From assembly GCA_021107915.1 (NCBI GenBank), contig JAIORY010000219.1:1-38469 (forward strand): a stretch of 38,469 nt of DNA. The letters run 5' to 3'. The stretch is from Bacteroidales bacterium (lineage in GTDB: Bacteria; Bacteroidota; Bacteroidia; Bacteroidales; JAIORY01). The translations under genes were made by a program, and so were the position numbers. Below the pieces are notes generated by a model. That model made no database searches. It had not been told where the DNA came from and saw only the letters and a list, made by a program, of their open reading frames with translations. Within the stretch, counting starts at the first letter, position 1; the number at the start of each line of letters is the position of its first letter. Of the stretch, positions 1-38,469 are shown piece by piece.

Positions 1-116
1 TATTGGTTGACGATGTAATAACTACCGGAGCAACAATAGAAGCCTGCGCTCAGGCCTTGCATAAAATCCCTGACATAAAGATAAGTGTGGTTTCTATTGG
101 GGTAGCGGTGAATTAG
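1..116 (+). CDS. ComF-family phosphoribosyltransferase, C-terminal fragment (5' end outside window)
   Basis: Frame 3 reads LVDDVITTGATIEACAQALHKIPDIKISVVSIGVAVN*. This contains the PRPP-binding VDDVxTTGAT loop of ComF/PRTase proteins. Stop TAG at 114-116. Confidence 0.55.
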   Translation, partial: LVDDVITTGATIEACAQALHKIPDIKISVVSIGVAVN

Positions 117-145
117 ATTTTGAGACTTTTGAGAATAAAAGAGAA

Positions 146-169
146 AAATCCTCCCGTAAGGGAGGATTT
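146..169. terminator. GC-rich hairpin AAATCCTCCC-GTAA-GGGAGGATTT downstream of the comF-like gene
   Basis: Perfect 10-bp stem with a 4-nt loop, 30 nt after the stop. Same TCCTCCC/GGGAGGA hairpin family as the flanks of the leuS insertion (34470-34488). Confidence 0.5.
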
Positions 170-170
170 G

Positions 171-264
171 CAGAATAAGATTGTAATTGTTTTTTTACAT
201 TTATCATTATTGAGGAAATGTAGAATTTAAAATAATAAATGACAAACTTACTTCTAAATCTAAA
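171..264. repeat. Island junction repeat R1, copy a
   Basis: CAGAATAAGATTGTAATTG...AAATAATAAATGACAAACTT recurs at 3611-3705. The first ~80 bp are identical apart from a 1-nt difference in a T-run. Confidence 0.9.
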
Positions 265-316
265 GTTCAAATATTAACAAGATAATTATTTAGAATTGTT
301 ATAAACTATGCTATAA

Positions 317-334
317 GTTCACAATATTGTGAAC
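317..334. promoter_or_regulatory. Perfect 18-bp palindrome GTTCACAATATTGTGAAC, candidate operator for the downstream HTH protein
   Basis: Perfect dyad 44 nt upstream of the ATG at 378 and directly abutting a TAAATTTG -7 box at 342-349. Confidence 0.5.
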
Positions 335-341
335 ATTATAT

Positions 342-349
342 TAAATTTG
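342..349 (+). promoter_or_regulatory. Bacteroidota-type -7 promoter box TAAATTTG (TAnnTTTG)
   Basis: Matches the TAnnTTTG consensus, 29 nt upstream of the start codon at 378. Confidence 0.4.
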
Positions 350-377
350 CATTAATTATTATGAAAAATAGAGAAAG

Positions 378-1481
378 ATGAAAACGACAGAAAACACAAT
401 TCCACTTTTAGCTACACATCCGGGGAAAGTTCTTTTAGATGAAATTAAAGCAAATGATTTTACTCAAAGTGATTTTGCAAAGAAAATTGGTTTAAAGAAA
501 AGTCAGTTAAATGAAATTATAAAACGGAAAAGAAATATTAATGCTGAGTTGGCTATTTTATTAGAAAAAACATTGAATATTGATGCAGAATATTGGTTAG
601 AAATTCAAAAGAATTATGATTTAGACAAAGCTCGAATTAATATTAAGAATCAGCAAAGATTAGAAGCAATTGAGCAATGGAAATTTATAGAAAACAAAAT
701 TGCCACTTCATTTTTAAAGAAAGAAAAGGTATTAAGTGGAGATCCCATTGAAGATATAATTGCCGTCAAGAAAATATATAATGTGCAAAATTTTGAAGAA
801 TTAGCCAAATTAAATGCAAAACCTGCTTACGCCAGATTTAGAAAATCAACAAAATTAGAGATTGATCCAATTAATATTATTGGGTGGGTGAAATTACTTC
901 ACTTTAATGCAAGTCGGATATTTGTTGAAAAATTTGACTACGATAAAAAAAACGAATTAATTACAAAACTTAAACAGATTTTAAGAATAAACAAAAATAC
1001 TTTAGTGACAGTACAACTAACATTAGCAGATTTTGGAATTAAATTAATCTATCAGAGAAAAGGTGACAAAACACCTGTTGATGGAATCTCTTTTTGGAGT
1101 AATGGTAGCCCGGCAATTGGCATGTCTTTAAGACATAGTAGATTGGATAATTTTGCTTTTACACTTTTTCATGAATTAGGTCATATTTTTGAACATCTTC
1201 CAAATAACAATAAAGCCGAATTTGTTGATTTAATTGCTTCCAAAGAACAAAAAGATTACAAGAAATCAAAAGAAGAGAAAGAAGCTGATTTATTTGCACA
1301 AAAAAATATGATCGAATCTAAAAATTGGAAAGTTTTCTTTCTTAATCAAAGATTTGATGATAGAAGTATTATAGAATTTGCAAAAGAAAATGAAATTCAC
1401 CCATGTATTGTCAGGGGAAGAATTTGTTTTACGACAGGTTTTTATAAAGCAAAAACATCAATTGATTATTCAATTTATTAA
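378..1481 (+). CDS. Fusion protein: HigA/XRE-family HTH domain plus ImmA/IrrE-type (M78, COG2856) zinc metallopeptidase domain
   Basis: N-terminus HPGKVLLDEI...SQLNEIIKRKRNINAELAILLEKTLNIDAEYWLEIQKNYDL is a HigA-type HTH. C-terminal part carries the HEXXH motif FHELGHIFEH followed by EKEADLFA, as in ImmA/IrrE peptidases. Confidence 0.8.
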   Translation: MKTTENTIPLLATHPGKVLLDEIKANDFTQSDFAKKIGLKKSQLNEIIKRKRNINAELAILLEKTLNIDAEYWLEIQKNYDLDKARINIKNQQRLEAIEQWKFIENKIATSFLKKEKVLSGDPIEDIIAVKKIYNVQNFEELAKLNAKPAYARFRKSTKLEIDPINIIGWVKLLHFNASRIFVEKFDYDKKNELITKLKQILRINKNTLVTVQLTLADFGIKLIYQRKGDKTPVDGISFWSNGSPAIGMSLRHSRLDNFAFTLFHELGHIFEHLPNNNKAEFVDLIASKEQKDYKKSKEEKEADLFAQKNMIESKNWKVFFLNQRFDDRSIIEFAKENEIHPCIVRGRICFTTGFYKAKTSIDYSIY

Positions 1482-1570
1482 AATAATAAATTACAAACTT
1501 TGTTCAAACATCTTCCAAATCCAGAACTCAAAACTTGCTTCTAAATCTAAAATCTAAATTCATAAATCCC

Positions 1571-1638
1571 AAATTATCTTGCCTATTATATCTTTTTTAC
1601 ATAAGTTTGTAACATAATGTGAAGTTGAAAAATTTCAG
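1571..1638. repeat. Island promoter module R2, copy a (contains -7 box TAAGTTTG at 1602-1609)
   Basis: AAATTATCTTGCCTATTATATCTTTTTTACATAAGTTTGTAACATAATGTGAAGTTGAAAAATTTCAG is about 90% identical to 3704-3771. TTG-N20-TAAGTTTG fits the Bacteroidota promoter layout. Confidence 0.75.
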
Positions 1639-1772
1639 GTAATTAATTGCGAACTACTTTATTGGTTTTTTATAGAGAAAAACTACAATTTACTACAATC
1701 CAATTACTACAATTTATACTGATTTGTGAAAAGGATAATTTGAGTTTTTTAATATAGGTAAAAAATAATAAA

Positions 1773-3428
1773 TTGAGAAACGAAAAAAACATTAAAGACA
1801 TATTACGAGATTTGCTAAGTCAAGATTATGAAAATGAGATATTAGAATTTAAGGAGGCAAAAAACGGATATGATTTCAATAGACTCGGAAAGTATTTTTC
1901 TGCACTTTGCAATGAAGCGAATTTAAAAAATCAATCCCCTGCTTGGTTGGTTTTTGGTGTAAGAGATAAAAATAAAAAGATTATTGGCACTCAATTTAGG
2001 ACGAATAAAGCAAACCTGCATAAATTGAAAGCAGAAGTTGCAAATCACACTACCAACCGCATTACTTTTATAGAGATATATGAGTTTAACACACCAGATG
2101 GTAGAGTTGTTTTATTTGAAATTCCTACCGCTCCGAAAGGTATCCCTGTTTCATGGAAAGGCCATTATTACGGTAGAGATGGAGAAGAACTTAATGCCCT
2201 AAATCTGGAAGAAATTGAACGAATACGTATGCAATCCAACGAGGAAGATTGGAGTATTAAAATATGCAAAGGTGCTGATTTAAGAGATTTATCACAGGAA
2301 GCTATTTTAAAAGCTCGTTCTAATTTTAAAACTAAAAATCCAAATCTAAACAAAGAAATAAACAATTGGGATGATATTACATTTTTAAATAAGGCAAAAG
2401 TATGTATTAAAGGAAAAATTACTCGTGCAGCGATTTTACTGCTTGGTAAGTCTGAATCAGAACATTTCATTTCTCCTGCCACAGCTAAAATTACATGGAT
2501 ATTAAAAGACAGGGATAACATAGAAAAAGATTATGCACACTTTACCTGTCCTCTTCTTTTGAATACTGAAGAAGTTCATCAAAAAATACGAAATTTAAAA
2601 TATCGTTATTTGAAAGAAGGAACACTTTTTCCTGAAGAAGTTGATCAATTTGATTCTTACATTATTCGTGAAGCTTTGAATAATTGTATTGCACATCAAG
2701 ATTATTCTTTAGGTGGAAAAATTTCTGTAATTGAAAATGAAGATGGCAATTTGATTTTTAGTAATGCTGGTAAGTTTATTCCTGAAAGCGTCGAAGAAGT
2801 AATTATTTCTGATTCGCCTGAATATAGGTATAGAAATAAATTTTTAACAGATGCAATGGTCAACTTAAACATGATAGATAGTATCGGTAGTGGAATAAAA
2901 AAAATGTTTAATATTCAGAAAGAAAAGTTTTTTCCATTACCTGACTACGAGATAAAGAATAATAAAGTGAAGGTACGTTTTGTAGGTAAAGTAATGGATG
3001 TTAACTATGCCAGAAAATTGGTTACTATGCCAAACTTAAATTTATTGGATATCATTTTACTTGATAAAGTAGTTAAAAGAAAAACTTTATGTAATATTGA
3101 AATTAAACATTTGAAAAATAAAAATTTAATAGAAGGACGAAAACCTAATTTTTATGTTTCTATGTCTGTGGCAAAGGCTACTGGAGAACAGAGTGATTAT
3201 ATTAAACAGAGAGGTATTGATGATGAATATTGTCAAAAGATGATTTTGGATTATTTGAAAGAATTTGGCAAAGGAAAAAGTTCGGATTTTAAAAAAGTTC
3301 TTATTGACAAGTTATCAAATTCATTAAATGAAAAAAGGAAAGTTAATAAAATTAGAAATGTTTTACAGAAGCTTAGAAAAGATGGAAAAATAGTTATTAA
3401 GGGAAAGTATTGGAAAATTGCTATTTAG
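1773..3428 (+). CDS. AlbA_2 (Schlafen-like DNA-binding) plus HATPase_c_4 plus C-terminal wHTH protein, usually annotated as putative transcriptional regulator or RecG-like ATP-binding protein
   Basis: N-terminus ENEILEFKEAKNGYDF...WLVFGVRDKNKKIIG fits the AlbA_2 pattern. The central part IIREALNNCIAHQDYSLGGKISV...IDSIGSGIKKM fits HATPase_c_4. TTG start with no in-frame ATG upstream of the domain. Confidence 0.7.
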   Translation: MRNEKNIKDILRDLLSQDYENEILEFKEAKNGYDFNRLGKYFSALCNEANLKNQSPAWLVFGVRDKNKKIIGTQFRTNKANLHKLKAEVANHTTNRITFIEIYEFNTPDGRVVLFEIPTAPKGIPVSWKGHYYGRDGEELNALNLEEIERIRMQSNEEDWSIKICKGADLRDLSQEAILKARSNFKTKNPNLNKEINNWDDITFLNKAKVCIKGKITRAAILLLGKSESEHFISPATAKITWILKDRDNIEKDYAHFTCPLLLNTEEVHQKIRNLKYRYLKEGTLFPEEVDQFDSYIIREALNNCIAHQDYSLGGKISVIENEDGNLIFSNAGKFIPESVEEVIISDSPEYRYRNKFLTDAMVNLNMIDSIGSGIKKMFNIQKEKFFPLPDYEIKNNKVKVRFVGKVMDVNYARKLVTMPNLNLLDIILLDKVVKRKTLCNIEIKHLKNKNLIEGRKPNFYVSMSVAKATGEQSDYIKQRGIDDEYCQKMILDYLKEFGKGKSSDFKKVLIDKLSNSLNEKRKVNKIRNVLQKLRKDGKIVIKGKYWKIAI

Positions 3429-3542
3429 AATATTTTTAAATAAAATTAGCTATACTTTTAGAAAAACACTATTGGCATTCCTATATAAAAAACATGTAAT
3501 ATAAAGGTAAACAGTAAAATAAGGGGCTATTCAAATGTGAAT

Positions 3543-3582
3543 AAAATTGCTATTTAGAATGTGTTTAGAATAAATTTAGTCA
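3543..3582. repeat. Duplicate of the 3' tail of the 1773-3428 gene (remnant of a lost paralogous cassette?)
   Basis: AAAATTGCTATTTAGAAT (last codons KIAI plus stop) at 3414-3431 recurs exactly at 3543-3560. Similarity continues for about 20 more nt. Confidence 0.6.
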
Positions 3583-3610
3583 TTTTAAAGTTTTGTTATA
3601 TAAAAATTTA

Positions 3611-3705
3611 CAGAATAAGATTGTAATTGTTTTTTTTACATTTATCATTATTGAGGAAATGTAGAATTTAAAATAATAAATGACAAACTTTCTTCTAAAT
3701 CTTAA
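3611..3705. repeat. Island junction repeat R1, copy b
   Basis: Direct repeat of 171-264, here contiguous with R2. Confidence 0.9.
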
Positions 3706-3771
3706 ATTATCTTGCTTATTATATCTTTTTTACATAAGTTTGTAACAGAATTTGAAGTTGAATAATTTCAG
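3704..3771. repeat. Island promoter module R2, copy b (contains -7 box TAAGTTTG at 3735-3742)
   Basis: Same 68-nt module as 1571-1638, about 100 nt upstream of the TIR gene ATG. Confidence 0.75.
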
Positions 3772-3840
3772 ATATACTAATCTTAACAGATATGCAAAGC
3801 AATAGCTGCTCAGAAGTAGCTGGCACAAATTAGAAAACCT

Positions 3841-4692
3841 ATGGAAAACCAAGAATTTAAATACGATATAGCATTATCATTCGCAGGTGAAGACCGCGAG
3901 TACGTAAACAAAGTAGCAAATTTGTTAAAAGAAAAAGACGTCAAAGTTTTTTATGACTTGTTTGAAGAAGAAGATTTATGGGGGAAGGATTTGGGTGTTC
4001 ATTTTGACTTTGTATATCGAAAAAGCGCACGATATTGTATACCATTTATTTCATCTAGTTACAAAGAAAAAATTTGGACTAGTCATGAAATCAAAACTGC
4101 AATATCAAGAGCCATAGAATCCAATCACGAGTATATACTTCCTGCAAGATTTGATAACACCGAAATAGATGGCATTAGACCTACTTTAGGCTTCATTGAC
4201 CTCAGAAAAAACACACCAGAACAACTAGCCAATAAAATCTTAAAGAAGCTTGAAAAGGAACCTTCTATACCTGTAACTGAAAAAGAACAAGAAACAGATG
4301 GAAACATTTTTGCTTCAGTTTATGTCATTACATACGACCAAGTGAACGTTCATGAAGTATCAATAGGTGTTACAATGACGAATGTAATGAAGGAACATAG
4401 ATATTTTAATGAACCAAGCTTCTTGCTATCTGAGGCTGTGATTGGCAATGCAGACGCCTTCTATTTAATAGATAAAATCGAACCAATTAAATTCCCTATA
4501 AAACTTGAATATGGTGAGGTAGCAAAAGCTTCTTATAGATTAAAATATGAATCAAAAGATGGTTTTTGGGAAAAACTTTCAAAAGACGCATTTTTCCAAG
4601 CTGAAGTAACAACTACTGTTGGAGAAAGGTATAAATCAAATAAGGTAAAAGCCCAAATGGTATTAGATTCTTTTGGAATGATAAAAAAATAA
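3841..4692 (+). CDS. TIR-domain protein (TIR_2/ThsB-like N-terminal domain, about 140 aa) with an unassigned C-terminal domain of about 130 aa
   Basis: YDIALSFAGEDREYVNKVANLLKEKDVKVFYD...IPFISSSYKEKIWTSHEIKTAI is a bacterial TIR signature, including the conserved Glu (E83 in WTSHE). I cannot assign residues ~155-283 to any family. Confidence 0.8.
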   Translation: MENQEFKYDIALSFAGEDREYVNKVANLLKEKDVKVFYDLFEEEDLWGKDLGVHFDFVYRKSARYCIPFISSSYKEKIWTSHEIKTAISRAIESNHEYILPARFDNTEIDGIRPTLGFIDLRKNTPEQLANKILKKLEKEPSIPVTEKEQETDGNIFASVYVITYDQVNVHEVSIGVTMTNVMKEHRYFNEPSFLLSEAVIGNADAFYLIDKIEPIKFPIKLEYGEVAKASYRLKYESKDGFWEKLSKDAFFQAEVTTTVGERYKSNKVKAQMVLDSFGMIKK

Positions 4693-4793
4693 AACTTGCA
4701 CTAACACCTAACCATATAAAAATCTCAAAAGAATTTATAGAGGAAAAATATATAAAATTTGCTATCATTTTTCATAAAATATTTAATGCGTAA

Positions 4794-7415
4794 TCATCTC
4801 CCCACCACACAAGTCTTTTTATAATGCCTCACTTTGCCATTCAGATCAAAGATTTCAAAGTAAATAATATAAATTCCGATATTGGCTTTTTCATTATTTT
4901 GATTGATACCATCCCACGAAAAACCTCCTTTTGTTCCAAGCAATTCGTTTCTGATTAGGTTTTTTGTTAGTTTTCCGGCGGAGTTAAAAATTGTAATATT
5001 TGCTGTGTAACCGGAACTTTCAAATTTGTAATTTATATTTAAAATATCATCAAAGCCATCTGCATTTGGTGAGAAAATTTCAGGGGAAATACTTACCGGA
5101 TCTTCAATATCTTCTTCTTTGGTAAATTGAGAATTTTCAAAAGCCGGAGTTCCAAAACCGCTTTGCTGTGAAGCCGAATGCCAGTTGGTTTTATCATTTG
5201 CAGGTCGGTTATAATTAATTCTTTCCAGAGCAACGCCATCATAAAAATTAAGCAAAGGAAACTGCATTTCTTCGGAGTATTCAAAAATATCAATAATAAG
5301 ATCGTTTTTATTTTTTATTAATGAAATTCCTTTGTCGTTATTATACGAAGGAAAAGATTCAACCTTAATAAAACCATCGGGATTGGAAGTGTAAAATTGT
5401 TGTTTAACGATATCAGGATTTTTGCTAAGAACAAAATAATCTTCAGGAAATATTAATTTCCCATTTTCGCTTATGTTTTTCGTGATGGTGTCGGGAGGAT
5501 TTGGAGGGGTTTTCTTTACGGAAGAAATTTTAAGGTTTTTGAGATCAATAATTTTATTTGAACGATTGTAAATCTCAACATAATCCACGCCATCAGCAAG
5601 CGGATTAAACAAAATTTCGTTTATCACAATATCGTTATTTTCTGTTGTTTGAGGAATGCCGAGCCGGGTATTGCTATAAGTTTCCAAAGGTATTCCTGAG
5701 CAATTTAAAATATCTTCAACAATATCCAAAGTATAAATAATTCCCTCACTCATATCTGTTGAAAACTCCAAAATCACACTTTTAAAACCTTGTGAATTTA
5801 TTATAATATTTTGCGGTTTTCCAATGCCGTTATCAATTTTATAAGCATTAATGTTTAACACAGAAAGGCTGTCCATGTTTTGGTCGAAAGAAAGCTCAAT
5901 TGTTTTTGGATTTATGTAAATAGTATTATCAATTTTCGGAGGAATATCTTCGATAGAAAAAACAGAATTTTCGCTTCCGGGAGTGCCGCCATAATCGTTG
6001 TTTGCAGCTTTCCAGTTTTCATTTCCACCGCAAGGATTAAAAGGATCAATTTGTTCTAACGACCATCCACCATCTTCTTTTTCAGGATTATTGTACCAGT
6101 CATCGGAATATGAAATGTATGAAATTAAGTTGCCGTTTTGATTTCGTAAAATTATTTCCTGTCCGGAATTTGTTAAAGAAAAACTCGAAAAACCATAAAA
6201 ATCACCAAAGAAAGAAAACAAAGTTGCGGCAGTTTCTTTTCCGATAATCAAGTATTCTCCCGGCTCAATAAAAACATCTGAAAAAACCTTTTCACTCGTC
6301 CCGATAATCAACATCCAATTATTAAGATCAATGGGCAGGGGAGAGGTATTGTACAATTCGAGGTATTCATATTCCGGCATGTTGACCGGAGGACTGGGAT
6401 CAGCCATAATCTCGTTTATCACGATGTCGTTTCGCTGAGCGATATAATACGAAAATTCAATATTTACCGGCGAAATAGTGTTTTCTGAAAAGTCTTTTAT
6501 ACCGGAGATATTTAAAATATTTATCTCTCCGTTGGGAAAAGATGATGAAAATTCAAGGTGAACAAGCGAGGGATCAGATTCATTTCTTGTCGCATTTTCC
6601 GGTTTACCGATATTATTATTTGCTGTGTAATTATTTATGTTTTCTGAAGATAACCGATCTACTCCTTCCGAAAATTTAATATCAAGTTTGTTTTGCGAAA
6701 TTGTGTTTACAGAAACTACTTCCGGTGGAATGGTATCAATTAAAATATCACCAACATAAAAATTATCGAAATACATTTTACTGCTGTTGCTTGAGGTATA
6801 TTTGCAGAAAACCCCAAAAGAATTTGTGGTATTTATTTCGTTATCGGTGCCTTCAGTTTCAGCCTGAAAATTATTTCCTCCGGCAGGATCAATAAAAATT
6901 TTCCATAAAGCATTTTCGTTTCGTGTAATTTTTACGGATATTTCAAAAGAACCGGACAATAATCCTTCAGTACCCCGACAAACCGAAATATGCTCATCAC
7001 CGGCTTGTCTGAACAACTCAATTGCATCATCTGAACCTGATTCACCAAATTGCAAATAATATCCGTTTAAAGGCAAATCAAGATCAGTTTGATCAGAAAC
7101 CAAATATACACGTGCGTAATTATTTGCTGATGGGCTGAAAGAAAGTTTTATCCAAAAACGCCATTCGGTTTCATTAAGCCCGGTATTTGGTGTAGATAAA
7201 AAGGATTCTCCGGCATCTGTTGCATTCAGTTGTAATTGAAGATCAGGATTGATAATAAAACTCTCTGGATTGCCTGACCAAAGTGGATCATTAGTAAAAT
7301 CTCCATCCGAGAAATCGTCATTTATTTGAGCCATCAGGGAAACTGAAAAAAGAAAAGAGATTAATAAAAAAAATTGTTTTTTGGGAAATCGAAGGTAGAT
7401 TTGGATATTATTCAT
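4794..7415 (-). CDS. Secreted lamin-tail-domain (LTD x2) protein with a gliding-motility/T9SS type-B C-terminal sorting domain
   Basis: N-terminal signal/TM segment. Two INEI(M/L)..P......EY(L/V)E(L/I)YN LTD cores. C-terminus FSPNADGFDDIL...WDGINQNNEKANIGIYIIYFEI...VVGR resembles the CHU_C/TIGR04131 domain. Confidence 0.6.
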   Translation of the reverse strand: MNNIQIYLRFPKKQFFLLISFLFSVSLMAQINDDFSDGDFTNDPLWSGNPESFIINPDLQLQLNATDAGESFLSTPNTGLNETEWRFWIKLSFSPSANNYARVYLVSDQTDLDLPLNGYYLQFGESGSDDAIELFRQAGDEHISVCRGTEGLLSGSFEISVKITRNENALWKIFIDPAGGNNFQAETEGTDNEINTTNSFGVFCKYTSSNSSKMYFDNFYVGDILIDTIPPEVVSVNTISQNKLDIKFSEGVDRLSSENINNYTANNNIGKPENATRNESDPSLVHLEFSSSFPNGEINILNISGIKDFSENTISPVNIEFSYYIAQRNDIVINEIMADPSPPVNMPEYEYLELYNTSPLPIDLNNWMLIIGTSEKVFSDVFIEPGEYLIIGKETAATLFSFFGDFYGFSSFSLTNSGQEIILRNQNGNLISYISYSDDWYNNPEKEDGGWSLEQIDPFNPCGGNENWKAANNDYGGTPGSENSVFSIEDIPPKIDNTIYINPKTIELSFDQNMDSLSVLNINAYKIDNGIGKPQNIIINSQGFKSVILEFSTDMSEGIIYTLDIVEDILNCSGIPLETYSNTRLGIPQTTENNDIVINEILFNPLADGVDYVEIYNRSNKIIDLKNLKISSVKKTPPNPPDTITKNISENGKLIFPEDYFVLSKNPDIVKQQFYTSNPDGFIKVESFPSYNNDKGISLIKNKNDLIIDIFEYSEEMQFPLLNFYDGVALERINYNRPANDKTNWHSASQQSGFGTPAFENSQFTKEEDIEDPVSISPEIFSPNADGFDDILNINYKFESSGYTANITIFNSAGKLTKNLIRNELLGTKGGFSWDGINQNNEKANIGIYIIYFEIFDLNGKVRHYKKTCVVGR

Positions 7416-7570
7416 AATAGTGTGAGCTGTTAGATAAAAATTAAAAAACCGAAAAATGTATTAATAACAGAATTTAAATTTTGTTCTTTTCAACTTTAAA
7501 TAAAGGATAATAAGGATTTAACAAAATTATCAACGATAATAATTATGAATAATATGTAAATATACTATTT

Positions 7571-8551
7571 TTGCTGGGAATTTTGAAACTGTTAATTAAA
7601 AGTCACAAAGAAAAAGTGAAGATTTACTACGGAATAGAAGAATATAATTGCAATGAAGTACCATCACCAATAGTAACGGTTGGAACATTTGATGGCGTAC
7701 ATGTAGGTCATCAGAGGATAATTGCAAATATGGTTGAAGAAGCGCACAAAATCAATGGTGAAACAGTTTTAATTACCTTTGATCCACATCCGCGTTTGGT
7801 TTTACATTCCGACAGTAATGATTTGAAATTTATTAATACGAAAGAAAAAAAATTCGAACTTCTTGAAAATTTTGGAATACAACATCTTATCATAATTAAT
7901 TTTAACCGGGAATTTGCTAAGACTACTTCACGTGATTTTATCAAAAATATTATTGTTGAGAAATTAAAAACCAAGAAACTTATTATTGGTTACGATCATC
8001 AATTTGGGAAAAACAGATTAGGAGATTATTCCAGCCTTTATGATATTTGTAAAGAATTTCCTTTTGAAGTAAAACGTATTCCTGCACAAGATGTTAACAA
8101 AATATTTGTTAGCTCAACAAAAATACGTAAAGCACTTAATTCCGGCAAAATAAAAAAGGCAAACGAATTGCTCGGTTATAATTATTCAATTACCGGAAAT
8201 GTGGTTAGAGGAGCCGGAATAGGAAGAACTATTGGTTATCCCACGGCAAATATTGATATCGAAGACGAATATAAATTGATAACGGCAAATGGTGTTTATG
8301 CTTGTTTGGTCGAATACAATGGAAAAACTTATAAAGGCATGGGAAATATTGGTTTCAGACCAACAGTTGATCATGGAGACCTGACCATTGAAGTTAATAT
8401 TTTTGATTTTGATAAAGATATTTATGATGAAAGCCTGAAAGTATTTTTTATCGATCGTATTCGGGATGAAGAAAAATTTATAAATCTAAATGCCTTAAAA
8501 GAACAATTACATAAAGATAAAGCAAATACTTTAAAAATTCTTGAAGAATAA
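7571..8551 (+). CDS. ribF: Bifunctional riboflavin kinase / FMN adenylyltransferase
   Basis: VTVGTFDGVHVGHQ nucleotidyltransferase motif and C-terminal riboflavin kinase GxGRTIGYPTAN. The true start may be GTG at 7616 (VKIYYG...). Confidence 0.9.
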   Translation: MLGILKLLIKSHKEKVKIYYGIEEYNCNEVPSPIVTVGTFDGVHVGHQRIIANMVEEAHKINGETVLITFDPHPRLVLHSDSNDLKFINTKEKKFELLENFGIQHLIIINFNREFAKTTSRDFIKNIIVEKLKTKKLIIGYDHQFGKNRLGDYSSLYDICKEFPFEVKRIPAQDVNKIFVSSTKIRKALNSGKIKKANELLGYNYSITGNVVRGAGIGRTIGYPTANIDIEDEYKLITANGVYACLVEYNGKTYKGMGNIGFRPTVDHGDLTIEVNIFDFDKDIYDESLKVFFIDRIRDEEKFINLNALKEQLHKDKANTLKILEE

Positions 8552-8643
8552 TTCTCAATATCCACTATCCGACAAATGGTAAATTTTATATATTTGTTGA
8601 CTCAAAAATTTAATCAAAACAATATCAAACAAATAACTTAAAA

Positions 8644-10374
8644 ATGAAAAAAATCTTATTAACATTTAGTTTATTTCTTGCGATAGGAATAAGTATTAAT
8701 TCCTATGCATGTACTAATTACCTGATTACTAAAGGCGCATCAGTTGATGGTTCAACGATGATCTCTTATGCTGCAGATTCTCATGTCCTTTTCGGAGAAC
8801 TATATCACTGGCCTTCTGCCACATACCCCGAAGGTGCAATGATGGACATTTATGAATGGGATACAGGTGAATATCTGGGTCAGATTGAGCAAGTTAGCGA
8901 AACATTTAATGTTATTGGAAACATGAATGAGTATCAAGTTGCCATTGGAGAAACAACTTATGGCGGTCGTTCAGAGCTGAGTAAACAACCCGGTGCAATT
9001 ATGGATTACGGAAGTCTTATGTTTGTTGCTTTGCAAAGATCAAAATCAGCACGCGAAGCTATTAAAATCACAGCCGAGCTAATGGAAAGATATGGTTATT
9101 ACAGCTCTGGTGAGTCTTTTTCGGTTTCCGATAAAAATGAAGTATGGATAATGGAACTTATTGGAAAAGGCAAAGAAGAAAAAGGTGCTGTCTGGGTTGC
9201 CAGAAGAGTACCTGATGGTTATGTTTGTGCTCATGCTAATCAGGCAAGGATAACAACTTTTCCTCTTGAAAACAAAACAACTTCTATTTCTTCCGATAAT
9301 CTTGATATGATATTTGACAAAGATATAGAATGTGTTTATGCTGCTGATGTTATTTCTTTTGCCAGAAAAAATAGCTGGTACAAAGGAAAAGATAAATATT
9401 TCAGCTTTTCTGATACTTATGCACCGGTTGATTTTGGTGGAGCACGTTTCTGTGAAATTCGTGTTTGGACTATGTTTAATGCTGTTGCTGATGGTATGGA
9501 TCAATATTGGGATTATTGTAAAGGTCATATAAAACATGATAAAAAATATGTTGATGGCAGGAAAAATATCAATCAATATGCAACCAACAGAATGCCACTT
9601 TGGATAAAACCGGATAAAAAGGTTTCTGTTCATGATATGATGATGTTTATGAGAGATCATCTTGAAGGTACCGAGCTTGACATGAGAAAAGATATTGGTG
9701 CCGCACCATTTGAGGTTCCTTACCGATGGCGTCCTTTAACATGGAAAGTTGATGATGTAGGTTATTGTAATGAAAGAGCAACAGCTACACAGCAAACAGG
9801 ATTTTCATTTGTTACTCAGTCACGGTCATGGTTGCCTGATGAAATTGGTGGAATTTTCTGGATGAGTGTTGATGACGCTGCCAGTAGTGTTTATGTTCCT
9901 TTTTATTCAAGTATTACAAATGTGCCTCATACTTTTGAAAGAGGAAATGGAAAAATGATGGAATGGTCTGATGATGCAGCTTTTTGGGTATTTAATCAGG
10001 TAAGCAATTTTGCATACACACGCTATAACCTTATTCATCCCGAAATTGAAAAAGTACAATTTGCATTGGAAAATGAATTTATTGAATTCACAAATGCTGT
10101 TGATGCAGGTGCTTTTGAACTTCATAAAAAAGATAAAAAACTTGCTGTTGAATATCTTACAAATTACTCAATAAATCAGGGAAACCGTGTTGTTTATACA
10201 TGGAAGAAGTTATATCAACATCTTTTTATGAGGTTTATGGATGGTAATGTTAAAGAACCAAATCCGGGTAAACAAAATCCGAAACTCGAACAACCCGGCT
10301 ATGATGAAGAATGGTATCGTTTAATAATTGAAAAAACCGGAGATAGATTTAAGGTTATCGGTTCAGCGCATTAG
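8644..10374 (+). CDS. Peptidase family C69 dipeptidase (secreted), paralog 1
   Basis: Signal peptide followed by the nucleophile Cys in YACTNYLITKGASVDGSTMISY, then conserved blocks GESFSVSDKNEVWIMELIG and VWVARRVPDGYVCAHANQARI. Confidence 0.8.
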   Translation: MKKILLTFSLFLAIGISINSYACTNYLITKGASVDGSTMISYAADSHVLFGELYHWPSATYPEGAMMDIYEWDTGEYLGQIEQVSETFNVIGNMNEYQVAIGETTYGGRSELSKQPGAIMDYGSLMFVALQRSKSAREAIKITAELMERYGYYSSGESFSVSDKNEVWIMELIGKGKEEKGAVWVARRVPDGYVCAHANQARITTFPLENKTTSISSDNLDMIFDKDIECVYAADVISFARKNSWYKGKDKYFSFSDTYAPVDFGGARFCEIRVWTMFNAVADGMDQYWDYCKGHIKHDKKYVDGRKNINQYATNRMPLWIKPDKKVSVHDMMMFMRDHLEGTELDMRKDIGAAPFEVPYRWRPLTWKVDDVGYCNERATATQQTGFSFVTQSRSWLPDEIGGIFWMSVDDAASSVYVPFYSSITNVPHTFERGNGKMMEWSDDAAFWVFNQVSNFAYTRYNLIHPEIEKVQFALENEFIEFTNAVDAGAFELHKKDKKLAVEYLTNYSINQGNRVVYTWKKLYQHLFMRFMDGNVKEPNPGKQNPKLEQPGYDEEWYRLIIEKTGDRFKVIGSAH

Positions 10375-10385
10375 AATTTTAAATC

Positions 10386-10623
10386 GGACACTGATTTTTA
10401 TGATAATTATGATTACATAAGATTTTTTGATCATAAAAATCATAATTAGTGTCTGTCCATAAAGTCAATTATATTGATAAAATTTTAGATTTATGATTTA
10501 AAATTTTAGATTTAAATGTATAGAATCCGCTAATATCAACAAATTTTTAAATTTTATATCTGAATTCTAAAATCTTAAATTGTTAAAACAAAACTTTATG
10601 GACAGACACTAATTAATCAGTGT
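10386..10623. repeat. Nested palindromic intergenic element (MITE/REP-like), full copy
   Basis: Perfect 15-bp inverted repeat GTCTGTCCATAAAGT (10451-10465) / ACTTTATGGACAGAC (10593-10607). Outer pair ACACTGAT/ATCAGTGT (10388-10395 / 10616-10623). Inner arms are built of TTTAGATTTATGATTT-type units. A partial copy lies at 22248-22389. Confidence 0.8.
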
Positions 10624-10638
10624 ACCATTTTTAACATT

Positions 10639-12225
10639 ATGAAAAAAGTAACTCTTCTAATTTTATCATTTTTTCTCTCAAGCATAGTCTTCCCATGCAC
10701 AAATTTTATCGTTACCAAGGGTGCTTCCGCTGATGGGTCAACATTTTTAGCATACACTAATGATGGTGAATGGATATATCATCTTGATAAAACACCGGCT
10801 AAAAACCATAAATTCGGAGATTCTTTAGAGTTTTCAGGAAGATTTGGTGCAAAAGGTAAAATACATCAAGTATCACACACTTATGCTGTTATTGGATTTC
10901 AAATGAATGAACATCAGGTAGCTGTTGGAGAAACTACTTTTGTTGGAAGAGAAGAACTTTGGAATAAATCCAAATATCTTGAATACTGGCATTTAATGCG
11001 CTTAGCTTTAGAAAGGGCAAAAACAGCAAGAGAGGCTATAAAAATTATGACAGAATTGGTTGAACAATATGGCTACGGAAGCGAGGGAGAATCTTTTTCA
11101 ATTGCCGATCCCAATGAAGCATGGATACTCGAAATGATAGGAACAGGAGATGGCGGTGAAGGTGCTGTGTGGGTAGCTGTCAAAATCCCTGACGGATATA
11201 TTTCAGCTCATGCAAATATGGCAAGGATTGGAGAATTTTCATTAGATGATCCGGAAAATTGTTTGTATTCAGCTAATATAATTTCTTTTGCAGTTGAGAA
11301 TGGATATTACGATACTGATTCAGGTGAGCCGTTTCGATTTAATGAGGCATACTGTCCTTCTACTCCCGAGCGTTTAAAATATTGTGAATCCAGAGTTTGG
11401 AGTTTGTTTAACAGAGCAGCACCATCAAAAAACCTTTCAAGTGATTATTGCCGTGGAGTTAAAAATACCGAAAGATATCCATTATTCATTAAGCCTGATA
11501 AAAAAATTAAACTGGAAAATGTTATGGATCTTATCAGAGATCATTATGAAGGAACTGATTTCGATATGACTAAAGGCATTGATGCCGGTCCTTTCGGATC
11601 ACCAAGCAGATGGGGTCCACTTTCGTGGGAAAATGATTCGCTAAAATACTCCTGGGAAAGACCAATTTCTATATTCAATTCTGCATTTTCATATATCGCA
11701 CAATTGCGATCATGGTTGCCCAATGAGCTTGGTGGGATTGCATGGTTCGGAGTGGATGATACTTTTTTTTCATGTTATTTCCCTGTTTATTGTGGAGTAA
11801 CTGAAATATCTGAACCTTTTACAAAAGGTGATATCCGTAACTTTTCATGGGAGTCAGCTTGGTGGACATTTAATTTTGTTTCCAATTTTTCCAATCTTAA
11901 ATATTCTTATATGAAAAAGGATATTCAAAAAGTTCAACATAAACTTGAATCAAAATTTATTTCCGATCAGGATTCTATTACAGAGATTGCCTTGAATTTG
12001 AATGAAGAAGAGCGAATTAAATTTCTCACAGAATATTCATGTAATCAAGGGAAACTGGCTCACAAAGAATGGGTTGAATTGGCAGAGTTTTTGATAATGA
12101 AATATAATGATGGATATTTAAAAAATGAAAATGGTAAAATAACGTCTCCCGGATATCCTGATGAGTGGAAACAACAAATGATAAATATTTATCCTGAGAA
12201 ATTTAATATTAATCGGAACCGGTAA
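10639..12225 (+). CDS. Peptidase family C69 dipeptidase (secreted), paralog 2
   Basis: FPCTNFIVTKGASADGSTF nucleophile block, GESFSIADPNEAWILEMIG, VWVAVKIPDGYISAHANMARI. Colinear with paralog 1. Confidence 0.8.
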   Translation: MKKVTLLILSFFLSSIVFPCTNFIVTKGASADGSTFLAYTNDGEWIYHLDKTPAKNHKFGDSLEFSGRFGAKGKIHQVSHTYAVIGFQMNEHQVAVGETTFVGREELWNKSKYLEYWHLMRLALERAKTAREAIKIMTELVEQYGYGSEGESFSIADPNEAWILEMIGTGDGGEGAVWVAVKIPDGYISAHANMARIGEFSLDDPENCLYSANIISFAVENGYYDTDSGEPFRFNEAYCPSTPERLKYCESRVWSLFNRAAPSKNLSSDYCRGVKNTERYPLFIKPDKKIKLENVMDLIRDHYEGTDFDMTKGIDAGPFGSPSRWGPLSWENDSLKYSWERPISIFNSAFSYIAQLRSWLPNELGGIAWFGVDDTFFSCYFPVYCGVTEISEPFTKGDIRNFSWESAWWTFNFVSNFSNLKYSYMKKDIQKVQHKLESKFISDQDSITEIALNLNEEERIKFLTEYSCNQGKLAHKEWVELAEFLIMKYNDGYLKNENGKITSPGYPDEWKQQMINIYPEKFNINRNR

Positions 12226-12340
12226 ATTGCACTTTAAATATAATGTACTTCATACAATTTTAAAATTGATTCACCAATTAAAAGCCCATAGGTTTTTAAT
12301 TCGATATTTTGTTTCCTGACCAATAACCAAGAATTTAACC

Positions 12341-12844
12341 TTACCCTAAATTTTCTGCTTCTATTTCAATTAACAGATTATACCCGATATTTTCAATTCT
12401 TATAACAAGATTATTTTTACCTTTTATTTGTATAATCTCACCCTTGGTTCCTTTAAGAGGTCCTTCTTTAATTTTTACTTTTTCGCCGGGTTTAAGCTTT
12501 TCGTTCGTTAGCTTAAATGATAACTGATTTTCGAGAGTTTTTCGTAATGCATCAATTTGCCATTCCGGTATGGGTGCTGCTTTTCCTTCAAAAAAGATAT
12601 ATCGTATAGCACCATCAACATTCAATATATCGTAATATTCTTTTTCACTTGTTTTTACAAAAACATAGGATCTTATAAGAGGTTCTTCAACTTTCTTTGT
12701 CCTGTCTGACCATTGTTTTACTTTTTTTATTAAAGGCAAATAAGCTTCAAAACCGCAATTATTTAGTTCGTTATAAACTTTTTTTTCCCAGCGAGGTCTT
12801 GTATAAAGAGCGTACCAATTATATATTAAATTATATTGTGTCAT
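12341..12844 (-). CDS. UpxY-family (NusG-like) transcription antiterminator
   Basis: WYALYTRPRWEKKVYNEL NGN-type N-terminus and a C-terminal KOW-like GEKVKIKEGPLKGTKGEI. Confidence 0.75.
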   Translation of the reverse strand: MTQYNLIYNWYALYTRPRWEKKVYNELNNCGFEAYLPLIKKVKQWSDRTKKVEEPLIRSYVFVKTSEKEYYDILNVDGAIRYIFFEGKAAPIPEWQIDALRKTLENQLSFKLTNEKLKPGEKVKIKEGPLKGTKGEIIQIKGKNNLVIRIENIGYNLLIEIEAENLG

Positions 12845-12930
12845 TAATCTTATTTTCTCTTTTTAGGTTATTATTCTTTAAAGGAGCTCAAAAAACACAT
12901 TTTCCTCTATGGGGGAATTAAAAGAGATAC

Positions 12931-13890
12931 TTACACTTTTAATAAAAATGGATGATAGTCGCCTTTAATACCAATGGGTTTGGCATTTCTGATGTAGTGG
13001 ACTGTTTCTATGGTATTTCTGGATTCTTCTATGCCATAACCGTTTCCCTTTAAAATTTTCTGGTAACTAATTGTATGAAGATCGGTAAAACCGCCACTAA
13101 ATTCTATTTCTTCGTTTGCAACTGTTGCCGAGCGATATGTTCTTTGTCCTTGTTTTGCTAATTCTGTTGGAATGAATTTTGGGTCAAGGCTTAAAAACCA
13201 TCGTACTCTTGCTTTTTCGGTTTGTATGAAACCGGCGGCAGTATTTGGTTTTGAATAATGAACGATATTTTGTTTTACTTTTCCAAAAACATTTGTGATC
13301 ATATCAAAAAAATGTACTCCAATATTTGTTGCAACACCACCTGATTTTTCAATATCTCCTTTCCACGACATAAAATACCAATGTCCGCGGCTTGTAATGT
13401 AGGTCAAATCAATATCATAGATTTTATCTTTGGGTCCATTATCAATTTTTTCTTTTAATTTTATTATTGAAGGATGAAGTCTTAACTGTAAAATGTTATA
13501 GATTTTTTTCCCGGTTTCCTGTTCTATTTCCTGAAGTGCATCAACATTCCATGGGTTAAGCACTAATGGTTTTTCACAAATGGCATCTGCGTCATTACGG
13601 AGAGATAAACGAATATGAGCATCATGCAGATAATTAGGAGAACAGATACTTACATAATCAATTTTTCTTTTACCTTGCCTTCTGAGTTTATCTAAATGCC
13701 GGTCGAATCTTTCAGGTTCTGTAAAGAAATCAGCTTTCGGGAAATAACTGTCGATAATTCCAACACTATCAAATTTATCAAGAGCTGCTACAAGATCGTT
13801 ATTTGTATCTTTTATTGCTTTCATGTGGCGTGGGGCGATATAGCCGGCTGCGCCTATGAGAGCGAAGTTTTTTTGGTTGTGTGGTGACAT
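12931..13890 (-). CDS. Gfo/Idh/MocA-family oxidoreductase (WbpB-like sugar-nucleotide dehydrogenase)
   Basis: N-terminal Rossmann motif FALIGAAGYIAPRHMKAI and EKPL block (ICEKPLVLN). Sits in a polysaccharide locus. Confidence 0.7.
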   Translation of the reverse strand: MSPHNQKNFALIGAAGYIAPRHMKAIKDTNNDLVAALDKFDSVGIIDSYFPKADFFTEPERFDRHLDKLRRQGKRKIDYVSICSPNYLHDAHIRLSLRNDADAICEKPLVLNPWNVDALQEIEQETGKKIYNILQLRLHPSIIKLKEKIDNGPKDKIYDIDLTYITSRGHWYFMSWKGDIEKSGGVATNIGVHFFDMITNVFGKVKQNIVHYSKPNTAAGFIQTEKARVRWFLSLDPKFIPTELAKQGQRTYRSATVANEEIEFSGGFTDLHTISYQKILKGNGYGIEESRNTIETVHYIRNAKPIGIKGDYHPFLLKV

Positions 13891-13896
13891 GTTATG

Positions 13897-13937
13897 TTTG
13901 AGTTTTGAGTTGTCAGTTATCGGTTATCGGTTATTGG
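13897..13937. repeat. Heptamer tandem array (GTTATCG/GTTGTCA units), left flank of four-helix-bundle gene 1
   Basis: GTTGTCAGTTATCGGTTATC (13909-13928) is the perfect reverse complement of 14346-14365. The array fills the 40-nt gap to the next gene. Confidence 0.9.
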
Positions 13938-14299
13938 TTTGTTTTCCAGTTTTTTCTTACATATTCAATAAATGCAAAAATTTGTTTTCCCAAATCATCA
14001 TATTTCTTAAAAAAAACTTTATCTTCATCCAAATTATACAGAACATCCATCATTTCAATATGAGATTGTGTTTCAAGACAATATGAATATGCATAAGTTA
14101 AAAACTTAATAAATTCATTCTTATAGATTTTTCTACCATATCCTTCAATAATATTACTTCTAACACTTTGTGCAGATCTTCTAATTTGAGAACCTAATTC
14201 ATAAAGTTCATATTTAGGCATTTTAAAGGATAAGTGATGTGTTTTGATTGCCATTTCAAAGGCATCATTATAAATATTTAAATCTCTATAACTTTTCAT
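13931..14299 (-). CDS. Four-helix-bundle protein (23S rRNA intervening-sequence protein / TIGR02436, Avd-like family), copy 1
   Basis: SYRDLNIYNDAFEMAIKTHHL...LGSQIRRSAQSVRSNIIEGYGRK...FLTYAYSYCLETQSHIEM matches the family pattern as I recall it. Confidence 0.8.
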   Translation of the reverse strand: MKSYRDLNIYNDAFEMAIKTHHLSFKMPKYELYELGSQIRRSAQSVRSNIIEGYGRKIYKNEFIKFLTYAYSYCLETQSHIEMMDVLYNLDEDKVFFKKYDDLGKQIFAFIEYVRKNWKTNQ

Positions 14300-14313
14300 T
14301 TAAATATAAATTT

Positions 14314-14380
14314 AACTGACAACTGACAACTGATAACTGACAACTGATAACCGATAACTGACAACTGACAACTGATAACA
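14314..14380. repeat. Heptamer tandem array (CTGACAA/CTGATAA/CCGATAA x9), right flank of four-helix-bundle gene 1
   Basis: Nine consecutive 7-nt units filling the whole gap between the wzc-like stop (14384) and the 4HB start (14299). Inverted relative to the left flank. Confidence 0.9.
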
Positions 14381-14383
14381 CTT

Positions 14384-16855
14384 CTAATACTTATTAAAAA
14401 CCCTCTTCCAAAACGAAGTTTTTTCTTCTTCTTTATCATCGGAATAATACCCATATCCGTAGCCATACCCATATCCGTAACCATATCCGTACCCATAACC
14501 GTATCCGTAACCATATCCGTAGCCATAAGAATCTTTGCTAAGTTTTACATCATTAATTAATATGCTGACATTTGGCATTTCTCTTTTTTCAACATCTTTA
14601 ATTATTGACTCAAATATTTTTTTGTTTGTATAGTTTTGTCTTACAACGAAGAGGTTAACATCAGTATGTTCCATTAAAAGGAAGGCATCGGTAACAAGTC
14701 CTACCGGAGGTGTATCTATAATAATATAGTCATACTTTTCTTTTAATTTTTTAAACATCTCTTTTGTCTTATCCGATGCTATTAATTCGGCGGGATTTGG
14801 AGGAACCGGACCTGCCATTATAATATCAAGATTTTCGACAGGAGATGTTTGAATAATATCTTCAAATTTACTTTTGTTGATGAGATATGAACTGAGACCT
14901 TCAGTATTTGTCAAACCGAAATCCTGATAAATTTTAGGTTTACGAAGGTCGAATCCGAGAAGAACAGTTTTTTTATCAAATTGGGCAAATATGGATGCCA
15001 GATTGATTGCAATAAAAGTTTTTCCGGCAGCTACCATATCCGAAGTAACCATTATTACTTGTTTGTCTTTTCCCTTTCCGAGATATTGAAGATTGGTTCT
15101 TACCGATCTGAATGACTCGGAAATAGAAGATTTTGGAGATTCGGCAACTACAACCTTGCCTTCTTTGGTACTGTGAATTATATGTCCTGCAATTGGGAAA
15201 TTAGTTATCTTTTCTACATCTTTTCGTTCAATAATTTTATCATTAAAATAATCTTTACCAAAAACATAAGCAATAGGAATGATAAGACCGATTATCAGGG
15301 CAATCATATAATTCAGGCTTTTCTTTGGATAAACCGGAGTTAAACCCTCTTCTCTTGCGATATCAATTATTTCGTTATCCGGAAGATTTGATGCTTTGGT
15401 AATCTGGGCTTCCGAACGTCTTTCGAGAAGATAAGTATAAATAGCATCATTAAGTTTATATTTTCTTTCGATAGTAATAAGCTGACGCTGGGTTTTTGGT
15501 AATTTGCTTATTCTTTGAGTAAGTTCAGATAAACGTCTATTAATATCTTTTAATGCAATATCAGAAGTTTCAACAATATTATCAATATTTTCGATAAGAG
15601 CTTTTTTAGTATTATTGATCTTTTGATCAAGGATAATTATTAAAGGACTCTTTATTGTAGAACTTAATAATGTTTCTGCTCTTTCGGAATAAAATTTTGA
15701 TAATTCAATAACCAGATTATTAACCATAGGGTCTTCAATTCCCATAGATGAAGGAACAACCATATCTTCAACATTATCTTTGGTTTTCAGATAATTTTTA
15801 AGATTTTCATAATATTTAGATTTGATTATCAATACTGCTTTTTCATCTTCAAGCTCTTTCATGTATTCAAAAACCTGCTGCGCCTGAAATTCCAAATCCA
15901 TTATTTCATTTACAGTACGATAATCCTGCAATCTTTGTTCTGTACTACGTAATGAATCCGTAATACCAAGCAATTCATTATCAATAAAATTAATAGTATT
16001 AATAGCGATCTTATTCTTTTTTTCCAGTCCGCGATTTAGATATTCTAACGTTAAAGCATTTAGGAAATTAACAGATTTTTGAATATTATTTCCTTTTAAA
16101 GAAATTTTAACAATACTTGCTTCACGGTTTATAGGTTCAATCCCAAAACCCCTAAATTGACCAACAAGACTCTCAAGACTATTAAAAGTAAAAGAAATAT
16201 TTTTCTTTAGATATTTTTCTTTATCATATTTTTCATTTAAGAGAACTTTAAACTTAAAACCATTACTTTTAATGGTTTTTCCAAAATTAAATTCTTTACT
16301 CAGAGATAATTTTTCGATCTCCTTTTCTGAATATTCATAATTTTTAAAATCATAAAGTTTAACTTCTTCGGCATTAACTTCAAGATGAAATTTTTTATCT
16401 GATAAAATGTTAATATTAAAAGAAATTCCTGTTGATTGTGGAAAAGCGGTATCTATAATAACAGTAATAGGAGAAGTTTGATAAAGTTCTTTTGTAATGA
16501 ATTTATCTTCAAAAAAATAAGAAATATTAAAATCAAGATTTTTAAGGGTTCTGTATGTTAATGAGTATGATTGTAATATTCCTATTTCGTTTTCGAGATT
16601 TTGTTGTTCTTTACCCATTCCAAAACCAATAAGTGATTGTGCATCAAATGAAGATTTGTCATCTTGAATTAAAACGGTAGAATTGACTTCATAAACAGAA
16701 GCTGTATATTTATTAAAAACAAAAGCAATAATCAAAGTAATAAAAATTGTAAGAGCAAACAGATACCAATATCTGTAAAACTTAAAAAACAAAGCTTTAA
16801 TGTCTATTGATTCTTCCTGTGGTTGAAAGTCTTGAATATTATTTATATTTTCCAT
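14384..16855 (-). CDS. Polysaccharide co-polymerase / BY-kinase (Wzc-like tyrosine autokinase)
   Basis: N-terminal Wzz/GumC-type TM domain, long coiled region, and a C-terminal P-loop (VTSDMVAAGKTFIAINLA, DYIIIDTPPVG). Ends in a tyrosine cluster. Confidence 0.85.
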   Translation of the reverse strand: MENINNIQDFQPQEESIDIKALFFKFYRYWYLFALTIFITLIIAFVFNKYTASVYEVNSTVLIQDDKSSFDAQSLIGFGMGKEQQNLENEIGILQSYSLTYRTLKNLDFNISYFFEDKFITKELYQTSPITVIIDTAFPQSTGISFNINILSDKKFHLEVNAEEVKLYDFKNYEYSEKEIEKLSLSKEFNFGKTIKSNGFKFKVLLNEKYDKEKYLKKNISFTFNSLESLVGQFRGFGIEPINREASIVKISLKGNNIQKSVNFLNALTLEYLNRGLEKKNKIAINTINFIDNELLGITDSLRSTEQRLQDYRTVNEIMDLEFQAQQVFEYMKELEDEKAVLIIKSKYYENLKNYLKTKDNVEDMVVPSSMGIEDPMVNNLVIELSKFYSERAETLLSSTIKSPLIIILDQKINNTKKALIENIDNIVETSDIALKDINRRLSELTQRISKLPKTQRQLITIERKYKLNDAIYTYLLERRSEAQITKASNLPDNEIIDIAREEGLTPVYPKKSLNYMIALIIGLIIPIAYVFGKDYFNDKIIERKDVEKITNFPIAGHIIHSTKEGKVVVAESPKSSISESFRSVRTNLQYLGKGKDKQVIMVTSDMVAAGKTFIAINLASIFAQFDKKTVLLGFDLRKPKIYQDFGLTNTEGLSSYLINKSKFEDIIQTSPVENLDIIMAGPVPPNPAELIASDKTKEMFKKLKEKYDYIIIDTPPVGLVTDAFLLMEHTDVNLFVVRQNYTNKKIFESIIKDVEKREMPNVSILINDVKLSKDSYGYGYGYGYGYGYGYGYGYGYGYGYGYYSDDKEEEKTSFWKRVFNKY
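14444..14527 (-). repeat. Coding hexanucleotide repeat giving (YG)13-YY in the Wzc-like C-terminal tail
   Basis: 78 nt of imperfect CCATATCCGTA-type hexamers translate to 13 consecutive Tyr-Gly pairs followed by YY. Confidence 0.9.
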
Positions 16856-16878
16856 CTATTTGAATTGAGTTTTAAGAT

Positions 16879-17667
16879 TTATTTAAAGAAATTTATTAAG
16901 AGTAAAGTAGTTGAAATTGCTGAAAATATTGTTGCATAAGGGAATTCGGCAAAAGTAAATTGTTTTCCTTTAAGCGGTTCAATATAAATAATATCGTTAG
17001 GAACTAGATAAAAATAATCTGATTCCAAAATGCTGGTACTTGTAAGATCAAGCCGGTGTATTTCAGAACCGTTTTTTGTTTGACGAACAAGGACAATGTT
17101 TTTTCTGTCGGCGAATGTGCCAAGATCGCCTGCTAATGAAAAGGCTTCAAAAATATTTATGGCATCCTGATATATTTTATACTCACCCGGCCGACTAACT
17201 TCACCAAGCATGGTTATATAGAAATTAACCAGTTTTACGATAACAGTGGATTCTATAATATATTCACTAAGTTTTTCCTGAACCGCATTTTTAGTTTCTT
17301 CAAGTGTCAGATTTTTAATTAGAAGTTTTCCAATTAAGGGGAAATCAATAAATCCATTATCATCAACGGTATAACTGTTAAGATATACACTTATGTCATT
17401 ATTCATATATTGCTGGCTATATTGTGATTCAGCATTAAAAATAGAATTAGCTTTTTGATTTATGCTGGATATTTTAATATAGAGATTATCTCCGGGCTGT
17501 ATTGTATAGTTGATTTTTCGAGGATTTACAAATTTGGTTTTTGCTATTGCATCTGAGGTTTGCTGGAGATATTTTATTTTTTTCTGAGGTACACAGGAAG
17601 AAAAAAGAACAGTAACAATAAGCAAAATTAAAGGTGTTTTTAGAAAGATCAGATTGAGTTTTTTCAT
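16879..17667 (-). CDS. Polysaccharide export outer-membrane protein (Wza/BexD-like)
   Basis: Lipoprotein-type signal (LFSSC), a Poly_export-type block (YTIQPGDNLYIKI) and an SLBB-like repeat (GEVSRPGEYKI). Confidence 0.75.
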   Translation of the reverse strand: MKKLNLIFLKTPLILLIVTVLFSSCVPQKKIKYLQQTSDAIAKTKFVNPRKINYTIQPGDNLYIKISSINQKANSIFNAESQYSQQYMNNDISVYLNSYTVDDNGFIDFPLIGKLLIKNLTLEETKNAVQEKLSEYIIESTVIVKLVNFYITMLGEVSRPGEYKIYQDAINIFEAFSLAGDLGTFADRKNIVLVRQTKNGSEIHRLDLTSTSILESDYFYLVPNDIIYIEPLKGKQFTFAEFPYATIFSAISTTLLLINFFK

Positions 17668-17824
17668 ACGAATTTCATTATTTGTTAGATATATATCTAT
17701 TTATATAGAATTAGCAAAAGTAAGACAAAAGTAAATTACTTTTCAAAACTATTGAAAATATTTTAAAATTGTTCAAATTTTTTACTCAAAATCGGGTGAT
17801 GGATGCTTGATACTGGAAAAAATG

Positions 17825-18072
17825 GCAAGAAGTTTCTTTCAGTCGTTCCGTGATAATGTTTTGGATGAAATGGATTTTGGTGGACGGAACTCCTTCAGAA
17901 AATCTTATTTCTATTAAAGTTATTTAGAAGTACGATTTTCTGAGCCACTCGGTTTGTGGAAAGGTGAGCAAAGAGAGATGCAATTTTTGATAGTGGTTTT
18001 GTTGGCTTGAAAAGGGCGAAGAATCTTTATGCGTTTTCAACTATATTATGCAAAAAGCTTATTTGCGTTTTC
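17825..18072. repeat. About 245-nt intergenic repeat, copy A (immediately 3' of miaB)
   Basis: Roughly 80% identical by eye and colinear with 19489-19728, in the same orientation. Conserved hairpin TCAGAAAATC (17895-17904) / GATTTTCTGA (17934-17943). Confidence 0.85.
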
Positions 18073-18084
18073 AATCATTGCAAA

Positions 18085-19416
18085 TTAACCACCAACACTC
18101 TCCCCAATCAATGTTGCTGTTGTACACTTAGTAATTTTAACTTTTACATAATCTCCGGGTTTAAAGTTTTCTTTTGGAAATACACAAACTTTATTTTCAC
18201 TGTTTCTACCAAAAAGTTCTTGATCTGATTTTTTTGAAGTTCCTTCAATCAAAACATTGAATGTCTTTCCCAAATCATTTAAATTACTTTGGTGAGAAAG
18301 TTTTTGTTGAATGTCGATTATTTCTTTCAGACGATGGCTTTTGGTTTCTTTCGGAACATCATCTTTTAATTTTTTCGCAGCCATTGTCCCGGGACGTTCA
18401 GAATATTTAAACATAAAAGCGTAATAATATTCAACTTCATTCATTATTGAAAGAGTTTCCTGATGATCATCCTCTGTTTCGGTGCAGAAACCACTAATAA
18501 TATCGGTTGAAATAGTACAACCGGGAATAATTTTTTTTATTGCTTCGATACGATTCATGTACCATTCACGGGTATATTTTCTGTTCATCAACTTAAGAAT
18601 TTTTGTGCTTCCTGATTGAATAGGTAAATGAATAGAATTACAAATATTCTCATATTTTGCAATAATTTTTAGTAATTCATCTGAAATATCTTTTGGATGT
18701 GAAGTTGCAAATCTCACTCTTAACAAAGGATTAACCAAAGCTACTTTTTCGAGCAATCCGGCAAAATTCAATTTATATTCGTTTTCCCATCTATATGAAT
18801 TTACATTTTGTCCGAGCAAAGTAACCTCGCGGTATCCATCATCAAAAAGCTGTTGCGCTTCGTTAACGATGCTTTCCGGATCACGACTTCTTTCTTTTCC
18901 TCTTGTGTAAGGAACAACGCAATATGAGCAATAATTCTGACAACCTCGCATTATAGAAATAAAAGCAGAAACACCGTTAGTGCTTATTCTTACGGGATTA
19001 ATATTTGCATAAGTTTCTTCTTCCGAAAGAATAACATTTGCTGCTTTTTGTCCTGCTTCCACAGTATTTATTAATTTTGGAAGATCACGATAAGAATCAG
19101 GACCGGCAATAAGATCAATAATTAATTCTTCTTCTAATAATTTATCTTTCAGTCGCTCAGCCATACAACCCAAAACACCTATTTTAAGATTTGGATTTTT
19201 TCTTTTTTGAGCATTTAGTTCTTTTAGTCTTTTTCTAACTCTTTGTTCGGCATTTTCTCTGATAGAGCAGGTGTTAATAAAAATTGTATCAGCATTAGTT
19301 ATATCATCTGTTATCCGGAAATCATTTTCCAGCATTATTGAACTAACAATCTCGCTGTCGGAGAAATTCATCTGACAGCCGTAAGTTTCTATATATAGAT
19401 TTTTGTTTTTTGACAT
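18085..19416 (-). CDS. miaB: tRNA-i6A37 methylthiotransferase
   Basis: [11 protein letters not shown]-terminus, radical-SAM CxxxCxxC (CQNYCSYC) and a C-terminal TRAM domain. Confidence 0.9.
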
Positions 19417-19430
19417 TTAAAATTTTTTTG

Positions 19431-19438
19431 CAAAGTTA
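19431..19438 (-). promoter_or_regulatory. -7 box TAACTTTG for miaB
   Basis: TAnnTTTG match on the minus strand about 15 nt upstream of the miaB ATG. Confidence 0.35.
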
Positions 19439-19488
19439 GAGTTTTTTGCAATCCTTATTAAAAAGTTTTTCCTTTATAGCAAAGAGTT

Positions 19489-19728
19489 TCTTTCAGTCGT
19501 TCCGTGTTAGTGTTTTGGAAGAAATGAATTTTTGCAATGCGGAACTCCCTCAGAAAATCCTACTTCAATAAAAGTTATTTAGAAGTATTATTTTCTGAGC
19601 CATTCGGTTTGTAATAAAGTGAACAAAGAGAGGTGAAGTTTATAATAGTGGTTTGGTTGGCTTGAAACTCGCGAAAGAATCGTTATACGTTTTCAACCAA
19701 ACTATGTAAATAGCTTTTTAGCGTATTC
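19489..19728. repeat. About 245-nt intergenic repeat, copy B (5' of miaB, upstream of topA)
   Basis: Direct repeat of 17825-18072. Keeps the TCAGAAAAT/ATTTTCTGA hairpin and a second stem, GTTTGGTTG...CAACCAAAC. Confidence 0.85.
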
Positions 19729-19864
19729 TGATAACGGTGTTTTAAAACTAAGATTTTTTAATTATAAATTTTCGATTCATCTTTTAACTTACTCCAGTCT
19801 TCTTTTCAGGGAAGTTAAAAAACATTTATTTAAAAAACACTTTTATTAATCATTTATATTGTTA

Positions 19865-19872
19865 TAAATTTG
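19865..19872 (+). promoter_or_regulatory. -7 box TAAATTTG for topA
   Basis: TAnnTTTG match 48 nt upstream of the topA ATG. Confidence 0.35.
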
Positions 19873-19919
19873 CAGCGGCAAAAATTTCATTGATCTTTAT
19901 AAAAAACAAGTTTTAAACA

Positions 19920-22244
19920 ATGACAAAAAATCTGGTAATTGTTGAGTCCCCTGCAAAAGCTAAAACTATTGAAAAATTTTTAGGAAAAGATTTTATAGTA
20001 AAATCAAGCTTTGGCCATGTAATGGATCTTTCAAAAAAGAATCTTGGTGTAGATATTGAAAATGGATTTATTCCTAATTATGAAATATCTGTTGATAAAA
20101 AGAAAGTTGTTTCTGAACTAAAGAAATTATCGAAAGATGCAGAAACTGTATGGCTGGCTTCGGATGAAGACCGCGAAGGAGAAGCTATTTCGTGGCATCT
20201 TGTGAATGCACTAAAACTTGATGAAAACAAAACCAAAAGAATAGTTTTTCATGAGATAACTAAAACTGCTATTGTTAAGGCTATTGAAAATCCTCGTAGC
20301 ATAGATAAAAAATTAGTTGATGCACAGCAAGCAAGACGTGTTTTAGATCGCCTTGTCGGATTTGAACTTTCACCTCTTTTATGGAAGAAAGTGAAACCTG
20401 CTCTGTCGGCAGGTCGTGTTCAGTCGGTGGCAGTGAGATTAATTGTTGAGAGAGAAGAAGAAATAAAAAACTTTAAAGTAACATCATCATATAAAGTAAT
20501 TGCCAAATTAGAAATCGACAATAGTAAAGGAAAAACAAAATTTACAGCGGAGTTGCCGAGAAGATTCAAAACAAAAAAAGAAGCAATTGATTTTTTGGAG
20601 CGATGCAAAAATGCCGAGTTTACTATTTCTAAAGTAGAAAAAAAACCGGGGAAAAAATCACCGGCTCCGCCTTTTACAACTTCAACTTTGCAGCAGGAAG
20701 CAAGTCGGAAATTAGGTTTTTCGGTGGGTAATACCATGCGTGTTGCACAGCAGTTGTACGAATCAGGTAAAATAACTTATATGAGAACTGATTCGGTGAA
20801 TTTATCTAATCTGGCTCTGGGAATGGCAAAAGAACAAATCACTAATCTTTATGGAGAAAAATATGTGAAAACACGTAAATTTTCCACAAAAATAAAAGGA
20901 GCTCAGGAAGCACACGAAGCCATTCGTCCTACTTACATGAATAATAAAACAACAGGTAAAGATGCTTCACAGAAAAAATTATATGAACTGATTTGGAAGC
21001 GAACCATCGCTTCGCAAATGAGTGAAGCGCTACTTGAAAAAACTAATGTTACTATTGATATTTCAACAACAGAAGAAAAATTAATTGCCAAAGGAGAAGT
21101 AATAAAATTTGATGGATTTTTAAAAGTTTATTTGGAATCTACTGATGACGAAAATGGTGAAGATAAAAAAAATGTACTTCCTCCTCTTAATAAAGGTGAA
21201 AAACTTCAGTTAGATAAAATGATTGCTGATGAGAGATTCACTAAATATCCGCCAAGATATACCGAAGCCAGCTTAGTAAAAAAAATGGAAGAACTCGGAA
21301 TTGGTCGTCCTTCGACTTATGCCCCTACAATTTCAACAATACAAAAAAGGGAATATGTTGTTAAGGAAGATCGTGCTGGCAAGAATAGAAATTACGATGT
21401 GATAATCTTAAAAAATGAGAAAATCACAGAAGAGGTAAAATCTGAAAAAACAGGATTTGAAAAATCTAAGCTTTTCCCGACAGATATTGGAGGAATAGTA
21501 AATAAATTTTTGCTTCAATATTTTGATAATATTATGGATTACAATTTCACAGCAAATGTGGAAAAAGAATTTGATGAAATTGCAGCCGGTCAGAAAGAAT
21601 GGAATAAAATGATCAAAGAATTTTATGGTCCGTTTCATTCAAAGATTGAAAATACCCTTGAAACAGCGAAAAAATTTAGTGGTGAAAAATTGCTTGGAAC
21701 AGACCCAAAAACAGGATTAAATATTTTTGTAAAAATAGGAAGATTTGGTCCGATGGTACAAATGGGTGATACCGAAAGTGAAGATAAACCCAGGTTTGCC
21801 GGATTGAAAAAAGATCAAAGCATTGAAACTGTAACTCTTGAAGAAGCTCTGGAACTTTTTAAATTTCCCAGAAATATTGGTGAATTTGAAGAAAAAGAAA
21901 TGACTGTGGCAATTGGTCGTTTCGGACCTTATGTTAAACATAACAGTTTGTTTTTTTCACTTAGCAAAACTGATGATCCGATAATGGTAACCAAAGAAAG
22001 AGCCATTGAAATAATTGAAGCAAAAAGACTAAAAGACAAAGAAAATACTATCCGTGAATTTGATGAAGATCCAACAGTAAAAGTTCTTAAAGGTAGATTT
22101 GGAGCTTATATCAAAATCAAAACCAAAAACTTTAAAATTCCAAAAGGAACTGATCCGGAAAAACTTAGTCTGAAAGATTGTTTGAAAATATCGGACGATC
22201 CGAAAAATGCACCAAAGAAGGGTTTTAAGAGGAAGAAGAAATAA
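19920..22244 (+). CDS. topA: DNA topoisomerase I (type IA)
   Basis: LVIVESPAKAKTIEKFLG Toprim N-terminus, active-site region ITYMRTDS, and C-terminal repeated GRFGPY motifs. Confidence 0.9.
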   Translation: MTKNLVIVESPAKAKTIEKFLGKDFIVKSSFGHVMDLSKKNLGVDIENGFIPNYEISVDKKKVVSELKKLSKDAETVWLASDEDREGEAISWHLVNALKLDENKTKRIVFHEITKTAIVKAIENPRSIDKKLVDAQQARRVLDRLVGFELSPLLWKKVKPALSAGRVQSVAVRLIVEREEEIKNFKVTSSYKVIAKLEIDNSKGKTKFTAELPRRFKTKKEAIDFLERCKNAEFTISKVEKKPGKKSPAPPFTTSTLQQEASRKLGFSVGNTMRVAQQLYESGKITYMRTDSVNLSNLALGMAKEQITNLYGEKYVKTRKFSTKIKGAQEAHEAIRPTYMNNKTTGKDASQKKLYELIWKRTIASQMSEALLEKTNVTIDISTTEEKLIAKGEVIKFDGFLKVYLESTDDENGEDKKNVLPPLNKGEKLQLDKMIADERFTKYPPRYTEASLVKKMEELGIGRPSTYAPTISTIQKREYVVKEDRAGKNRNYDVIILKNEKITEEVKSEKTGFEKSKLFPTDIGGIVNKFLLQYFDNIMDYNFTANVEKEFDEIAAGQKEWNKMIKEFYGPFHSKIENTLETAKKFSGEKLLGTDPKTGLNIFVKIGRFGPMVQMGDTESEDKPRFAGLKKDQSIETVTLEEALELFKFPRNIGEFEEKEMTVAIGRFGPYVKHNSLFFSLSKTDDPIMVTKERAIEIIEAKRLKDKENTIREFDEDPTVKVLKGRFGAYIKIKTKNFKIPKGTDPEKLSLKDCLKISDDPKNAPKKGFKRKKK

Positions 22245-22247
22245 CTG

Positions 22248-22389
22248 ATGAAATTTTAGATTTATGATTTATGATTTTAGATTTTTATTTATCAATCTAC
22301 TGATAATAAGCAATATTTTAAAATCTTAAATCTGAATTCTTAAATCTAAAATTGTTTGAACAAGACTTTATGGACAGACTCTAATTAAT
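22248..22389. repeat. Palindromic intergenic element, partial copy
   Basis: About 75% identical by eye to 10476-10617, including ACTTTATGGACAGAC (22365-22379) and CTAATTAAT. It lacks the left GTCTGTCCATAAAGT end and starts right after the topA stop. Confidence 0.75.
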
Positions 22390-22445
22390 GTAGTTATATA
22401 AGAGTGCTAAAACTTTAAATACTTTAGACATTTGAATAATTGAAT

Positions 22446-23621
22446 ATGGATATAGATATTTATTTTGAACCTGTCAGTTTTGACGGTTACAAAACAACTG
22501 AAGAAACCGATCGCAAAAAACTTGGAGATGTTGTTAAAGCATATTATCAAAAAGACAAATTCCCTGATCTCGAAAATGTTGATATTGTAATTATTGGAGT
22601 TAATGAAGAACGGAATGCATTGAATAATTCCGGTTGTGCGCTTGCACCTGATTCTGTCAGAAAATATCTTTATGAACTTTTTCGTGGAGGGAACAATTTA
22701 AAAATTGCTGATCTTGGAAATATCCATAGAGGAAATACAATTGAAGATACTTATTTTGCTTTTACCTCGGTTGTGGCTGAACTGATTTCGAATAATATTA
22801 TACCTATAATAATTGGCGGGAGCCAGGATTTGACGTATGCAAATTATCGTGCTTATGAAAAGCTAAAACAAATTATTAATATTGTTGCTGTTGATCCTAT
22901 TTTTGATCTTGGTAAAAAAGAAGAGGAAATTACATCGCGTTCATATTTAAGTAAAATAATTCTCCAGCAACCTAATTTTCTTTTCAATTATACCAATATT
23001 GGATATCAGACTTATTTTGTTGATCAGGATGCAATTGAGTTGATGAAAAATCTGTTTTTCGACACTTATCGTCTCGGTACGGTTAGGTCGAATATGGAAG
23101 AAGTTGAACCGATTGTAAGAAATGCAGATTTATTGAGTTTTGATGTTTCGGCAATAAGACAGTCGGATGCACCTGGAAACAAAAATGCTTCACCAAATGG
23201 TTTTTATGGCGAAGAAGCTTGTCAAATAGCAAGATATGCAGGACTAAGTGATAAACTTAGTTCTATTGGGTTTTATGAGGTGAATCCACAATTGGATAAT
23301 AATGGGCAAACTGCTCATTTGGTTGCCCAGATGATTTGGTATTTTATTGATGGTTTTGCAAATCGTAAGCATGATTTTCCTCATAAAGAGAAAAAGGAAT
23401 TTATTAAATATCTTGTTAAAATTGAAGGATATAATGATGAGGTGGTATTTTATAAAAGCAAAAAAAGTAATCGCTGGTGGATGGATGTTCCTGTAAAATC
23501 AAGTTTAAAACCTAAGTACGAAAGACATCATCTTATACCTTGTTCATATAAAGATTATCAGACTGCCCTTGAAAATGATATCCCCGACAGATGGTGGAAA
23601 GCGTATCAGAAGCTTATGTGA
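22446..23621 (+). CDS. Arginase/ureohydrolase-family protein (formimidoylglutamase-like)
   Basis: IIIGGSQDLTY and SFDVSAIRQSDAPG resemble the metal-binding blocks of the arginase fold. The ORF opens at TTG 22440 and the ATG at 22446 is preferred. Confidence 0.55.
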   Translation: MDIDIYFEPVSFDGYKTTEETDRKKLGDVVKAYYQKDKFPDLENVDIVIIGVNEERNALNNSGCALAPDSVRKYLYELFRGGNNLKIADLGNIHRGNTIEDTYFAFTSVVAELISNNIIPIIIGGSQDLTYANYRAYEKLKQIINIVAVDPIFDLGKKEEEITSRSYLSKIILQQPNFLFNYTNIGYQTYFVDQDAIELMKNLFFDTYRLGTVRSNMEEVEPIVRNADLLSFDVSAIRQSDAPGNKNASPNGFYGEEACQIARYAGLSDKLSSIGFYEVNPQLDNNGQTAHLVAQMIWYFIDGFANRKHDFPHKEKKEFIKYLVKIEGYNDEVVFYKSKKSNRWWMDVPVKSSLKPKYERHHLIPCSYKDYQTALENDIPDRWWKAYQKLM

Positions 23622-23802
23622 TTTTTCGGGTTTCAAGTTTCCCATAAGGGCTAACTTCGTGTCGCAAGTTTCGGGTTTACAAAAAACTGTAAATATTCAA
23701 TGCGTGTATAGTATTTTTCTAATCATTTTTGTTAATGATTATTTACAAAAAAGCACTTATTTTGTAAATCCCGGAATACAGTTTTGAATATATTTTGTAT
23801 AT

Positions 23803-24003
23803 TTGCATTTACAAAAACTTAATTTGTATTATAGCAAAGAGTCAGATTTTCTTGTTGATGATAAGTATGTTTTTGAAATTGGCGGAAAAGGAAAAAGTCA
23901 AAAACAAATTGCCGGAATTAAGAATTCATTTGTAGTAAAAGACGATATTGAACTTGGAGCAATGAATATTTTACCGCTGTGGATGTTTGGGTTTTTGTAT
24001 TGA
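23803..24003 (+). pseudogene. C-terminal remnant of a COG1373-type AAA+ ATPase (DUF4143) gene
   Basis: DFLVDDKYVFEIGGKGKSQKQIAGIKNSFVVKDDIELGAMNILPLWMFGFLY looks like the last ~55 aa of roughly 380-aa Bacteroidota ATP-binding proteins. No upstream ATPase coding sequence is present. Confidence 0.5.
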
Positions 24004-24013
24004 GAGCAAATAT

Positions 24014-25168
24014 TTATGAAAATTTTCTCCCCTTCCATTCAAATTTCAAAAAATTGCCGACAAAACCAATTATTGAAATATATAAAATATAGATCAGTTG
24101 TAAAGGAAGAAAGAAAAATAATAGTTTTTTTCGCTTAACAAATTTTGTAATTCCAAATAAAATAGGCAGATCAATAATGCATTTAATGAGAAATAAAATT
24201 AATGTATAAGAAATAAGCTCCGGAAAGAAAAAACTAAGAATTGCTCCGGCAAGTAAAAAATAATTAAAAATATAAATAATTAATGAAGTTAAAATGAGCG
24301 ACATGCTCGAATACCCACGACTTTTTGAAACCCATCTTATCCTTTGATCGAAGAAATCCTTAAAAGTATTTTTTGCTTCTGTATAAACAATGGCATCATA
24401 GCTTTTTAAAAAATGAATTGCCTGACTGCCATATTTTTTTTTGATTTTCAGCATAAGAAAAATATCATCCCCCGAAATAAAATTCTCTTCTTTTTCGTTG
24501 GTCATTACTTTTGAATATGCAGATTTTGAAAAAGCAAGATTAGCTCCGTTACACATTATCGGATGAGAAATTTTTGCAGCTCCGGCTCCGGAAACAATAA
24601 GACTCAAAAACTCAAGATTTTGAATTTTTTTAAACGTAGAATTATCTTTATGAAAACAAACAGGTCCAATAATCATTTTTACTTTCTGTGTTTCGAAATA
24701 TGCTGCAATTGTAGAAAGCCACTTTTTTCCTATCCGGCAGTCGGCGTCAGTAGTGATAATAAAATCGCCTTTTGAAAAAGAAATTGCGGTTTTAATTGCT
24801 TGTTTTTTCCCGCTAAAGTTAAGCTTAGTGTTTCGTGAAGATAATAATGTAATTTCCTTGTCGGGATTTTTGGTGATAAAACTATTAATTATTTCTTCTG
24901 TTTTATCAGATGAATTATCATCAATAACAATAATTTCAAATAAATCTTTTGGATAATCTTGTTTGATTAAATCGTTAAGGCAATTTACAATGTTATTTTC
25001 TTCATTCCTTGCCGGGATGAGTACACTTAATATTGTTTTGTGCTTTTCCCGCAAAGGAAAATACTCATTCATATTAAACCAGCCATAAGTAAACAAGCCG
25101 ATAAGAATTACATACATGAGACAAAATCCGCCAAGAAAAATGTAAACTATTGTGATGAATAATTCCAT
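24014..25168 (-). CDS. Family 2 glycosyltransferase, membrane-bound
   Basis: SVLIPARNEENNI, IIVIDDNSSDKT and TDADC motifs with flanking TM segments. The ATG at 25168 lies 1 nt after the upstream gene's stop (TAAtATG), so I prefer it to the ORF-track start at 25225. Confidence 0.8.
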   Translation of the reverse strand: MELFITIVYIFLGGFCLMYVILIGLFTYGWFNMNEYFPLREKHKTILSVLIPARNEENNIVNCLNDLIKQDYPKDLFEIIVIDDNSSDKTEEIINSFITKNPDKEITLLSSRNTKLNFSGKKQAIKTAISFSKGDFIITTDADCRIGKKWLSTIAAYFETQKVKMIIGPVCFHKDNSTFKKIQNLEFLSLIVSGAGAAKISHPIMCNGANLAFSKSAYSKVMTNEKEENFISGDDIFLMLKIKKKYGSQAIHFLKSYDAIVYTEAKNTFKDFFDQRIRWVSKSRGYSSMSLILTSLIIYIFNYFLLAGAILSFFFPELISYTLILFLIKCIIDLPILFGITKFVKRKKLLFFFLPLQLIYILYISIIGFVGNFLKFEWKGRKFS

Positions 25169-25169
25169 A

Positions 25170-26189
25170 TTATGTTGAATTTTTTCTGAAAAATTTAAGT
25201 CTGCACACAAAAACCGTCCCGACAATTGCCGGAATAATAATATTTATAAGCCATAGTGTTGATGAAGCTGAGAAAATTCCTATGTCAATTTGATTGCTTA
25301 AAAAGTCGTATTTTTCGAAAAACAAACCGATAAAATAAATAGAAACACTTCCTCGTATTCCAAGCTCTGCCAATGTAATTGTAGGAATAACAGCCATAAC
25401 GAAATATATTACAGAAACCAAAACAAATGAATAATAAATTGGAATTGAAACGGAAAATAATCTGAGAAGCAAATAAAACTGAAAAGAAAAAACCAAATAC
25501 CTAAATATACTAATTAGTAAAACAATTAATAATTCTTTTTGTGAATATAATGAAAAGACACTGAGATGTTCTCTAAATTTTTTCCATTTTTTACGAGTAA
25601 ACTTTTGCAGGAATGTTGTTAATATCGAAACATTAAAATAAAATAAAAGAATAAAAAAATCAATAATAATAACAATTGCAATTAAGCCGTAATAAAAATA
25701 CCCATAGAAATATTCAGATATGTCAAAAAATTCGGGAACGAAAAATAATACTGCAATTGATCCAAGCAAAAGTGTTGTTATCAGTTGGCTCATGCTACCT
25801 ATGATAGTAATAAGAATGCCTTCCCAGTGATTAGCTTTTTTTAAAATAAACACTCTGCCGAAATAATCTCCAACACGGTTTGGTGTAAATGCACTAACTG
25901 AAATACCTGTCAGAACTCCTTGATAAGAAGTGAAAAAGGGAATACTTTCGATTTTTTTGATAAGATATTTCCATTTCCATGATTCTAAACCTAAATTTAC
26001 AAACATCAATAAAAAAATAATAAACAGTTGAAAAACAAAACCGGTTGAAGTAAAAAGCTCTTTGAAAAGATCAAATACTTCAGCAAGGTCTTTTTTATAG
26101 AAAATTTCTCTGTAAACAAAATAGTAGGTAGCAATAATAATTACAAACCTGATAAGATAGTTATATGTTTTACGTATTTTTGTTTTCAT
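25170..26189 (-). CDS. Flippase-like / lysylphosphatidylglycerol-synthase TM-domain (UPF0104) membrane protein
   Basis: Polytopic membrane protein of 339 aa, translationally coupled to the GT2 gene. This pairing is a common arrangement. Confidence 0.5.
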
Positions 26190-26213
26190 TGCAAATCACA
26201 AAATTATAAATTT

Positions 26214-26768
26214 TTGAAACCCGATAAAATCATATTAGGCATCGACCCAGGCACAAATATTATGGGTTACGGAATAATCCACAATAAAAATAATAAGATT
26301 GAACTTATTACCATGGGGGTTATAAAATTAGGAAAATATTCTAATCATGCCTTAAAACTAAAGAAAATTTTTGAAAGAGTATTAGCATTAATCAAAGAAT
26401 ATAAACCGGACGAACTGGCAATTGAGGCTCCGTTTTTTGGAAAGAATGTGCAGTCGATGCTTAAACTCGGGCGGGCACAGGGAGTTGCGATGGCTGCCGC
26501 ATTATATCAGGACGTGCCAATATTTGAATATTCGCCTAAAAAAATTAAACAATCGATTACCGGAAATGGAAATGCTTCAAAAGAACAGGTGGCAGCTATG
26601 CTTATGAGTCTTATAAAAATCACAGAAGCTCCGGAATTTCTCGATGCTACTGATGCTTTGGCTGCGGCTGTTTGTCATTATTTCCAAAAGAATATTGGTG
26701 ATGATGGAGATAAATATACCGGATGGAAGAGTTTTGTTAATAAGAATCCGGGAAGGGTGAAGAAATAA
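26214..26768 (+). CDS. ruvC: Crossover junction endodeoxyribonuclease RuvC
   Basis: [31 protein letters not shown] and [12 protein letters not shown] catalytic blocks. TTG start. Confidence 0.85.
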
Positions 26769-26794
26769 GTGAATGATTGAGTGACTTGTGGAGC

Positions 26795-26939
26795 TAATTG
26801 TAATTAATCGTAATTGATGGTAATTAGTTGTAATTAATTGTAATTGATGGTAATTAATGGTAATTGGTTGTAATTAATTGTAATTGATGGTAATTAATGG
26901 TAATTGGTTGTAATTAATGGTAATTGGTTGTAATTTGAT
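26795..26939. repeat. Decamer tandem array (AATTNNNNGT x about 14), left flank of four-helix-bundle gene 2
   Basis: Strict 10-nt periodicity (aattgatggt aattaatggt aattggttgt ...). GTAATTAATGGTAATTGGTT (26909-26928) matches the reverse complement of 27365-27384 at 19 of 20 positions. Confidence 0.9.
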
Positions 26940-27296
26940 TTATTGTTTTGGACCAATTGTTTTTATATAATTATTAATTTTTATACCAATTATTTCTAAT
27001 TTGTTTAATAACTCATTGGAAACATCGTTTGAGATTAATTTTCGATTTTTAGCTTTTGTTATCCATGTTTTAGTTTCAAATAGCGAACCTCGTGCATAAT
27101 AACTAAAATTTTTTCTTTCCTTGTAATGATATCTACCGATGCCTTCGCTTAAATTTGCTGCAATAGAGTCTGCTGAACGGACAAGTTGTTTTCCTGAAGT
27201 ATCTTTGTCAAAGTAATCCCATTTAATAACATTGGAATAAACTAATTCACCCAAGTCCATTGCAAGATTGTAAACATTAAAGTCTTCTAATTTCAT
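26940..27296 (-). CDS. Four-helix-bundle protein (23S rRNA IVS protein / TIGR02436 family), copy 2
   Basis: FNVYNLAMDLGELVYS...GKQLVRSADSIAANLSEGIGRYHYKERKNFSYYARGSLFETKTWI. Start preferred at MKLEDF (27296) rather than the ORF-track start at 27353. Confidence 0.8.
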   Translation of the reverse strand: MKLEDFNVYNLAMDLGELVYSNVIKWDYFDKDTSGKQLVRSADSIAANLSEGIGRYHYKERKNFSYYARGSLFETKTWITKAKNRKLISNDVSNELLNKLEIIGIKINNYIKTIGPKQ

Positions 27297-27353
27297 TGTT
27301 AATATATTGTTATAATTAGTAAAAAAAATGATTGATTTTGTTGTAACTGCCAT

Positions 27354-27428
27354 AAATTACGTGTAACCAATTACCATAAATTACGTGTAGCAAATTACTA
27401 CAAATTACAGCTTAGCTAAATTACCATA
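27354..27428. repeat. Right flank of four-helix-bundle gene 2 (ATAAATTACGTGTA / CAAATTAC units), inverted relative to the left array
   Basis: AACCAATTACCATAAATTAC (27365-27384) is the inverted partner of 26909-26928. ATAAATTACGTGTA occurs twice. Confidence 0.85.
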
Positions 27429-27430
27429 TT

Positions 27431-28090
27431 TTAAAAAAATGCCTTCGCAATTTTAATATCTGCCTGTCTTGTGATTTTTATGTTTTCGGGATTTCCTTCA
27501 ACGAGGTTAATTTTTATTCCGGTGGATTCTACAACACTTGCATCATCGGTAAAATCTTCACAGAAATCTTGTTTGTAAGCTATTTTTATTTGTGATGAAC
27601 GAAATATTTGAGGAGTTTGAACTATCCTGAAATTTTCTCGGTCAGCTGGTAAATTTTGTGAATTTTTTATTTCTCTTATAGATTCATTAATTGTAATAAC
27701 GGGCACAGCATTTCCCAGTTTTTCGGCAGTTTCAAAACAATTTCTGATTACTTCTTTTTTAACAAAAGGTCTAACACCATCATGAACTGCAATTAAACAT
27801 TCTTCACTAATTACAGATAATCCGTTTTTAACCGACTGAAAACGTGTTTCACCTCCTTTAATAAGTTGATGAGGGATTTGAAAATTATATTTTTTACATA
27901 ATTCATCCCATGTTTCAAAAGATGTTTCCGGTAGTACGAGAACTATTTTAATTTTATTGGAATAATCAAAAAAAGTATTTATTGTATGCATCAAAATAGG
28001 AAGATTGTTCAATAAAATAAATTGTTTGGGTATTCCGGCATTCATTCTTTTGCCGCTTCCTCCGGCTGTTACTATGATGAATTTTTTCAA
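27431..28090 (-). CDS. ispD: 2-C-methyl-D-erythritol 4-phosphate cytidylyltransferase
   Basis: IIVTAGGSGKRMNAGIPKQF N-terminal motif and VAVHDGVRPFV block. Confidence 0.85.
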   Translation of the reverse strand: MKKFIIVTAGGSGKRMNAGIPKQFILLNNLPILMHTINTFFDYSNKIKIVLVLPETSFETWDELCKKYNFQIPHQLIKGGETRFQSVKNGLSVISEECLIAVHDGVRPFVKKEVIRNCFETAEKLGNAVPVITINESIREIKNSQNLPADRENFRIVQTPQIFRSSQIKIAYKQDFCEDFTDDASVVESTGIKINLVEGNPENIKITRQADIKIAKAFF

Positions 28091-28145
28091 ATAGTATAGA
28101 TTATTAACATTTTTTTGAATATGAAAACAAGATTTTTGGTTTTGT

Positions 28146-28189
28146 GTTTCGAGTTTATAACCTTAAACTTCAAACTCAAAACTCGAAAC
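28146..28189. terminator. Hairpin GTTTCGAGTTT-N22-AAACTCGAAAC between queA and ispD
   Basis: Perfect 11-bp stem inside a low-complexity AAACT/CAAAC-rich block, 30 nt downstream of the queA stop on the minus strand. Confidence 0.4.
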
Positions 28190-28218
28190 CTAAAACTTCA
28201 TCTACTTTTGTTCTTGCT

Positions 28219-29268
28219 TTAAATTATAAGCATTGCATCACCATAAGTAAAAAAGTTATATTTTTTCTTTATAGCTTCTTTATATGCTTTCATCAAAAAA
28301 TCGTGTCCTGCAAAAGCAGAAGCAGCCATCATCATTGATGATTGAGGCAGATGAAGATTTGTGATCATTGCATCTGCAACAAGAAATTTATACGGAGGAA
28401 AAATAAATTTATTTGTCCATCCTTTAAAAGGTTTAATTTTTTTAGTGATAGAAACGGTTGTTTCAAGTGCTTTCATCGAGGTAGTTCCGACAGCACATAT
28501 TTTCTTATTATTATCTTTTGCTTTGTTGATAATATCAGCATTGTATTGGTCAACTAATATTTCCTCCGAATCCATCTTATGTTTAGTAAGGTCTTCTACT
28601 TCGATATTTCTGAAATTTCCCAGTCCTGCATGAAGAGTAATATTTGCAAAATCAATACCGGCAAGTTCAAGACGTTTCATAATTTGACGACTAAAATGAA
28701 ATCCGGCAGTAGGAGCGGCAACAGAACCTTCGTGTTTTGCATAAATTGTTTGATATCTTTCTGCATCTTCCGGCTCTATGGGGCGATTATGTATTTTTGG
28801 TAATGGCGTTTTCCCTAATTTTTGAATGGTTTTTTTGAAGTTTTCGTGAGGGCCGTCATATAAAAATCTAATAGTTCTTCCTCTGGAAGTTGTATTATCA
28901 ATTACTTCAGCAATTAGTGATTCATCTTCACCAAAAAACAATTTATTTCCTATTCTAATTTTTCTGGCAGGATCAACCATAACATCCCACAAACGAGTTT
29001 CTTTATTTAATTCTCTCAAAAGAAAAACTTCTATTTTTGCTCCGGTTTTTTCTTTTTCGCCAAATAAAATGGCAGGAAAAACCTTAGTATCGTTAAGAAC
29101 AAAAATATCTCCATCCGAAAAATAATCCAAAATATCTTTAAATATTATATGCTTAATTGTTTGATCTTTTCTGTTTAATACGATCAATTTTGATTCATCC
29201 CTGTTTAAAGGAGGATGATTAGCAATAAGTTCCGGTGGCAAAAAAAACCTGAATTGTGATAATTTCAT
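28219..29268 (-). CDS. queA: S-adenosylmethionine:tRNA ribosyltransferase-isomerase
   Basis: [40 protein letters not shown] and [11 protein letters not shown] blocks. Confidence 0.9.
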
Positions 29269-29381
29269 ATTATATAGTGGGATTTTAGATGTTTAAAAAC
29301 AGCCTGCAAAAGTAAATAAATTCTTACAATTTGTCAAGTTTTGACATCTAATATAATAAATATAAACAGGTTTGTCAAGTA

Positions 29382-30095
29382 TTATTTTTGATGTTGTAAA
29401 ATTTTCTTTATTTCTTCAAGGTCAAAAGCGTCTTCAAGAGTGTGTTTTCCGATTCGTGTTCGGACAAGAGATGACATATATGCGCCTGAATTTAAGGCTT
29501 TTCCAAAATCACGAGCAATAGCACGAATGTAAGTTCCTTTGCTGCAAATAATTTTAAAATTTATTTTTGGTAAATCAATTTTGGTAATTTTAAATTCTGA
29601 AATATTAATGGTTTTTGCTTTGATTTTTACTTCTTCATTTTTCCGTGCATATTCATAAGCTCTTTTACCATTTATTTGAATTGCTGAAAATTTTGGTGGA
29701 TATTGAAGTTGTGATCCTAAAAATGATTCTGCTGTTTTGTGTAACAATTCAGGGGTGATATGATCGATAGGAAAAGTATGGTCAATTTCTGTTTCCAAAT
29801 CATACGAAGGGGTAGTAACTCCAATAGTAAAAGTGCCGGTATATTCTTTTTCAAGACCTTGGTATTCATCAATCTTTTTTGTATTTTTTCCTGTGCAAAT
29901 TATTAGTAATCCTGTAGCAAGAGGGTCTAAAGTACCGGCATGTCCAACCTTTATTTTTTTTATATTATAATGATGTTTTAATAAATACCTGATACTATTG
30001 ACTACACTAAACGAAGTCCATGAATAAGGCTTATTAATAAAAAGAGTTTCTCCTTTTATAAAATCATATTCTTTTTTTGATGAAATTTCTTGCAT
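29382..30095 (-). CDS. truB: tRNA pseudouridine(55) synthase
   Basis: KVGHAGTLDPLATGLLIIC catalytic Asp motif. Confidence 0.9.
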   Translation of the reverse strand: MQEISSKKEYDFIKGETLFINKPYSWTSFSVVNSIRYLLKHHYNIKKIKVGHAGTLDPLATGLLIICTGKNTKKIDEYQGLEKEYTGTFTIGVTTPSYDLETEIDHTFPIDHITPELLHKTAESFLGSQLQYPPKFSAIQINGKRAYEYARKNEEVKIKAKTINISEFKITKIDLPKINFKIICSKGTYIRAIARDFGKALNSGAYMSSLVRTRIGKHTLEDAFDLEEIKKILQHQK

Positions 30096-30110
30096 AAATA
30101 ATTAGTGCCA

Positions 30111-30247
30111 CTAAGAAAACTCAGTATTAATTGGTGTGGCTTTTAAGAAGGCGTCAAGAACGAGGCTTGTGAAGTATTTAAAATCAGAGTCCGTACGGAT
30201 GACTGATTTTAAATACGAGCATAACGAAGTTATTGACGTTTTCTTAG
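30111..30247. other. Long imperfect hairpin (about 137 nt) between uppP and truB
   Basis: Outer pair CTAAGAAAAC (30111-30120) / GTTTTCTTAG (30238-30247). Perfect inner 14-bp stem GTATTTAAAATCAG (30174-30187) / CTGATTTTAAATAC (30203-30216). The loop carries the palindrome TCCGTACGGA. Confidence 0.7.
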
Positions 30248-30256
30248 AGCCATTAA

Positions 30257-31039
30257 TTAGGCAAATATAATAGCCAGTATTCCAATAATAAAACAATAAA
30301 TTGAAAAATAAATCAAACTGCCTTTTTTCACAATTCCTATCATCCATTTACAGGCAAGGAGTCCGGAAATAAATGCTGCAAAAAAACCAACGATTAAAGG
30401 AACTACTCCAACAGTAGTTTGAGATGTCATTTCACCGCTAAAAACATTTAACAGATTTGCTCCAAGAATGGGGACTAAAACCATTAAAAAAGAGAATTTT
30501 GCCATTATTACTTTTTTATTTCCCAAAAGTAATCCTGTAGAAATTGTAGCTCCCGAACGCGAAATTCCTGGCAAAACAGCAAAAACTTGTGCAATTCCGA
30601 TTATAAATGAGTCAACAAATGATATTTTACGAAGATTTGATTTTGGGAGATATGTTGAAGCAAGCAAAAGAGAAGTTACAATTAACATTGAACCGACAAA
30701 CAGCAAATTTCCTGTAAAAAATTCTTCAATTTCTTCTTTAAAAAATAATCCAAGTATTATAACAGGTATCATCGAAATGATAAGTTTTACTATATATTTG
30801 TTATTATCATCCCATTTGAATAAAAACAATCCTTTGAATAATTCAAGAAGATCTTTGTAAAAAATAATTATTGTACTTAAAACTGTTGCTCCATGAACAA
30901 CTACAGTAAATATCAAACTTTTTTCGGCATCAACACCAAGAATAACTTTTCCAAGTTCGAGATGACCACTGCTACTAACAGGTAAAAATTCGGTAAGACC
31001 TTGGATTAGTCCAAGTAAAAGTGCTTCAAACCAATTCAT
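30257..31039 (-). CDS. uppP: Undecaprenyl-diphosphate phosphatase
   Basis: GLIQGLTEFLPVSSSGHL and PGISRSGATI motifs. Confidence 0.9.
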   Translation of the reverse strand: MNWFEALLLGLIQGLTEFLPVSSSGHLELGKVILGVDAEKSLIFTVVVHGATVLSTIIIFYKDLLELFKGLFLFKWDDNNKYIVKLIISMIPVIILGLFFKEEIEEFFTGNLLFVGSMLIVTSLLLASTYLPKSNLRKISFVDSFIIGIAQVFAVLPGISRSGATISTGLLLGNKKVIMAKFSFLMVLVPILGANLLNVFSGEMTSQTTVGVVPLIVGFFAAFISGLLACKWMIGIVKKGSLIYFSIYCFIIGILAIIFA

Positions 31040-31047
31040 ATTGATAA

Positions 31048-31302
31048 CTATTTTTTTGGTCGTTTCATTATAGCAAAAATTTCAATAACATATCCGATAA
31101 GGATAAGAATAGGAGCCAGAGTAAGTCTTCTGAAACTGAAAAGTTTGTCGCTGAATACATCAGGATCGTCAGAACCACCACCTATCATTAATAAGAAACC
31201 AATAACAATAAAAGCAATTCCAATAAGCAAAAGCTTATAATTCTCTTTTGAGAATACAAAATTTATTGATTCCTCTTTTTTATCTTTTTTTGTTGTTTTC
31301 AT
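31048..31302 (-). CDS. DUF3098-family small membrane protein
   Basis: 84 aa with two TM helices, FSKENYKLLLIGIAFIVIGF. Conserved position next to uppP in Bacteroidota. Confidence 0.6.
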   Translation of the reverse strand: MKTTKKDKKEESINFVFSKENYKLLLIGIAFIVIGFLLMIGGGSDDPDVFSDKLFSFRRLTLAPILILIGYVIEIFAIMKRPKK

Positions 31303-31374
31303 CTGATGAAATTTTTAGCGGTTTCAAAAATACTATAATTTTCAGAAAACACTTGGGATTTAACAATATTTAAC

Positions 31375-32172
31375 TCACTCAATCTTTGAATCCTGAGGAT
31401 TTGCAAGTCCTATATATTCAATCAATTCTACTTTTACCGAACCGATAATTACTTCTGATCGTAGCAAAACAGGGATATGATTTTTATCATCACTAATCCA
31501 AAGTGTCATTGGATATTCTTCATCAAAAACTTCTCCTTTTACAACCTTTGGTTTAAATTTCAGGCATTTAAATTCACCGGCTTTTGTTCTAACTGTTTCT
31601 TTTCCACAATAAATTATTCGGGAAATGTATAATGAATCATCAAGCATAAATTCAACCCGAAACTCCTGATCAATTTTTGCATTATTATAATCAAGATTTC
31701 TCATCATATAAAATGACGAAACTATGTCCTGAATATTTGGCGGGACCTCTCTTTTCATTCTGCTGCTTTTAGCGAGATGATCAAATTGATTAAAATTAAT
31801 ATCATCATCTCGTGTATAACCGCCTTGCCTTGTTCTTCGAATAAAAAGCCAGGGAATAAGAGCTTCTTCATCAATATATGATTCATATCGATCATCTACT
31901 TTAAAAAACCAGTTGAATATACCAACCGACTTTCCAAGAACCTCCAAGTGATAAGTGTCTCTATTATGAAATTTTCTAACATCCGGTAAAACCGAAAGTG
32001 TTCCGAAACCTGCCGTTAAATATGTGGTGAGCCATGAGTCATAAAAGATTCTGTATTTTAGAACTTCGCCTCGTTTAAATGCAGAGTTTTTAACTTTTCG
32101 TAATCCCCCTGCTGAAGATGAAAAAGTAAAAACGATTGAAAAAAGTAATATGAAAATAATTTTTTTTTGCAT
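31375..32172 (-). CDS. DUF3108-like secreted protein
   Basis: Signal peptide. GEVLKYRIFY...GTLSV and the later beta-rich pattern resemble DUF3108. Assignment is from memory only. Confidence 0.45.
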   Translation of the reverse strand: MQKKIIFILLFSIVFTFSSSAGGLRKVKNSAFKRGEVLKYRIFYDSWLTTYLTAGFGTLSVLPDVRKFHNRDTYHLEVLGKSVGIFNWFFKVDDRYESYIDEEALIPWLFIRRTRQGGYTRDDDINFNQFDHLAKSSRMKREVPPNIQDIVSSFYMMRNLDYNNAKIDQEFRVEFMLDDSLYISRIIYCGKETVRTKAGEFKCLKFKPKVVKGEVFDEEYPMTLWISDDKNHIPVLLRSEVIIGSVKVELIEYIGLANPQDSKIE

Positions 32173-32236
32173 TAATTATTCTATTGTAAATATTGTTTTA
32201 ATATTTATTTTTACTCTTGGATATTATGGACAAACA

Positions 32237-35200
32237 CTAAACAACAATATTTATTATTCTTTTCGGAACGACAATTATTTTTCTCGGCGTTTTTCCCTCA
32301 ATCCATTTCTGAGCTTCTTTTGCTTCAAGTGCTGCTTTTTCTATTTCGTCTTTTGGCATGTCAACCGGTAACTCAAGTTTAAAACGCATTTTACCATTAA
32401 ACGAGACAGGATAAGTAAAAGTATTTTCTGCTACAAAATCTTTATTGAATTCGGGATACTTTGCCTTAGTGATGCTTTTTTCGTTACCGAGTAGTGACCA
32501 TAATTCTTCAGCAATATGAGGTGCATAAGATGAAACCAAAATTGCAAGCGGTTCCAAAATTTCTCTTTTGTTACATTTAAGATCAGAGAGTTCGTTTACG
32601 CAAATCATAAAAGTACTGACCGCCGTATTAAAAGAAAATCTTTCAATATCGTCCTTAATTTTTTTAATGGTTTTATGTAAAACTTTTAATTCTTCCTTTG
32701 AAGCTTTTGCATCTGAAACATCAAAATTATTTGATTCATTATGATATAATCGCCATAGTTTTTTAATAAATCTAAAAACTCCTTCTATACCTTTTGTGTC
32801 CCAAGGCTTGTGTGTTTCAAGTGGTCCAAGAAACATTTCATATAATCTGAGAGTATCTGCACCATATTCGTCAATTAAATAATCAGGATTTTGAACATTG
32901 TGTTTGGATTTTGACATTTTTTCGACCTCCCAGCCGCAAATATATTTCCCGTCTTCGAGAATAAATTTTACATCATTATATTCTGATCGCCACTTTTTAA
33001 ATTCATCAATATTCAAAATATCATTATCAACTAAATTGATATCAACATGTAGTGGAGTTGAAAATAATTGTCTGTCTTTTACACCATGCGAAACAAATAA
33101 TGGTTTGAGATCACGAACTTCGTGGTGATTAAAAATAACCCCTTTTTCTTTATGTTCAAGTGCTTCAATGGTTTCATCAATTACTGCTTCGATGTTTTCA
33201 ATAATATCTGCAATAGGAATAAGAATTAATTTTTTATTTGTTGTTTTGATGTACTCTTTATAAAAAGACTCAAGTTTTTCAAGTTTTTTCTGGCTTCTTA
33301 TCTCAACAATTAAATTCTCCTTTTTATTATAGAAATCAAATCTCCTGTGACCATCTTTATAATTTCTTATAAACTCATGTTCTAATTTGTTTTTTTTAAT
33401 GTACTCCCAAAGTAAATACTCGGCATATTTTTCCATATTTACTCTATAAACAAAACTGCTTCTTCCTTGTATTTTGCCTTGGTTAATAAGTTTTTTATAG
33501 GGTTCATCTTTACAAACCATTCCTATATCGAATAAAAATTTGTTCCAGAAACGAGAATAAATTAAATGCCCGGTTCCATGCTCGTCCCCTCCAATGTAGA
33601 GGTCAACATCTTGCCAGTATTGATTTGCTTCTTTCGAAAAATATTCTTTATTATTTTTAGGATCCATATAACGAAGATAATACCCGCTTGATCCTGCAAA
33701 GCCGGGCATGGTGTTGGTTTCGAGAGGATAGCCGTCTTTTGTTTTCCAGCTTTTAGCACGTGCCAAAGGTGGTTCTCCGCTTTTTGTCGGCAGATATTTA
33801 TCAACTTCGGGAAGTTTGAGGGGAAGTTCTTTTTCGTCCAGAACGTAAGGCACCCCATCTTTATAATAAACAGGAAACGGCTCGCCCCAATATCGTTGTC
33901 TGCTAAAAATTGCATCACGGAGCCGGTAATTAATTGTTCCGTAGCCTGCATTTTTTTCTTCAAGTTTTTTAATAACTGCTTTAATGGCATCTTTTACTTC
34001 CATCCCGTCAATAAAATCTGAATTCATCATTTTGCCGGTTTTGGCATCATAAGATTCTTCAGAAATATCACCACCCGAAACTACCTGAATAATTGGAATG
34101 TCAAAATGTTTTGCAAAAGCATAGTCGCGGCTATCGTGTGCCGGCACTGCCATAATTGCTCCTGTTCCGTATCCGGCAAGAACATAATCTGCAATCCAGA
34201 TAGGGATTTTTTTTCCGTTAAGGGGATTAATTCCATAAGCTCCTGTAAATACACCTGTGATATTTTTTACTTCTGCCATTCGTTCTCTTTCCGAACGGTT
34301 TTTAGCTCTGGTAACATACTCATCAACTTTTTCTTTCCTTTCGGGAGATGTAATTTTTTCAACAAGTTCGTGCTCAGGAGCAAGAACCATATATGTGGAA
34401 CCGAATAAAGTATCGGGGCGGGTTGTGAAAACGGAAACCCCACCTAAATCCTCCCCAACCCCACCTAAATCCTCCCCATAGGGGAGGACTTTGTTATCTA
34501 AATACTTTGTAATTTTATTAATTACTTCATCAGTATTTGTTACAACTTCATTATTAGAAAAACGGATGACTGAAAATCCAAGTTTATTTAAAATTTCAGT
34601 TCTTTCCTGATCTTCTTCAATTTGTGTATCATGAATTTTACCATCAATTTCAATAATGGTCATTTTTTCTAAACAAACGAAATCAACAATAAATTTATTA
34701 ATAACATGCTGTCTTCTAATTTTGTAGCCAATTTGTTTTTCTCTTAATCTTTCCCAAATAATTGATTCAGCTTCAGTTGGATTTTTCCTCGCTTCCTTAG
34801 CTTTTTCTTTTAATAAAGCCCACATTTGAGAATCAGTATTATAAAACGGAGGAATATCTTTTTCTACAAAATAAATAGAACTTTTTTCTCCCTCCCTATT
34901 GGGGAGGGTTGGGGAGGGGTGTTTTTTTTCCCCCTCCCCAATGGGGAGGGCCGGGGTGGGGTGAAATCTCACCATCGCTCCTTCGCTTCTACCTATCCAA
35001 TTTCTTTGAACTTCTTTTAACGAATCTGTCCAGTCAACTGTTTCCAGCCCGTCAAGTAATCTTTGAGCATAAGCGGTAATTCTCAACGACCATTGTTTCA
35101 TTAATTTTCGTTCAACAGCATGCCCGCCTCTTTCCGAACAACCGTCTTTCACCTCATCGTTTGCAAGAACGGTTCCTAAATCAGGACACCAGTTTACCAT

Positions 35201-35830
35201 GGTTTTTGAAATATATGCAAGACGATAATTTAACAATATTTCCTGTTGTTGTTTTTCGGTTTTCGATTTCCATTCTTCAGCCGAAAAAATTTCTGTTTCA
35301 TCACAAGCTGCATTAATATTTTTGTTTCCTGAAGTTTCAAAATCTTTTATTAGTGAGCCAATTGATTGAGCTTTATCCTTATTTTTATCATACCACGAAT
35401 TGAATAATTGAATAAAAACCCACTGAGTCCATTTGTAATAATGAGGATCGCAAGTTCTTACTTCCCTGTCCCAATCATAAGAAAAGCCAATATTATCAAG
35501 CTGCTCTCTGTATTTTTCAATATTTTTATTAGTTGTAATTTCAGGATGTGTTCCCGTTTGAATTGCATATTGTTCAGCCGGCAGACCATAAGCATCAAAT
35601 CCCATAGGATGTAGAACATTGAAACCTTCTAATCGTTTGTATCTTGAATAAATATCCGATGCAATATATCCTAATGGATGACCAACATGTAATCCTGCCC
35701 CCGAGGGATAAGGAAACATATCGAGAACATAATATTTAGGTTTGTTGTGATCGATTTCTGCTTTGTAGGTCTTATTTGTACTCCAGTACTTTTGCCATTT
35801 TTTTTCTATCTCTCTGAAGTTATATTCCAT
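32237..35830 (-). CDS. leuS: Leucine--tRNA ligase carrying two in-frame endonuclease-like insertions (1197 aa)
   Basis: [16 protein letters not shown] (HIGH), [18 protein letters not shown] and KMSKSKHNV (KMSKS) are all present and colinear. About 290 extra residues lie in two blocks. Confidence 0.9.
33101..33439 (-). other. In-frame degenerate DUF559-like module inside leuS (about aa 798-910), between FVYRV and LFVSHG, upstream of KMSKS
   Basis: [44 protein letters not shown]...[22 protein letters not shown] is colinear with the intact module at 34436-34963. Both have the same 24-residue W-to-DF spacing, IVEI against IIEI, and [13 protein letters not shown] against [12 protein letters not shown]. 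Confidence 0.55.
34436..34963 (-). mobile_element. In-frame DUF559 (Vsr-like PD-(D/E)xK endonuclease) cassette with GC-rich hairpin flanks inside leuS (about aa 290-464)
   Basis: [83 protein letters not shown] is a full DUF559 signature. Flanks are a 21-nt tandem CCCCACCTAAATCCTCCCCA(A) x2 (34438-34478) and hairpins at 34470-34488, 34890-34908 and 34932-34950. Confidence 0.8.
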
Positions 35831-35961
35831 CTTGTTAAAAAATTATCAAATATTATAATTATTGGTTGCAATTACTTGAATCTGCGAAATTAAAAAAAAG
35901 AACATTAAAATCATAAAACCATACATGAATACATTCCGAAAAGTAATTTTAGCCACAAAAC

Positions 35962-36034
35962 CACTAAGACTCAAAGAATTCACAAAGTTTATTATATTGA
36001 TTGTGCGTTCTTTGTGTATCTTGGTGTCTTAGTG
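35962..36034. repeat. Imperfect inverted repeat CACTAAGACTCAAAGAATTCACAAAG / CTTTGTGTATCTTGGTGTCTTAGTG with no cargo gene
   Basis: About 20 of 25 complementary positions, with a 22-nt spacer. Lies in the divergent leuS / phosphoesterase intergenic region. Confidence 0.7.
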
Positions 36035-36144
36035 TCAATTTTTCTTTTTTCTTTTTTTGGAATTTGAATATTTAGTCATTGGAATTTATTTGTTATTTGG
36101 TGCTTAAATTCATGTTTATTTGTATTTTTACATAAAAAACTTTT

Positions 36145-37062
36145 ATGCTTGAAAAAAGAATAATATGGGCTACCACCAGATCAGTACTTGAAACAAATAA
36201 ATATAAAAACAAACGTAGTGGTGAACGAAGTAAAAGTCATTGGTCTTTATTTGAAAGATGTTTGAGGCTATTTGTTTTCTTTTTAAAGGTTTCAGGTTTG
36301 TATAAAAAAGGAATGCAAAATGCCAGAAATATCAAGATAAAAGAAATTGAACTTGAATTTAAAAACCTTCCTCCTTCTTTCAATAATTATAAAATACTTC
36401 ATCTTTCCGACCTTCATATCGACAGCCTTCCGGGACTTGATAATATTATTTCTAAGAAAATTGAATCTTTGAATTATGATGTTTGTGTTCTTACCGGAGA
36501 TTATCGACGAAGTATAAGCGGGAGTTTCAAAAGTATTATGCGACCAATGAAAAAAGTAATTGATTCCATTAAAGCTAAAGATGGAATTTACGCAGTTTTA
36601 GGTAATCACGACACTTATCTTATGGTTGAATATGAAGACAGAATTGGCGTAAAAATATTAGTAAACGAGACAATTTTCATTGAAAAGGGAAAAGATAAAA
36701 TTGCCATTACTGGAACAGATGATCCATTTTATTATTTTACTGATCAAGCAATTATGTCATTAGATGAACCAATAAATAATTTCAAAATAGCATTAGTTCA
36801 TACTCCCGAATTATATGATGTTGCAGCAGATAATAATTACAATCTTTATTTATGCGGACATACCCATGGAGGACAAATTTGTCTGCCCGGTGGTATTCCA
36901 ATAATTACACATCAATTTGATGATAAAAAATTTATTAAAGGTTTGTGGAAAGAGAAAAATATGACAGGATATACAAGCCCGGGTTGCGGTGTTTCGGGTA
37001 TTCCAGTACGCTTTAATAATTTTGGAGAGATTACTTTGTTTACTTTAAAGGGGAAAGGATGA
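36145..37062 (+). CDS. Metallophosphoesterase (YaeI-like)
   Basis: ILHLSDLHID, LTGDY, LGNHD and CGHTHGGQ motifs. Confidence 0.8.
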   Translation: MLEKRIIWATTRSVLETNKYKNKRSGERSKSHWSLFERCLRLFVFFLKVSGLYKKGMQNARNIKIKEIELEFKNLPPSFNNYKILHLSDLHIDSLPGLDNIISKKIESLNYDVCVLTGDYRRSISGSFKSIMRPMKKVIDSIKAKDGIYAVLGNHDTYLMVEYEDRIGVKILVNETIFIEKGKDKIAITGTDDPFYYFTDQAIMSLDEPINNFKIALVHTPELYDVAADNNYNLYLCGHTHGGQICLPGGIPIITHQFDDKKFIKGLWKEKNMTGYTSPGCGVSGIPVRFNNFGEITLFTLKGKG

Positions 37063-37074
37063 TTGTTGGGCATA

Positions 37075-37166
37075 ATGGAAATATGGGAAATATGGAAATA
37101 TGGGAAATAAGGAAAATACCTTTATACCTTTATTTCCCCTATACCTTTATACCTTTTATACCTTTC
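37075..37166. repeat. Back-to-back short-period tandem arrays (ATGGGAAAT units, then TATACCTTT units) with a central hairpin
   Basis: GGGAAATAAGG (37102-37112) pairs, with one bulge, to CCTTTATTTCCC (37127-37138). Lies 13 nt after the phosphoesterase stop and may act as its terminator. Confidence 0.65.
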
Positions 37167-37249
37167 TAATAAATTACTCGCAAAGTCAAAAAAAATTAGA
37201 AATAGATTAATAAACTGATAAACTACTTTTTTAGTAATTTAGCCCTCTC

Positions 37250-38128
37250 ATGTCAAAACAAGAAGAAAAATATAATAGACGCCGACTTAAGTCTTCATAT
37301 ATTACTACAATTGTGAGTGTTACTTTAGTATTATTAATGTTGGGTGTATTGGGATTGATTATTTTACATGCCAAAAAACTTTCAGATCACGTTAAGGAAA
37401 ACATAGGATTTTCGATTATTATGAAAGAAGGCATTAAAGAAGCTGAAATTATTCAGCTACAAAAAACTTTAGATGCCACCAATTACGTTAAAACGACTGA
37501 ATATATCACAAAAGAAAAAGCAGCCGAAGATTTAACTAATGATCTTGGCGAAGATTTTATTAGCTTTCTAGGATACAATCCACTTCTCCCTTCTATTGAT
37601 CTCAGGTTTAAAGCCCAATACGCTAATTTGGATAGTCTCCAAACCATTGAAAACAAATTGCTAAAGAATAAAAATGTAAAAGAAGTCTTGTATCAAAAAT
37701 CCCTTGTTAATTTGATAAATAAAAATCTTCGCAAAATCAGCCTGATACTTTTGGGATTTAGTATATTGCTTTTGATTATCGCTATTGCCCTGATAAATAA
37801 TACGATTAGATTATCTGTTTATTCAAAACGTTTTTTGATTAGAACTATGCAATTAGTGGGAGCAACACAAGGATTTATTAGAAAACCGTTTATTTTTAAA
37901 AGTATTATGCAGGGAATTTACAGTGCATTTATTTCTATAGTTTTCTTGGCGGGAATAATATATTTTTCACAAAAAGAATTACCCGAGCTTATCGATCTTC
38001 AGGATCTTAATATTTTTCTTATTCTTTTTGGTACTGTAATTTTATTGGGAATTATTATCTCCAGTTTTTCTACATTTTTTGCTGTAAAAAAATATCTTAA
38101 AATGAATACCGACAGGCTTTATTTTTAA
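37250..38128 (+). CDS. ftsX: Cell division permease-like protein FtsX
   Basis: N-terminal TM segment, periplasmic FtsX-ECD-like region and three C-terminal TM helices (LVGATQGFIRKPF). Confidence 0.75.
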   Translation: MSKQEEKYNRRRLKSSYITTIVSVTLVLLMLGVLGLIILHAKKLSDHVKENIGFSIIMKEGIKEAEIIQLQKTLDATNYVKTTEYITKEKAAEDLTNDLGEDFISFLGYNPLLPSIDLRFKAQYANLDSLQTIENKLLKNKNVKEVLYQKSLVNLINKNLRKISLILLGFSILLLIIAIALINNTIRLSVYSKRFLIRTMQLVGATQGFIRKPFIFKSIMQGIYSAFISIVFLAGIIYFSQKELPELIDLQDLNIFLILFGTVILLGIIISSFSTFFAVKKYLKMNTDRLYF

Positions 38129-38258
38129 GTTGAGTAATTCACATTGAAATTGTTTTTGTTTGTAGATTAATTGCCTTAAACCCAGAAATAAACCACAATT
38201 TTGTTGCAATAGAAGAAAAAAAGTTGTATTATTGTTTTCAAATAATAAAATTTTAATA

Positions 38259-38469
38259 ATGACAATTTCGCATTTTAAAAAATCAGGATATTTATTGTTT
38301 CTGATTTTATTTCCATTTTCTTTTTGCTGTTCTCAAACAATATATGATCTGCCTTATCAACCTTATAGCGCAGTTTTTAATGATTATGACCTTGATGGTG
38401 ATAATGATATATTTATAAGTTGTCCTTCAAGTGATACAATCGTAATTTTACATAATACCGGATATGGAA
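38259..38469 (+). CDS. Secreted FG-GAP/VCBS-like repeat protein, N-terminal fragment (3' end outside window)
   Basis: ATG at 38259, signal peptide LLFLILFPFSFCCSQ, then the Ca-binding-like motif DYDLDGDNDIFIS. Open to the window end. Confidence 0.4.
   Translation, partial: MTISHFKKSGYLLFLILFPFSFCCSQTIYDLPYQPYSAVFNDYDLDGDNDIFISCPSSDTIVILHNTGYG

Follow-up and report, generated by a model that had tools for sequence, protein, structure and literature searches.

The window analysed here is a whole 38,469-nt (38-kb) contig of an uncultured Bacteroidales bacterium, the start of which cuts a comF-type gene. Between this gene and the gene for a secreted protein with Lamin-tail (LTD) and CHU_C (type IX secretion) domains lies an interval, 117–4790, that carries three genes. 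They encode a HigA-type helix–turn–helix (HTH) protein fused to an M78 metallopeptidase (gene 1), a Schlafen/AlbA_2–ATPase (gene 2) and a TIR protein (gene 3); the remainder of the window consists of housekeeping genes. ORF calls and Pfam reproduced the domains and coordinates assigned to the three genes in a first-pass annotation made from the letters alone (Table 1). Its comF-like left flank was also borne out, with bases 3–121 matching, at 86.6% identity, the end of a 229-aa ORF in the related genome L020 that has the Pribosyltran and DZR_2 domains of a ComF-type phosphoribosyltransferase. On the right, the LTD protein matches Pfam LTD at 7e-28, plus CHU_C, and its gene is 82–91% identical in relatives L019–L021. 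The terminator-like hairpin at 146–169 is a 96% match to hairpins at L019rc 9573–9600 and L020rc 10424–10452; in both relatives the copy follows the LTD stop codon at a distance of no more than 170 nt, and a further variant is found directly at the LTD stop in L020 and L021. The G+C dip across the islet is mild.

Table 1 Features of the islet and its flanks
Feature	Position	Strand	Composition or basis
comF-type phosphoribosyltransferase gene, 3' end	1–115	+	Left core flank, truncated by contig start
G+C-rich hairpin with minus-strand T-tail, terminator-like	146–169	-	Terminator scan
Junction J1	166–282	+	Full A (166–267) and remnant of B 3' end (262–282); repeat families D1, D3, D4, D7
Native promoter/operator of higBA-type operon (predicted)	283–360	+	Homology to region upstream of higB in L015, L018, L026, L029
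Scar of ~310-nt deletion removing HigB-like gene	361–377	+	Global alignment with L029
Gene 1, HigA-type XRE HTH fused to M78 (ImmA/IrrE) metallopeptidase	378–1481	+	Pfam, PADLOC, TIGR02607
Junction J2	1478–1669	+	3' part of A (1478–1508), low-complexity REP-like stretch (1531–1575), long-form B (1563–1669)
Gene 2 segment	1760–3591	+	ORF 1773–3428: Schlafen/AlbA_2, HATPase_c_4 and C-terminal region; own 3' flank
Gene 2 tail and downstream flank	3408–3606	+	Remnant without the gene in L019, L020
Junction J3	3606–3774	+	Full A (3606–3708, without hairpin) and short-form B (3696–3774)
Gene 3, TIR (residues ~7–140) and conserved all-beta C-terminal domain (~155–283)	3841–4692	+	Pfam, homologues, model
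LTD gene, secreted protein with Lamin-tail and CHU_C (type IX secretion) domains	4794–7415	-	Right core flank

Three genes with separate relatives

Gene 1 matches HTH_3 (9e-10) and Peptidase_M78 (7e-6) with an intact HELGH motif, and scores 61.5 bits against TIGR02607 antidote_HigA (cut-off 47.7). In PADLOC it matches PD-Lambda-2_B over residues 13–358 (1.1e-41); matches to capP (2e-6) and capH (2e-3) are weak. A 107–125-aa HigB-like ORF precedes its homologue in all five of the nearest homologue groups, 7 nt upstream in the 89%, 85%, 83% and 82% groups, with weak Pfam HigB-like matches (E 2e-5 to 6e-3). By contrast with these relatives, the window has no ORF in 117–377, and tblastn with the relatives' HigB-like proteins returned nothing from the window (best E 0.24). 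The deletion endpoints fall within AAAATAG(A) microhomology and leave a 6-codon mini-ORF. Judged from these alignments, the HigB-like partner has been cleanly deleted here. Gene 1 would then be an orphan HigA–M78 antitoxin/repressor that, after losing its partner, may still autoregulate through a perfect 18-nt palindrome, GTTCACAATATTGTGAAC, which occurs once in the window, at 317–334.

The architecture of gene 1 is that of PD-lambda-2 component B (a HigA-like HTH with a C-terminal peptidase), and its relatives keep the upstream HigB-like gene, whereas at this locus component A is missing. The B protein of Escherichia coli PD-lambda-2 is toxic alone (Vassallo et al. 2022, PMC9519451), yet gene 1 persists here without a partner. 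Similarly, the HTH of a HigBA type II toxin–antitoxin antitoxin is present but its cognate HigB is absent from the operon. Gene 1 also fuses the HTH repressor and M78 peptidase of CapH/CapP regulators; unlike what such regulation might suggest, the palindrome is lacking from the downstream promoters described below, although they may hold another operator.

Gene 2 matches SLFN_AlbA_2 (2.3e-15) and HATPase_c_4 (3.4e-10) and belongs, at 65–82% identity, to a family of ~553-aa proteins with over 100 members. Its segment, 1760–3591, is 82% identical in nucleotides to L007 3582–5436, where the homologue is placed between hsdS and hsdR. Homologues occupy type I hsdM-hsdS-X-hsdR operons in all three nearest groups (82%, 72% and 70%; L007–L014). 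The architecture and this position are those of restriction–modification (R-M)-associated Schlafen-ATPases (PMC13462974, Fig. 6 clusters), and Schlafen-ATPase-DNA-binding proteins have been reported to be tightly linked to R-M systems (PMC13462974). Here gene 2 stands alone, with no hsdM, hsdS or hsdR in the 38-kb window. Compared with these relatives it is orphaned and has lost its restriction-operon context, and it would represent a restriction-associated Schlafen-ATPase separated from a type I R-M operon. A degenerate second copy of its last codons lies in its 3' flank (3543–3576, repeat D6).

Gene 3 matches TIR_2 (9e-15). In its alignment W79 is invariant and E83 is present in at least 90% of sequences (W-x3-E motif), making Glu83 a putative catalytic residue. 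Its AlphaFold model (pLDDT 78) matched PdTIR, BtpA and AbTIR in Foldseek, with PDB sequence matches too, confirming the TIR fold; the all-beta C-terminal domain gave no confident structural match. Gene 3 belongs to a large two-domain family (TIR plus beta-sandwich). Its PADLOC matches were to PDC-S66/ThsB, those to the ThsB models being weak (1.3e-7 and 2.2e-4) and covering the TIR domain alone. It resembles Thoeris ThsB and other bacterial TIR NADases in fold and conserved catalytic-type glutamate, but it carries the family-specific C-terminal domain and has no ThsA or other signal-receiving partner beside it: no SIR2 or TM domain with SLOG/Macro was found in window ORFs of at least 100 aa. 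Of the homologues whose DNA could be read, the two closest (84% and 77%) have unrelated neighbours and no modules of the kind described below. Gene 3 may be a stand-alone TIR NADase-type abortive-infection effector, with the beta-sandwich possibly serving sensing or assembly.

A recurring junction and its cargo in relatives

The 20-mer reported at three positions is present at each without mismatches (230–249, 1481–1500 and 3671–3690), the second copy starting at 1481, the base on which the stop codon of gene 1 ends. The sole further match in the window has three mismatches; chance expectation was 0.18, and four matches were reached in none of 100 shuffles. The repeats are longer than first described. 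Module A (166–267 versus 3606–3708) is ~97% identical between copies with one indel, including a 60-nt identical stretch, and a 31-nt piece of it is present three times; the segment 244–272 is, in addition, similar to 1531–1559. Module B (1563–1641 versus 3696–3774) is 91% identical, and the previously noted 68-nt module ahead of genes 2 and 3 is its core, at 94%. Alignment to the L029 B module identified the B remnant in J1, which lacks the B promoter core. Pieces of A and pieces or a remnant of B are therefore found at all three junctions, so that J1, J2 and J3 are all A+B composites.

The TTG-N20 promoter was also recovered: TTG-N20-TAAGTTTG is found at 1579–1609 (J2) and 3712–3742 (J3), with 11 motifs of this type in the window versus 3.1 in shuffles. 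Across six B copies (mean column identity 70%) the -33 and -7 boxes are largely retained, and module B is predicted to carry a Bacteroidota-type promoter (-33 TTG, -7 TAnnTTTG) followed by a conserved leader of ~50 nt. No site within three mismatches of GTTCACAATATTGTGAAC, a candidate HigA operator, was found in B. As for the element that the first-pass annotation had linked to copies at 10.4 and 22.3 kb, 1542–1575 is 85% complementary to 10481–10514 and 22252–22284; within the junctions, membership of a dispersed repeat is confined to this low-complexity TAAATCT-type stretch. A and B themselves had no copies outside this locus in the ~80 kb examined for this lineage. Public collections were scanned with exact module patterns of 23–27 nt. 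Viral contigs contained none of the 24- and 27-nt patterns from A and B, JGI metagenomes did not contain the A 24-mer, and matches of the A 23-mer in GTDB genomes were no more than chance.

We compared the locus with three related metagenomic genomes at 82–92% nucleotide identity (L019, L029/L030+L021 and L020). In L019, a TetR/ABC operon is followed by B, higB'-higA' (the latter 24% identical to gene 1), the 3' part of A with B, a gene for a 555-aa unknown protein, remnants and LTD; J2 is 87% identical to L019rc 7302–7428. L029/L030+L021 carry B, higB-higA (92% in nucleotides), the 3' part of A with B, a SIR2-like gene (PADLOC SIR2, 4e-9), a hairpin and LTD. In L020, nothing but remnants separates the ABC operon from LTD. 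The A+B junction in L019 and L029/L030/L021 thus fronts cargo unlike that of the window, upholding the idea of reused junction and promoter modules, and the strain-variable content (other cargo or remnants) upholds that of an accessory interval. Counted over three genomes, one junction type lies ahead of six distinct cargo units, with junction-to-cargo breakpoints that vary between copies and cargo homology to other contexts that begins or ends a few to tens of nucleotides from the ORFs. In L029 a stop codon interrupts the SIR2-like gene, which in L030/L021 is broken by an 11-nt deletion; in L019 and L020 the gene 2 tail (3408–3606, 84.5–84.8% identical to L019rc 9378–9576 and L020rc 10148–10355) is fused to a fragment of LTD. 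Together with the higB deletion scar, these lesions indicate that cargo has repeatedly been lost or broken.

Alternative readings of the locus

The first-pass annotation had read the XRE–M78, AlbA_2–HATPase and TIR genes as one new, co-functional three-gene defence cassette. They are adjacent, on one strand and all of defence type, a label that PADLOC and Pfam calls on the three proteins and their neighbourhoods support and from which it derives. However, no two of them were found together in any other organism sampled, the trio recurring only within the same strain; conserved contexts elsewhere differ gene by gene, a promoter-like junction stands ahead of each one, and relatives carry other cargo at this locus. 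The neighbourhood comparisons largely refute this reading, which we consider very improbable. Of the two genomic observations that the annotation had jointly held against its own proposal, absence of the trio elsewhere was made in the organisms sampled, whereas in the sequence examined the modules did not turn out to be generic repeats. We also judge it improbable that a modular PD-lambda-2-like system is built on the HigB/HigA–M78 pair as its invariant core, with gene 1 sensing infection and either controlling or partnering an interchangeable third component (Schlafen-ATPase, SIR2-like protein, dCTP deaminase or the 555-aa protein). The PD-Lambda-2_B match, with the weak ones to capP and capH, fits this idea, a third gene is required for PD-lambda-2 defence (PMC9519451), and a same-strand defence-type or unknown gene lies downstream in five of six sampled neighbourhoods, one across a transposase-like gene (AlbA_2 in the window, SIR2-like in L029, split dCTP deaminase in L026, DUF4145 in L015 and the 555-aa protein in L019). 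Yet L018 has no cargo downstream, the HigB-like component is deleted in the window, and genes 2 and 3 have no PD-Lambda-2_A or PD-Lambda-2_C match in PADLOC (component C being P4-antitoxin-like). Moreover, the HigA palindrome is absent from the B modules, a single type of B is paired with two HigA alleles that share only 24% identity and differ in their operator-like palindromes, and the type I R-M operons of close gene 2 relatives lack HigA.

Integron-like capture, with A+B as the site at which a recombinase encoded elsewhere inserts ORF-sized cassettes into this hotspot, each behind a junction with a promoter, would account for one junction preceding six cargo units, for the 20-mer marking each boundary of the cargo within the window and for cargo homology ending close to the ORFs. 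Recombinase-associated arrays are also known in Bacteroidales: rAID-1 consists of chromosomal arrays of unrelated orphan genes with repetitive intergenic sequences, a structure that suggests active gene acquisition (Ross et al., bioRxiv 10.1101/471110). Such intergenic repeats between unrelated ORFs are found here too, but rAID-1 has a XerD-family recombinase at the array head and T6SS immunity genes as cargo, whereas this locus has only two or three cargo units of phage-defence type with a mild G+C dip. Neither the window, which starts at comF, nor 10 kb of flanking sequence in L019 and L020 contains an integrase or recombinase. Integrons likewise share with this locus ORF-sized units bounded by a recurring junction at one chromosomal site; IntI is absent here, however, each unit has a promoter rather than one common Pc, and single-stranded folding of J2 and J3 relative to shuffles (z = +2.26 and -0.66) revealed no attC-like hairpin. 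The unequal breakpoints, the indels and partial deletions of the copies, typical of homologous or illegitimate recombination, and the outcome of the exact-pattern scans also speak against capture of this kind, which we judge improbable. There is a similarly slim chance that A+B is the functional element of a Bacteroidota cassette system, so far undescribed, that captures ORF-sized defence genes in an integrase-independent or trans-acting way; if so, each gene taken from unrelated operons (type I R-M and toxin–antitoxin loci) would receive a portable promoter at one fixed hotspot in the chromosome. It is hardly credible that the arrangement is a chimera assembled from co-existing strains. The 60-nt core shared by the A copies of J1 and J3 could have mediated one, and a Logan contig breaks inside B, but a second assembly, deposited under a different ENA record (L001, ERZ26872897), is 100% identical across A, B and the intergenic stretches compared and encodes the three proteins, each 100% identical, in unchanged order. 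The A copies also differ at flanking positions, as expected of two real copies, and the junction–cargo–junction logic is seen on single contigs in relatives (L019).

A probable slot for gene turnover

Rather than a three-gene system, 117–4790 is probably a strain-variable islet, a gene-turnover hotspot of independent defence-type cargo, adjoining the 3' end of an LTD/T9SS gene in one Bacteroidales lineage. Each cargo unit is linked to the next by a copy of the locus-specific A+B junction and appears to be separately promoted. From the repeat layout we infer that the junction copies and core flanks supply homology for unequal crossing-over and for homologous replacement between strains, through which cargo would be stacked, swapped or deleted and would inherit a ready promoter. 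The block 268–3605 may have entered an A–B–TIR locus by a single crossover in A, for which near-identical flanking A copies are the expected pattern. No recombination intermediate, donor or recombinase was seen in the sequence examined, and plain homologous exchange leaves breakpoints near ORF ends unexplained for the first capture of each gene. The islet resembles defence islands and core-gene-flanked hotspots in occupying a short interval between conserved core genes, and in having defence-type content that varies among close relatives and includes orphaned, decaying components. It differs from them in that each cargo gene stands behind a locus-specific promoter junction, with no mobile-element genes. 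The locus would thus represent a small, fast-changing slot in which unrelated anti-phage-type genes are exchanged, each behind a promoter-bearing linker.

Composite junctions in a three-gene islet

The islet between the comF-type gene and the gene for a secreted Lamin-tail/CHU_C protein (LTD) holds three genes. Pfam searches confirmed the domains predicted for them from sequence in the first-pass annotation: HTH_3 and Peptidase_M78 in gene 1, SLFN_AlbA_2 and HATPase_c_4 in gene 2, and TIR_2 in gene 3. The 20-mer that the same annotation had placed before each gene is present at all three positions (0.18 matches expected by chance), and the repeats extend beyond what was described there. The two copies of module A match at ~97% and those of module B at 91%; with the recurrence of the 3' part of A (A3') and the leftover of the 3' end of B, these copies indicate that all three junctions (J1–J3) are A+B composites. 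The sole junction part belonging to a dispersed repeat is 1542–1575, which is, as had been proposed, complementary to palindromic elements at 10.4 and 22.3 kb. In a second assembly (L001), the junction stretches compared are 100% identical, and three 100% identical proteins are encoded in the same order.

Features of the window and of related loci
Feature	Sequence	Position	Strand or orientation
comF-type gene, 3' end (last 115 nt)	window	contig start	
Module A, two copies	window	166–267; 3606–3708	
20-mer, three copies	window	230–249; 1481–1500; 3671–3690	
Leftover of B 3' end	window	262–282	
Gene 1 ORF	window	378–1481	+
A3'	window	1478–1508	
Module B, two copies	window	1563–1641; 3696–3774	
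Gene 2 ORF	window	1773–3428	+
Gene 3 ORF	window	3841–4692	+
LTD/CHU_C gene	window	4794–7415	convergent to the three plus-strand ORFs
Peptidase_C69 paralogues	window	8644–10374; 10639–12225	
MITE-like element	window	10443–10617	
MITE-like element, partial second copy	window	22246–22389	
First PF05635 gene (with arrays, 13890–14379)	window	13931–14299	-
Direct repeat, ~200 nt	window	17822–18020; 19476–19675	
MiaB-like radical-SAM gene	window	18085–19416	
Second PF05635 gene (with arrays, 26768–27384)	window	26940–27353	-
leuS	window	32237–35830	-
SIR2-like cargo gene	L029	1730–2347	
SIR2-like cargo gene	L021	1–733	reverse complement
SIR2-like cargo gene	L030		
LTD 3'-end duplicate, 153 nt	L019	9226–9378	reverse complement
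LTD 3'-end duplicate, 153 nt	L020	9996–10148	reverse complement

Module B carries a promoter-like TTG-N20-TAAGTTTG, which we take to fit the Bacteroidota -33/-7 consensus; motifs of this type number 11 in the window, against 3.1 in shuffles. From the two intact B copies, transcripts would be expected to begin just past 1609 and 3742, within a few nt. Six B copies from three genomes have a mean column identity of 70% over a stretch that starts at the -33 box and runs ~50 nt beyond the -7 box, and the homology stops at a different point for every cargo (the genes between junctions). The 20-mer includes the reverse complement of the -7 box region of B (ACAAACTT / AAGTTTGT), but an invertible promoter is unsupported, because the arms measure just 8–10 bp and the six assembled copies all share one orientation. 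No further A or B copies were found elsewhere in the window, or in the relatives' loci L019 and L020. An A 23-mer gave two single matches among GTDB representative genomes (Sedimentibacter and Bacteroides), which we attribute to chance because there is no homology outside the pattern; exact searches found no A 24-mer in JGI metagenomes or viral contigs and no B 27-mer in viral contigs.

The remainder of the contig is housekeeping in character (ribF, two C69 peptidases, polysaccharide export, topA, ruvC, queA, truB, leuS and others), and no recombinase or transposase was found on it over its 38,469 nt. The G+C content of the islet (0.22–0.33) is slightly lower than that of its flanks (0.30–0.37), a dip too slight to be a clear signature of foreign origin. 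An exact look-up returned no record of the LTD protein, and Rfam returned over 1–5000 a sub-threshold Phe_leader alone (30 bits against a cut-off of 55), which was judged chance. Between the tandem Peptidase_C69 paralogues lies a MITE-like element of 175 nt with 24-nt terminal inverted repeats (TAATTAGTGTCTGTCCATAAAGTC) and an inner palindrome rich in TTTAGATTT; a second, partial copy lies directly against the end of topA, and the low-complexity part of the element recurs in J2 and L019. The two genes for PF05635 '23S rRNA-intervening sequence proteins' are each bracketed by short tandem-repeat arrays in inverted orientation, built from 7-nt units (AACTGAC/AACTGAT) at the first and from ~17 copies of a 10-nt unit (GTAATTRRTK) at the second. 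A direct repeat (84–88% identity, palindromic within) brackets the MiaB-like radical-SAM gene and also has a copy in L020. In the leucyl-tRNA synthetase (1,197 aa), residues 341–444 form an in-frame DUF559/REase_MTES_1575 (Vsr-like endonuclease) domain that separates the catalytic core from the editing domain, which is unusual for LeuRS.

The same locus in relatives

Scanning metagenomes for the LTD protein yielded contigs of relatives at 82–91% identity, described here in the orientation of the window. In L020, comF is followed by a TetR/ABC-transporter operon, then by remnants alone and LTD; the remnants comprise the tail of a 555-aa gene, the tail of gene 2 with its flank (matching window 3408–3616), hairpins and a 153-nt duplicate of the LTD 3' end. 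In L019, the order is a TetR gene, B, a higB'-higA' pair (24% identical to gene 1), A3'+B, the 555-aa gene, whose product has no Pfam, PADLOC or NCBIfam match, L020-type remnants and LTD. A third arrangement emerges from L029/L030, which join L021 at 100% identity across 386 nt: B, a higBA promoter, higB, higA (92% nucleotide identity to gene 1), the 20-mer with A3'+B, a SIR2-like gene (PADLOC SIR2, 4e-9; Pfam SIR2_2 under threshold), a hairpin and LTD. The claim that junction and promoter modules are reused in an accessory defence locus is thus supported, and it also holds in relatives.

Two near-identical strains differ in how the SIR2-like cargo is inactivated: a premature stop interrupts it in L029, and L030/L021 carry an 11-nt deletion. 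In both L019 and L020, the LTD duplicate is directly fused to the final 20 nt of a gene 2 copy that is otherwise lost, which we regard as evidence that illegitimate recombination has occurred at the hotspot in the past.

Probably independent histories of the cargo genes

Reading the three genes as a single system was unsupported: in tblastn searches of the three proteins against 34 fetched loci, no other organism had two of them together. Gene 1 scores above the cut-off of the HigA equivalog TIGR02607, matches PADLOC PD-Lambda-2_B (1e-41) and has an intact HELGH motif. In every nearest homologue group (89, 85, 83 and 82% identity, together with the divergent L019 copy), a weakly HigB-like ORF of 107–125 aa ends 7 nt upstream of the homologue. 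The window retains a higBA-type promoter/operator with a perfect 18-nt palindrome (317–334), after which the sequence skips to the final 16 nt before the gene 1 ATG; alignment with L029 places a ~310-nt deletion between two AAAATAG(A) microhomologies. In Escherichia coli PD-lambda-2, the B protein alone is toxic and is rescued by the HigB-like A protein (PMC9519451). Here, the B-type gene 1 persists without its A partner. In another homologue locus (L026), a higB-higA(M78) pair whose higA is 85% identical to gene 1 is followed, at 1735–2776, by a split AvcD-like dCTP deaminase, with one ORF for the kinase-like part and one for the deaminase (PADLOC dCTPase, 1.7e-21 and 2.8e-19).

Gene 2 belongs to a highly conserved family of ~553 aa (65–82% identity), and all three of its nearest homologue groups lie between hsdS and hsdR in type I restriction operons. 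Window 1760–3591 is 82% identical to a segment of one such homologue locus (L007); the match begins 13 nt upstream of the start codon and ends 160 nt beyond the stop codon. The gene 2 product carries a Schlafen E-x4-E-F-K motif. Schlafen-ATPase-DNA-binding proteins have been reported to be tightly associated with restriction-modification systems (2026; PMC13462974). No hsd genes were found on the 38,469-nt contig, and a PDB sequence search with gene 2 gave no match.

The gene 3 family has ~2,400 matches, of which the best 120 have lengths of 237–309 aa and align over at least 82% of the query; in the family alignment W79 is invariant, E83 is near-invariant (W-x3-E) and the C-terminal domain is conserved. 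In the predicted structure (pLDDT 78), the TIR fold matches PdTIR, BtpA and AbTIR, and an additional all-beta domain has no confident structural match. Homologues at 84% and 77% have unrelated neighbours and lack the modules, and searches of plasmids and viral contigs returned TIR-domain-level matches only, with no full-length relatives.

Probable cargo turnover at a proposed defence hotspot

Among known systems, the locus does not fit Thoeris, as the window has no ThsA, or PD-lambda-2, as components A and C are missing. Of the kinds described, the Bacteroidales rAID-1 array (10.1101/471110) comes nearest; it has repetitive intergenic sequences in common with this locus but differs in its cargo class and in its defining XerD-family recombinase, which is absent from the window, L019 and L020. 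We class the region as a variant of a defence hotspot or of a cassette-like array. Putative mobile promoters are a further partial analogue.

On the minus strand, the hairpin at 146–169 resembles a terminator. L019 and L020 each have a copy of it (96% identical) no more than 170 nt past the LTD stop, and L020 and L021 have a variant hairpin directly at that stop. The placement of these copies suggests that the islet sits between LTD and its one-time terminator region. Two near-identical A copies bracket 268–3605, and a single crossover in A, or an unequal exchange between strain variants, would be expected to give such an A-flanked block. The junctions show no attC-like or other single-stranded DNA structure (folding z = +2.3 and -0.7), copies of the HigA palindrome are absent from B modules and junctions, and no recombinase was found near the junctions in the window, L019 or L020. 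Given these absences and the layout of hairpins and A copies, we read the region as a locus-specific hotspot of homology-driven cargo turnover, in which homology in the junctions and core flanks would cause cargo units, each with its own promoter, to be stacked, swapped and lost. Homology-driven turnover does not account for the near-ORF-precise breakpoints of the captured genes. These breakpoints keep integron-like capture alive at a low probability; the region does not qualify as an integron proper, given that no IntI was found in the window or in the L019 and L020 flanks, that attC-like folding is lacking and that each unit has a separate promoter.

The locus bears on how defence genes spread between genomes when mobile elements are not obvious. 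In this short interval, unrelated defence-type genes (a TIR protein, a restriction-linked Schlafen-ATPase, a SIR2-like protein and HigBA/M78 pairs) are stacked, swapped and eroded among close relatives, every cargo unit behind copies of one promoter-carrying linker. Two situations here amount to natural experiments: a PD-lambda-2B-like HTH-peptidase persists without a HigB-like partner, and a restriction-associated Schlafen-ATPase is retained without any restriction genes. If the linker does more than supply homology, it would give Bacteroidota a new way of capturing genes.

Follow-up and report, generated by a model that had tools for sequence, protein, structure and literature searches.

The gene at positions 3841..4692 of the forward strand of the window, the latter being the whole 38,469-nucleotide stretch of contig JAIORY010000219.1 of a Bacteroidales bacterium, encodes a 283-aa protein in which an N-terminal TIR domain is joined to a C-terminal beta-sandwich domain. 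The protein is on balance probably a single-polypeptide abortive-infection NADase of the SpbK kind, whose beta-sandwich would sense a trigger and drive TIR oligomerisation and NAD+ depletion. The domain anatomy, the intact catalytic motif, the absence of a conserved partner, the modularity of the protein in both directions and the faster divergence of its C-terminal domain are directly supported by the analysis.

The gene and its two domains

The open reading frame starts with ATG and comprises 283 codons, as given by the list of open reading frames and their translations; the coordinates 3841..4692 (+) include the stop codon. The reverse strand opposite the gene contains many stops. The translation carries the motif WTSHE with E83, as well as IFASVYVITYDQVNVHEVSIGVTMTNV...ERYKSNKVKAQMV, and is 100% identical to the database protein P0001, annotated as 'TIR domain-containing protein, MAG Bacteroidales bacterium'. 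That the gene is real is clear from the 2,396 relatives of the protein in the database, of which the best 120 are full-length (50-84% identity). No transmembrane (TM) segment, signal peptide or secretion domain was found in the 283-aa protein. It is absent from a domain-centric discovery study (PMC13069673) and from a study of bacterial Schlafens (PMC13056530).

The TIR domain occupies residues ~8-137 (3862..4251, +), as delimited by Pfam TIR_2 (residues 10-129, E 9.3e-15), PDB sequence matches and Foldseek. The closest solved sequences in the PDB search are the TIR domains of AbTir (7uwg/7uxu/8g83) and 7uxr. A Foldseek search with the full model retrieved TIR structures only (BtpA, AbTir, plant TIRs and SPARTA TIR-APAZ), with E 1e-6 to 1e-4 for BtpA, AbTir and the SPARTA TIRs and with Brucella BtpA as the top match. 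The residues W79-T-S-H-E83 (4075..4089, +) represent the WxxxE catalytic motif of TIR NADases, E83 being aligned onto the Glu of AbTir WTNYE, so that W79/E83 equal AbTir W204/E208. In AbTir, W204 and E208 of the WxxxE motif are needed for NAD+ cleavage, and E208 is catalytic (PMC10641520). Among full-length family members W79 is kept in 43/43 and E83 in 42/43. Both the fold of the TIR_2/WxxxE NADases, recognised by sequence and by structure, and their catalytic Glu are present, and the TIR domain is predicted to be an NAD+ glycohydrolase of the AbTir-like WxxxE type. These results bear out a sequence-only reading of the same DNA, which had recognised an N-terminal bacterial TIR domain with a catalytic E83 in WTSHE.

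The TIR domain is followed by a variable linker (residues 138-155, 4252..4305, +; pLDDT 53-74 in the full-length model, column entropy 1.84 bits), by the beta-sandwich (residues ~156-270, 4306..4650, +), which was delimited by AlphaFold2 and profile search and is predicted to be cytoplasmic, and by a variable C-terminal helix region (residues 271-283, 4651..4689, +), in which the AlphaFold2 models place a helix at residues 271-279. The last has the highest column entropy of the protein (2.6 bits). The sequence-only reading had divided the protein into a TIR domain of about 140 aa and a following region of about 130 aa; the division holds, and its limits are refined to TIR ~8-137, linker 138-155, beta-sandwich 156-270 and helix 271-279.

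Modelled alone with AlphaFold2, the C-terminal domain reached a pLDDT of 90.1 and a pTM of 0.83 and showed about nine strands and a C-terminal helix; in the full-length model, for which the family alignment served as input, pLDDT is ~90 over residues 170-280. The C-terminal ~140 aa gave no match in Pfam (E <= 10), NCBIfam (E <= 1) or PADLOC (E <= 0.1), and the PDB sequence search with the protein returned TIR chains only and nothing for this part. Foldseek searches of the isolated domain against PDB and the viral structures of BFVD, a check which the sequence-only reading had proposed, yielded nothing at E < 1e-3 and no well-known domain; the best matches have E >= 1.9e-3, TM <= 0.48 and ~10% identity. 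They comprise TRAP lumenal domains, ApaG, the Bacillus subtilis intracellular proteinase inhibitor and transglutaminase barrels, which were rejected as generic Ig-like sandwiches and not homologs. As modelled, the C-terminal domain is an Ig-like beta-sandwich without recognisable close relative, in agreement with the earlier description of a beta-rich region belonging to no family.

Conserved motifs of the beta-sandwich lie at residues 180-194 (T-N-x5-R-Y-F-x-x-P-x-F), 218-226 (F-P-x-K-L-E-x-G-E) and 257-267 (T-T-x-G-E-x-x-x-S-N, in a conserved stretch of ~254-267), with highly variable stretches between them (161-175, 208-217, 228-252). Mean pairwise identity in the family is 70.8% for the TIR domain and 44.4% for the beta-sandwich, and the TIR domain is the more conserved of the two in 99.9% of family pairs; column entropy amounts to 0.80 bits for the TIR domain vs 1.75 bits for the beta-sandwich. 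This faster divergence, as is usual for recognition modules, argues for a recognition role of the beta-sandwich.

Exchange of both domains among other proteins

A one-genome-per-species scan yielded 482 TIR relatives; loci are denoted by L numbers. The TIR plus beta-sandwich architecture occurs in 22 of the best 80 loci; contig ends truncate L019 and L023. In L022 and L024-L080 the TIR domain is 53-63% identical to the window TIR, and the match ends at about residue 140. The other parts of these TIR proteins form at least nine recurring unrelated groups and a dozen or more singletons. In 17 loci AbiJ_NTD3 precedes the TIR domain (E 5e-53, e.g. L022), which is the architecture of the PADLOC candidate PDC-S66, and the TIR domains of these 17 proteins are 54-64% identical to the window TIR. 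An Ig/CarboxypepD_reg-like region is joined to the same TIR clade in 9 loci, and further partners include a PQQ beta-propeller, NYN, a PsbP-like domain, multi-TM regions and several unnamed domains. Three of these partner groups of the TIR clade were compared with the beta-sandwich as possible distant homologs and rejected (hhalign probability < 1%).

When 1.84 billion representatives were searched exhaustively with its profile, the beta-sandwich was found in no more than 157 clusters. An N-terminal TM helix precedes the domain in 50/150 clusters; the domain stands alone or as fragments in 41, has a short N-terminal extension in 26, and is combined with an N-terminal motif 'G-N-x-x-I-Q...N-S-x-I-x-I-N' in 16, with other long N-termini in 8 and with a TIR domain of the window type in 6. 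Tandem copies also occur, and one 3,878-aa protein contains 11 stretches matching the beta-sandwich profile. Long N-termini match PADLOC bSEFIR in P0136 and P0194 (E 4e-42) and the PADLOC SpbK-type TIR in P0155 (E 1e-26). A word-indexed search with the C-terminal profile returned 15 unannotated proteins only and contributed little beyond the exhaustive search.

In 41/50 TM fusions the beta-sandwich is held on the K/R-rich side of the helix, and it is therefore placed in the cytoplasm in these fusions, as is required also in the TIR fusions. Beta-sandwich genes of the GN type and the TM type are usually the last in a short operon, the upstream gene overlapping by 4 nt. The operon partners differ in sequence, and a TM helix typically forms their C-terminus; among them are an EEP-family protein as well as small proteins with a GN-like motif of their own. 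Genes for MmeI-type R-M, Fic and AAA_15 proteins adjoin the GN-/TM-type loci. Small proteins anchored in the membrane make up most relatives of the beta-sandwich, and the primary role of the domain might be other than defence.

Shuffling thus runs both ways, the TIR clade being joined to many partners and the beta-sandwich to several modules. The beta-sandwich is constant and the effector modules are exchangeable, which argues that the beta-sandwich is a sensor rather than an effector. The TIR domain is taken as the effector because its slot is filled elsewhere by TM helices, by SEFIR or by a trans-encoded enzyme, and in AbiJ proteins by an effector; its catalytic motif is intact and the domain is strongly constrained. 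The sequence-only reading had proposed the C-terminal domain as a new sensor or effector; the domain is indeed unassigned, folds autonomously in the models and evolves faster than the TIR domain, and of the two roles the exchange pattern would favour that of a sensor.

A wider proposal can be made only tentatively: the beta-sandwich would be a new portable infection-sensing module at the cytoplasmic face of the membrane, and the whole set of proteins would form a new defence family of several architectures that share one trigger. The outputs of such a family, no less tentatively, would be at least four, namely the window TIR, bSEFIR- and SpbK-type TIRs, TM helices in cis and, in trans, partners anchored in the membrane. 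These trans partners, including the EEP-family enzyme, would carry a matching 'G-N-x-x-I...N-S-x-I' motif.

Genomic context and alternative explanations

The 22 loci with the same architecture belong mostly to Bacteroidota (Flavobacterium, Pedobacter, Sphingobacterium, Segetibacter, Saprospiraceae, Cyclobacteriaceae, Paludibacter); beyond this phylum the architecture occurs in Oleispira, Limnohabitans and one short Heimdallarchaeota-MAG contig. Clustering of all open reading frames within 8 kb of the 22 family loci revealed no conserved neighbour, and among 139 neighbours within 5 kb, searched with PADLOC and Pfam, no neighbour family is present in more than ~5/22 loci. The surroundings of the two closest relatives (84% and 77% identity) differ likewise. 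No small open reading frame or TM partner flanks the gene in the window. The lack of a conserved neighbour at the 22 loci and at the two closest relatives, together with the lack of a small partner frame, argues that the gene acts as a unit, and judged from its sequence context it is solo in the strict sense. No full-length relative was found in phage and plasmid collections, which counts against the defence model.

A role in defence is suggested because the family loci sit among genes for type I R-M subunits, Eco57I/MmeI-type methylases, integrases, SNF2/ResIII, PLD, PIN/PIN_8 and Piwi proteins. Additional TIR genes also occur near these loci, and Phage_integrase matches account for 3/139 neighbours.

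The surroundings of some relatives, and the membrane anchoring described above, bear also on a different view of the protein, which is rather unlikely and yet the best of the alternatives. Here the beta-sandwich would be a membrane-proximal or host-factor scaffold, and the protein would guard a host process (envelope integrity, or an R-M complex as PrrC does) or would serve outside defence, for example in NAD-linked signalling or in toxin-like competition. The majority of the homologs of the domain carry a TM anchor or have a TM partner encoded next to them, and at the locus of the closest relative (L082) a multi-pass membrane gene lies upstream of the TIR gene and overlaps it. The TIR gene stands immediately upstream of hsdM in L005 and L008, and between hsdS and hsdR in L015, i.e. 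inside type I R-M operons. The polar residues N181, R187, E223 and E262 of the beta-sandwich are invariant within the family, a pattern for which a ligand that is itself conserved, a host factor or a small molecule would account no less well than a phage protein that evolves fast. However, the window protein has neither TM segment, signal peptide nor membrane partner, and linkage to type I R-M is limited to 3-4/22 family loci. The guard variant moreover overlaps with the preferred explanation, that of a single-protein NADase, the trigger being the sole difference between them.

Thoeris offers another frame. ThsB is, like the protein studied here, a bacterial TIR protein and is a component of phage defence; it uses an adjacent ThsA via a diffusible signal. 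The window protein could accordingly be an orphan generator of a cyclic-ADPR-type or ADPR-derived messenger that is read by an effector encoded elsewhere, an explanation considered improbable. Matches to the PADLOC ThsB profiles are weak and partial (E 1.3e-7 for ThsB1 and 2.2e-4, over ~100 and ~44 residues), and the nearest solved relatives, AbTir and 7uxr, are TIRs known for cADPR isomers. The search for a reader covered the 38-kb contig, and the rest of the MAG lies outside it. Thoeris genes, however, are adjacent by definition, and no ThsA-like gene (SIR2/SLOG/Macro/TM) is present among the immediate neighbours or the remaining 20 large open reading frames of the window, nor is any ThsA or other recurring gene found beside the 22 family members. 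The interchange of the TIR domain with TM helices and SEFIR points to the position of an effector, and the identity of 53-77% within the TIR clade across phyla is unusual for ThsB sensor-TIRs. The absence of a ThsA-type partner from the island had already been noted from the sequence and is upheld; Thoeris as the closest comparison is not, the single-protein NADases SpbK and bSEFIR giving a better fit.

AbTir-type TIRs also produce cyclic ADPR isomers, so that signalling is conceivable, a point which counts against the defence model.

In the window the gene is preceded by two co-oriented genes, which encode an HTH-M78 protein (378-1481, +) and an AlbA_2-HATPase_c_4 protein (1773-3428, +). The remainder of the window is of housekeeping character (QueA, topoisomerase, LeuRS, IspD, TruB, RuvC and others), with one unrelated PADLOC match and no tRNA genes. 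The 'island' thus consists of three genes only, amid housekeeping DNA, which also counts against the defence model.

The AT-rich region upstream of the TIR gene (3606..3774, +) contains its probable promoter and is a mosaic of two direct repeats. The pair 166-267 / 3606-3708 is 96-97% identical, the pair 1563-1641 / 3696-3774 is 91% identical, and copies of the AT-rich sequence precede all three genes. The two members of the second pair have in common an exact 26-mer, TATCTTTTTTACATAAGTTTGTAACA, at 3722-3747 in the copy before the TIR gene; it contains TAAGTTTG, which may fit the Bacteroidota -7 consensus (TAnnTTTG). The repeats upstream of the three genes may be a common promoter or operator; alternatively, the 3.4-kb segment with HTH-M78 and AlbA_2 may have been inserted separately and have left the 166/3606 pair as a scar.

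Co-orientation and the same AT-rich sequence before each gene could mean shared regulation, and with it a three-gene system in which the TIR protein is coupled to the AlbA_2-HATPase_c_4 protein, to the HTH-M78 protein or to both. The HTH-M78 protein resembles PD-lambda-2B (E 1.1e-41, PADLOC), the HigA-like HTH-peptidase of a TA-like Abi system (PMC9519451); no HigB-like gene is found upstream of the HTH-M78 gene in the window. Such a system is very improbable: tblastn searches with both window neighbours against 82 related loci gave 0 matches, the relatives at 84% and 77% identity stand beside other genes, the three genes are separated by gaps of 291 and 412 nt with a promoter-like repeat in each, and the repeats 166-267/3606-3708 bracket exactly the HTH-M78 and AlbA_2 genes, which suggests separate acquisition. 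These findings also speak against the suggestion of the sequence-only reading that the AlbA_2-HATPase neighbour reads the TIR signal; the co-occurrence with AlbA_2 genes which it had proposed to check was seen at 0/82 related loci.

That the protein might be a secreted TIR virulence factor of the BtpA/TcpB/TirS type, which disturbs eukaryotic TLR signalling, is brought to mind by Brucella BtpA as the top Foldseek match and by the origin of the DNA from a Bacteroidales MAG, and is scarcely credible for a protein with neither signal peptide nor secretion domain, from a family widespread in free-living soil, freshwater and marine bacteria (Bacteroidota and Proteobacteria), with defence-island settings and a partner-domain network typical of intracellular conflict systems.

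Relation to known single-protein systems and proposed mode of action

The closest functional comparison is with SpbK of ICEBs1 from Bacillus subtilis, an abortive-infection TIR NADase of 267 aa encoded by one gene. The portal protein of SPbeta is bound by the part of SpbK outside the TIR domain, and NAD+ depletion is thereby switched on; mutation of its catalytic Glu abolishes defence, and activation is thought to proceed via TIR oligomerisation (bioRxiv 10.1101/2024.12.23.630042). Like SpbK, the window protein is one polypeptide (283 vs 267 aa) without partner gene, in which a TIR domain with catalytic Glu is combined with a small non-TIR domain; the absence of a conserved partner gene agrees with the single-gene nature of SpbK-like TIR Abi systems, and an SpbK-type TIR is itself joined to the same beta-sandwich in P0155. 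The two differ in domain order, the sensor being N-terminal in SpbK, as well as in TIR lineage, and their sensor domains are unrelated. No PADLOC spbK match to the window protein was found at E <= 0.01.

The validated single-gene SEFIR defence system bSEFIR of Bacillus sp. NIO-1130, which is enriched in defence islands, likewise begins with a TIR-superfamily effector and continues with an accessory region at its C-terminus, and in P0136 and P0194 N-termini of the bSEFIR type precede the beta-sandwich of the window protein. In the window protein, however, TIR_2 was the only N-terminal domain detected and no bSEFIR match was obtained, and the C-terminal part of the bSEFIR profile, which has 412 positions, does not match the beta-sandwich. 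The window protein is thus predicted to act like SpbK and bSEFIR, yet belongs to neither family, no profile match to either being found.

The best PADLOC match of the protein is to PDC-S66 (E 9.6e-17, profile positions 144-240 of 282), which has a TIR domain of the same clade and is also single-gene, with the status of a PADLOC candidate only; AbiJ_NTD3 is N-terminal there, whereas the window protein opens with the TIR domain and has the beta-sandwich instead. AbTir and BtpA provide the closest solved structures and sequences and have the WxxxE motif in common with it, but possess an N-terminal coiled-coil and no beta-sandwich, and identity is only ~25%.

In the mode of action proposed, the beta-sandwich, located in the cytoplasm, would bind an infection cue, most likely a multimeric phage protein, possibly near the inner face of the membrane. 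The bound cue would gather several copies of the protein, and the TIR domains would then assemble into an active oligomer. This oligomer would deplete NAD+, phage replication would stop and the infection would be aborted. Binding of a phage protein by the beta-sandwich is suggested by the patterns of domain swapping and divergence. An encounter with the cue at the inner membrane face is speculative and is hinted at by the frequent membrane anchoring of relatives. For the family as a whole, NADase activity, a defence phenotype, the sensor role and activation driven by oligomerisation are predictions.

The fusion of a TIR domain to an undescribed domain will be of little surprise to specialists, and the general picture of TIR immunity is unchanged by it. 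Defences that consist of one NADase protein, among them SpbK, bSEFIR and DSR2, are useful models for the way in which recognition of a phage component leads to metabolic shutdown. What is newly delimited is a compact (~115 aa), confidently folded domain without entry in Pfam, NCBIfam or PADLOC, which is a candidate for a new domain family. It is exchanged among effector types and is joined here to a highly conserved and widely shuffled TIR clade. The protein would thereby provide a concrete sensor-effector pair, and the natural swap variants with TIR, SEFIR and TM modules could help to find its trigger.

Island genes and their upstream repeats

The first of the three co-oriented island genes (378-1481, + strand) encodes a fusion of HTH_3 and Peptidase_M78 domains, which strongly resembles PD-lambda-2B (PADLOC, E 1.1e-41) and also matches HigA (TIGR02607, E 5e-17). 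In a toxin-antitoxin-like Abi system of three genes, PD-lambda-2B is the HTH-peptidase component that is toxic (PMC9519451). No HigB-like gene lies directly upstream of the HTH-M78 gene in the window, because the 210 nt preceding it are occupied by a repeat region. The second gene (1773-3428, + strand, TTG start) encodes a protein with an AlbA_2 (Schlafen-type) and a HATPase_c_4 domain; a search of the 82 TIR-related loci found no homolog of it. Schlafen-domain proteins of bacteria have recently been reported as antiviral effectors, and the gene may therefore serve defence or regulation independently.

Copies of an AT-rich sequence are located upstream of each of the three genes, the third being the TIR gene (3841-4692, + strand), at positions 166-267, 1478-1641 and 3606-3774. 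Positions 166-267 and 3606-3708 are 96-97% identical, whereas the identity between 1563-1641 and 3696-3774 is 91%. The 26-mer TATCTTTTTTACATAAGTTTGTAACA is present without mismatch at 1589-1614 and 3722-3747 and contains a putative Bacteroidota-like -7 box. No further copy of the repeat was found in the rest of the window or in the related loci. The repeats can be read in two ways, as a shared promoter/operator or as direct repeats derived from insertion of a 3.4-kb segment carrying the HTH-M78 and AlbA_2 genes.

Right flank and remainder of the window

Convergent with the TIR gene is a gene for a large T9SS-sorted protein with LTD, Big_5 and CHU_C domains (4794-7415, - strand), and two tandem Peptidase_C69 paralogs (8644-10374 and 10639-12225, + strand) are located downstream of ribF. 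These are ordinary Bacteroidota genes and form the right-hand boundary of the island. The region 12341-38128 otherwise contains housekeeping genes; within it, two ORFs matched 23S_rRNA_IVP (four-helix-bundle proteins), one ORF matched DUF559, and a single DpdF-like PADLOC match (E 5.6e-20) was recorded.

Gene surroundings in TIR + beta-sandwich relatives

In some genomes the gene encoding the TIR + beta-sandwich protein is enclosed in a type I restriction-modification operon, either flanked by hsdS and hsdR, the junctions being overlapping or 4 nt (locus L015, 2713-7878), or directly 5' of hsdM (L005, 9998-12373; L008, 9995-12372), an arrangement that recalls the PrrC-type guards of restriction-modification systems. 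In the closest relative (L082, 84% identity) a gene for a 200-aa multi-pass membrane protein (1040-1642) overlaps the start of the TIR gene (1635-2486) by 8 nt, with a second TM/coiled-coil gene also upstream; the TIR gene in the window lacks both. One family member with 54% identity lies on a 1,569-nt contig binned as an Asgard archaeon (L019, Heimdallarchaeota MAG), and the matches listed in the protein database search also include one annotated 'archaeon'. This could reflect horizontal transfer or a binning artefact.

Tandem and operon-encoded beta-sandwich proteins

Other proteins contain the beta-sandwich repeated in tandem, with 11 matched stretches in a protein of 3,878 aa (P0158), two copies in P0142 (321 aa) and three in P0239 (437 aa). 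Beta-sandwich proteins with an N-terminal 'G-N-x-x-I-Q...N-S-x-I-x-I-N' motif are encoded last in tight operons (L084, 3841-5594; L085; L086; L088, 2444-3469; L090, 2081-3141; L091, 5408-6609). The upstream partner gene, with a 4-nt overlap, encodes either an Exo_endo_phos-family protein or small proteins with a similar GN motif. Since the partners end in a TM helix and some share the motif, the GN motif is suggested to be a homotypic adaptor that joins the beta-sandwich to membrane-anchored partners.

Follow-up and report, generated by a model that had tools for sequence, protein, structure and literature searches.

Why does a small gene enclosed by inverted repeats lie between two genes of an exopolysaccharide operon, and what becomes of a transcript that runs through it? 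The question is raised by a 38,469-nucleotide stretch of DNA from a Bacteroidales bacterium (GCA_021107915.1 JAIORY010000219.1:1-38469), which we analysed at its full length and refer to as the window. Its minus strand carries, in order, wza, wzc, the element studied here, an oxidoreductase gene and a NusG-like gene. The element, which we call a cassette, occupies the 493 nt between the wzc-like ORF and the GFO/IDH/MocA oxidoreductase (13891-14383) and contains a single ORF encoding a four-helix-bundle (4HB) protein. An initial annotation of this DNA had stated that the gap consists of the 4HB gene and its flanks alone, and both the coordinates and the content (one ORF, PF05635/TIGR02436) proved exact. 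Among relatives of the downstream oxidoreductase, the name given by JGI is UDP-N-acetyl-2-amino-2-deoxyglucuronate dehydrogenase. All mapped features are collected in Table 1.

Table 1. Positions of the cassette, its host operon and other repeat elements, counted from the first nucleotide of the window.
Feature	Position	Strand	Basis or partner
Overlapping pair of Bacteroidetes-type promoter motifs (TTTG-N-TAnnTTTG), 5' of wza	17715..17777	-	
wza	16879..17667	-	
Upstream host gene: Wzc-type polysaccharide co-polymerase / tyrosine autokinase, C-terminal (YG)n tail	14384..16855	-	
5' arm: 9.4 tandem heptamers GTTRTCA (mRNA sense)	14313..14379	-	TRF, phased GTT pattern
Perfect 21-bp inverted pair, 5' half	14346..14366	.	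partner 13908-13928
A/T-rich spacer from 5' arm to 4HB start codon, without promoter motif	14300..14312	-	
4HB gene, 122 aa, PF05635/TIGR02436 ("23S rRNA intervening sequence protein")	13931..14299	-	profile match, model
3' arm: about 6 heptamers, CCAATAA CCGATAA CCGATAA CTGACAA CTCAAAA CTCAAAC	13897..13939	-	
Perfect 21-bp inverted pair, 3' half	13908..13928	.	partner 14346-14366
Downstream host gene: GFO/IDH/MocA oxidoreductase	12931..13890	-	
Second cassette of like build, between ispD and ruvC	26795..27428	-	
Second cassette, 4HB gene	26940..27296 (ORF extends to 27353)	-	
Second cassette, 5' side: GTAATT repeats	27350-27428	-	
Second cassette, 3' side: 13 ATTAC-containing decamers	26795-26935	-	
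Gene-less repeat hairpin between queA and ispD: (GTTTNNN)5 then complement	28139..28196	-	
Another gene-less repeat hairpin	22255-22352		

The cassette and its protein

The 122-residue protein matches PF05635 (2e-22, 79.8 bits; cut-off 33.8) and TIGR02436 (7.6e-24, 84 bits; cut-off 24). Its AlphaFold model has four helices with a pLDDT of 94.6, and the best PDB matches found with Foldseek were 2GSC (TM 0.87-0.93) and 2RLD (0.72-0.83); the profile match to 2GSC was 2.6e-14. These two entries, of which 2GSC is a 4HB protein from Xanthomonas, are the two solved members of the family, and each contains five chains. A dN/dS of 0.12 between the 4HB gene and its ortholog in a Saprospiraceae relative (L019, see below) indicates that the protein is under purifying selection. 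PF05635 comprises 23,759 clusters at 50% identity and, to our knowledge, has no known function outside diversity-generating retroelements (DGRs).

The family is said to resemble Avd, the accessory protein of DGRs (CDD cd16375; PMC10053308), and the window protein is, like Avd, a small basic four-helix bundle. The match to PHROG 3206 ("Avd protein of DGR") was weak (2.8e-5) and covered residues 1-52 only, and Avd structures, including 4DWL, were absent from the top 50 fold matches of the model. Whereas a DGR Avd gene adjoins a reverse transcriptase and template/variable repeats, the neighbours here are wzc and the oxidoreductase; no reverse transcriptase domain was found among the window ORFs scanned, and no template/variable repeat pair lies nearby. 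We therefore rejected identification as a DGR Avd. PADLOC gave no match that would suggest a role in a defence system.

Both flanks of the gene are built from heptamers. The 5' array (7-nt unit, 88% matches in TRF) begins 4 nt past the wzc stop codon. Arrays on both sides had been described in the initial annotation; this held fully for the 5' side, but on the 3' side the array has fewer and less regular units than implied, four of them good (GTTGTCA, GTTATCG twice and GTTATTG on the complementary strand) and two that read GTTTTGA. It overlaps the 4HB stop codon, which its first unit provides, and it ends 6 nt before the oxidoreductase ATG. The perfect 20-bp inverted pair reported at 13909-13928 and 14346-14365 has no mismatch and can be lengthened to 21 bp; it lies within wider inverted arms of 39 nt that match at 85%. 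The computed energy of the arm-arm duplex was -43.1 kcal/mol, compared with -12.5 +/- 3.3 for shuffled sequences, and in the minimum-energy fold of a 516-nt stretch the ORF is closed off by the arms (z = -4.4). Chance would give 0.33 occurrences of the pattern GTT-N4-GTT-N4-GTT in the whole window; there are 18, and this cassette accounts for 12 of them. No Rfam family matched anywhere in the window, arms included, and the window holds no rRNA.

Bacteroidetes-type promoter motifs on the operon strand were found only upstream of wza, and the gap between wzc and the oxidoreductase contains neither such a motif nor a terminator-like site. A promoter belonging to the 4HB gene itself was considered and rejected, sigma-70 scan hits being no more numerous than in shuffles. 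The position of the motifs and the lack of an intervening terminator suggest, as the most likely source of cassette transcripts, read-through that starts at the promoter ahead of wza.

Elsewhere in the window lie elements that the initial annotation does not mention. A second cassette of like build encodes a 4HB protein 34% identical to the first. Two hairpins of similar repeats contain no gene, and the one between queA and ispD resembles an empty version of the cassette arms.

The locus among relatives and the flanks of related genes

We ranked syntenic relatives by the identity of their oxidoreductase to the window gene. The initial annotation had proposed a search for an empty site, and two relatives (L005 and L007; oxidoreductase 79-81% identical) provide it: wza and wzc are followed directly by the oxidoreductase, across spacers of 156 and 217 nt that contain neither a 4HB gene nor arrays. 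It had also made its reading depend on complementary flanks at orthologous loci, and a Saprospiraceae MAG (L019; oxidoreductase 87.5%) bears this out. This genome has an orthologous cassette, with a 4HB protein 83% identical to that of the window, in which about 3 units lie upstream and about 10 downstream, and the arms remain complementary at 24 of 25 positions. A third state is seen in the L004/L008-L018 clade (87%), in which most of wza, all of wzc and the adjacent 5' arm have been deleted together; here the 4HB gene has a TTG start and a G55D change at a nearly invariant glycine, and in L004 it is a pseudogene. The closest relative of all (L002; oxidoreductase 93% and NusG-like protein 89% identical) has, at the position of the window cassette, a different 4HB gene, 44% identical, followed by the heptamers CAACCAG/TAACAAG. 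The cassette is gained or lost, and also replaced, at one site.

In Flavobacterium, 12 species share one cassette site. The identity of the 4HB proteins there (59-93%) does not follow that of their neighbours (77-93%), and the heptamer type goes with the 4HB clade. Recent transposition of the window cassette was rejected, because all homologs of its gene with at least 83% identity are orthologs at one and the same locus. In the loci inspected, no recombinase or transposase lies in or beside the cassettes, and no fixed ends, constant boundary motif or target-site duplication (TSD) could be defined across loci. The element was likewise rejected as a MITE or TIR transposon, given the lack of constant ends or a TSD and the low identity between the two window cassettes.

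We then compared the flanks of related genes in 80 loci from different GTDB species (set 1), whose 4HB proteins are 48-61% identical to that of the window, and scored an array as present when at least three phased GTT or AAC units lay within 150 nt of the 4HB gene. Such arrays were found at 72 of the 80 loci. The cassette, presented at first as a single curiosity, belongs to a very large class. The GTT type lay upstream in 58/80 loci and the AAC type downstream in 59/80, with both present in 48/80. The flanks contained 6.2 arrays per kb; the remainder of the loci contained 0.18 and shuffled sequences 0.02 per kb. Of 106 other intergenic gaps at these loci, 12 (11%) had an array. The match was better between the two arms of a locus than between arms taken from different loci (median match score 14 vs 9, p = 1e-7, a value that, like our other p-values, ignores shared ancestry among phylogenetically non-independent loci). 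Both neighbours were co-directional with the 4HB gene in 62 of 67 loci; the upstream stop codon preceded the 5' arm by a median of 5 nt, and the 3' arm ended a median of 9 nt before the next start codon. Neighbours and ORF starts in the fetched loci were called by simple rules.

The period of 7 is specific, periods of 5-6 and 8-11 being rare. Arrays have a median of 5 units, each with a conserved core of 3-4 nt and variable spacers. Because units vary outside the core, our first detector, which demanded whole-unit identity, found arrays at only 42/80 loci, and the phased-core test was used in its place. The fixed cores of this test were picked after inspection of the data; set 2 and the plasmid loci described below serve as independent confirmations. 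Split arms are missing from roughly one in seven loci, where each flank has local hairpins of its own or the two flanks carry arrays of the same type. Set 1 also contains 20 gene-less hairpins of the form GTT...GTTAAC...AAC. Insertion into the apex of such a GTTAAC hairpin with fixed ends was rejected, since TAAC occurs at the stop codon in only 25/80 loci and a constant left end (GTTAA was sought) is missing. We also observed that contigs frequently break at arrays.

Mismatches between arms comprised 38 sense-strand G.U pairs, 70 antisense G.U pairs and 152 transversions, and the duplex energies of sense and antisense arms were equal. This wobble test for selection at the RNA level thus revealed no sense-strand excess; it speaks neither for nor against RNA pairing, and pairing may therefore be maintained at the DNA level; the complementarity of the arms could reflect such upkeep, or plain common descent of the two arrays.

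Repeats of other sequence accompany other 4HB subfamilies. Around relatives of the L002 protein, which belongs to another subfamily, 80 metagenome loci (set 2) again had period-7 arrays, with the core CTGG upstream and CCAG downstream. Cross-tabulation of repeat core by protein subfamily gave 65/75 vs 3/75 for subfamily A and 15/68 vs 42/68 for subfamily B. Homologs of the second 4HB protein of the window (subfamily C, 74-80% identical) occupy sites in four operons, each time co-directionally, with GTAA(T/A) upstream and (A/T)TTAC downstream at a spacing of about 10 nt; no relatives of this subfamily were found on viral contigs. Copies on cyanobacterial plasmids have inverted heptamer arrays of the units GGCAGAA, GGGAAAA, GGTGACA and GGGTGTG, the GGTGACA copy being located between cas6 and cas4. 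The repeat core co-varies with the 4HB protein subfamily, a pattern that co-inheritance alone would also give.

Resemblance to rRNA intervening sequences and other repeat systems

The initial annotation likened the cassette to the intervening sequences (IVSs) of 23S rRNA, and two rRNA elements support the analogy. On plasmid AZO_p2 of Azospirillum lipoferum, a 4HB ORF (tblastn match) lies inside a 23S rRNA gene (Rfam LSU_rRNA_bacteria, 1133 bits across the locus). The ends of this insert are inverted heptamer arrays, CAGAGGA CGGATGA CAGAGGA CGGAGGA on one side and TCCGTCC TCTGTCT TCTGTCA TCCGTCT on the other, which form a stem of 22 bp or more (z = -9). The IVS of Coxiella burnetii is 428 nt long, with an S23p ORF and a 28-bp terminal stem; 2-3 tandem GACAGAT heptamers, in strain-dependent number, precede the ORF, and RNase III cuts have been mapped in the terminal stem, where the heptamers lie (Warrier et al. 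2016, PMC4990558).

The window cassette has the long enclosing stem of terminal complementary sequences that is a hallmark of IVSs (21 bp perfect), and this stem is made of tandem heptamers, as in Coxiella and Azospirillum. Like the ORF-bearing 23S IVSs of Coxiella, Leptospira and alphaproteobacteria, it places a PF05635 ORF within a stem of more than 20 bp, and it resembles them further in the varying copy number of its heptamers and its sporadic occurrence among relatives. Thus, the window cassette and the classical IVS have protein family, geometry and the nature of their repeats in common. They differ in the host RNA, which for the window cassette is the transcript of a protein-coding operon, and in their borders: the window arms abut stop and start codons, whereas a 23S IVS replaces an rRNA tetraloop. 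In addition, Coxiella S23p is reportedly decaying, in contrast to the selection acting on the window protein. Because the window is without rRNA and the element lies between two protein-coding genes, it is not an IVS in the strict sense (an insert in rRNA helix 9, 25 or 45), although all other structural marks are present.

Heptamer arrays have been described in other settings. MacGregor (2015) reported TAACTGA direct repeats in Beggiatoaceae, Cyanobacteria and some Bacteroidetes, most sets lying just upstream of start codons, and proposed a role in translational regulation; a single inverted repeat was noted in the Beggiatoa (BOGUAY) genome, and 4HB/IVS proteins were not mentioned (PMC4679880). 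The window unit CTGAYAA is a rotation of TAACTGA, and the window 3' arm stands, as those sets do, in the "forward" orientation a few nt before a start codon. Both kinds of array also show 7-nt indels between relatives. However, the TAACTGA repeats are solitary and direct, whereas arrays of the window type are inverted pairs around a 4HB gene. Xanthomonas campestris has 70 convergent pairs of GGGAATC arrays (Rehm 2015). In the 5'-UTR of Haemophilus influenzae hmw1A, RNase III cleaves a hairpin of transcribed heptamer repeats, whose copy number tunes expression (PMC12721329). Heptamers make up one side of a long mRNA hairpin there, as they would in the window transcript, but the partner arm is a G-rich non-repeat, the loop carries no gene and no 4HB protein is involved.

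A further parallel is that of REP sequences and RAYTs, in which a small gene lies between inverted short repeats that are also found singly in numerous intergenic regions, with family-specific pairing of gene and repeat. RAYTs are relatives of HUH transposases and REPs are single palindromes rather than phased tandem arrays; 4HB proteins, unlike RAYTs, have no known catalytic motif. In the open-access literature we found no paper that ties 4HB/IVS proteins to flanking heptamer arrays outside rRNA. Earlier descriptions of heptamer arrays make no connection with 4HB genes, and Coxiella is the only case in which heptamers within an IVS have been pointed out.

A proposed mechanism and its alternatives

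On balance, we favour an IVS-type cassette that is read through from the operon promoter, whose arms pair and are cut by RNase III, and whose arrays are recognised by the 4HB protein, and we hold this account to be fairly probable. A PF05635 gene with two inverted phased-heptamer arms, the cassette would be of the same kind as the ORF-bearing 23S IVSs. Lacking a promoter of its own, it would be transcribed from the promoter upstream of wza, and in the transcript the arms would pair over 21 bp or more, forming a duplex with the ORF in its loop. RNase III would then cut this duplex, as in the rRNA versions, freeing the 4HB message and leaving those of wzc and the dehydrogenase separated, and an insertion inside the operon would therefore be tolerated. 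By analogy with those versions, the window cassette is probably cleaved by RNase III; that this uncouples wzc from the next gene is suggested on the basis of homology only.

Finally, the 4HB protein would recognise its own arrays, with arms and gene inherited or exchanged as a unit. Each subfamily keeps its particular core of 3-5 nt and lets the rest of the unit drift, a pattern from which such recognition seems most likely. We propose it because mere stem formation would leave individual positions of the unit free to vary. Counting against the favoured account as a whole are the lack of a sense-strand G.U excess, the loci without split arms, and the survival of the 4HB gene in the L004/L008-L018 clade once the neighbouring 5' arm was gone, although the gene there bears the changes noted above. 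In addition, the 3' arm may double as a leader for the downstream gene, given the solitary arrays in 11% of gaps and the Beggiatoaceae arrays before start codons.

Several features of the locus could also be read as effects of the arms on DNA, the arms being the ends of a cassette that moves or recombines, or its landing pads, with RNA pairing incidental. This is compatible with the favoured mechanism, and we think it rather unlikely. Such a role would fit the missing G.U bias and the equal energies of sense and antisense duplexes; the empty, filled and replaced states of one site; the occurrence of subfamily C in four different operons; the resemblance of the 20 gene-less hairpins of set 1 to empty sites; and the breakage of contigs at arrays. 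Yet the cassettes have no recombinase or transposase inside or adjoining them, neither fixed ends nor a TSD can be defined, and the homologs of the window gene with at least 83% identity have all stayed at the same locus. Moreover, a pure DNA model does not predict the 62/67 co-orientation or how closely the arms adjoin stop and start codons. In another account the arrays are single-stranded RNA sites, the A/C-rich 3' arm being an unstructured translation leader of the downstream gene, as has been proposed for the TAACTGA repeats of Beggiatoaceae, or the cores wrapping around an oligomeric RNA-binding protein, possibly the 4HB protein, that regulates the neighbours. Such wrapping has precedents in HutP and TRAP, which bind phased triplets in this way. 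A core of 3-4 nt with variable spacers at a fixed period of 7, a median of 5 units per array alongside the five chains of 2GSC and 2RLD, and the short distance from 3' arm to start codon (median 9 nt; 6 nt in the window) would all suit single-stranded binding, as would the position of most Beggiatoaceae TAACTGA sets (PMC4679880). We nevertheless regard this account as unlikely: it does not explain why a complementary GTT-type array lies across the 4HB gene in 48/80 loci, why arms match their own partners better than swapped ones, or why the same build occurs inside rRNA, where no start codon follows.

A further account treats the arrays as neutral, slippage-prone simple repeats that adjoin 4HB genes by accident. 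Heptamer repeats are indeed over-represented in many bacteria (PMC4692102), 11% of the other gaps in set 1 loci have arrays, and copy number differs between orthologs. However, arrays occur at 90% of 4HB flanks, their orientation is fixed relative to the 4HB gene, arms are complementary within a locus, cores are specific to subfamilies, and the arrangement turns up in different phyla and within rRNA as well. Neutrality is already contradicted by the figures for enrichment and orientation, and we give this account almost no credence.

A broader extension of the favoured mechanism, which we put forward as conceivable but doubtful, is that PF05635 proteins are sequence-specific binders of phased repeats and that, together with their arrays, they form a large, so far overlooked class of selfish cassettes in operons and rRNA genes that, as "operon intervening sequences" of a kind, are removed from the host RNA by RNase III, spread or are exchanged via the arrays and decay into solitary arrays. 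Why heptamer simple repeats are in excess in a number of phyla has, as far as we know, no accepted explanation; if the extension is true, decayed cassettes would explain the solitary heptamer excess in Bacteroidota, cyanobacteria, Beggiatoaceae and perhaps Xanthomonas. The kinship with Avd leaves room for RNA-mediated spread of 4HB cassettes. The arrays are also relevant to annotation and metagenome assembly, because contigs often break at them.

These results join three things that have been described separately: the ORF-bearing IVSs, regarded as a peculiarity of 23S rRNA, the PF05635 family and the heptamer-repeat excess of several phyla. The module of gene and inverted arrays lies mostly in ordinary operons and is gained, lost and swapped between close relatives. 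The favoured mechanism predicts that RNase III cleaves operon mRNAs at such sites and that 4HB proteins bind specific repeats, and it suggests a widespread means of segmenting operon messages.

Second cassette and gene-less hairpins

A second cassette, consisting of a four-helix-bundle (4HB) gene and two inverted repeat arms, lies in the window. Downstream of its 4HB gene are 13 decamers containing ATTAC, and GTAATT repeats lie upstream. Homologs of this 4HB protein that are 74–80% identical are located elsewhere in cysC/cysD/cysN and ugd operons.

Two further intergenic regions carry inverted repeats. The hairpin next to ispD is made of 5 GTTTNNN units followed by their complement (−23.9 kcal/mol, z = −2.7), and it looks like the arms of a cassette without the gene. 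The heptamer arrays following topA fold into a single long hairpin (−25 kcal/mol, z = −3.5), and their core is unlike the GTT/AAC type.

Cassettes, repeat hairpins and other features of the window
Feature	Position	Strand	Remark
HTH + M78 peptidase gene (IrrE-like)	within 378-4692		
Schlafen AlbA_2 + HATPase_c_4 protein gene	within 378-4692		
TIR-domain protein gene	within 378-4692		
Inverted heptamer arrays	22255-22352		GATTTTA/GATTTAT and AAATCTT; between topA end and arginase-family gene
ruvC	26214-26768	+	neighbour of second cassette
Second 4HB cassette	26795-27428		between ispD and ruvC
4HB gene of second cassette	26940-27296		ORF extends to 27353
ispD	27431-28090	−	neighbour of second cassette
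Gene-less repeat hairpin	28139-28196		between queA and ispD, both minus strand
leuS (leucyl-tRNA synthetase)	32237-35830	−	1197 aa

Protein-coding genes of the window

Immediately beside the first cassette, on its wzc side, a 6/12/18-nt DNA repeat (14447-14528) encodes the (YG)n tail at the C terminus of Wzc, a tyrosine cluster typical of BY-kinases. On the other side, at the oxidoreductase start (13870-13890), the first 6–8 codons vary among relatives (orthologs in the syntenic loci L002, L008 and L019), with the N-termini MSPHNQ, MQKQAT and MHNHPT. These codons are A/C-rich like the neighbouring array, as if the array continued into the 5′ end of the next ORF.

Several defence-like genes follow one another at the beginning of the window (378-4692). 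The leuS ORF contains an in-frame DUF559/REase_MTES_1575 endonuclease domain (aa 341–444) immediately ahead of the editing domain, and G+C-rich palindromic repeats at 34436-34478 and 34882-34963 border the inserted stretch. This insert (34436-34963) may be a mobile endonuclease insertion.

Repeats and cassettes in other genomes

In the clade that lacks wzc, represented by the syntenic loci L004 (3215-3440) and L008 (∼2620-2720), repeat arrays lie 3′ of a miaB-like gene. They comprise 9 GTTATCG units and then 9 ATAAATTACA decamers, and no 4HB gene separates the two sets; these units match those of both window cassettes. The orthologous 4HB gene in L004 is broken by a G+C-rich palindromic insert of ∼95 nt (CCCCGCCGCAGAGCAGCGGGG..., 3835-3925), which looks MITE-like and is similar to the palindromes bordering the leuS insert.

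On plasmid pANA02 of Anabaena sp. 90 (L192), cas6 and cas4 flank a 4HB cassette whose GGTGACA/GGGAACA arrays are long; this position may account for the presence of PF05635, the 4HB family, in catalogues of cas-associated genes.

Follow-up and report, generated by a model that had tools for sequence, protein, structure and literature searches.

Proteins of the DUF559 family form a Vsr-like branch of the PD-(D/E)XK superfamily, whose canonical members carry an Asp on β2, a (D/E)-x-K motif on β3 and often a Glu on helix 1. A different kind of mobile sequence, the RPEs, consists of selfish DNA that sits in frame at surface-compatible sites of essential proteins and leaves their function intact. 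The Vsr active site is made up of Asp51, His69, which acts as general base, and Asp97, and is accompanied by a Zn site (PMC2677866); Vsr-like ("EDxHD") homing endonucleases occur in fractured genes and within group I introns (Dassa et al. 2009, PMC2677866). The restriction-endonuclease-like (DUF559-like) fold has also been reused in RNA-binding proteins (10.1101/2023.06.05.543710). [quoted passage not shown] 2013, PMC3643597), and the enzyme of M. mobile has merely GKDG in its place (PMC3643597). In the literature on DUF559, LeuRS insertions and in-frame palindromic elements, we found no description of the domain reported here, termed block 2. We read it, with slightly more confidence than doubt, as an ancient in-frame insertion of the DUF559 family that was kept as a subdomain of the LSD and is probably non-catalytic in the copy at hand.

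The window, i.e., the whole stretch of DNA analysed, comprises 38,469 nucleotides of a Bacteroidales contig. Its leuS gene is a continuous ORF without intein motifs, and Pfam assigns tRNA-synt_1, the LeuRS editing domain, Anticodon_1 and DUF559 to the product. The features on which the comparison relies are the following:

32237..35830, minus strand: leuS, leucyl-tRNA synthetase, host of both DUF559-type modules; intact 1197-aa ORF (ORF list and translation)
34433..34960, minus strand: module 1, intact DUF559 (E-I-D-G-K-I-H) with GC-rich, repeat-encoded flanks; Pfam E 3e-35, aa 341-444
33098..33436, minus strand: block 2, DUF559-derived domain of predicted Vsr fold, 113 aa, aa 799-911 (M799-L911), delimited by alignment with insert-less relatives
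33053..33097, minus strand: insert-linked flank F912-P926, block-wise different from FVSYNLKDKYETTA of insert-less alleles and travelling together with the insert
32906..32920, minus strand: KMSKS catalytic loop motif, aa 971-975, 60 residues past block 2

Block 2 caps the first β-hairpin of the LSD, where it replaces the four-residue turn GTNK found between FVYRVN and FVS in the insert-less relatives P0013, P0016 and P0022; in the window, 113 residues separate FVYRVN from FVSHG, and the β-strands lead straight into the block at both junctions. Its flanks align to the NQG motif and to KMSKS of solved PDB LeuRS structures, with the LSD between them. The spacing between the two motifs is 187 residues in the window versus the usual 77 in Bacteroidota LeuRS, which confirms an insertion relative to most of these enzymes, as an earlier note on this DNA had proposed. 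The note's count of about 113 extra residues was correct as well, while its coordinates (33101-33439) were one codon off, the alignment giving 33098-33436.

On sequence comparison, homology between block 2 and DUF559 is borderline for the window copy alone and firm for the family to which it belongs. By itself, the window copy matches Pfam DUF559 (PF04480) with an E of 7e-4 and 19.8 bits (profile positions 16-108 of 109), just under the gathering cut-off of 20.6 bits, and BLASTP against module 1 gives a weak pairwise signal (E 0.015 over 42 residues). In addition, no NCBIfam model recognises it. Such values would suit an ordinary lineage-specific LeuRS extension that resembles DUF559 by chance, a reading whose probability we take to be practically negligible: the statistics for the family and the fold prediction leave no ambiguity and already refute it, and most Bacteroidota LeuRS lack the block. 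All 16 of the first-found homologous inserts match PF04480 (best E 6e-11), an HMM of the insert family matches module 1 in the same protein (i-E 5e-12), and the insert profile matches PDB 3hrl (E 6.8e-8). Aligned with hhalign against 40 stand-alone DUF559 proteins, the family reaches 99.7% probability (E 1.5e-25, 95 columns). This profile-profile alignment reproduces the pairing of IVEI with IIEI and of LILI with VIRF, as well as that of the C-terminal helices, all of which had been pointed out from the two modules; the distance from W to DF is indeed 24 residues in both (W808-D832 and W359-D383), and IEIDGKIH of module 1 reads VEIRSQKK in block 2. Neither the Vsr family, in Pfam or NCBIfam, nor the RAP family of Pfam gave a sequence match to the inserts, and a six-frame translation of the window, searched by tblastn and HMM, contained only the two DUF559 modules and no further copies.

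Modelling points in the same direction, as block 2 is predicted to adopt a Vsr-like α/β fold with a restriction-endonuclease-like core. Its AF2 model (pLDDT 86.4) has as best Foldseek match in the PDB the DUF559 protein NGO0050 of Neisseria gonorrhoeae (3hrl; TM 0.79, rmsd 2.1 Å, 91 columns), with which it shares the fold as well as the succession of helices and strands. Second comes the Vsr-like homing endonuclease I-Bth0305I (3r3p), and Vsr itself (1cw0) is also matched, at rank 44 (TMq 0.65, E 0.67). With Pfam family matches, 3hrl, hhalign and Foldseek in agreement, the claim of a DUF559/Vsr-fold domain homologous to module 1 stands. When aa 700-1030 were modelled, pLDDT was 88-98 over block 2 and both junctions, values that express local confidence and carry no inter-domain error estimates. 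In contrast to DUF559, the insert has an extra C-terminal strand and a linker that bring the chain back to its entry point. Among the weaker Foldseek matches are Toxoplasma mitoribosome proteins, which we take to be of the RAP type; the inserts differ from those by the missing RAP match and by a net charge near zero (mean -0.7; 0 in the window). A generic RNA-binding domain was considered and set aside as unsupported, since a charge near zero gives no hint of a general nucleic-acid-binding surface.

A genome scan returned 172 matches to the insert family, and all residue counts refer to the best 80 of these 172. Three positions of a putative active site were located in the window:

33419..33421, minus strand: E804 (insert position 6), helix 1; invariant in 80/80 of the best 80, mapped by hhalign columns
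33335..33337, minus strand: D832 (insert position 34), the Asp of FDF; invariant in 80/80 of the best 80
33296..33304, minus strand: E843-I844-R845 (insert positions 45-47), E-x-R in the window; codons read from the sequence

E804 is the equivalent of the Glu conserved in the "AE..LW" motif of DUF559, and D832 is the counterpart of the DUF559 "vDF" Asp and presumably, via the relationship between DUF559 and Vsr, equivalent to Vsr Asp51. Together with the β3 Glu and the Trp, these residues are shared with DUF559. The remainder of the site is different: where DUF559 has E-x-D-G-x-x-H, the insert core is E-x-K-(S/R)-Q (E-x-R in the window), and the D-G-x-x-H signature is absent from all of the best 80 inserts. 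In place of x-D-G-x-x-H, the window reads R-S-Q-K-K and the best 80 all read K/N/R-x-x-x-(K/S/N). The helix Asp/Arg and the β4 Arg of DUF559 are lost, the latter being absent from all of the best 80 and replaced by Leu/Ile-Pro, and of the Vsr active site only the Asp51 counterpart (via DUF559) is kept, with K, S or N at the His position. At insert position 47, the best 80 have K in 68 cases, N in seven and R in five, and K is found in the nearest relatives of the window, L002 and L003. With E6, D34 and E45 invariant among the best 80, the E-x-D-G of DUF559 has become E-x-K in 68 of them, and E6/D34/E45-x-K47 matches the canonical PD-(D/E)XK pattern; seven others have E-x-N. The DUF559 core is therefore gone from block 2, as had been noted, along with the GC-rich flanks. 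The term "degenerate", also used in the earlier note, does not fit, because an invariant E...D...E accompanied by Lys in 68 of the best 80 indicates a site that was remodelled rather than eroded.

Since E6/D34/E45/K47 is what one would expect of an active canonical PD-(D/E)XK nuclease, calling the domain "non-catalytic" may be a mistake for most family members. The pattern also speaks for an alternative in which the insert is a still or recently active homing-type endonuclease of the non-splicing kind, which would cut or nick insert-less leuS at the conserved FVYRVNGTNKFVS coding site and be copied in by recombinational repair with a short co-converted flank, the E-x-R of the window marking its inactivation phase. 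The target would be a conserved site of an essential gene, which agrees with such an element, and the second-best structural neighbour, I-Bth0305I, belongs to a family found in fractured genes and introns (PMC2677866). Block 2 is likewise a Vsr-fold domain tied to a conserved site of a housekeeping gene. However, endonucleases of the I-Bth0305I type have ORFs of their own, located in inteins, in introns or between the halves of a gene, and do not persist in the host product, whereas block 2 is translated along with the host enzyme, stays in it permanently and does not have their His/Asp catalytic residues; the His general base of the Vsr type has been lost everywhere in the family. Overall we consider this alternative unlikely. 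A more specific form, an intein-like endonuclease that does not splice, folds as a harmless LeuRS domain and drives conversion, with the window copy only recently disabled, appears quite unlikely.

The selection acting on the insert bears on each of these readings. Among those of 24 pairs with unsaturated dS, dN/dS was 0.01-0.10 in the insert and 0.02-0.09 in the rest of LeuRS, and between the window and L002 it was 0.074 and 0.069, respectively. Nine insert positions are invariant and nine others are at least 90% conserved in the best 80 of 172, many of them charged (E2, K3, E6, D28, R31, D34, E45, E53, K54 and D77). As the insert is conserved as strongly as LeuRS itself, block 2 is no decaying relic, and purifying selection equal to that on the rest of the enzyme, combined with a confidently predicted fold (pLDDT 86-98), is a second reason to abandon "degenerate". 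Purifying selection on the domain would also be expected of a homing endonuclease; it is nevertheless still strong where Lys47 has been replaced, namely by N in the rumen clade and by R in five sequences including that of the window (dN/dS 0.015-0.105), which counts against a homing element and for a non-catalytic domain in these lineages.

It has to be considered, too, that block 2 could be what the earlier note took it for, a neutral, inactivated passenger: a dead nuclease in a surface loop, heading for deletion and conserved only so far as misfolding of LeuRS is avoided. The lost DUF559 catalytic signature and the R at the Lys/Asp position of the window agree with this, as do the absence of the insert from many close relatives, the internal deletions seen in four lineages (see below) and the tolerance of the LSD for large changes in length, down to the GKDG of M. 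mobile (PMC3643597). For a mere passenger, however, one would expect a dN/dS far above the observed one, which equals that of an essential enzyme's catalytic body; the many invariant or nearly invariant charged positions go beyond a hydrophobic core alone, and the insert has been kept while the LeuRS sequences diverged by up to about 45% at the amino-acid level. We therefore find the passenger reading improbable, and a domesticated, non-catalytic subdomain remains the most likely reading.

The family was recovered with a flank-containing query plus the genome scan, and related loci were searched from an alignment of 10 inserts; a word-index search with the block alone was a false negative that missed even the contig's own annotated protein. 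All of the best 80 of the 172 matches lie in LeuRS at the identical site, so the insert occurs in at least 80 other Bacteroidales species and probably in about 170. Carriers are nonetheless a minority of the Bacteroidales, and the block, for which a Vsr/DUF559 fold is predicted, is thus not a canonical domain of most Bacteroidota LeuRS. Its occupation of the same site in 80/80 of the best 80, across deep LeuRS divergence, supports the earlier claim that it is older, and indeed far older, than module 1, which is present in just 3 of 81 sequences and not in L002, the closest relative of the window. Unlike DUF559, the insert domain was found only within LeuRS, and no free-standing copy of the subfamily turned up among 1.84 billion representatives, which counts against a homing element. 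The insert co-diverges with its host gene (insert versus host distances, Mantel r 0.64, p 0.001). A search for lateral transfer by distance outliers gave no near-identical inserts in distant hosts and no insert far closer than its host, and this covariation likewise weighs against homing.

At shorter distances the picture is more dynamic. Standard-hairpin sequences are nested inside insert-bearing clades with 87-100% bootstrap, the nested standard alleles including P0018, P0023 and P0099, the last of these among eight insert-bearers. L033 and P0023 share ~96% nucleotide identity just downstream, while the insert and 14 flank residues are entirely different. Insert and 14-residue flank behave as one cassette, which a given species may carry and a close relative lack, and in four lineages deletion remnants were identified, with internal deletions, "EKMAEY..." scars and the insert-type flank left in place. 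"Fixed", as the insert had been called, is hence accurate within lineages and fails between close relatives. Cassette-type switches, nested standard hairpins, degeneration and deletion remnants are all features that homing would produce; in sliding windows of nucleotide identity, however, the cassette boundary is sharp downstream, and the switches can be read as gain or as loss. Clean presence/absence together with the four remnants implies that the domain is dispensable in some lineages, an observation equally compatible with a useful element and with a selfish or neutral one. On our reading of a retained subdomain, insert and flank would be gained or lost as a cassette between related leuS alleles via homologous recombination, and some lineages are in the course of deleting the insert. 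Block 2 resembles the idiosyncratic insertion domains of aminoacyl-tRNA synthetases, the variable LSD of LeuRS among them, in being a lineage-specific module, here in the LSD, and differs from them in its identifiable foreign (mobile nuclease) ancestry and in its polymorphism between close relatives.

Module 1 offers an example of what the ancestral element may have looked like. It is inserted ahead of VFTTRPDT, where the editing domain begins, a site that is empty in L002, L004 and L001, and its flanks contain the following repeats:

34471-34487, 34891-34907 and 34933-34949: palindromes of module 1
34436-34477: 21-nt tandem repeat of module 1

Within the window, the CCTCCC..GGGAGG motif is confined to the surroundings of module 1 and to nt 150-165. 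Intact DUF559 modules flanked in this way also sit inside HsdS, RecG, QueA and an Eco57I-type methyltransferase. Around block 2 the situation is different. GC content is 23-35% throughout, there are no palindromes, and a search for direct or inverted repeats and GC-rich remnants yielded only AT-rich chance matches, in line with the earlier statement that no GC-rich flanks remain; block 2 has been trimmed down to the bare domain, with a base composition now like that of its host. CCCTCCC..GGGGAGGG hairpin repeats flanking block 2 were found neither in the window nor at the best 80 of the 172 loci, so that its descent from the element type of module 1 is something that we infer. Two other LeuRS genes make this plausible, if circumstantially, as they carry solo GC-rich palindromes in frame at exactly the hairpin of block 2, in both cases without a DUF559 module: the CCCTCCC..GGGGAGGG palindrome that also flanks module 1 in L085, and another one in L084. 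These solo palindromes and the flanks of module 1 behave like RPEs, which, unlike block 2 with its folded nuclease-derived domain and no palindromes left, encode no enzyme domain. A dependence of block 2 on module 1, for instance as a pseudo-dimer comparable to the tandem DUF559 proteins P0121 and P0123, was rejected, given that block 2 occurs alone in 77 of the best 80 relatives.

Taken in sequence, a selfish DUF559 element with GC-rich flanks, similar to module 1, would have landed in a permissive surface loop and then been kept there, rigidly attached, as an integral part of the LSD, the domain that positions the KMSKS loop. In the window, with its E-x-R, it would most likely serve as a structural or interaction surface without catalysis; LeuRS would have to keep it folded and may exploit it. 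The leuS genes present what looks like a series, from a fresh element with palindromic flanks (module 1) and solo palindromes at the same hairpin in relatives to an old, trimmed, strongly conserved domain (block 2) and its deletion remnants, and so document a route by which selfish nuclease elements may turn into lasting components of core translation enzymes. In well over 80 species, LeuRS carries next to its KMSKS loop a nuclease-fold domain with a canonical-looking putative site, which would mean either that a tRNA synthetase has a hidden function, enzymatic or regulatory, or that a homing element has a new, non-splicing mode of persistence. There is also a practical side, since the deposited annotation of the contig places the protein start at the first residue of block 2, an example of how such insertions disrupt the automated annotation of essential genes.

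The leucyl-tRNA synthetase (LeuRS) gene of the window, leuS, holds two stretches related or similar to DUF559 (Pfam PF04480, a Vsr-like branch of PD-(D/E)XK) within a single reading frame:

32237-35830, minus strand: leuS, intact ORF of 1197 aa, leucyl-tRNA synthetase
34433-34960, minus strand: module 1, LeuRS aa ~291-466, intact DUF559 with E-I-D-G-K-I-H
33098-33436, minus strand: block 2 (the insert), M799-L911, 113 residues, delimited by alignment with insert-less relatives

Pfam recovers the class I synthetase core together with the editing and anticodon-binding domains of LeuRS and, at aa 341-444, a strong DUF559 corresponding to module 1; Bacteroidales LeuRS without insertions, such as that of the syntenic relative L001, have ~930 aa. 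Where insert-less relatives read FVYRVN-GTNK-FVS, the window has 113 residues between FVYRVN and FVSHG; the placement of the block at 33101-33439 in the earlier note is one codon off. The catalytic loop motif KMSKS follows 60 residues downstream. Since solved LeuRS structures align with the window up to the NQG motif and then again from just before KMSKS, block 2 lies inside the leucine-specific domain (LSD); in the same alignment, Mycoplasma mobile LeuRS, without an LSD, has the two flanks joined directly. As we read the E. coli sequence, the site matches the first LSD hairpin at its turn (FYYV-GENGE-RNWVS), and presumably is not the equivalent of the R595-R600 hairpin. The latter contacts the tRNA (PMC3643597).

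From the window sequence alone, the DUF559 likeness of block 2 appears marginal: BLASTP against module 1 gives an E value of 0.015 across 42 residues, and the Pfam profile, although nearly wholly covered, gives 7e-4 and 19.8 bits (gathering cut-off, 20.6 bits). The insert family, in turn, points firmly to homology. Homologous inserts occupying this site were found in 16 LeuRS fragments, all of which match PF04480 (best E 6e-11), and a profile of LeuRS inserts matches the solved DUF559 protein 3hrl (E 6.8e-8), module 1 of the same LeuRS (i-E 5e-12) and, by hhalign, a profile built from 40 stand-alone DUF559 proteins (99.7% probability, E 1.5e-25, 95 columns). The AlphaFold2 model of the insert (pLDDT 86.4, pTM 0.79) has 3hrl as its best PDB match (TM 0.79, rmsd 2.1 Å) and I-Bth0305I, a Vsr-like homing endonuclease, as the second, with Vsr at rank 44 (TMq 0.65, E 0.67). 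A chance resemblance is refuted by the profile statistics of the family together with the predicted fold, and the proposal of a second DUF559-like block in LeuRS is confirmed; the matches to module 1 on which it had been based (a W-to-D-F spacing of 24 residues in both, IVEI versus IIEI, LILI versus VIRF, and the C-terminal helices) were all reproduced.

As had been supposed, block 2 is an insertion and not a general feature of Bacteroidota LeuRS. Of the 120 best LeuRS matches, 70 have 77 residues between NQG and KMSKS, and just 15 and the window have 185-203. When one genome per GTDB species was scanned, 172 stretches encoding a relative of the insert came up. The best 80 of these 172 loci (numbered L) all belong to Bacteroidales or Bacteroidota metagenome-assembled genomes, including Lentimicrobiaceae, Rikenellaceae and Draconibacterium; in 80/80 the insert sits within LeuRS at the identical position, in an ORF of roughly 1030-1110 aa on those contigs that contain the gene in full. 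Within this set, the nearest relatives of the window are L002 (88% identical in the insert, 94% in the rest of LeuRS) and L003.

The view of block 2 as a degenerate, decaying copy is not borne out by the constraint acting on it. In Nei-Gojobori estimates (24 pairs, with values from pairs in which dS was not saturated), dN/dS is 0.01-0.10 in the insert and 0.02-0.09 in the rest of LeuRS, thus indistinguishable; between the window and L002 the values are 0.074 and 0.069, and for L003 0.068 and 0.091, respectively. Counting from M799, nine positions are invariant in the 80 inserts (E2, K3, E6, W10, G29, F33, D34, E45, L52) and nine further ones are at least 90% conserved, among them D28, R31, F35, E53, K54, P74, D77 and F102. 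The insert would then hardly be a neutral dead passenger, a reading that we consider unlikely mainly on account of these dN/dS values. Its GC content (23-35%) matches the genome average of 31%, and a search of the window found no repeats left around it.

Insert and host distances are correlated (Mantel r 0.64, p 0.001), with ~1.5x faster divergence in the insert than in the host, and this comparison brought up no pair of inserts markedly more similar than their hosts, from which we take descent to be mainly vertical and the origin old. In a neighbor-joining tree (360 flank columns, 100 bootstraps), standard-hairpin alleles fall within insert-bearing clades: L033 groups with the protein P0023 at 87% support, eight insert-bearers group with P0099 at 100%, and L053, L059 and L066 with P0018 at 93%. 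L033 and P0023 share ~96% nucleotide identity directly downstream of LHVD and differ completely in the insert and the adjoining 14 residues (FVSKNIPDREKFSTP versus FVSYNLRKQYKTQA). Given this sharp difference and a 14-residue flank common to all insert-bearers, insert and flank behave as one cassette that homologous recombination exchanges between alleles, through gain or loss. Four lineages (P0044, P0046/P0054, P0111 and P0066) have short loops keeping the first residues of the insert, the insert-type flank, or both, as in N-NFEKMAEYHDISGYDKEKNN-LFVSKN of P0044; P0111 (100% support) and P0046/P0054 (85%) are nested among insert-bearers. The short loops are remnants of internal deletions, and in these four lineages the domain was dispensable.

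The hhalign columns allow the DUF559 active site to be followed through the 80 inserts. The helix-1 Glu, the Trp, the Asp of DF and the β3 Glu are retained as E6, W10, D34 and E45 (E804, D832 and E843 for the acidic residues of the window), the β4 Arg is lost, and the Asp of E-x-D-G is replaced at position 47 by Lys (68/80), Asn (7/80, a rumen clade) or Arg (5/80, including the window, where L002 and L003 have Lys). The His of G-x-x-H is variable (K/S/N) and, as it is not conserved, His-dependent chemistry of the Vsr type is excluded in every copy. The Vsr site itself consists of Asp51/His69/Asp97 (PMC2677866). Most inserts thus display E...D...E-x-K, the canonical PD-(D/E)XK nuclease pattern, which may be catalytic or a salt-bridged former active site; judged by its residues, the site is remodelled and not simply lost. 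Lineages with N47 or R47 still have low dN/dS (0.015-0.105), which argues that, at least in some lineages, selection maintains something other than catalysis. The canonical site, the cassette polymorphism and the remnants could all be accounted for by a non-splicing homing endonuclease with putative activity persisting in K47 lineages; this reading, which we consider unlikely, is weakened by the co-divergence of insert and host and by this constraint in N47 and R47 lineages.

The best-supported reading, to which we give somewhat better than even chances, is a domesticated, DUF559-derived LSD subdomain that selection at the level of the host retains and that, at least in the window, is non-catalytic. 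It would be rigidly attached beside the element positioning the KMSKS loop. In a second AlphaFold2 model (aa 700-1030), strand FVYRVN continues directly into the first helix of the insert and strand FVS leads back out, with pLDDT 88-98 over the insert and both junctions. RAP-like DUF559 folds occur in RNA-binding proteins (10.1101/2023.06.05.543710); as a general role, RNA binding seems less likely here, since the net charge of the 80 inserts is near zero.

In a profile search of 1.84 billion representatives, the E-x-K subfamily was not found as a free-standing protein. The nearest non-LeuRS matches are ordinary DUF559 proteins (E around 1e-11 to 1e-13), with three higher-scoring exceptions: a frameshifted LeuRS fragment and two proteins that contain several DUF559 copies in tandem. 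The stand-alone proteins P0121, P0123 and P0127 carry two or three tandem DUF559 copies, with E-x-D-G-x-x-H only in the last, and may be pseudo-dimeric nucleases.

Module 1 is bracketed by three GC-rich CCTCCC..GGGAGG palindromes of the hairpin type (CCTCCCCATAGGGGAGG with variants) and flanked by short tandem repeats, among them a 21-nt tandem repeat, all translated in frame. Among the window and the best 80 of 172 loci, this type is carried only by the window, L003 (two tandem copies plus an N gap; 87% identity to the window, dN/dS 0.10) and L014 (Asp to Asn in E-x-D). As the site is empty in the closest relative, L002, and likewise in L004 and L001, module 1 is recent and polymorphic; the two insertions are thus independent, with block 2 much older. 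An older insertion of the same element type had been proposed: the age holds, and the shared type is plausible, although still conjectural because no copy of block 2 retains GC-rich flanks. Exactly at the block-2 hairpin, L085 (2091-2202) has the module-1 palindrome (CCCCTCCCTTGTGGGGAGGGG) in frame without a DUF559 module, and L084 (634-751) has another such GC-rich palindromic segment, both encoding SPLPCGEGQGE-type peptides, so the hairpin is a recurrent, or else a tolerated, landing site for this element type. In other organisms, intact DUF559 modules with repeat-encoded PSP..GEG-type flanks lie in frame within HsdS, RecG, QueA (twice) and Eco57I-type methyltransferase (twice), and are fused N-terminally to a HemN-like radical-SAM protein and to an aldolase II (embedded or fused hosts P0131, P0221, P0250, P0205, P0213, P0177 and P0138).

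The components of block 2's history are of known kinds. Rickettsia palindromic elements are in-frame selfish insertions. Vsr-like homing endonucleases (PMC2677866) and variable synthetase insertion domains (PMC3643597) are likewise established. We found no description of the insert domain, or of in-frame DUF559 insertions in housekeeping genes, in the full-text literature, and NCBIfam has no model for the insert; in-frame insertion of DUF559 looks widespread and apparently undescribed.

In L085 (2-3047) and L084 (3-1596), two ORFs make up leuS, the break falling shortly before the same 14-residue sequence, with no intein halves visible; between or upstream of the halves lie a YhcG/DUF1016 PD-(D/E)XK nuclease gene (L085, 833-1807) and a RhuM-like gene (L084). 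Many database LeuRS fragments begin at this point, at the same Met. The deposited annotation of this contig gives no more than a class I tRNA ligase family protein of 399 aa (public protein P0002, 32237-33436), whose start, M799, opens the insert; as the 1197-aa ORF is uninterrupted, this CDS looks truncated owing to the insertion. In L001 (3719-6524), the leuS call consists of two ORFs of 441 and 507 aa that overlap, probably through a frameshift or assembly error. At 150-165 of the window, an intergenic, solo GC-rich palindrome of the module-1-flank type (CCTCCCGTAAGGGAGG; contig GC, 31%) may represent either a solo element or the hairpin of a terminator.

Follow-up and report, generated by a model that had tools for sequence, protein, structure and literature searches.

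A DUF559 nuclease domain bounded by inverted hairpin repeats lies in frame within a Bacteroidales leucyl-tRNA synthetase and is probably a mobile cassette

The leucyl-tRNA synthetase gene (leuS) of a Bacteroidales bacterium contained an in-frame segment that is probably an unspliced mobile nuclease cassette of approximately 0.45-0.53 kb with inverted hairpin ends. The gene was located on a stretch of 38,469 nt, which is referred to as the window. In the unit at the cassette ends, an 8-bp stem encloses a 3-nt loop and is accompanied by a G-rich tail. A second, diverged domain of the same superfamily was present further downstream in the gene. Neither DUF559 domains inside synthetases nor hairpin-bounded DUF559 cassettes were described in the full texts searched outside subscription journals. 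The following features were assigned:

32237..35830, minus strand: leuS, leucyl-tRNA synthetase, a single ORF of 1197 aa, host of both insertions
34436..34963, minus strand: entire cassette (insert 1) of 528 nt (176 codons), in the leuS frame, without a start or stop codon of its own
34924..34963, minus strand: 5' terminal unit, outer copy, CACCCCACCCCGG plus the hairpin CCCTCCCC-ATT-GGGGAGGG (34932-34950)
34882..34921, minus strand: 5' terminal unit, inner copy, hairpin CCCTCCC-CAATA-GGGAGGG (34890-34908)
34811..34881, minus strand: linker, together with the helical N-terminal extension of the nuclease domain (aa 317-340)
34499..34810, minus strand: DUF559/Vsr-like PD-(D/E)XK nuclease core, aa 341-444
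34436..34492, minus strand: 3' terminal unit, AAAGTCCTCCCC-TAT-GGGGAGGATTTAGGTGGGGTT, ending in a tandem repeat of 21 nt (GGGGAGGATTTAGGTGGGGTT)
33095..33442, minus strand: insert 2, a diverged DUF559-superfamily domain, aa 797-912

The 1197-aa ORF matched TIGR00396 (bacterial leuS) with 909 bits, and the Pfam families tRNA-synt_1, LeuRS editing domain and Anticodon_1 were all found in its product. The gene order FtsX, leuS, DUF3108, DUF3098, BacA and TruB was common to the window and a genome with an empty site. The host part of leuS showed dN/dS values of 0.05-0.10. In the public annotation of the contig, leuS was reduced to a fragment of 399 aa, and relatives were named 'DUF559 domain-containing protein, partial'. 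An assembly chimera or a pseudogene, with this leuS as a dead copy of a gene that is intact at another genomic location, was judged extremely improbable. The contig is metagenome-assembled, its annotated leuS is a mere fragment and the 38 kb seen of the genome leave room for a second leuS, all of which would fit this explanation. However, the same junctions were found in independent assemblies, which ruled out a chimeric assembly as the source of the insert. The insert-bearing gene was identical in ENA and JGI assemblies (L003, L004), the exact protein of the window was also encoded on a separate 105-kb contig, and one protein cluster comprised at least nine full-length members from different assemblies. 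The intact ORF with matches to all LeuRS family domains, the dN/dS of the host part and the neighbourhood shared with an empty-site leuS likewise argue against a dead copy. The sequence-only reading, in which the insertion had first been proposed, had named unsupported junctions and a pseudogene as grounds for its rejection; the junctions recurred, and leuS was under strong purifying selection in a conserved neighbourhood.

The limits of insert 1 were set by alignment to relatives with an empty site, which held just 19 residues at this position. The insert extended from codon His290 (34963) to codon Val465 (34436) and contained no stop codon. In the sequence alignment to the Thermus thermophilus LeuRS (PDB 1H3N), a turn of nine residues was found at the position of insert 1. 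By this alignment, the insert lies in the turn of a beta-hairpin at the start of the CP1 editing domain. The proposed in-frame insertion where the editing domain begins was thus borne out by 1H3N and by the empty site, which was found among LeuRS relatives in the suggested comparison of orthologues.

PF04480 (DUF559) matched the LeuRS at aa 341-444 with an E-value of 3.1e-35 and 120.8 bits, far above the cut-off of 20.6 bits, and the match covered profile positions 4-108 of 109. Insert 1 by itself matched PF04480 with an E-value of 1.4e-33 and the solved DUF559 structure 3HRL with an E-value of 3e-19. The claim of an intact DUF559 cassette therefore held when the recommended profile search was carried out (Pfam E 3e-35), and the doubt that a significant match might be missing was removed. 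The core comprised the motifs TEAE, RRQH, VDF, IEIDGxIH, DxxRT and GxxVIRFxNxEV. The residues D59, E70, D72, H76 and R48-R49-Q50 were invariant in nine diverged LeuRS inserts, and RRQ together with E[IVL]DG was kept in 44 of 48. The nuclease core had dN/dS values of 0.09-0.11, against 0.05-0.10 in the host part, and is maintained by purifying selection as read in the frame of leuS. The extension at aa 317-340 was conserved both among relatives and in the cassettes found in other host genes, its linker part showing low model confidence. The AlphaFold model of the whole protein was poor (pLDDT 53, pTM 0.30) and thus uninformative on the placement of the nuclease domain relative to the active sites, so that local confidence alone was used. 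Confidence was below 50 at aa 292-340 and 448-464 and reached 64-83, as means of 10-residue blocks, in the core.

Both ends of insert 1 were formed by hairpin units that are read as protein. The outer 5' unit (34924..34963) was translated as 14 residues, as was the inner unit, its 42-nt tandem duplicate (34882-34921 / 34924-34963, 85% identity). The 5' unit was present in single copy in the relatives L002 and L003. The 3' unit was translated as 19 residues, contained two identical 21-nt repeats in tandem (34436-34456 / 34457-34477) and was conserved in nucleotides among LeuRS inserts with cores of 50-60% identity. The two ends formed an imperfect inverted repeat of 30 nt, 34458-34487 against 34933-34962, with 80% complementarity. 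The pattern CCTCCCN3-7GGGAGG was observed four times in the window and CCTCCCN4GGGGAGGN5GGNGGGGT three times, each with no occurrence in 100 shuffles. Perfect 7-bp GC-rich palindromes were restricted to insert 1 within the window, which has a GC content of 31.2%. The hairpin-unit pattern matched both cassette ends in the window, L002, L003 and L004 and had no match at the empty-site locus L001. No further DUF559 genes or hairpin units were found elsewhere in the 38-kb window. The three hairpins of the sequence-only reading (34470-34488, 34890-34908 and 34932-34950) and its 21-nt repeat were confirmed, and its peptides LPIGEGE, LPNREGE, LPYGEDL and, twice, GEDLGGV were correct by translation; the 42-nt repeat was absent from its list. 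A hairpin at 146-169 that had been regarded as related lacks the G-rich tail, lies just past a stop codon and has a terminator-like score. It is probably an ordinary terminator that is unrelated to the hairpins of the insert. Hairpin units were read in three frames, and hairpin regions showed low synonymous differences (0.12-0.3) with equal or higher non-synonymous differences. The three reading frames and the low synonymous differences suggest that the hairpins act at the nucleic-acid level.

Splicing elements and a hidden gene were rejected as identities of the segment. No Hint or intein family was detected in the LeuRS with Pfam at E-values up to 0.1. The junctions of insert 1 were F/HPTP and GGV/SVF, and the Ser after the insert was not preceded by His-Asn and was Ile, Val or Leu in relatives. 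An intein was ruled out by the lack of a Hint family and by junction residues that do not fit one, in agreement with the earlier statement that intein hallmarks were lacking. Rfam introns were not found; the best scores were 17-24 bits against gathering thresholds of 33-86, all of them chance hairpin matches. A group I or group II intron was ruled out by this result and by the frame kept in all copies. A hidden out-of-frame gene, as in the phage ShiLan, was rejected with only short opposite-strand frames over the hairpins, at 34257-34481 and 34826-35020.

A further explanation is removal of the segment by a route that is neither intein nor intron. RNA excision or ribosome bypass would be guided by pairing of the inverted ends, and proteolytic trimming would occur at the flexible linkers. 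In the predicted mRNA fold, the 5' end (CACCCCACC) was paired with the 3' end (GGUGGGGU), so that a single stem domain encloses all of the insert (-165 kcal/mol, z -5.9). This fold would suit such a route, as would the linkers predicted to be disordered and the conserved synonymous sites of the hairpins. Removal was nevertheless considered highly unlikely. The frame was open through the whole element in 48/48 diverged LeuRS copies and stayed open also where hairpin units had multiplied and were read in other frames. The duplications of 21 and 42 nt are multiples of three, and no Rfam intron was matched. Known ribosome bypass sites have a stop codon, whereas neither end of the insert has one. 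Proteolysis would split LeuRS in two at the CP1 hinge. These features favour toleration of the segment in the protein over removal by another route.

Of the 120 nearest LeuRS, 48 carried insert 1, and its position was identical in all LeuRS copies carrying the cassette. One relative with the insert (P0003) and one with an empty site (P0009) shared 90% identity in the host part. Between the window and P0006, synonymous differences were 0.38 in the insert and 0.68 in the host (Fisher p 9e-7), and the drop started at the 5' junction. The control pair, the window and P0001, showed values of 0.44 vs 0.47 (p 0.71). Synonymous divergence of the insert far below that of the surrounding gene, between two lineages, points to lateral transfer and indicates that the cassette moved between LeuRS lineages after their split at least once. 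In P0025 and P0105, the nuclease core was lost and the flanks were retained. L084 had, at the same LeuRS site, a 5' unit and a 3' unit separated by 14 nt.

These observations also bear on a domesticated accessory domain, with DUF559 inserted once in an ancestor, serving LeuRS or the cell and inherited vertically with occasional loss. Nucleic acid binding, enzyme regulation or moonlighting in repair would be its roles. Purifying selection on the core on par with the host, the one fixed LeuRS site and the occurrence in 48/120 nearest relatives are consistent with this explanation. Insert 2 resembles an old, fixed insertion of that kind, with presence in 70/120 relatives and no hairpins. However, empty sites occurred in relatives at 90% host identity, and the core-deleted (P0025, P0105) and hairpin-only (L084) derivatives show that the nuclease domain is dispensable. 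The low synonymous divergence of the insert between two lineages and the shared cassette with hairpin ends in unrelated enzymes and free-standing genes also argue against domestication, which was regarded as unlikely, as were the roles proposed with it.

Insert 2 was located in the leucine-specific region ahead of KMSKS. Its flanks were without hairpins. Among LeuRS relatives it was present or absent independently of insert 1, and 70 of the 120 nearest LeuRS carried it. The Pfam DUF559 profile matched it with an E-value of 7e-4 and 19.8 bits, slightly below the cut-off, and a profile-profile comparison with insert 1 gave a probability of 95% and an E-value of 3e-8. The AF2 model of insert 2 had a pLDDT of 77.7, and its best matches were the homing endonuclease I-Bth0305I (3R3P) and DUF559 (3HRL). 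Its dN/dS values were 0.07-0.14. The earlier account of leuS, correct for insert 1, had missed this second DUF559-like insertion at 33095-33442.

By sequence comparison, insert 1 belongs to a widespread family of cassettes in many host genes. DUF559 cassettes were hosted in frame by RecJ, an Eco57I-type methylase, SpoIIE phosphatases, TGT, MetH and GT2, as well as by UDP-GlcNAc 2-epimerase, Type ISP enzymes, Lhr helicase and IleRS. In the closest 150 cluster representatives, DUF559 was internal in 46 and stand-alone in 68. Two GT2 genes with 30% identity shared 456 nt at 82% identity, bounded by hairpin units at both ends and at non-homologous positions. Free-standing DUF559 copies had the same layout with hairpin units on both sides. 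In 17 of the 19 cassettes for which DNA was examined, both sides had a perfect GC-rich palindrome, located at comparable distances, and the remaining two (L138, L139) had looser hairpins at both ends. The stems varied by cassette (CCCTCCCC, CCCCCTCC, CCTTCCCC, CCCTCTCC), complementarity being a condition of the search in this comparison. On viral contigs, the unit was rare, with 12 stretches in 2.9 million contigs, which speaks little for viruses as carriers of the cassette.

Hairpin units were also found without a nuclease. A genome scan with a pattern derived from the leuS cassette detected solo units in ValRS, GlnRS, RecF, Tex, SpoIIE and LeuRS. Among the matches listed, 80 of 135 unit occurrences lay within open frames that span 150 aa or more, and DUF559 adjoined approximately 17 of 120 hairpin loci, so that the link between unit and nuclease is strong but not obligatory. 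In the Ignavibacteria MAG CoA_1_bin.73, three units around a free-standing DUF559 gene matched four solo units; six of the seven were identical and one had a single loop-base difference. This distribution indicates that hairpin units also spread alone, into coding sequence too, and are near-identical within a genome. It could alternatively reflect coincidence, the hairpins being independent REP- or RPE-like repeats that later surrounded an unrelated DUF559 insertion. About 100 of the 120 hairpin loci among the matches listed had no DUF559 nearby, insert 2 is hairpin-free and the number of units differs among copies, as a coincidence would predict. By contrast, the palindromes on each side in 17/19 cassettes, with looser hairpins in L138 and L139, and the GT2 similarity that starts and stops at the units are difficult to reconcile with it. 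The layout repeated in free-standing genes and the identity of units around a genome's DUF559 gene to its solo units speak in the same direction, and coincidence was assessed as quite improbable.

In the preferred reading as a mobile cassette, the element would be transcribed and translated within LeuRS and never removed. The nuclease would form an extra LeuRS domain on flexible linkers, which are Pro/Gly-rich as a result of hairpin DNA read as codons. The putative nuclease may serve the element and not LeuRS: it would cut target sites that are empty or marked by hairpins, and repair of the break by host recombination would bring in a copy of the cassette. Movement would be homing-like in LeuRS and transposition-like in other genes. 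In-frame copies would persist in surface loops of essential genes because imprecise loss would kill the host gene. Several results weigh against mobility. With a single LeuRS position, one old insertion, vertical descent, many losses and occasional allelic recombination could account for much of the pattern without action of a nuclease. No target-site duplication was recognisable at the cassette, where the host loop was replaced, and no known transposase (DDE, HUH, serine, tyrosine) was present in the cassette, of which DUF559 is the sole reading frame. In the nearest-neighbour analysis of nuclease cores by host gene, aimed at telling homing from transposition, the LeuRS inserts did not come out as one group, and no clear host switching was apparent at 55-60% identity; close pairs belonged to the same host family, and the GT2 pair was the informative case. 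The window itself held this one cassette alone.

The cassette shares properties with several known systems. Rickettsia palindromic elements (RPEs), which belong with other intragenic MITEs, are short palindromic repeats that lie in frame in unrelated housekeeping genes and are translated as an extra peptide (PMC10969869). The earlier comparison with RPEs was apt, since the units also occur solo in many coding genes and in various frames. Like RPEs, hairpin units lie in frame in unrelated genes, and a genome holds multiple, almost identical copies of them. RPEs are approximately 150 bp long and carry no enzyme, whereas the hairpin units comprise approximately 30-35 nt, are strongly GC-rich, occur in Bacteroidota and Ignavibacteria and, as a pair, bound a complete nuclease domain. 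Inteins resemble the cassette in being in frame in essential genes, with a nuclease translated within the host protein, and in occupying one fixed site patchily, close relatives being empty there. Degenerate copies also occur, as a cycle of gain, decay and loss would produce. Unlike inteins, the cassette has no Hint domain and neither Cys/Ser/Thr at the N-terminal nor His-Asn plus Cys/Ser/Thr at the C-terminal junction. Its nuclease is of the PD-(D/E)XK type and is neither LAGLIDADG nor HNH, and its DNA ends are inverted hairpin repeats.

VSR, DUF559 and DUF2726 were grouped in one fold survey, with the structures 1CW0, 3HRL and 3R3P (PMC3424549). 'Fractured gene' endonucleases were described as nucleases of selfish elements interrupting essential genes (Dassa et al. 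2009, PMC2677866). I-Bth0305I and these endonucleases belong to the same fold superfamily, and 3R3P was the best match of the insert 2 model. Vsr-like (EDxHD) homing endonucleases are encoded by free-standing genes between split-intein halves or in group I introns, with a start and a stop of their own, and splicing regenerates the host protein; the cassette is instead a read-through domain. A spreading in-frame read-through insertion was reported in a DNA methylase of phage ShiLan, without intein or intron features and with predicted loop-out from the host fold (Arsenault et al. 2025, PMC11855218). Its HNH endonuclease lies in another frame with its own start and stop, the hosts are phages and no hairpin ends were described, whereas the cassette has hairpin ends and a nuclease in the host frame. 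Stand-alone DUF559 proteins (Neisseria gonorrhoeae NGO0050/3HRL, the E. coli PRK09767 type and Caulobacter VsrA) belong to the same family by profile and sequence. In Caulobacter, loss of the cognate methylase lets a DUF559 protein cause DNA damage (PMC12907096). Such proteins are encoded by independent genes with a proposed repair role, and none was reported inside a synthetase or bounded by hairpins.

As in insertion sequences and MITEs, terminal inverted repeats were present (30-nt arms, 80%) and the cassette ends recurred at other loci; a recognisable target-site duplication and a known transposase were missing. The fixed site, the presence and absence among relatives and the lateral spread (0.38 vs 0.68, p 9e-7) correspond to a homing element. 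REP/RAYT systems (REPINs, REPtrons) consist of a small nuclease-type gene flanked by inverted GC-rich palindromic units, which are also scattered solo or paired and have a genome-specific sequence. RAYTs are HUH/Y1 transposases and REPs are extragenic; RAYT genes are not known to be embedded in other proteins. The DUF559 gene of CoA_1_bin.73, with inverted units that recur solo in the genome, is similar in organisation. The cassette differs in its protein, a DUF559 PD-(D/E)XK nuclease and no HUH/Y1 transposase.

A new class of mobile elements in Bacteroidota and Ignavibacteria, with a Vsr-like nuclease, cognate hairpin units and read-through in essential proteins, is put forward tentatively, at somewhat less than even chances. 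Such elements would have a REP/RAYT-like organisation without splicing and would borrow transcription and translation from the host, with protection from deletion resulting from the essential host gene. For genome analysis, the cassette leads to misannotation, such as the 399-aa leuS fragment, and a repeated cassette may produce chimeric metagenome assemblies. If the interpretation is true, natural permissive insertion sites would be marked in LeuRS, IleRS, MetH, RecJ and TGT, and small nucleases that may recognise hairpins or specific DNA would be relevant to enzyme engineering. In leuS, a young and an old insertion of one superfamily stand side by side, and insert 2 would be an older, fixed product of the cassette process. 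This would offer a concrete, testable answer to the long-standing question of how synthetases and other conserved enzymes came to have large, idiosyncratic insertion domains. The cassette would be a new selfish element, in which a nuclease gene dispenses with intein, intron, promoter and start codon, and would join inteins and RPEs as a third type of genetic parasite that lives in frame.

The window, a contig of 38,469 bp with a GC content of 31.2%, comes from a Bacteroidales metagenome-assembled genome. A single open reading frame of 1197 aa on its minus strand was identified as bacterial leucyl-tRNA synthetase (LeuRS; TIGR00396, 909 bits), with matches to the class I catalytic, editing and anticodon-binding domains. 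The gene holds two insertions, and the features are located as follows:

35830 down to 32237, minus strand: leuS, one open reading frame of 1197 aa
34963 down to 34436, minus strand: insert 1, 176 extra codons between the NWIGRSEG and TTRPDT blocks
34499-34810, minus strand: DUF559 nuclease core of insert 1, aa 341-444 of LeuRS
33095-33442, minus strand: insert 2, aa 797-912, in the leucine-specific region before KMSKS

The sequence-only reading had described insert 1 as an in-frame segment, and this was recovered: its 176 codons contain no stop, and relatives lacking an insert are short at the same place. Empty-site relatives have just F-G-I-EGFDDK-L-E-V-F there, and the LeuRS of Thermus thermophilus (1H3N) has a 9-residue turn. 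Together with the start of crystallised editing-domain constructs, which falls in this region, the turn places insert 1, as judged by alignment, at the tip of the beta-hairpin that opens the CP1 editing domain. For this gene, the public record of the contig annotates no more than 32237-33433, as a 'class I tRNA ligase family protein' of 399 aa (MCD4773003.1). It starts at a Met within insert 2, and the full 1197-aa leuS was missed. Relatives are publicly labelled 'DUF559 domain-containing protein, partial'.

The core of insert 1 was confirmed as DUF559 by Pfam (E 3e-35) and matched the solved DUF559 structure 3HRL with an E-value of 3e-19. DUF559, Vsr and the homing endonuclease I-Bth0305I were put in one group by a survey (PMC3424549). 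In the leuS frame, the core showed a dN/dS of 0.09-0.11, which indicates a working protein domain translated in that frame. A structure model gave the core confidences of 64-83 (means of 10-residue blocks) and the flank-coded residues aa 292-340 and 448-464 values below 50, which fits flexible linkers.

The translated GC-rich hairpins and the 21-nt tandem repeat reported for the insert ends were present. The coding-strand sequence of the 5' end is CACCCCACCCCGG-CCCTCCCC-ATT-GGGGAGGG, with a 42-nt tandem duplicate after it; that of the 3' end is AAAGTCCTCCCC-TAT-GGGGAGGATTTAGGTGGGGTT, with the final 21 nt repeated once. The ends represent a single unit in inverted orientation, composed of the hairpin, 5 nt and then GGNGGGGT. 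Perfect 7-bp GC-rich palindromes occurred neither elsewhere in the window nor in shuffles. The stems varied among cassettes (CCCTCCCC, CCCCCTCC, CCTTCCCC, CCCTCTCC, CCTCCCCC); the search demanded perfect palindromes, and the listing is a descriptive count without a test. The 3' unit was far better conserved than the 5' unit. Depending on the frame, one hairpin DNA is translated as LPxGEG(D)xGGV, PSPxGRE or PPLxGGxG. Synonymous differences in the flanks were low (0.12-0.3) and non-synonymous differences equal or higher. The flanks behave as nucleic-acid elements rather than as protein.

A hairpin at 146-169 had also been regarded as a relative of these units. It reads AAATCCTCCC-GTAA-GGGAGGATTT and lies just past the stop codon of the first gene, which is partial. 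The G-rich tail is missing, and the minus-strand score is that of a terminator (-10.4 kcal/mol for the DNA fold, z -6.5). This hairpin and the cassette units are probably unrelated. A four-run G-quadruplex motif fits the G-rich side of the unit (e.g. GGGGAGGGCCGGGGTGGGG, GGGGAGGGTTAGGGAGGGG), the other strand being C-rich; it was found at 34891-34920 and 34933-34962 of the window and at three further loci (L038, L071 and L073). In the predicted mRNA fold of 34425-34975 on the minus strand (-165 kcal/mol, z -5.9 against shuffles), the 5' insert end (CACCCCACC) pairs with the 3' end (GGUGGGGU) and encloses the whole insert.

Other explanations for the interrupted gene were considered. An intein was ruled out, as the Hint family was unmatched and the junction residues were wrong, in agreement with the sequence-only reading. 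A known intron was rejected with every Rfam match far under threshold. An assembly chimera was rejected on the same insert-bearing gene being present in separate ENA and JGI assemblies. The exact LeuRS protein of the window was also encoded on a separate 105-kb contig, and nine or more full-length members of one related cluster came from different assemblies. A dead copy of leuS is unlikely, as judged within 38 kb from a dN/dS of 0.05-0.10 in the host part and from the neighbourhood of FtsX, DUF3108, DUF3098, BacA and TruB, which is the same as around leuS in an empty-site genome. No target-site duplication was found at the insertion and no known transposase in the cassette.

Among the 120 nearest LeuRS proteins, 48 carried an insert at the same site, and RRQ and E[IVL]DG were kept in 44 of these 48. 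Insert length varied with the multiplication of hairpin units, between about 150 and 390 aa. P0025 and P0105 had lost the nuclease core and kept the flanks, and a Mucilaginibacter LeuRS (L084) had at this site just a 5' unit, 14 nt and a 3' unit. An empty site, sought among close orthologs, was found in P0009, whose host part is 90% identical to that of the insert-bearing P0003. Intact, decayed and empty sites thus stand side by side among close relatives, as homing elements also show. Between the window and the LeuRS P0006, synonymous differences per site were 0.38 in the insert and 0.68 in the host part (Fisher p 9e-7). The closest relative, P0001, served as control and gave 0.44 and 0.47, respectively (Fisher p 0.71). 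In the sliding-window comparison with P0006, the drop started at the 5' junction and had faded within some 40 codons downstream. The drop indicates that the insert is younger than the split of the two LeuRS lineages and thus was laterally transferred. In two LeuRS loci (L042 and L044), the 3' unit was followed by a further 5' unit, and the LeuRS relative P0195 combined DUF559 at this site with a NUDIX domain at aa 520-643, within its editing region.

The cassette was not confined to LeuRS. A search of the 176-aa insert against 1.84 billion cluster representatives returned 20,942 relatives. Of the 150 closest, 46 had the domain internal, flanked by 80 aa or more at each end, and 68 were stand-alone; hairpin-derived peptides adjoined it in 30%. 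Hosts included LeuRS, IleRS, RecJ (with a split DHH domain), queuine tRNA-ribosyltransferase, methionine synthase, UDP-GlcNAc 2-epimerase, family 2 glycosyltransferases, polysaccharide synthesis proteins, Eco57I-type and Type ISP restriction enzymes, Lhr helicases and many SpoIIE-type phosphatases. One such Lhr helicase belongs to the cultured Mucilaginibacter sp. OK268 (L020), and further Mucilaginibacter isolates turned up in the unit scan. The order 5' unit, DUF559, 3' unit recurred in genes that stand alone and have start and stop codons themselves (L038, L097 and L104). Two glycosyltransferase genes that are just 30% identical had 456 nt in common at 82% identity. Since this stretch runs from hairpin unit to hairpin unit and occupies non-homologous positions in both genes, the comparison delimits the mobile unit and demonstrates that it has moved to new sites. 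In the set formed by P0176, P0203, P0167 and the loci L138 and L139, the glycosyltransferase P0176 is a mosaic, with an N-terminus like P0203 (71%), the cassette and then a C-terminus like P0167 (74%). Either inter-gene recombination at the common cassette or metagenome misassembly at the repeat accounts for it. A Hyphomicrobiales locus (L083, 5570-6593) held two tandem cassettes with a 551-nt period and a DUF559 frame broken in two.

The hairpin unit also occurred as a repeat family. A unit-pattern scan of one genome per species listed at least 120 loci, nearly all in Bacteroidota (Prevotella, Paludibacteraceae, Mucilaginibacter, Chitinophagales and Cytophagales) and Ignavibacteria, with a few in Hyphomicrobiales and other groups. 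DUF559 adjoined the unit at only about 17 of the 120 loci listed, the remainder being solo units. Among the matches listed, 80 of 135 unit occurrences lay in open frames 150 aa or longer. Hosts of solo units included ValRS (just before the TTRPET block), GlnRS, RecF, Tex and other LeuRS sites. Units were near-identical inside one genome. In one Ignavibacteria genome, the units flanking a free-standing DUF559 gene matched the solo units, six of seven being identical and the seventh differing by one loop base. This arrangement recalls the organisation of REP sequences and RAYT genes, but the enzyme class differs.

Among LeuRS relatives, the presence of insert 2 did not depend on that of insert 1. 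Its Pfam DUF559 match was weak and slightly below the cut-off (E 7e-4), and the profile comparison with insert 1 gave a probability of 95%. Its structure model (pLDDT 77.7) best matched I-Bth0305I (3R3P) and 3HRL. The motif is of the D...ExK type (FDF...IVEIK), with R for K in the window. Insert 2 lacks hairpin flanks and evolves under purifying selection. It has the look of a domain from the same superfamily that was inserted earlier and has since settled. Elsewhere in the window, a gene of the 23S_rRNA_IVP family (four-helix bundle; Pfam E 9e-24) lies at 26940-27353 on the minus strand between IspD and RuvC and is missing from the corresponding spot in the close relative L002. A gene of this family was also found at L138 4529-4936, 8 nt past the cassette-bearing glycosyltransferase gene. 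This may be a further case of a small selfish gene that comes and goes between relatives. The 'TIR island' of the sequence-only reading (378-4692) is defence-like and encodes an HTH and M78-peptidase protein, a Schlafen/AlbA_2 ATPase and a TIR_2 domain protein.

In the proposed mechanism, the cassette would be translated within LeuRS and retained there. The nuclease would serve the element by cutting empty or hairpin-marked sites, and recombination repair would then copy in the cassette. In essential genes, copies lodged in tolerant surface loops would persist because imprecise loss would be lethal. The fixed LeuRS site looks homing-like and the glycosyltransferase pair transposition-like, and both may operate. 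Rickettsia palindromic elements are in-frame palindromic repeats without cargo (PMC10969869), whereas the leuS cassette carries a nuclease. Inteins with homing endonucleases share the in-frame position but undergo splicing. Vsr-like homing endonucleases are free-standing or lie within introns and fractured genes (PMC2677866), whereas the leuS nuclease is in the host frame. The ShiLan insertion in a phage methylase is read through in frame like the leuS insert, but its HNH gene occupies a different frame (PMC11855218). In none of these four closest known systems does a nuclease domain that is in frame and apparently unspliced occur together with terminal hairpin repeats. No description of a hairpin-bounded in-frame DUF559 cassette was found in the full texts searched, which were those outside subscription journals. 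The cassette would belong with the in-frame selfish insertions, and it has a fair chance of proving a distinct class once its mechanism is known.
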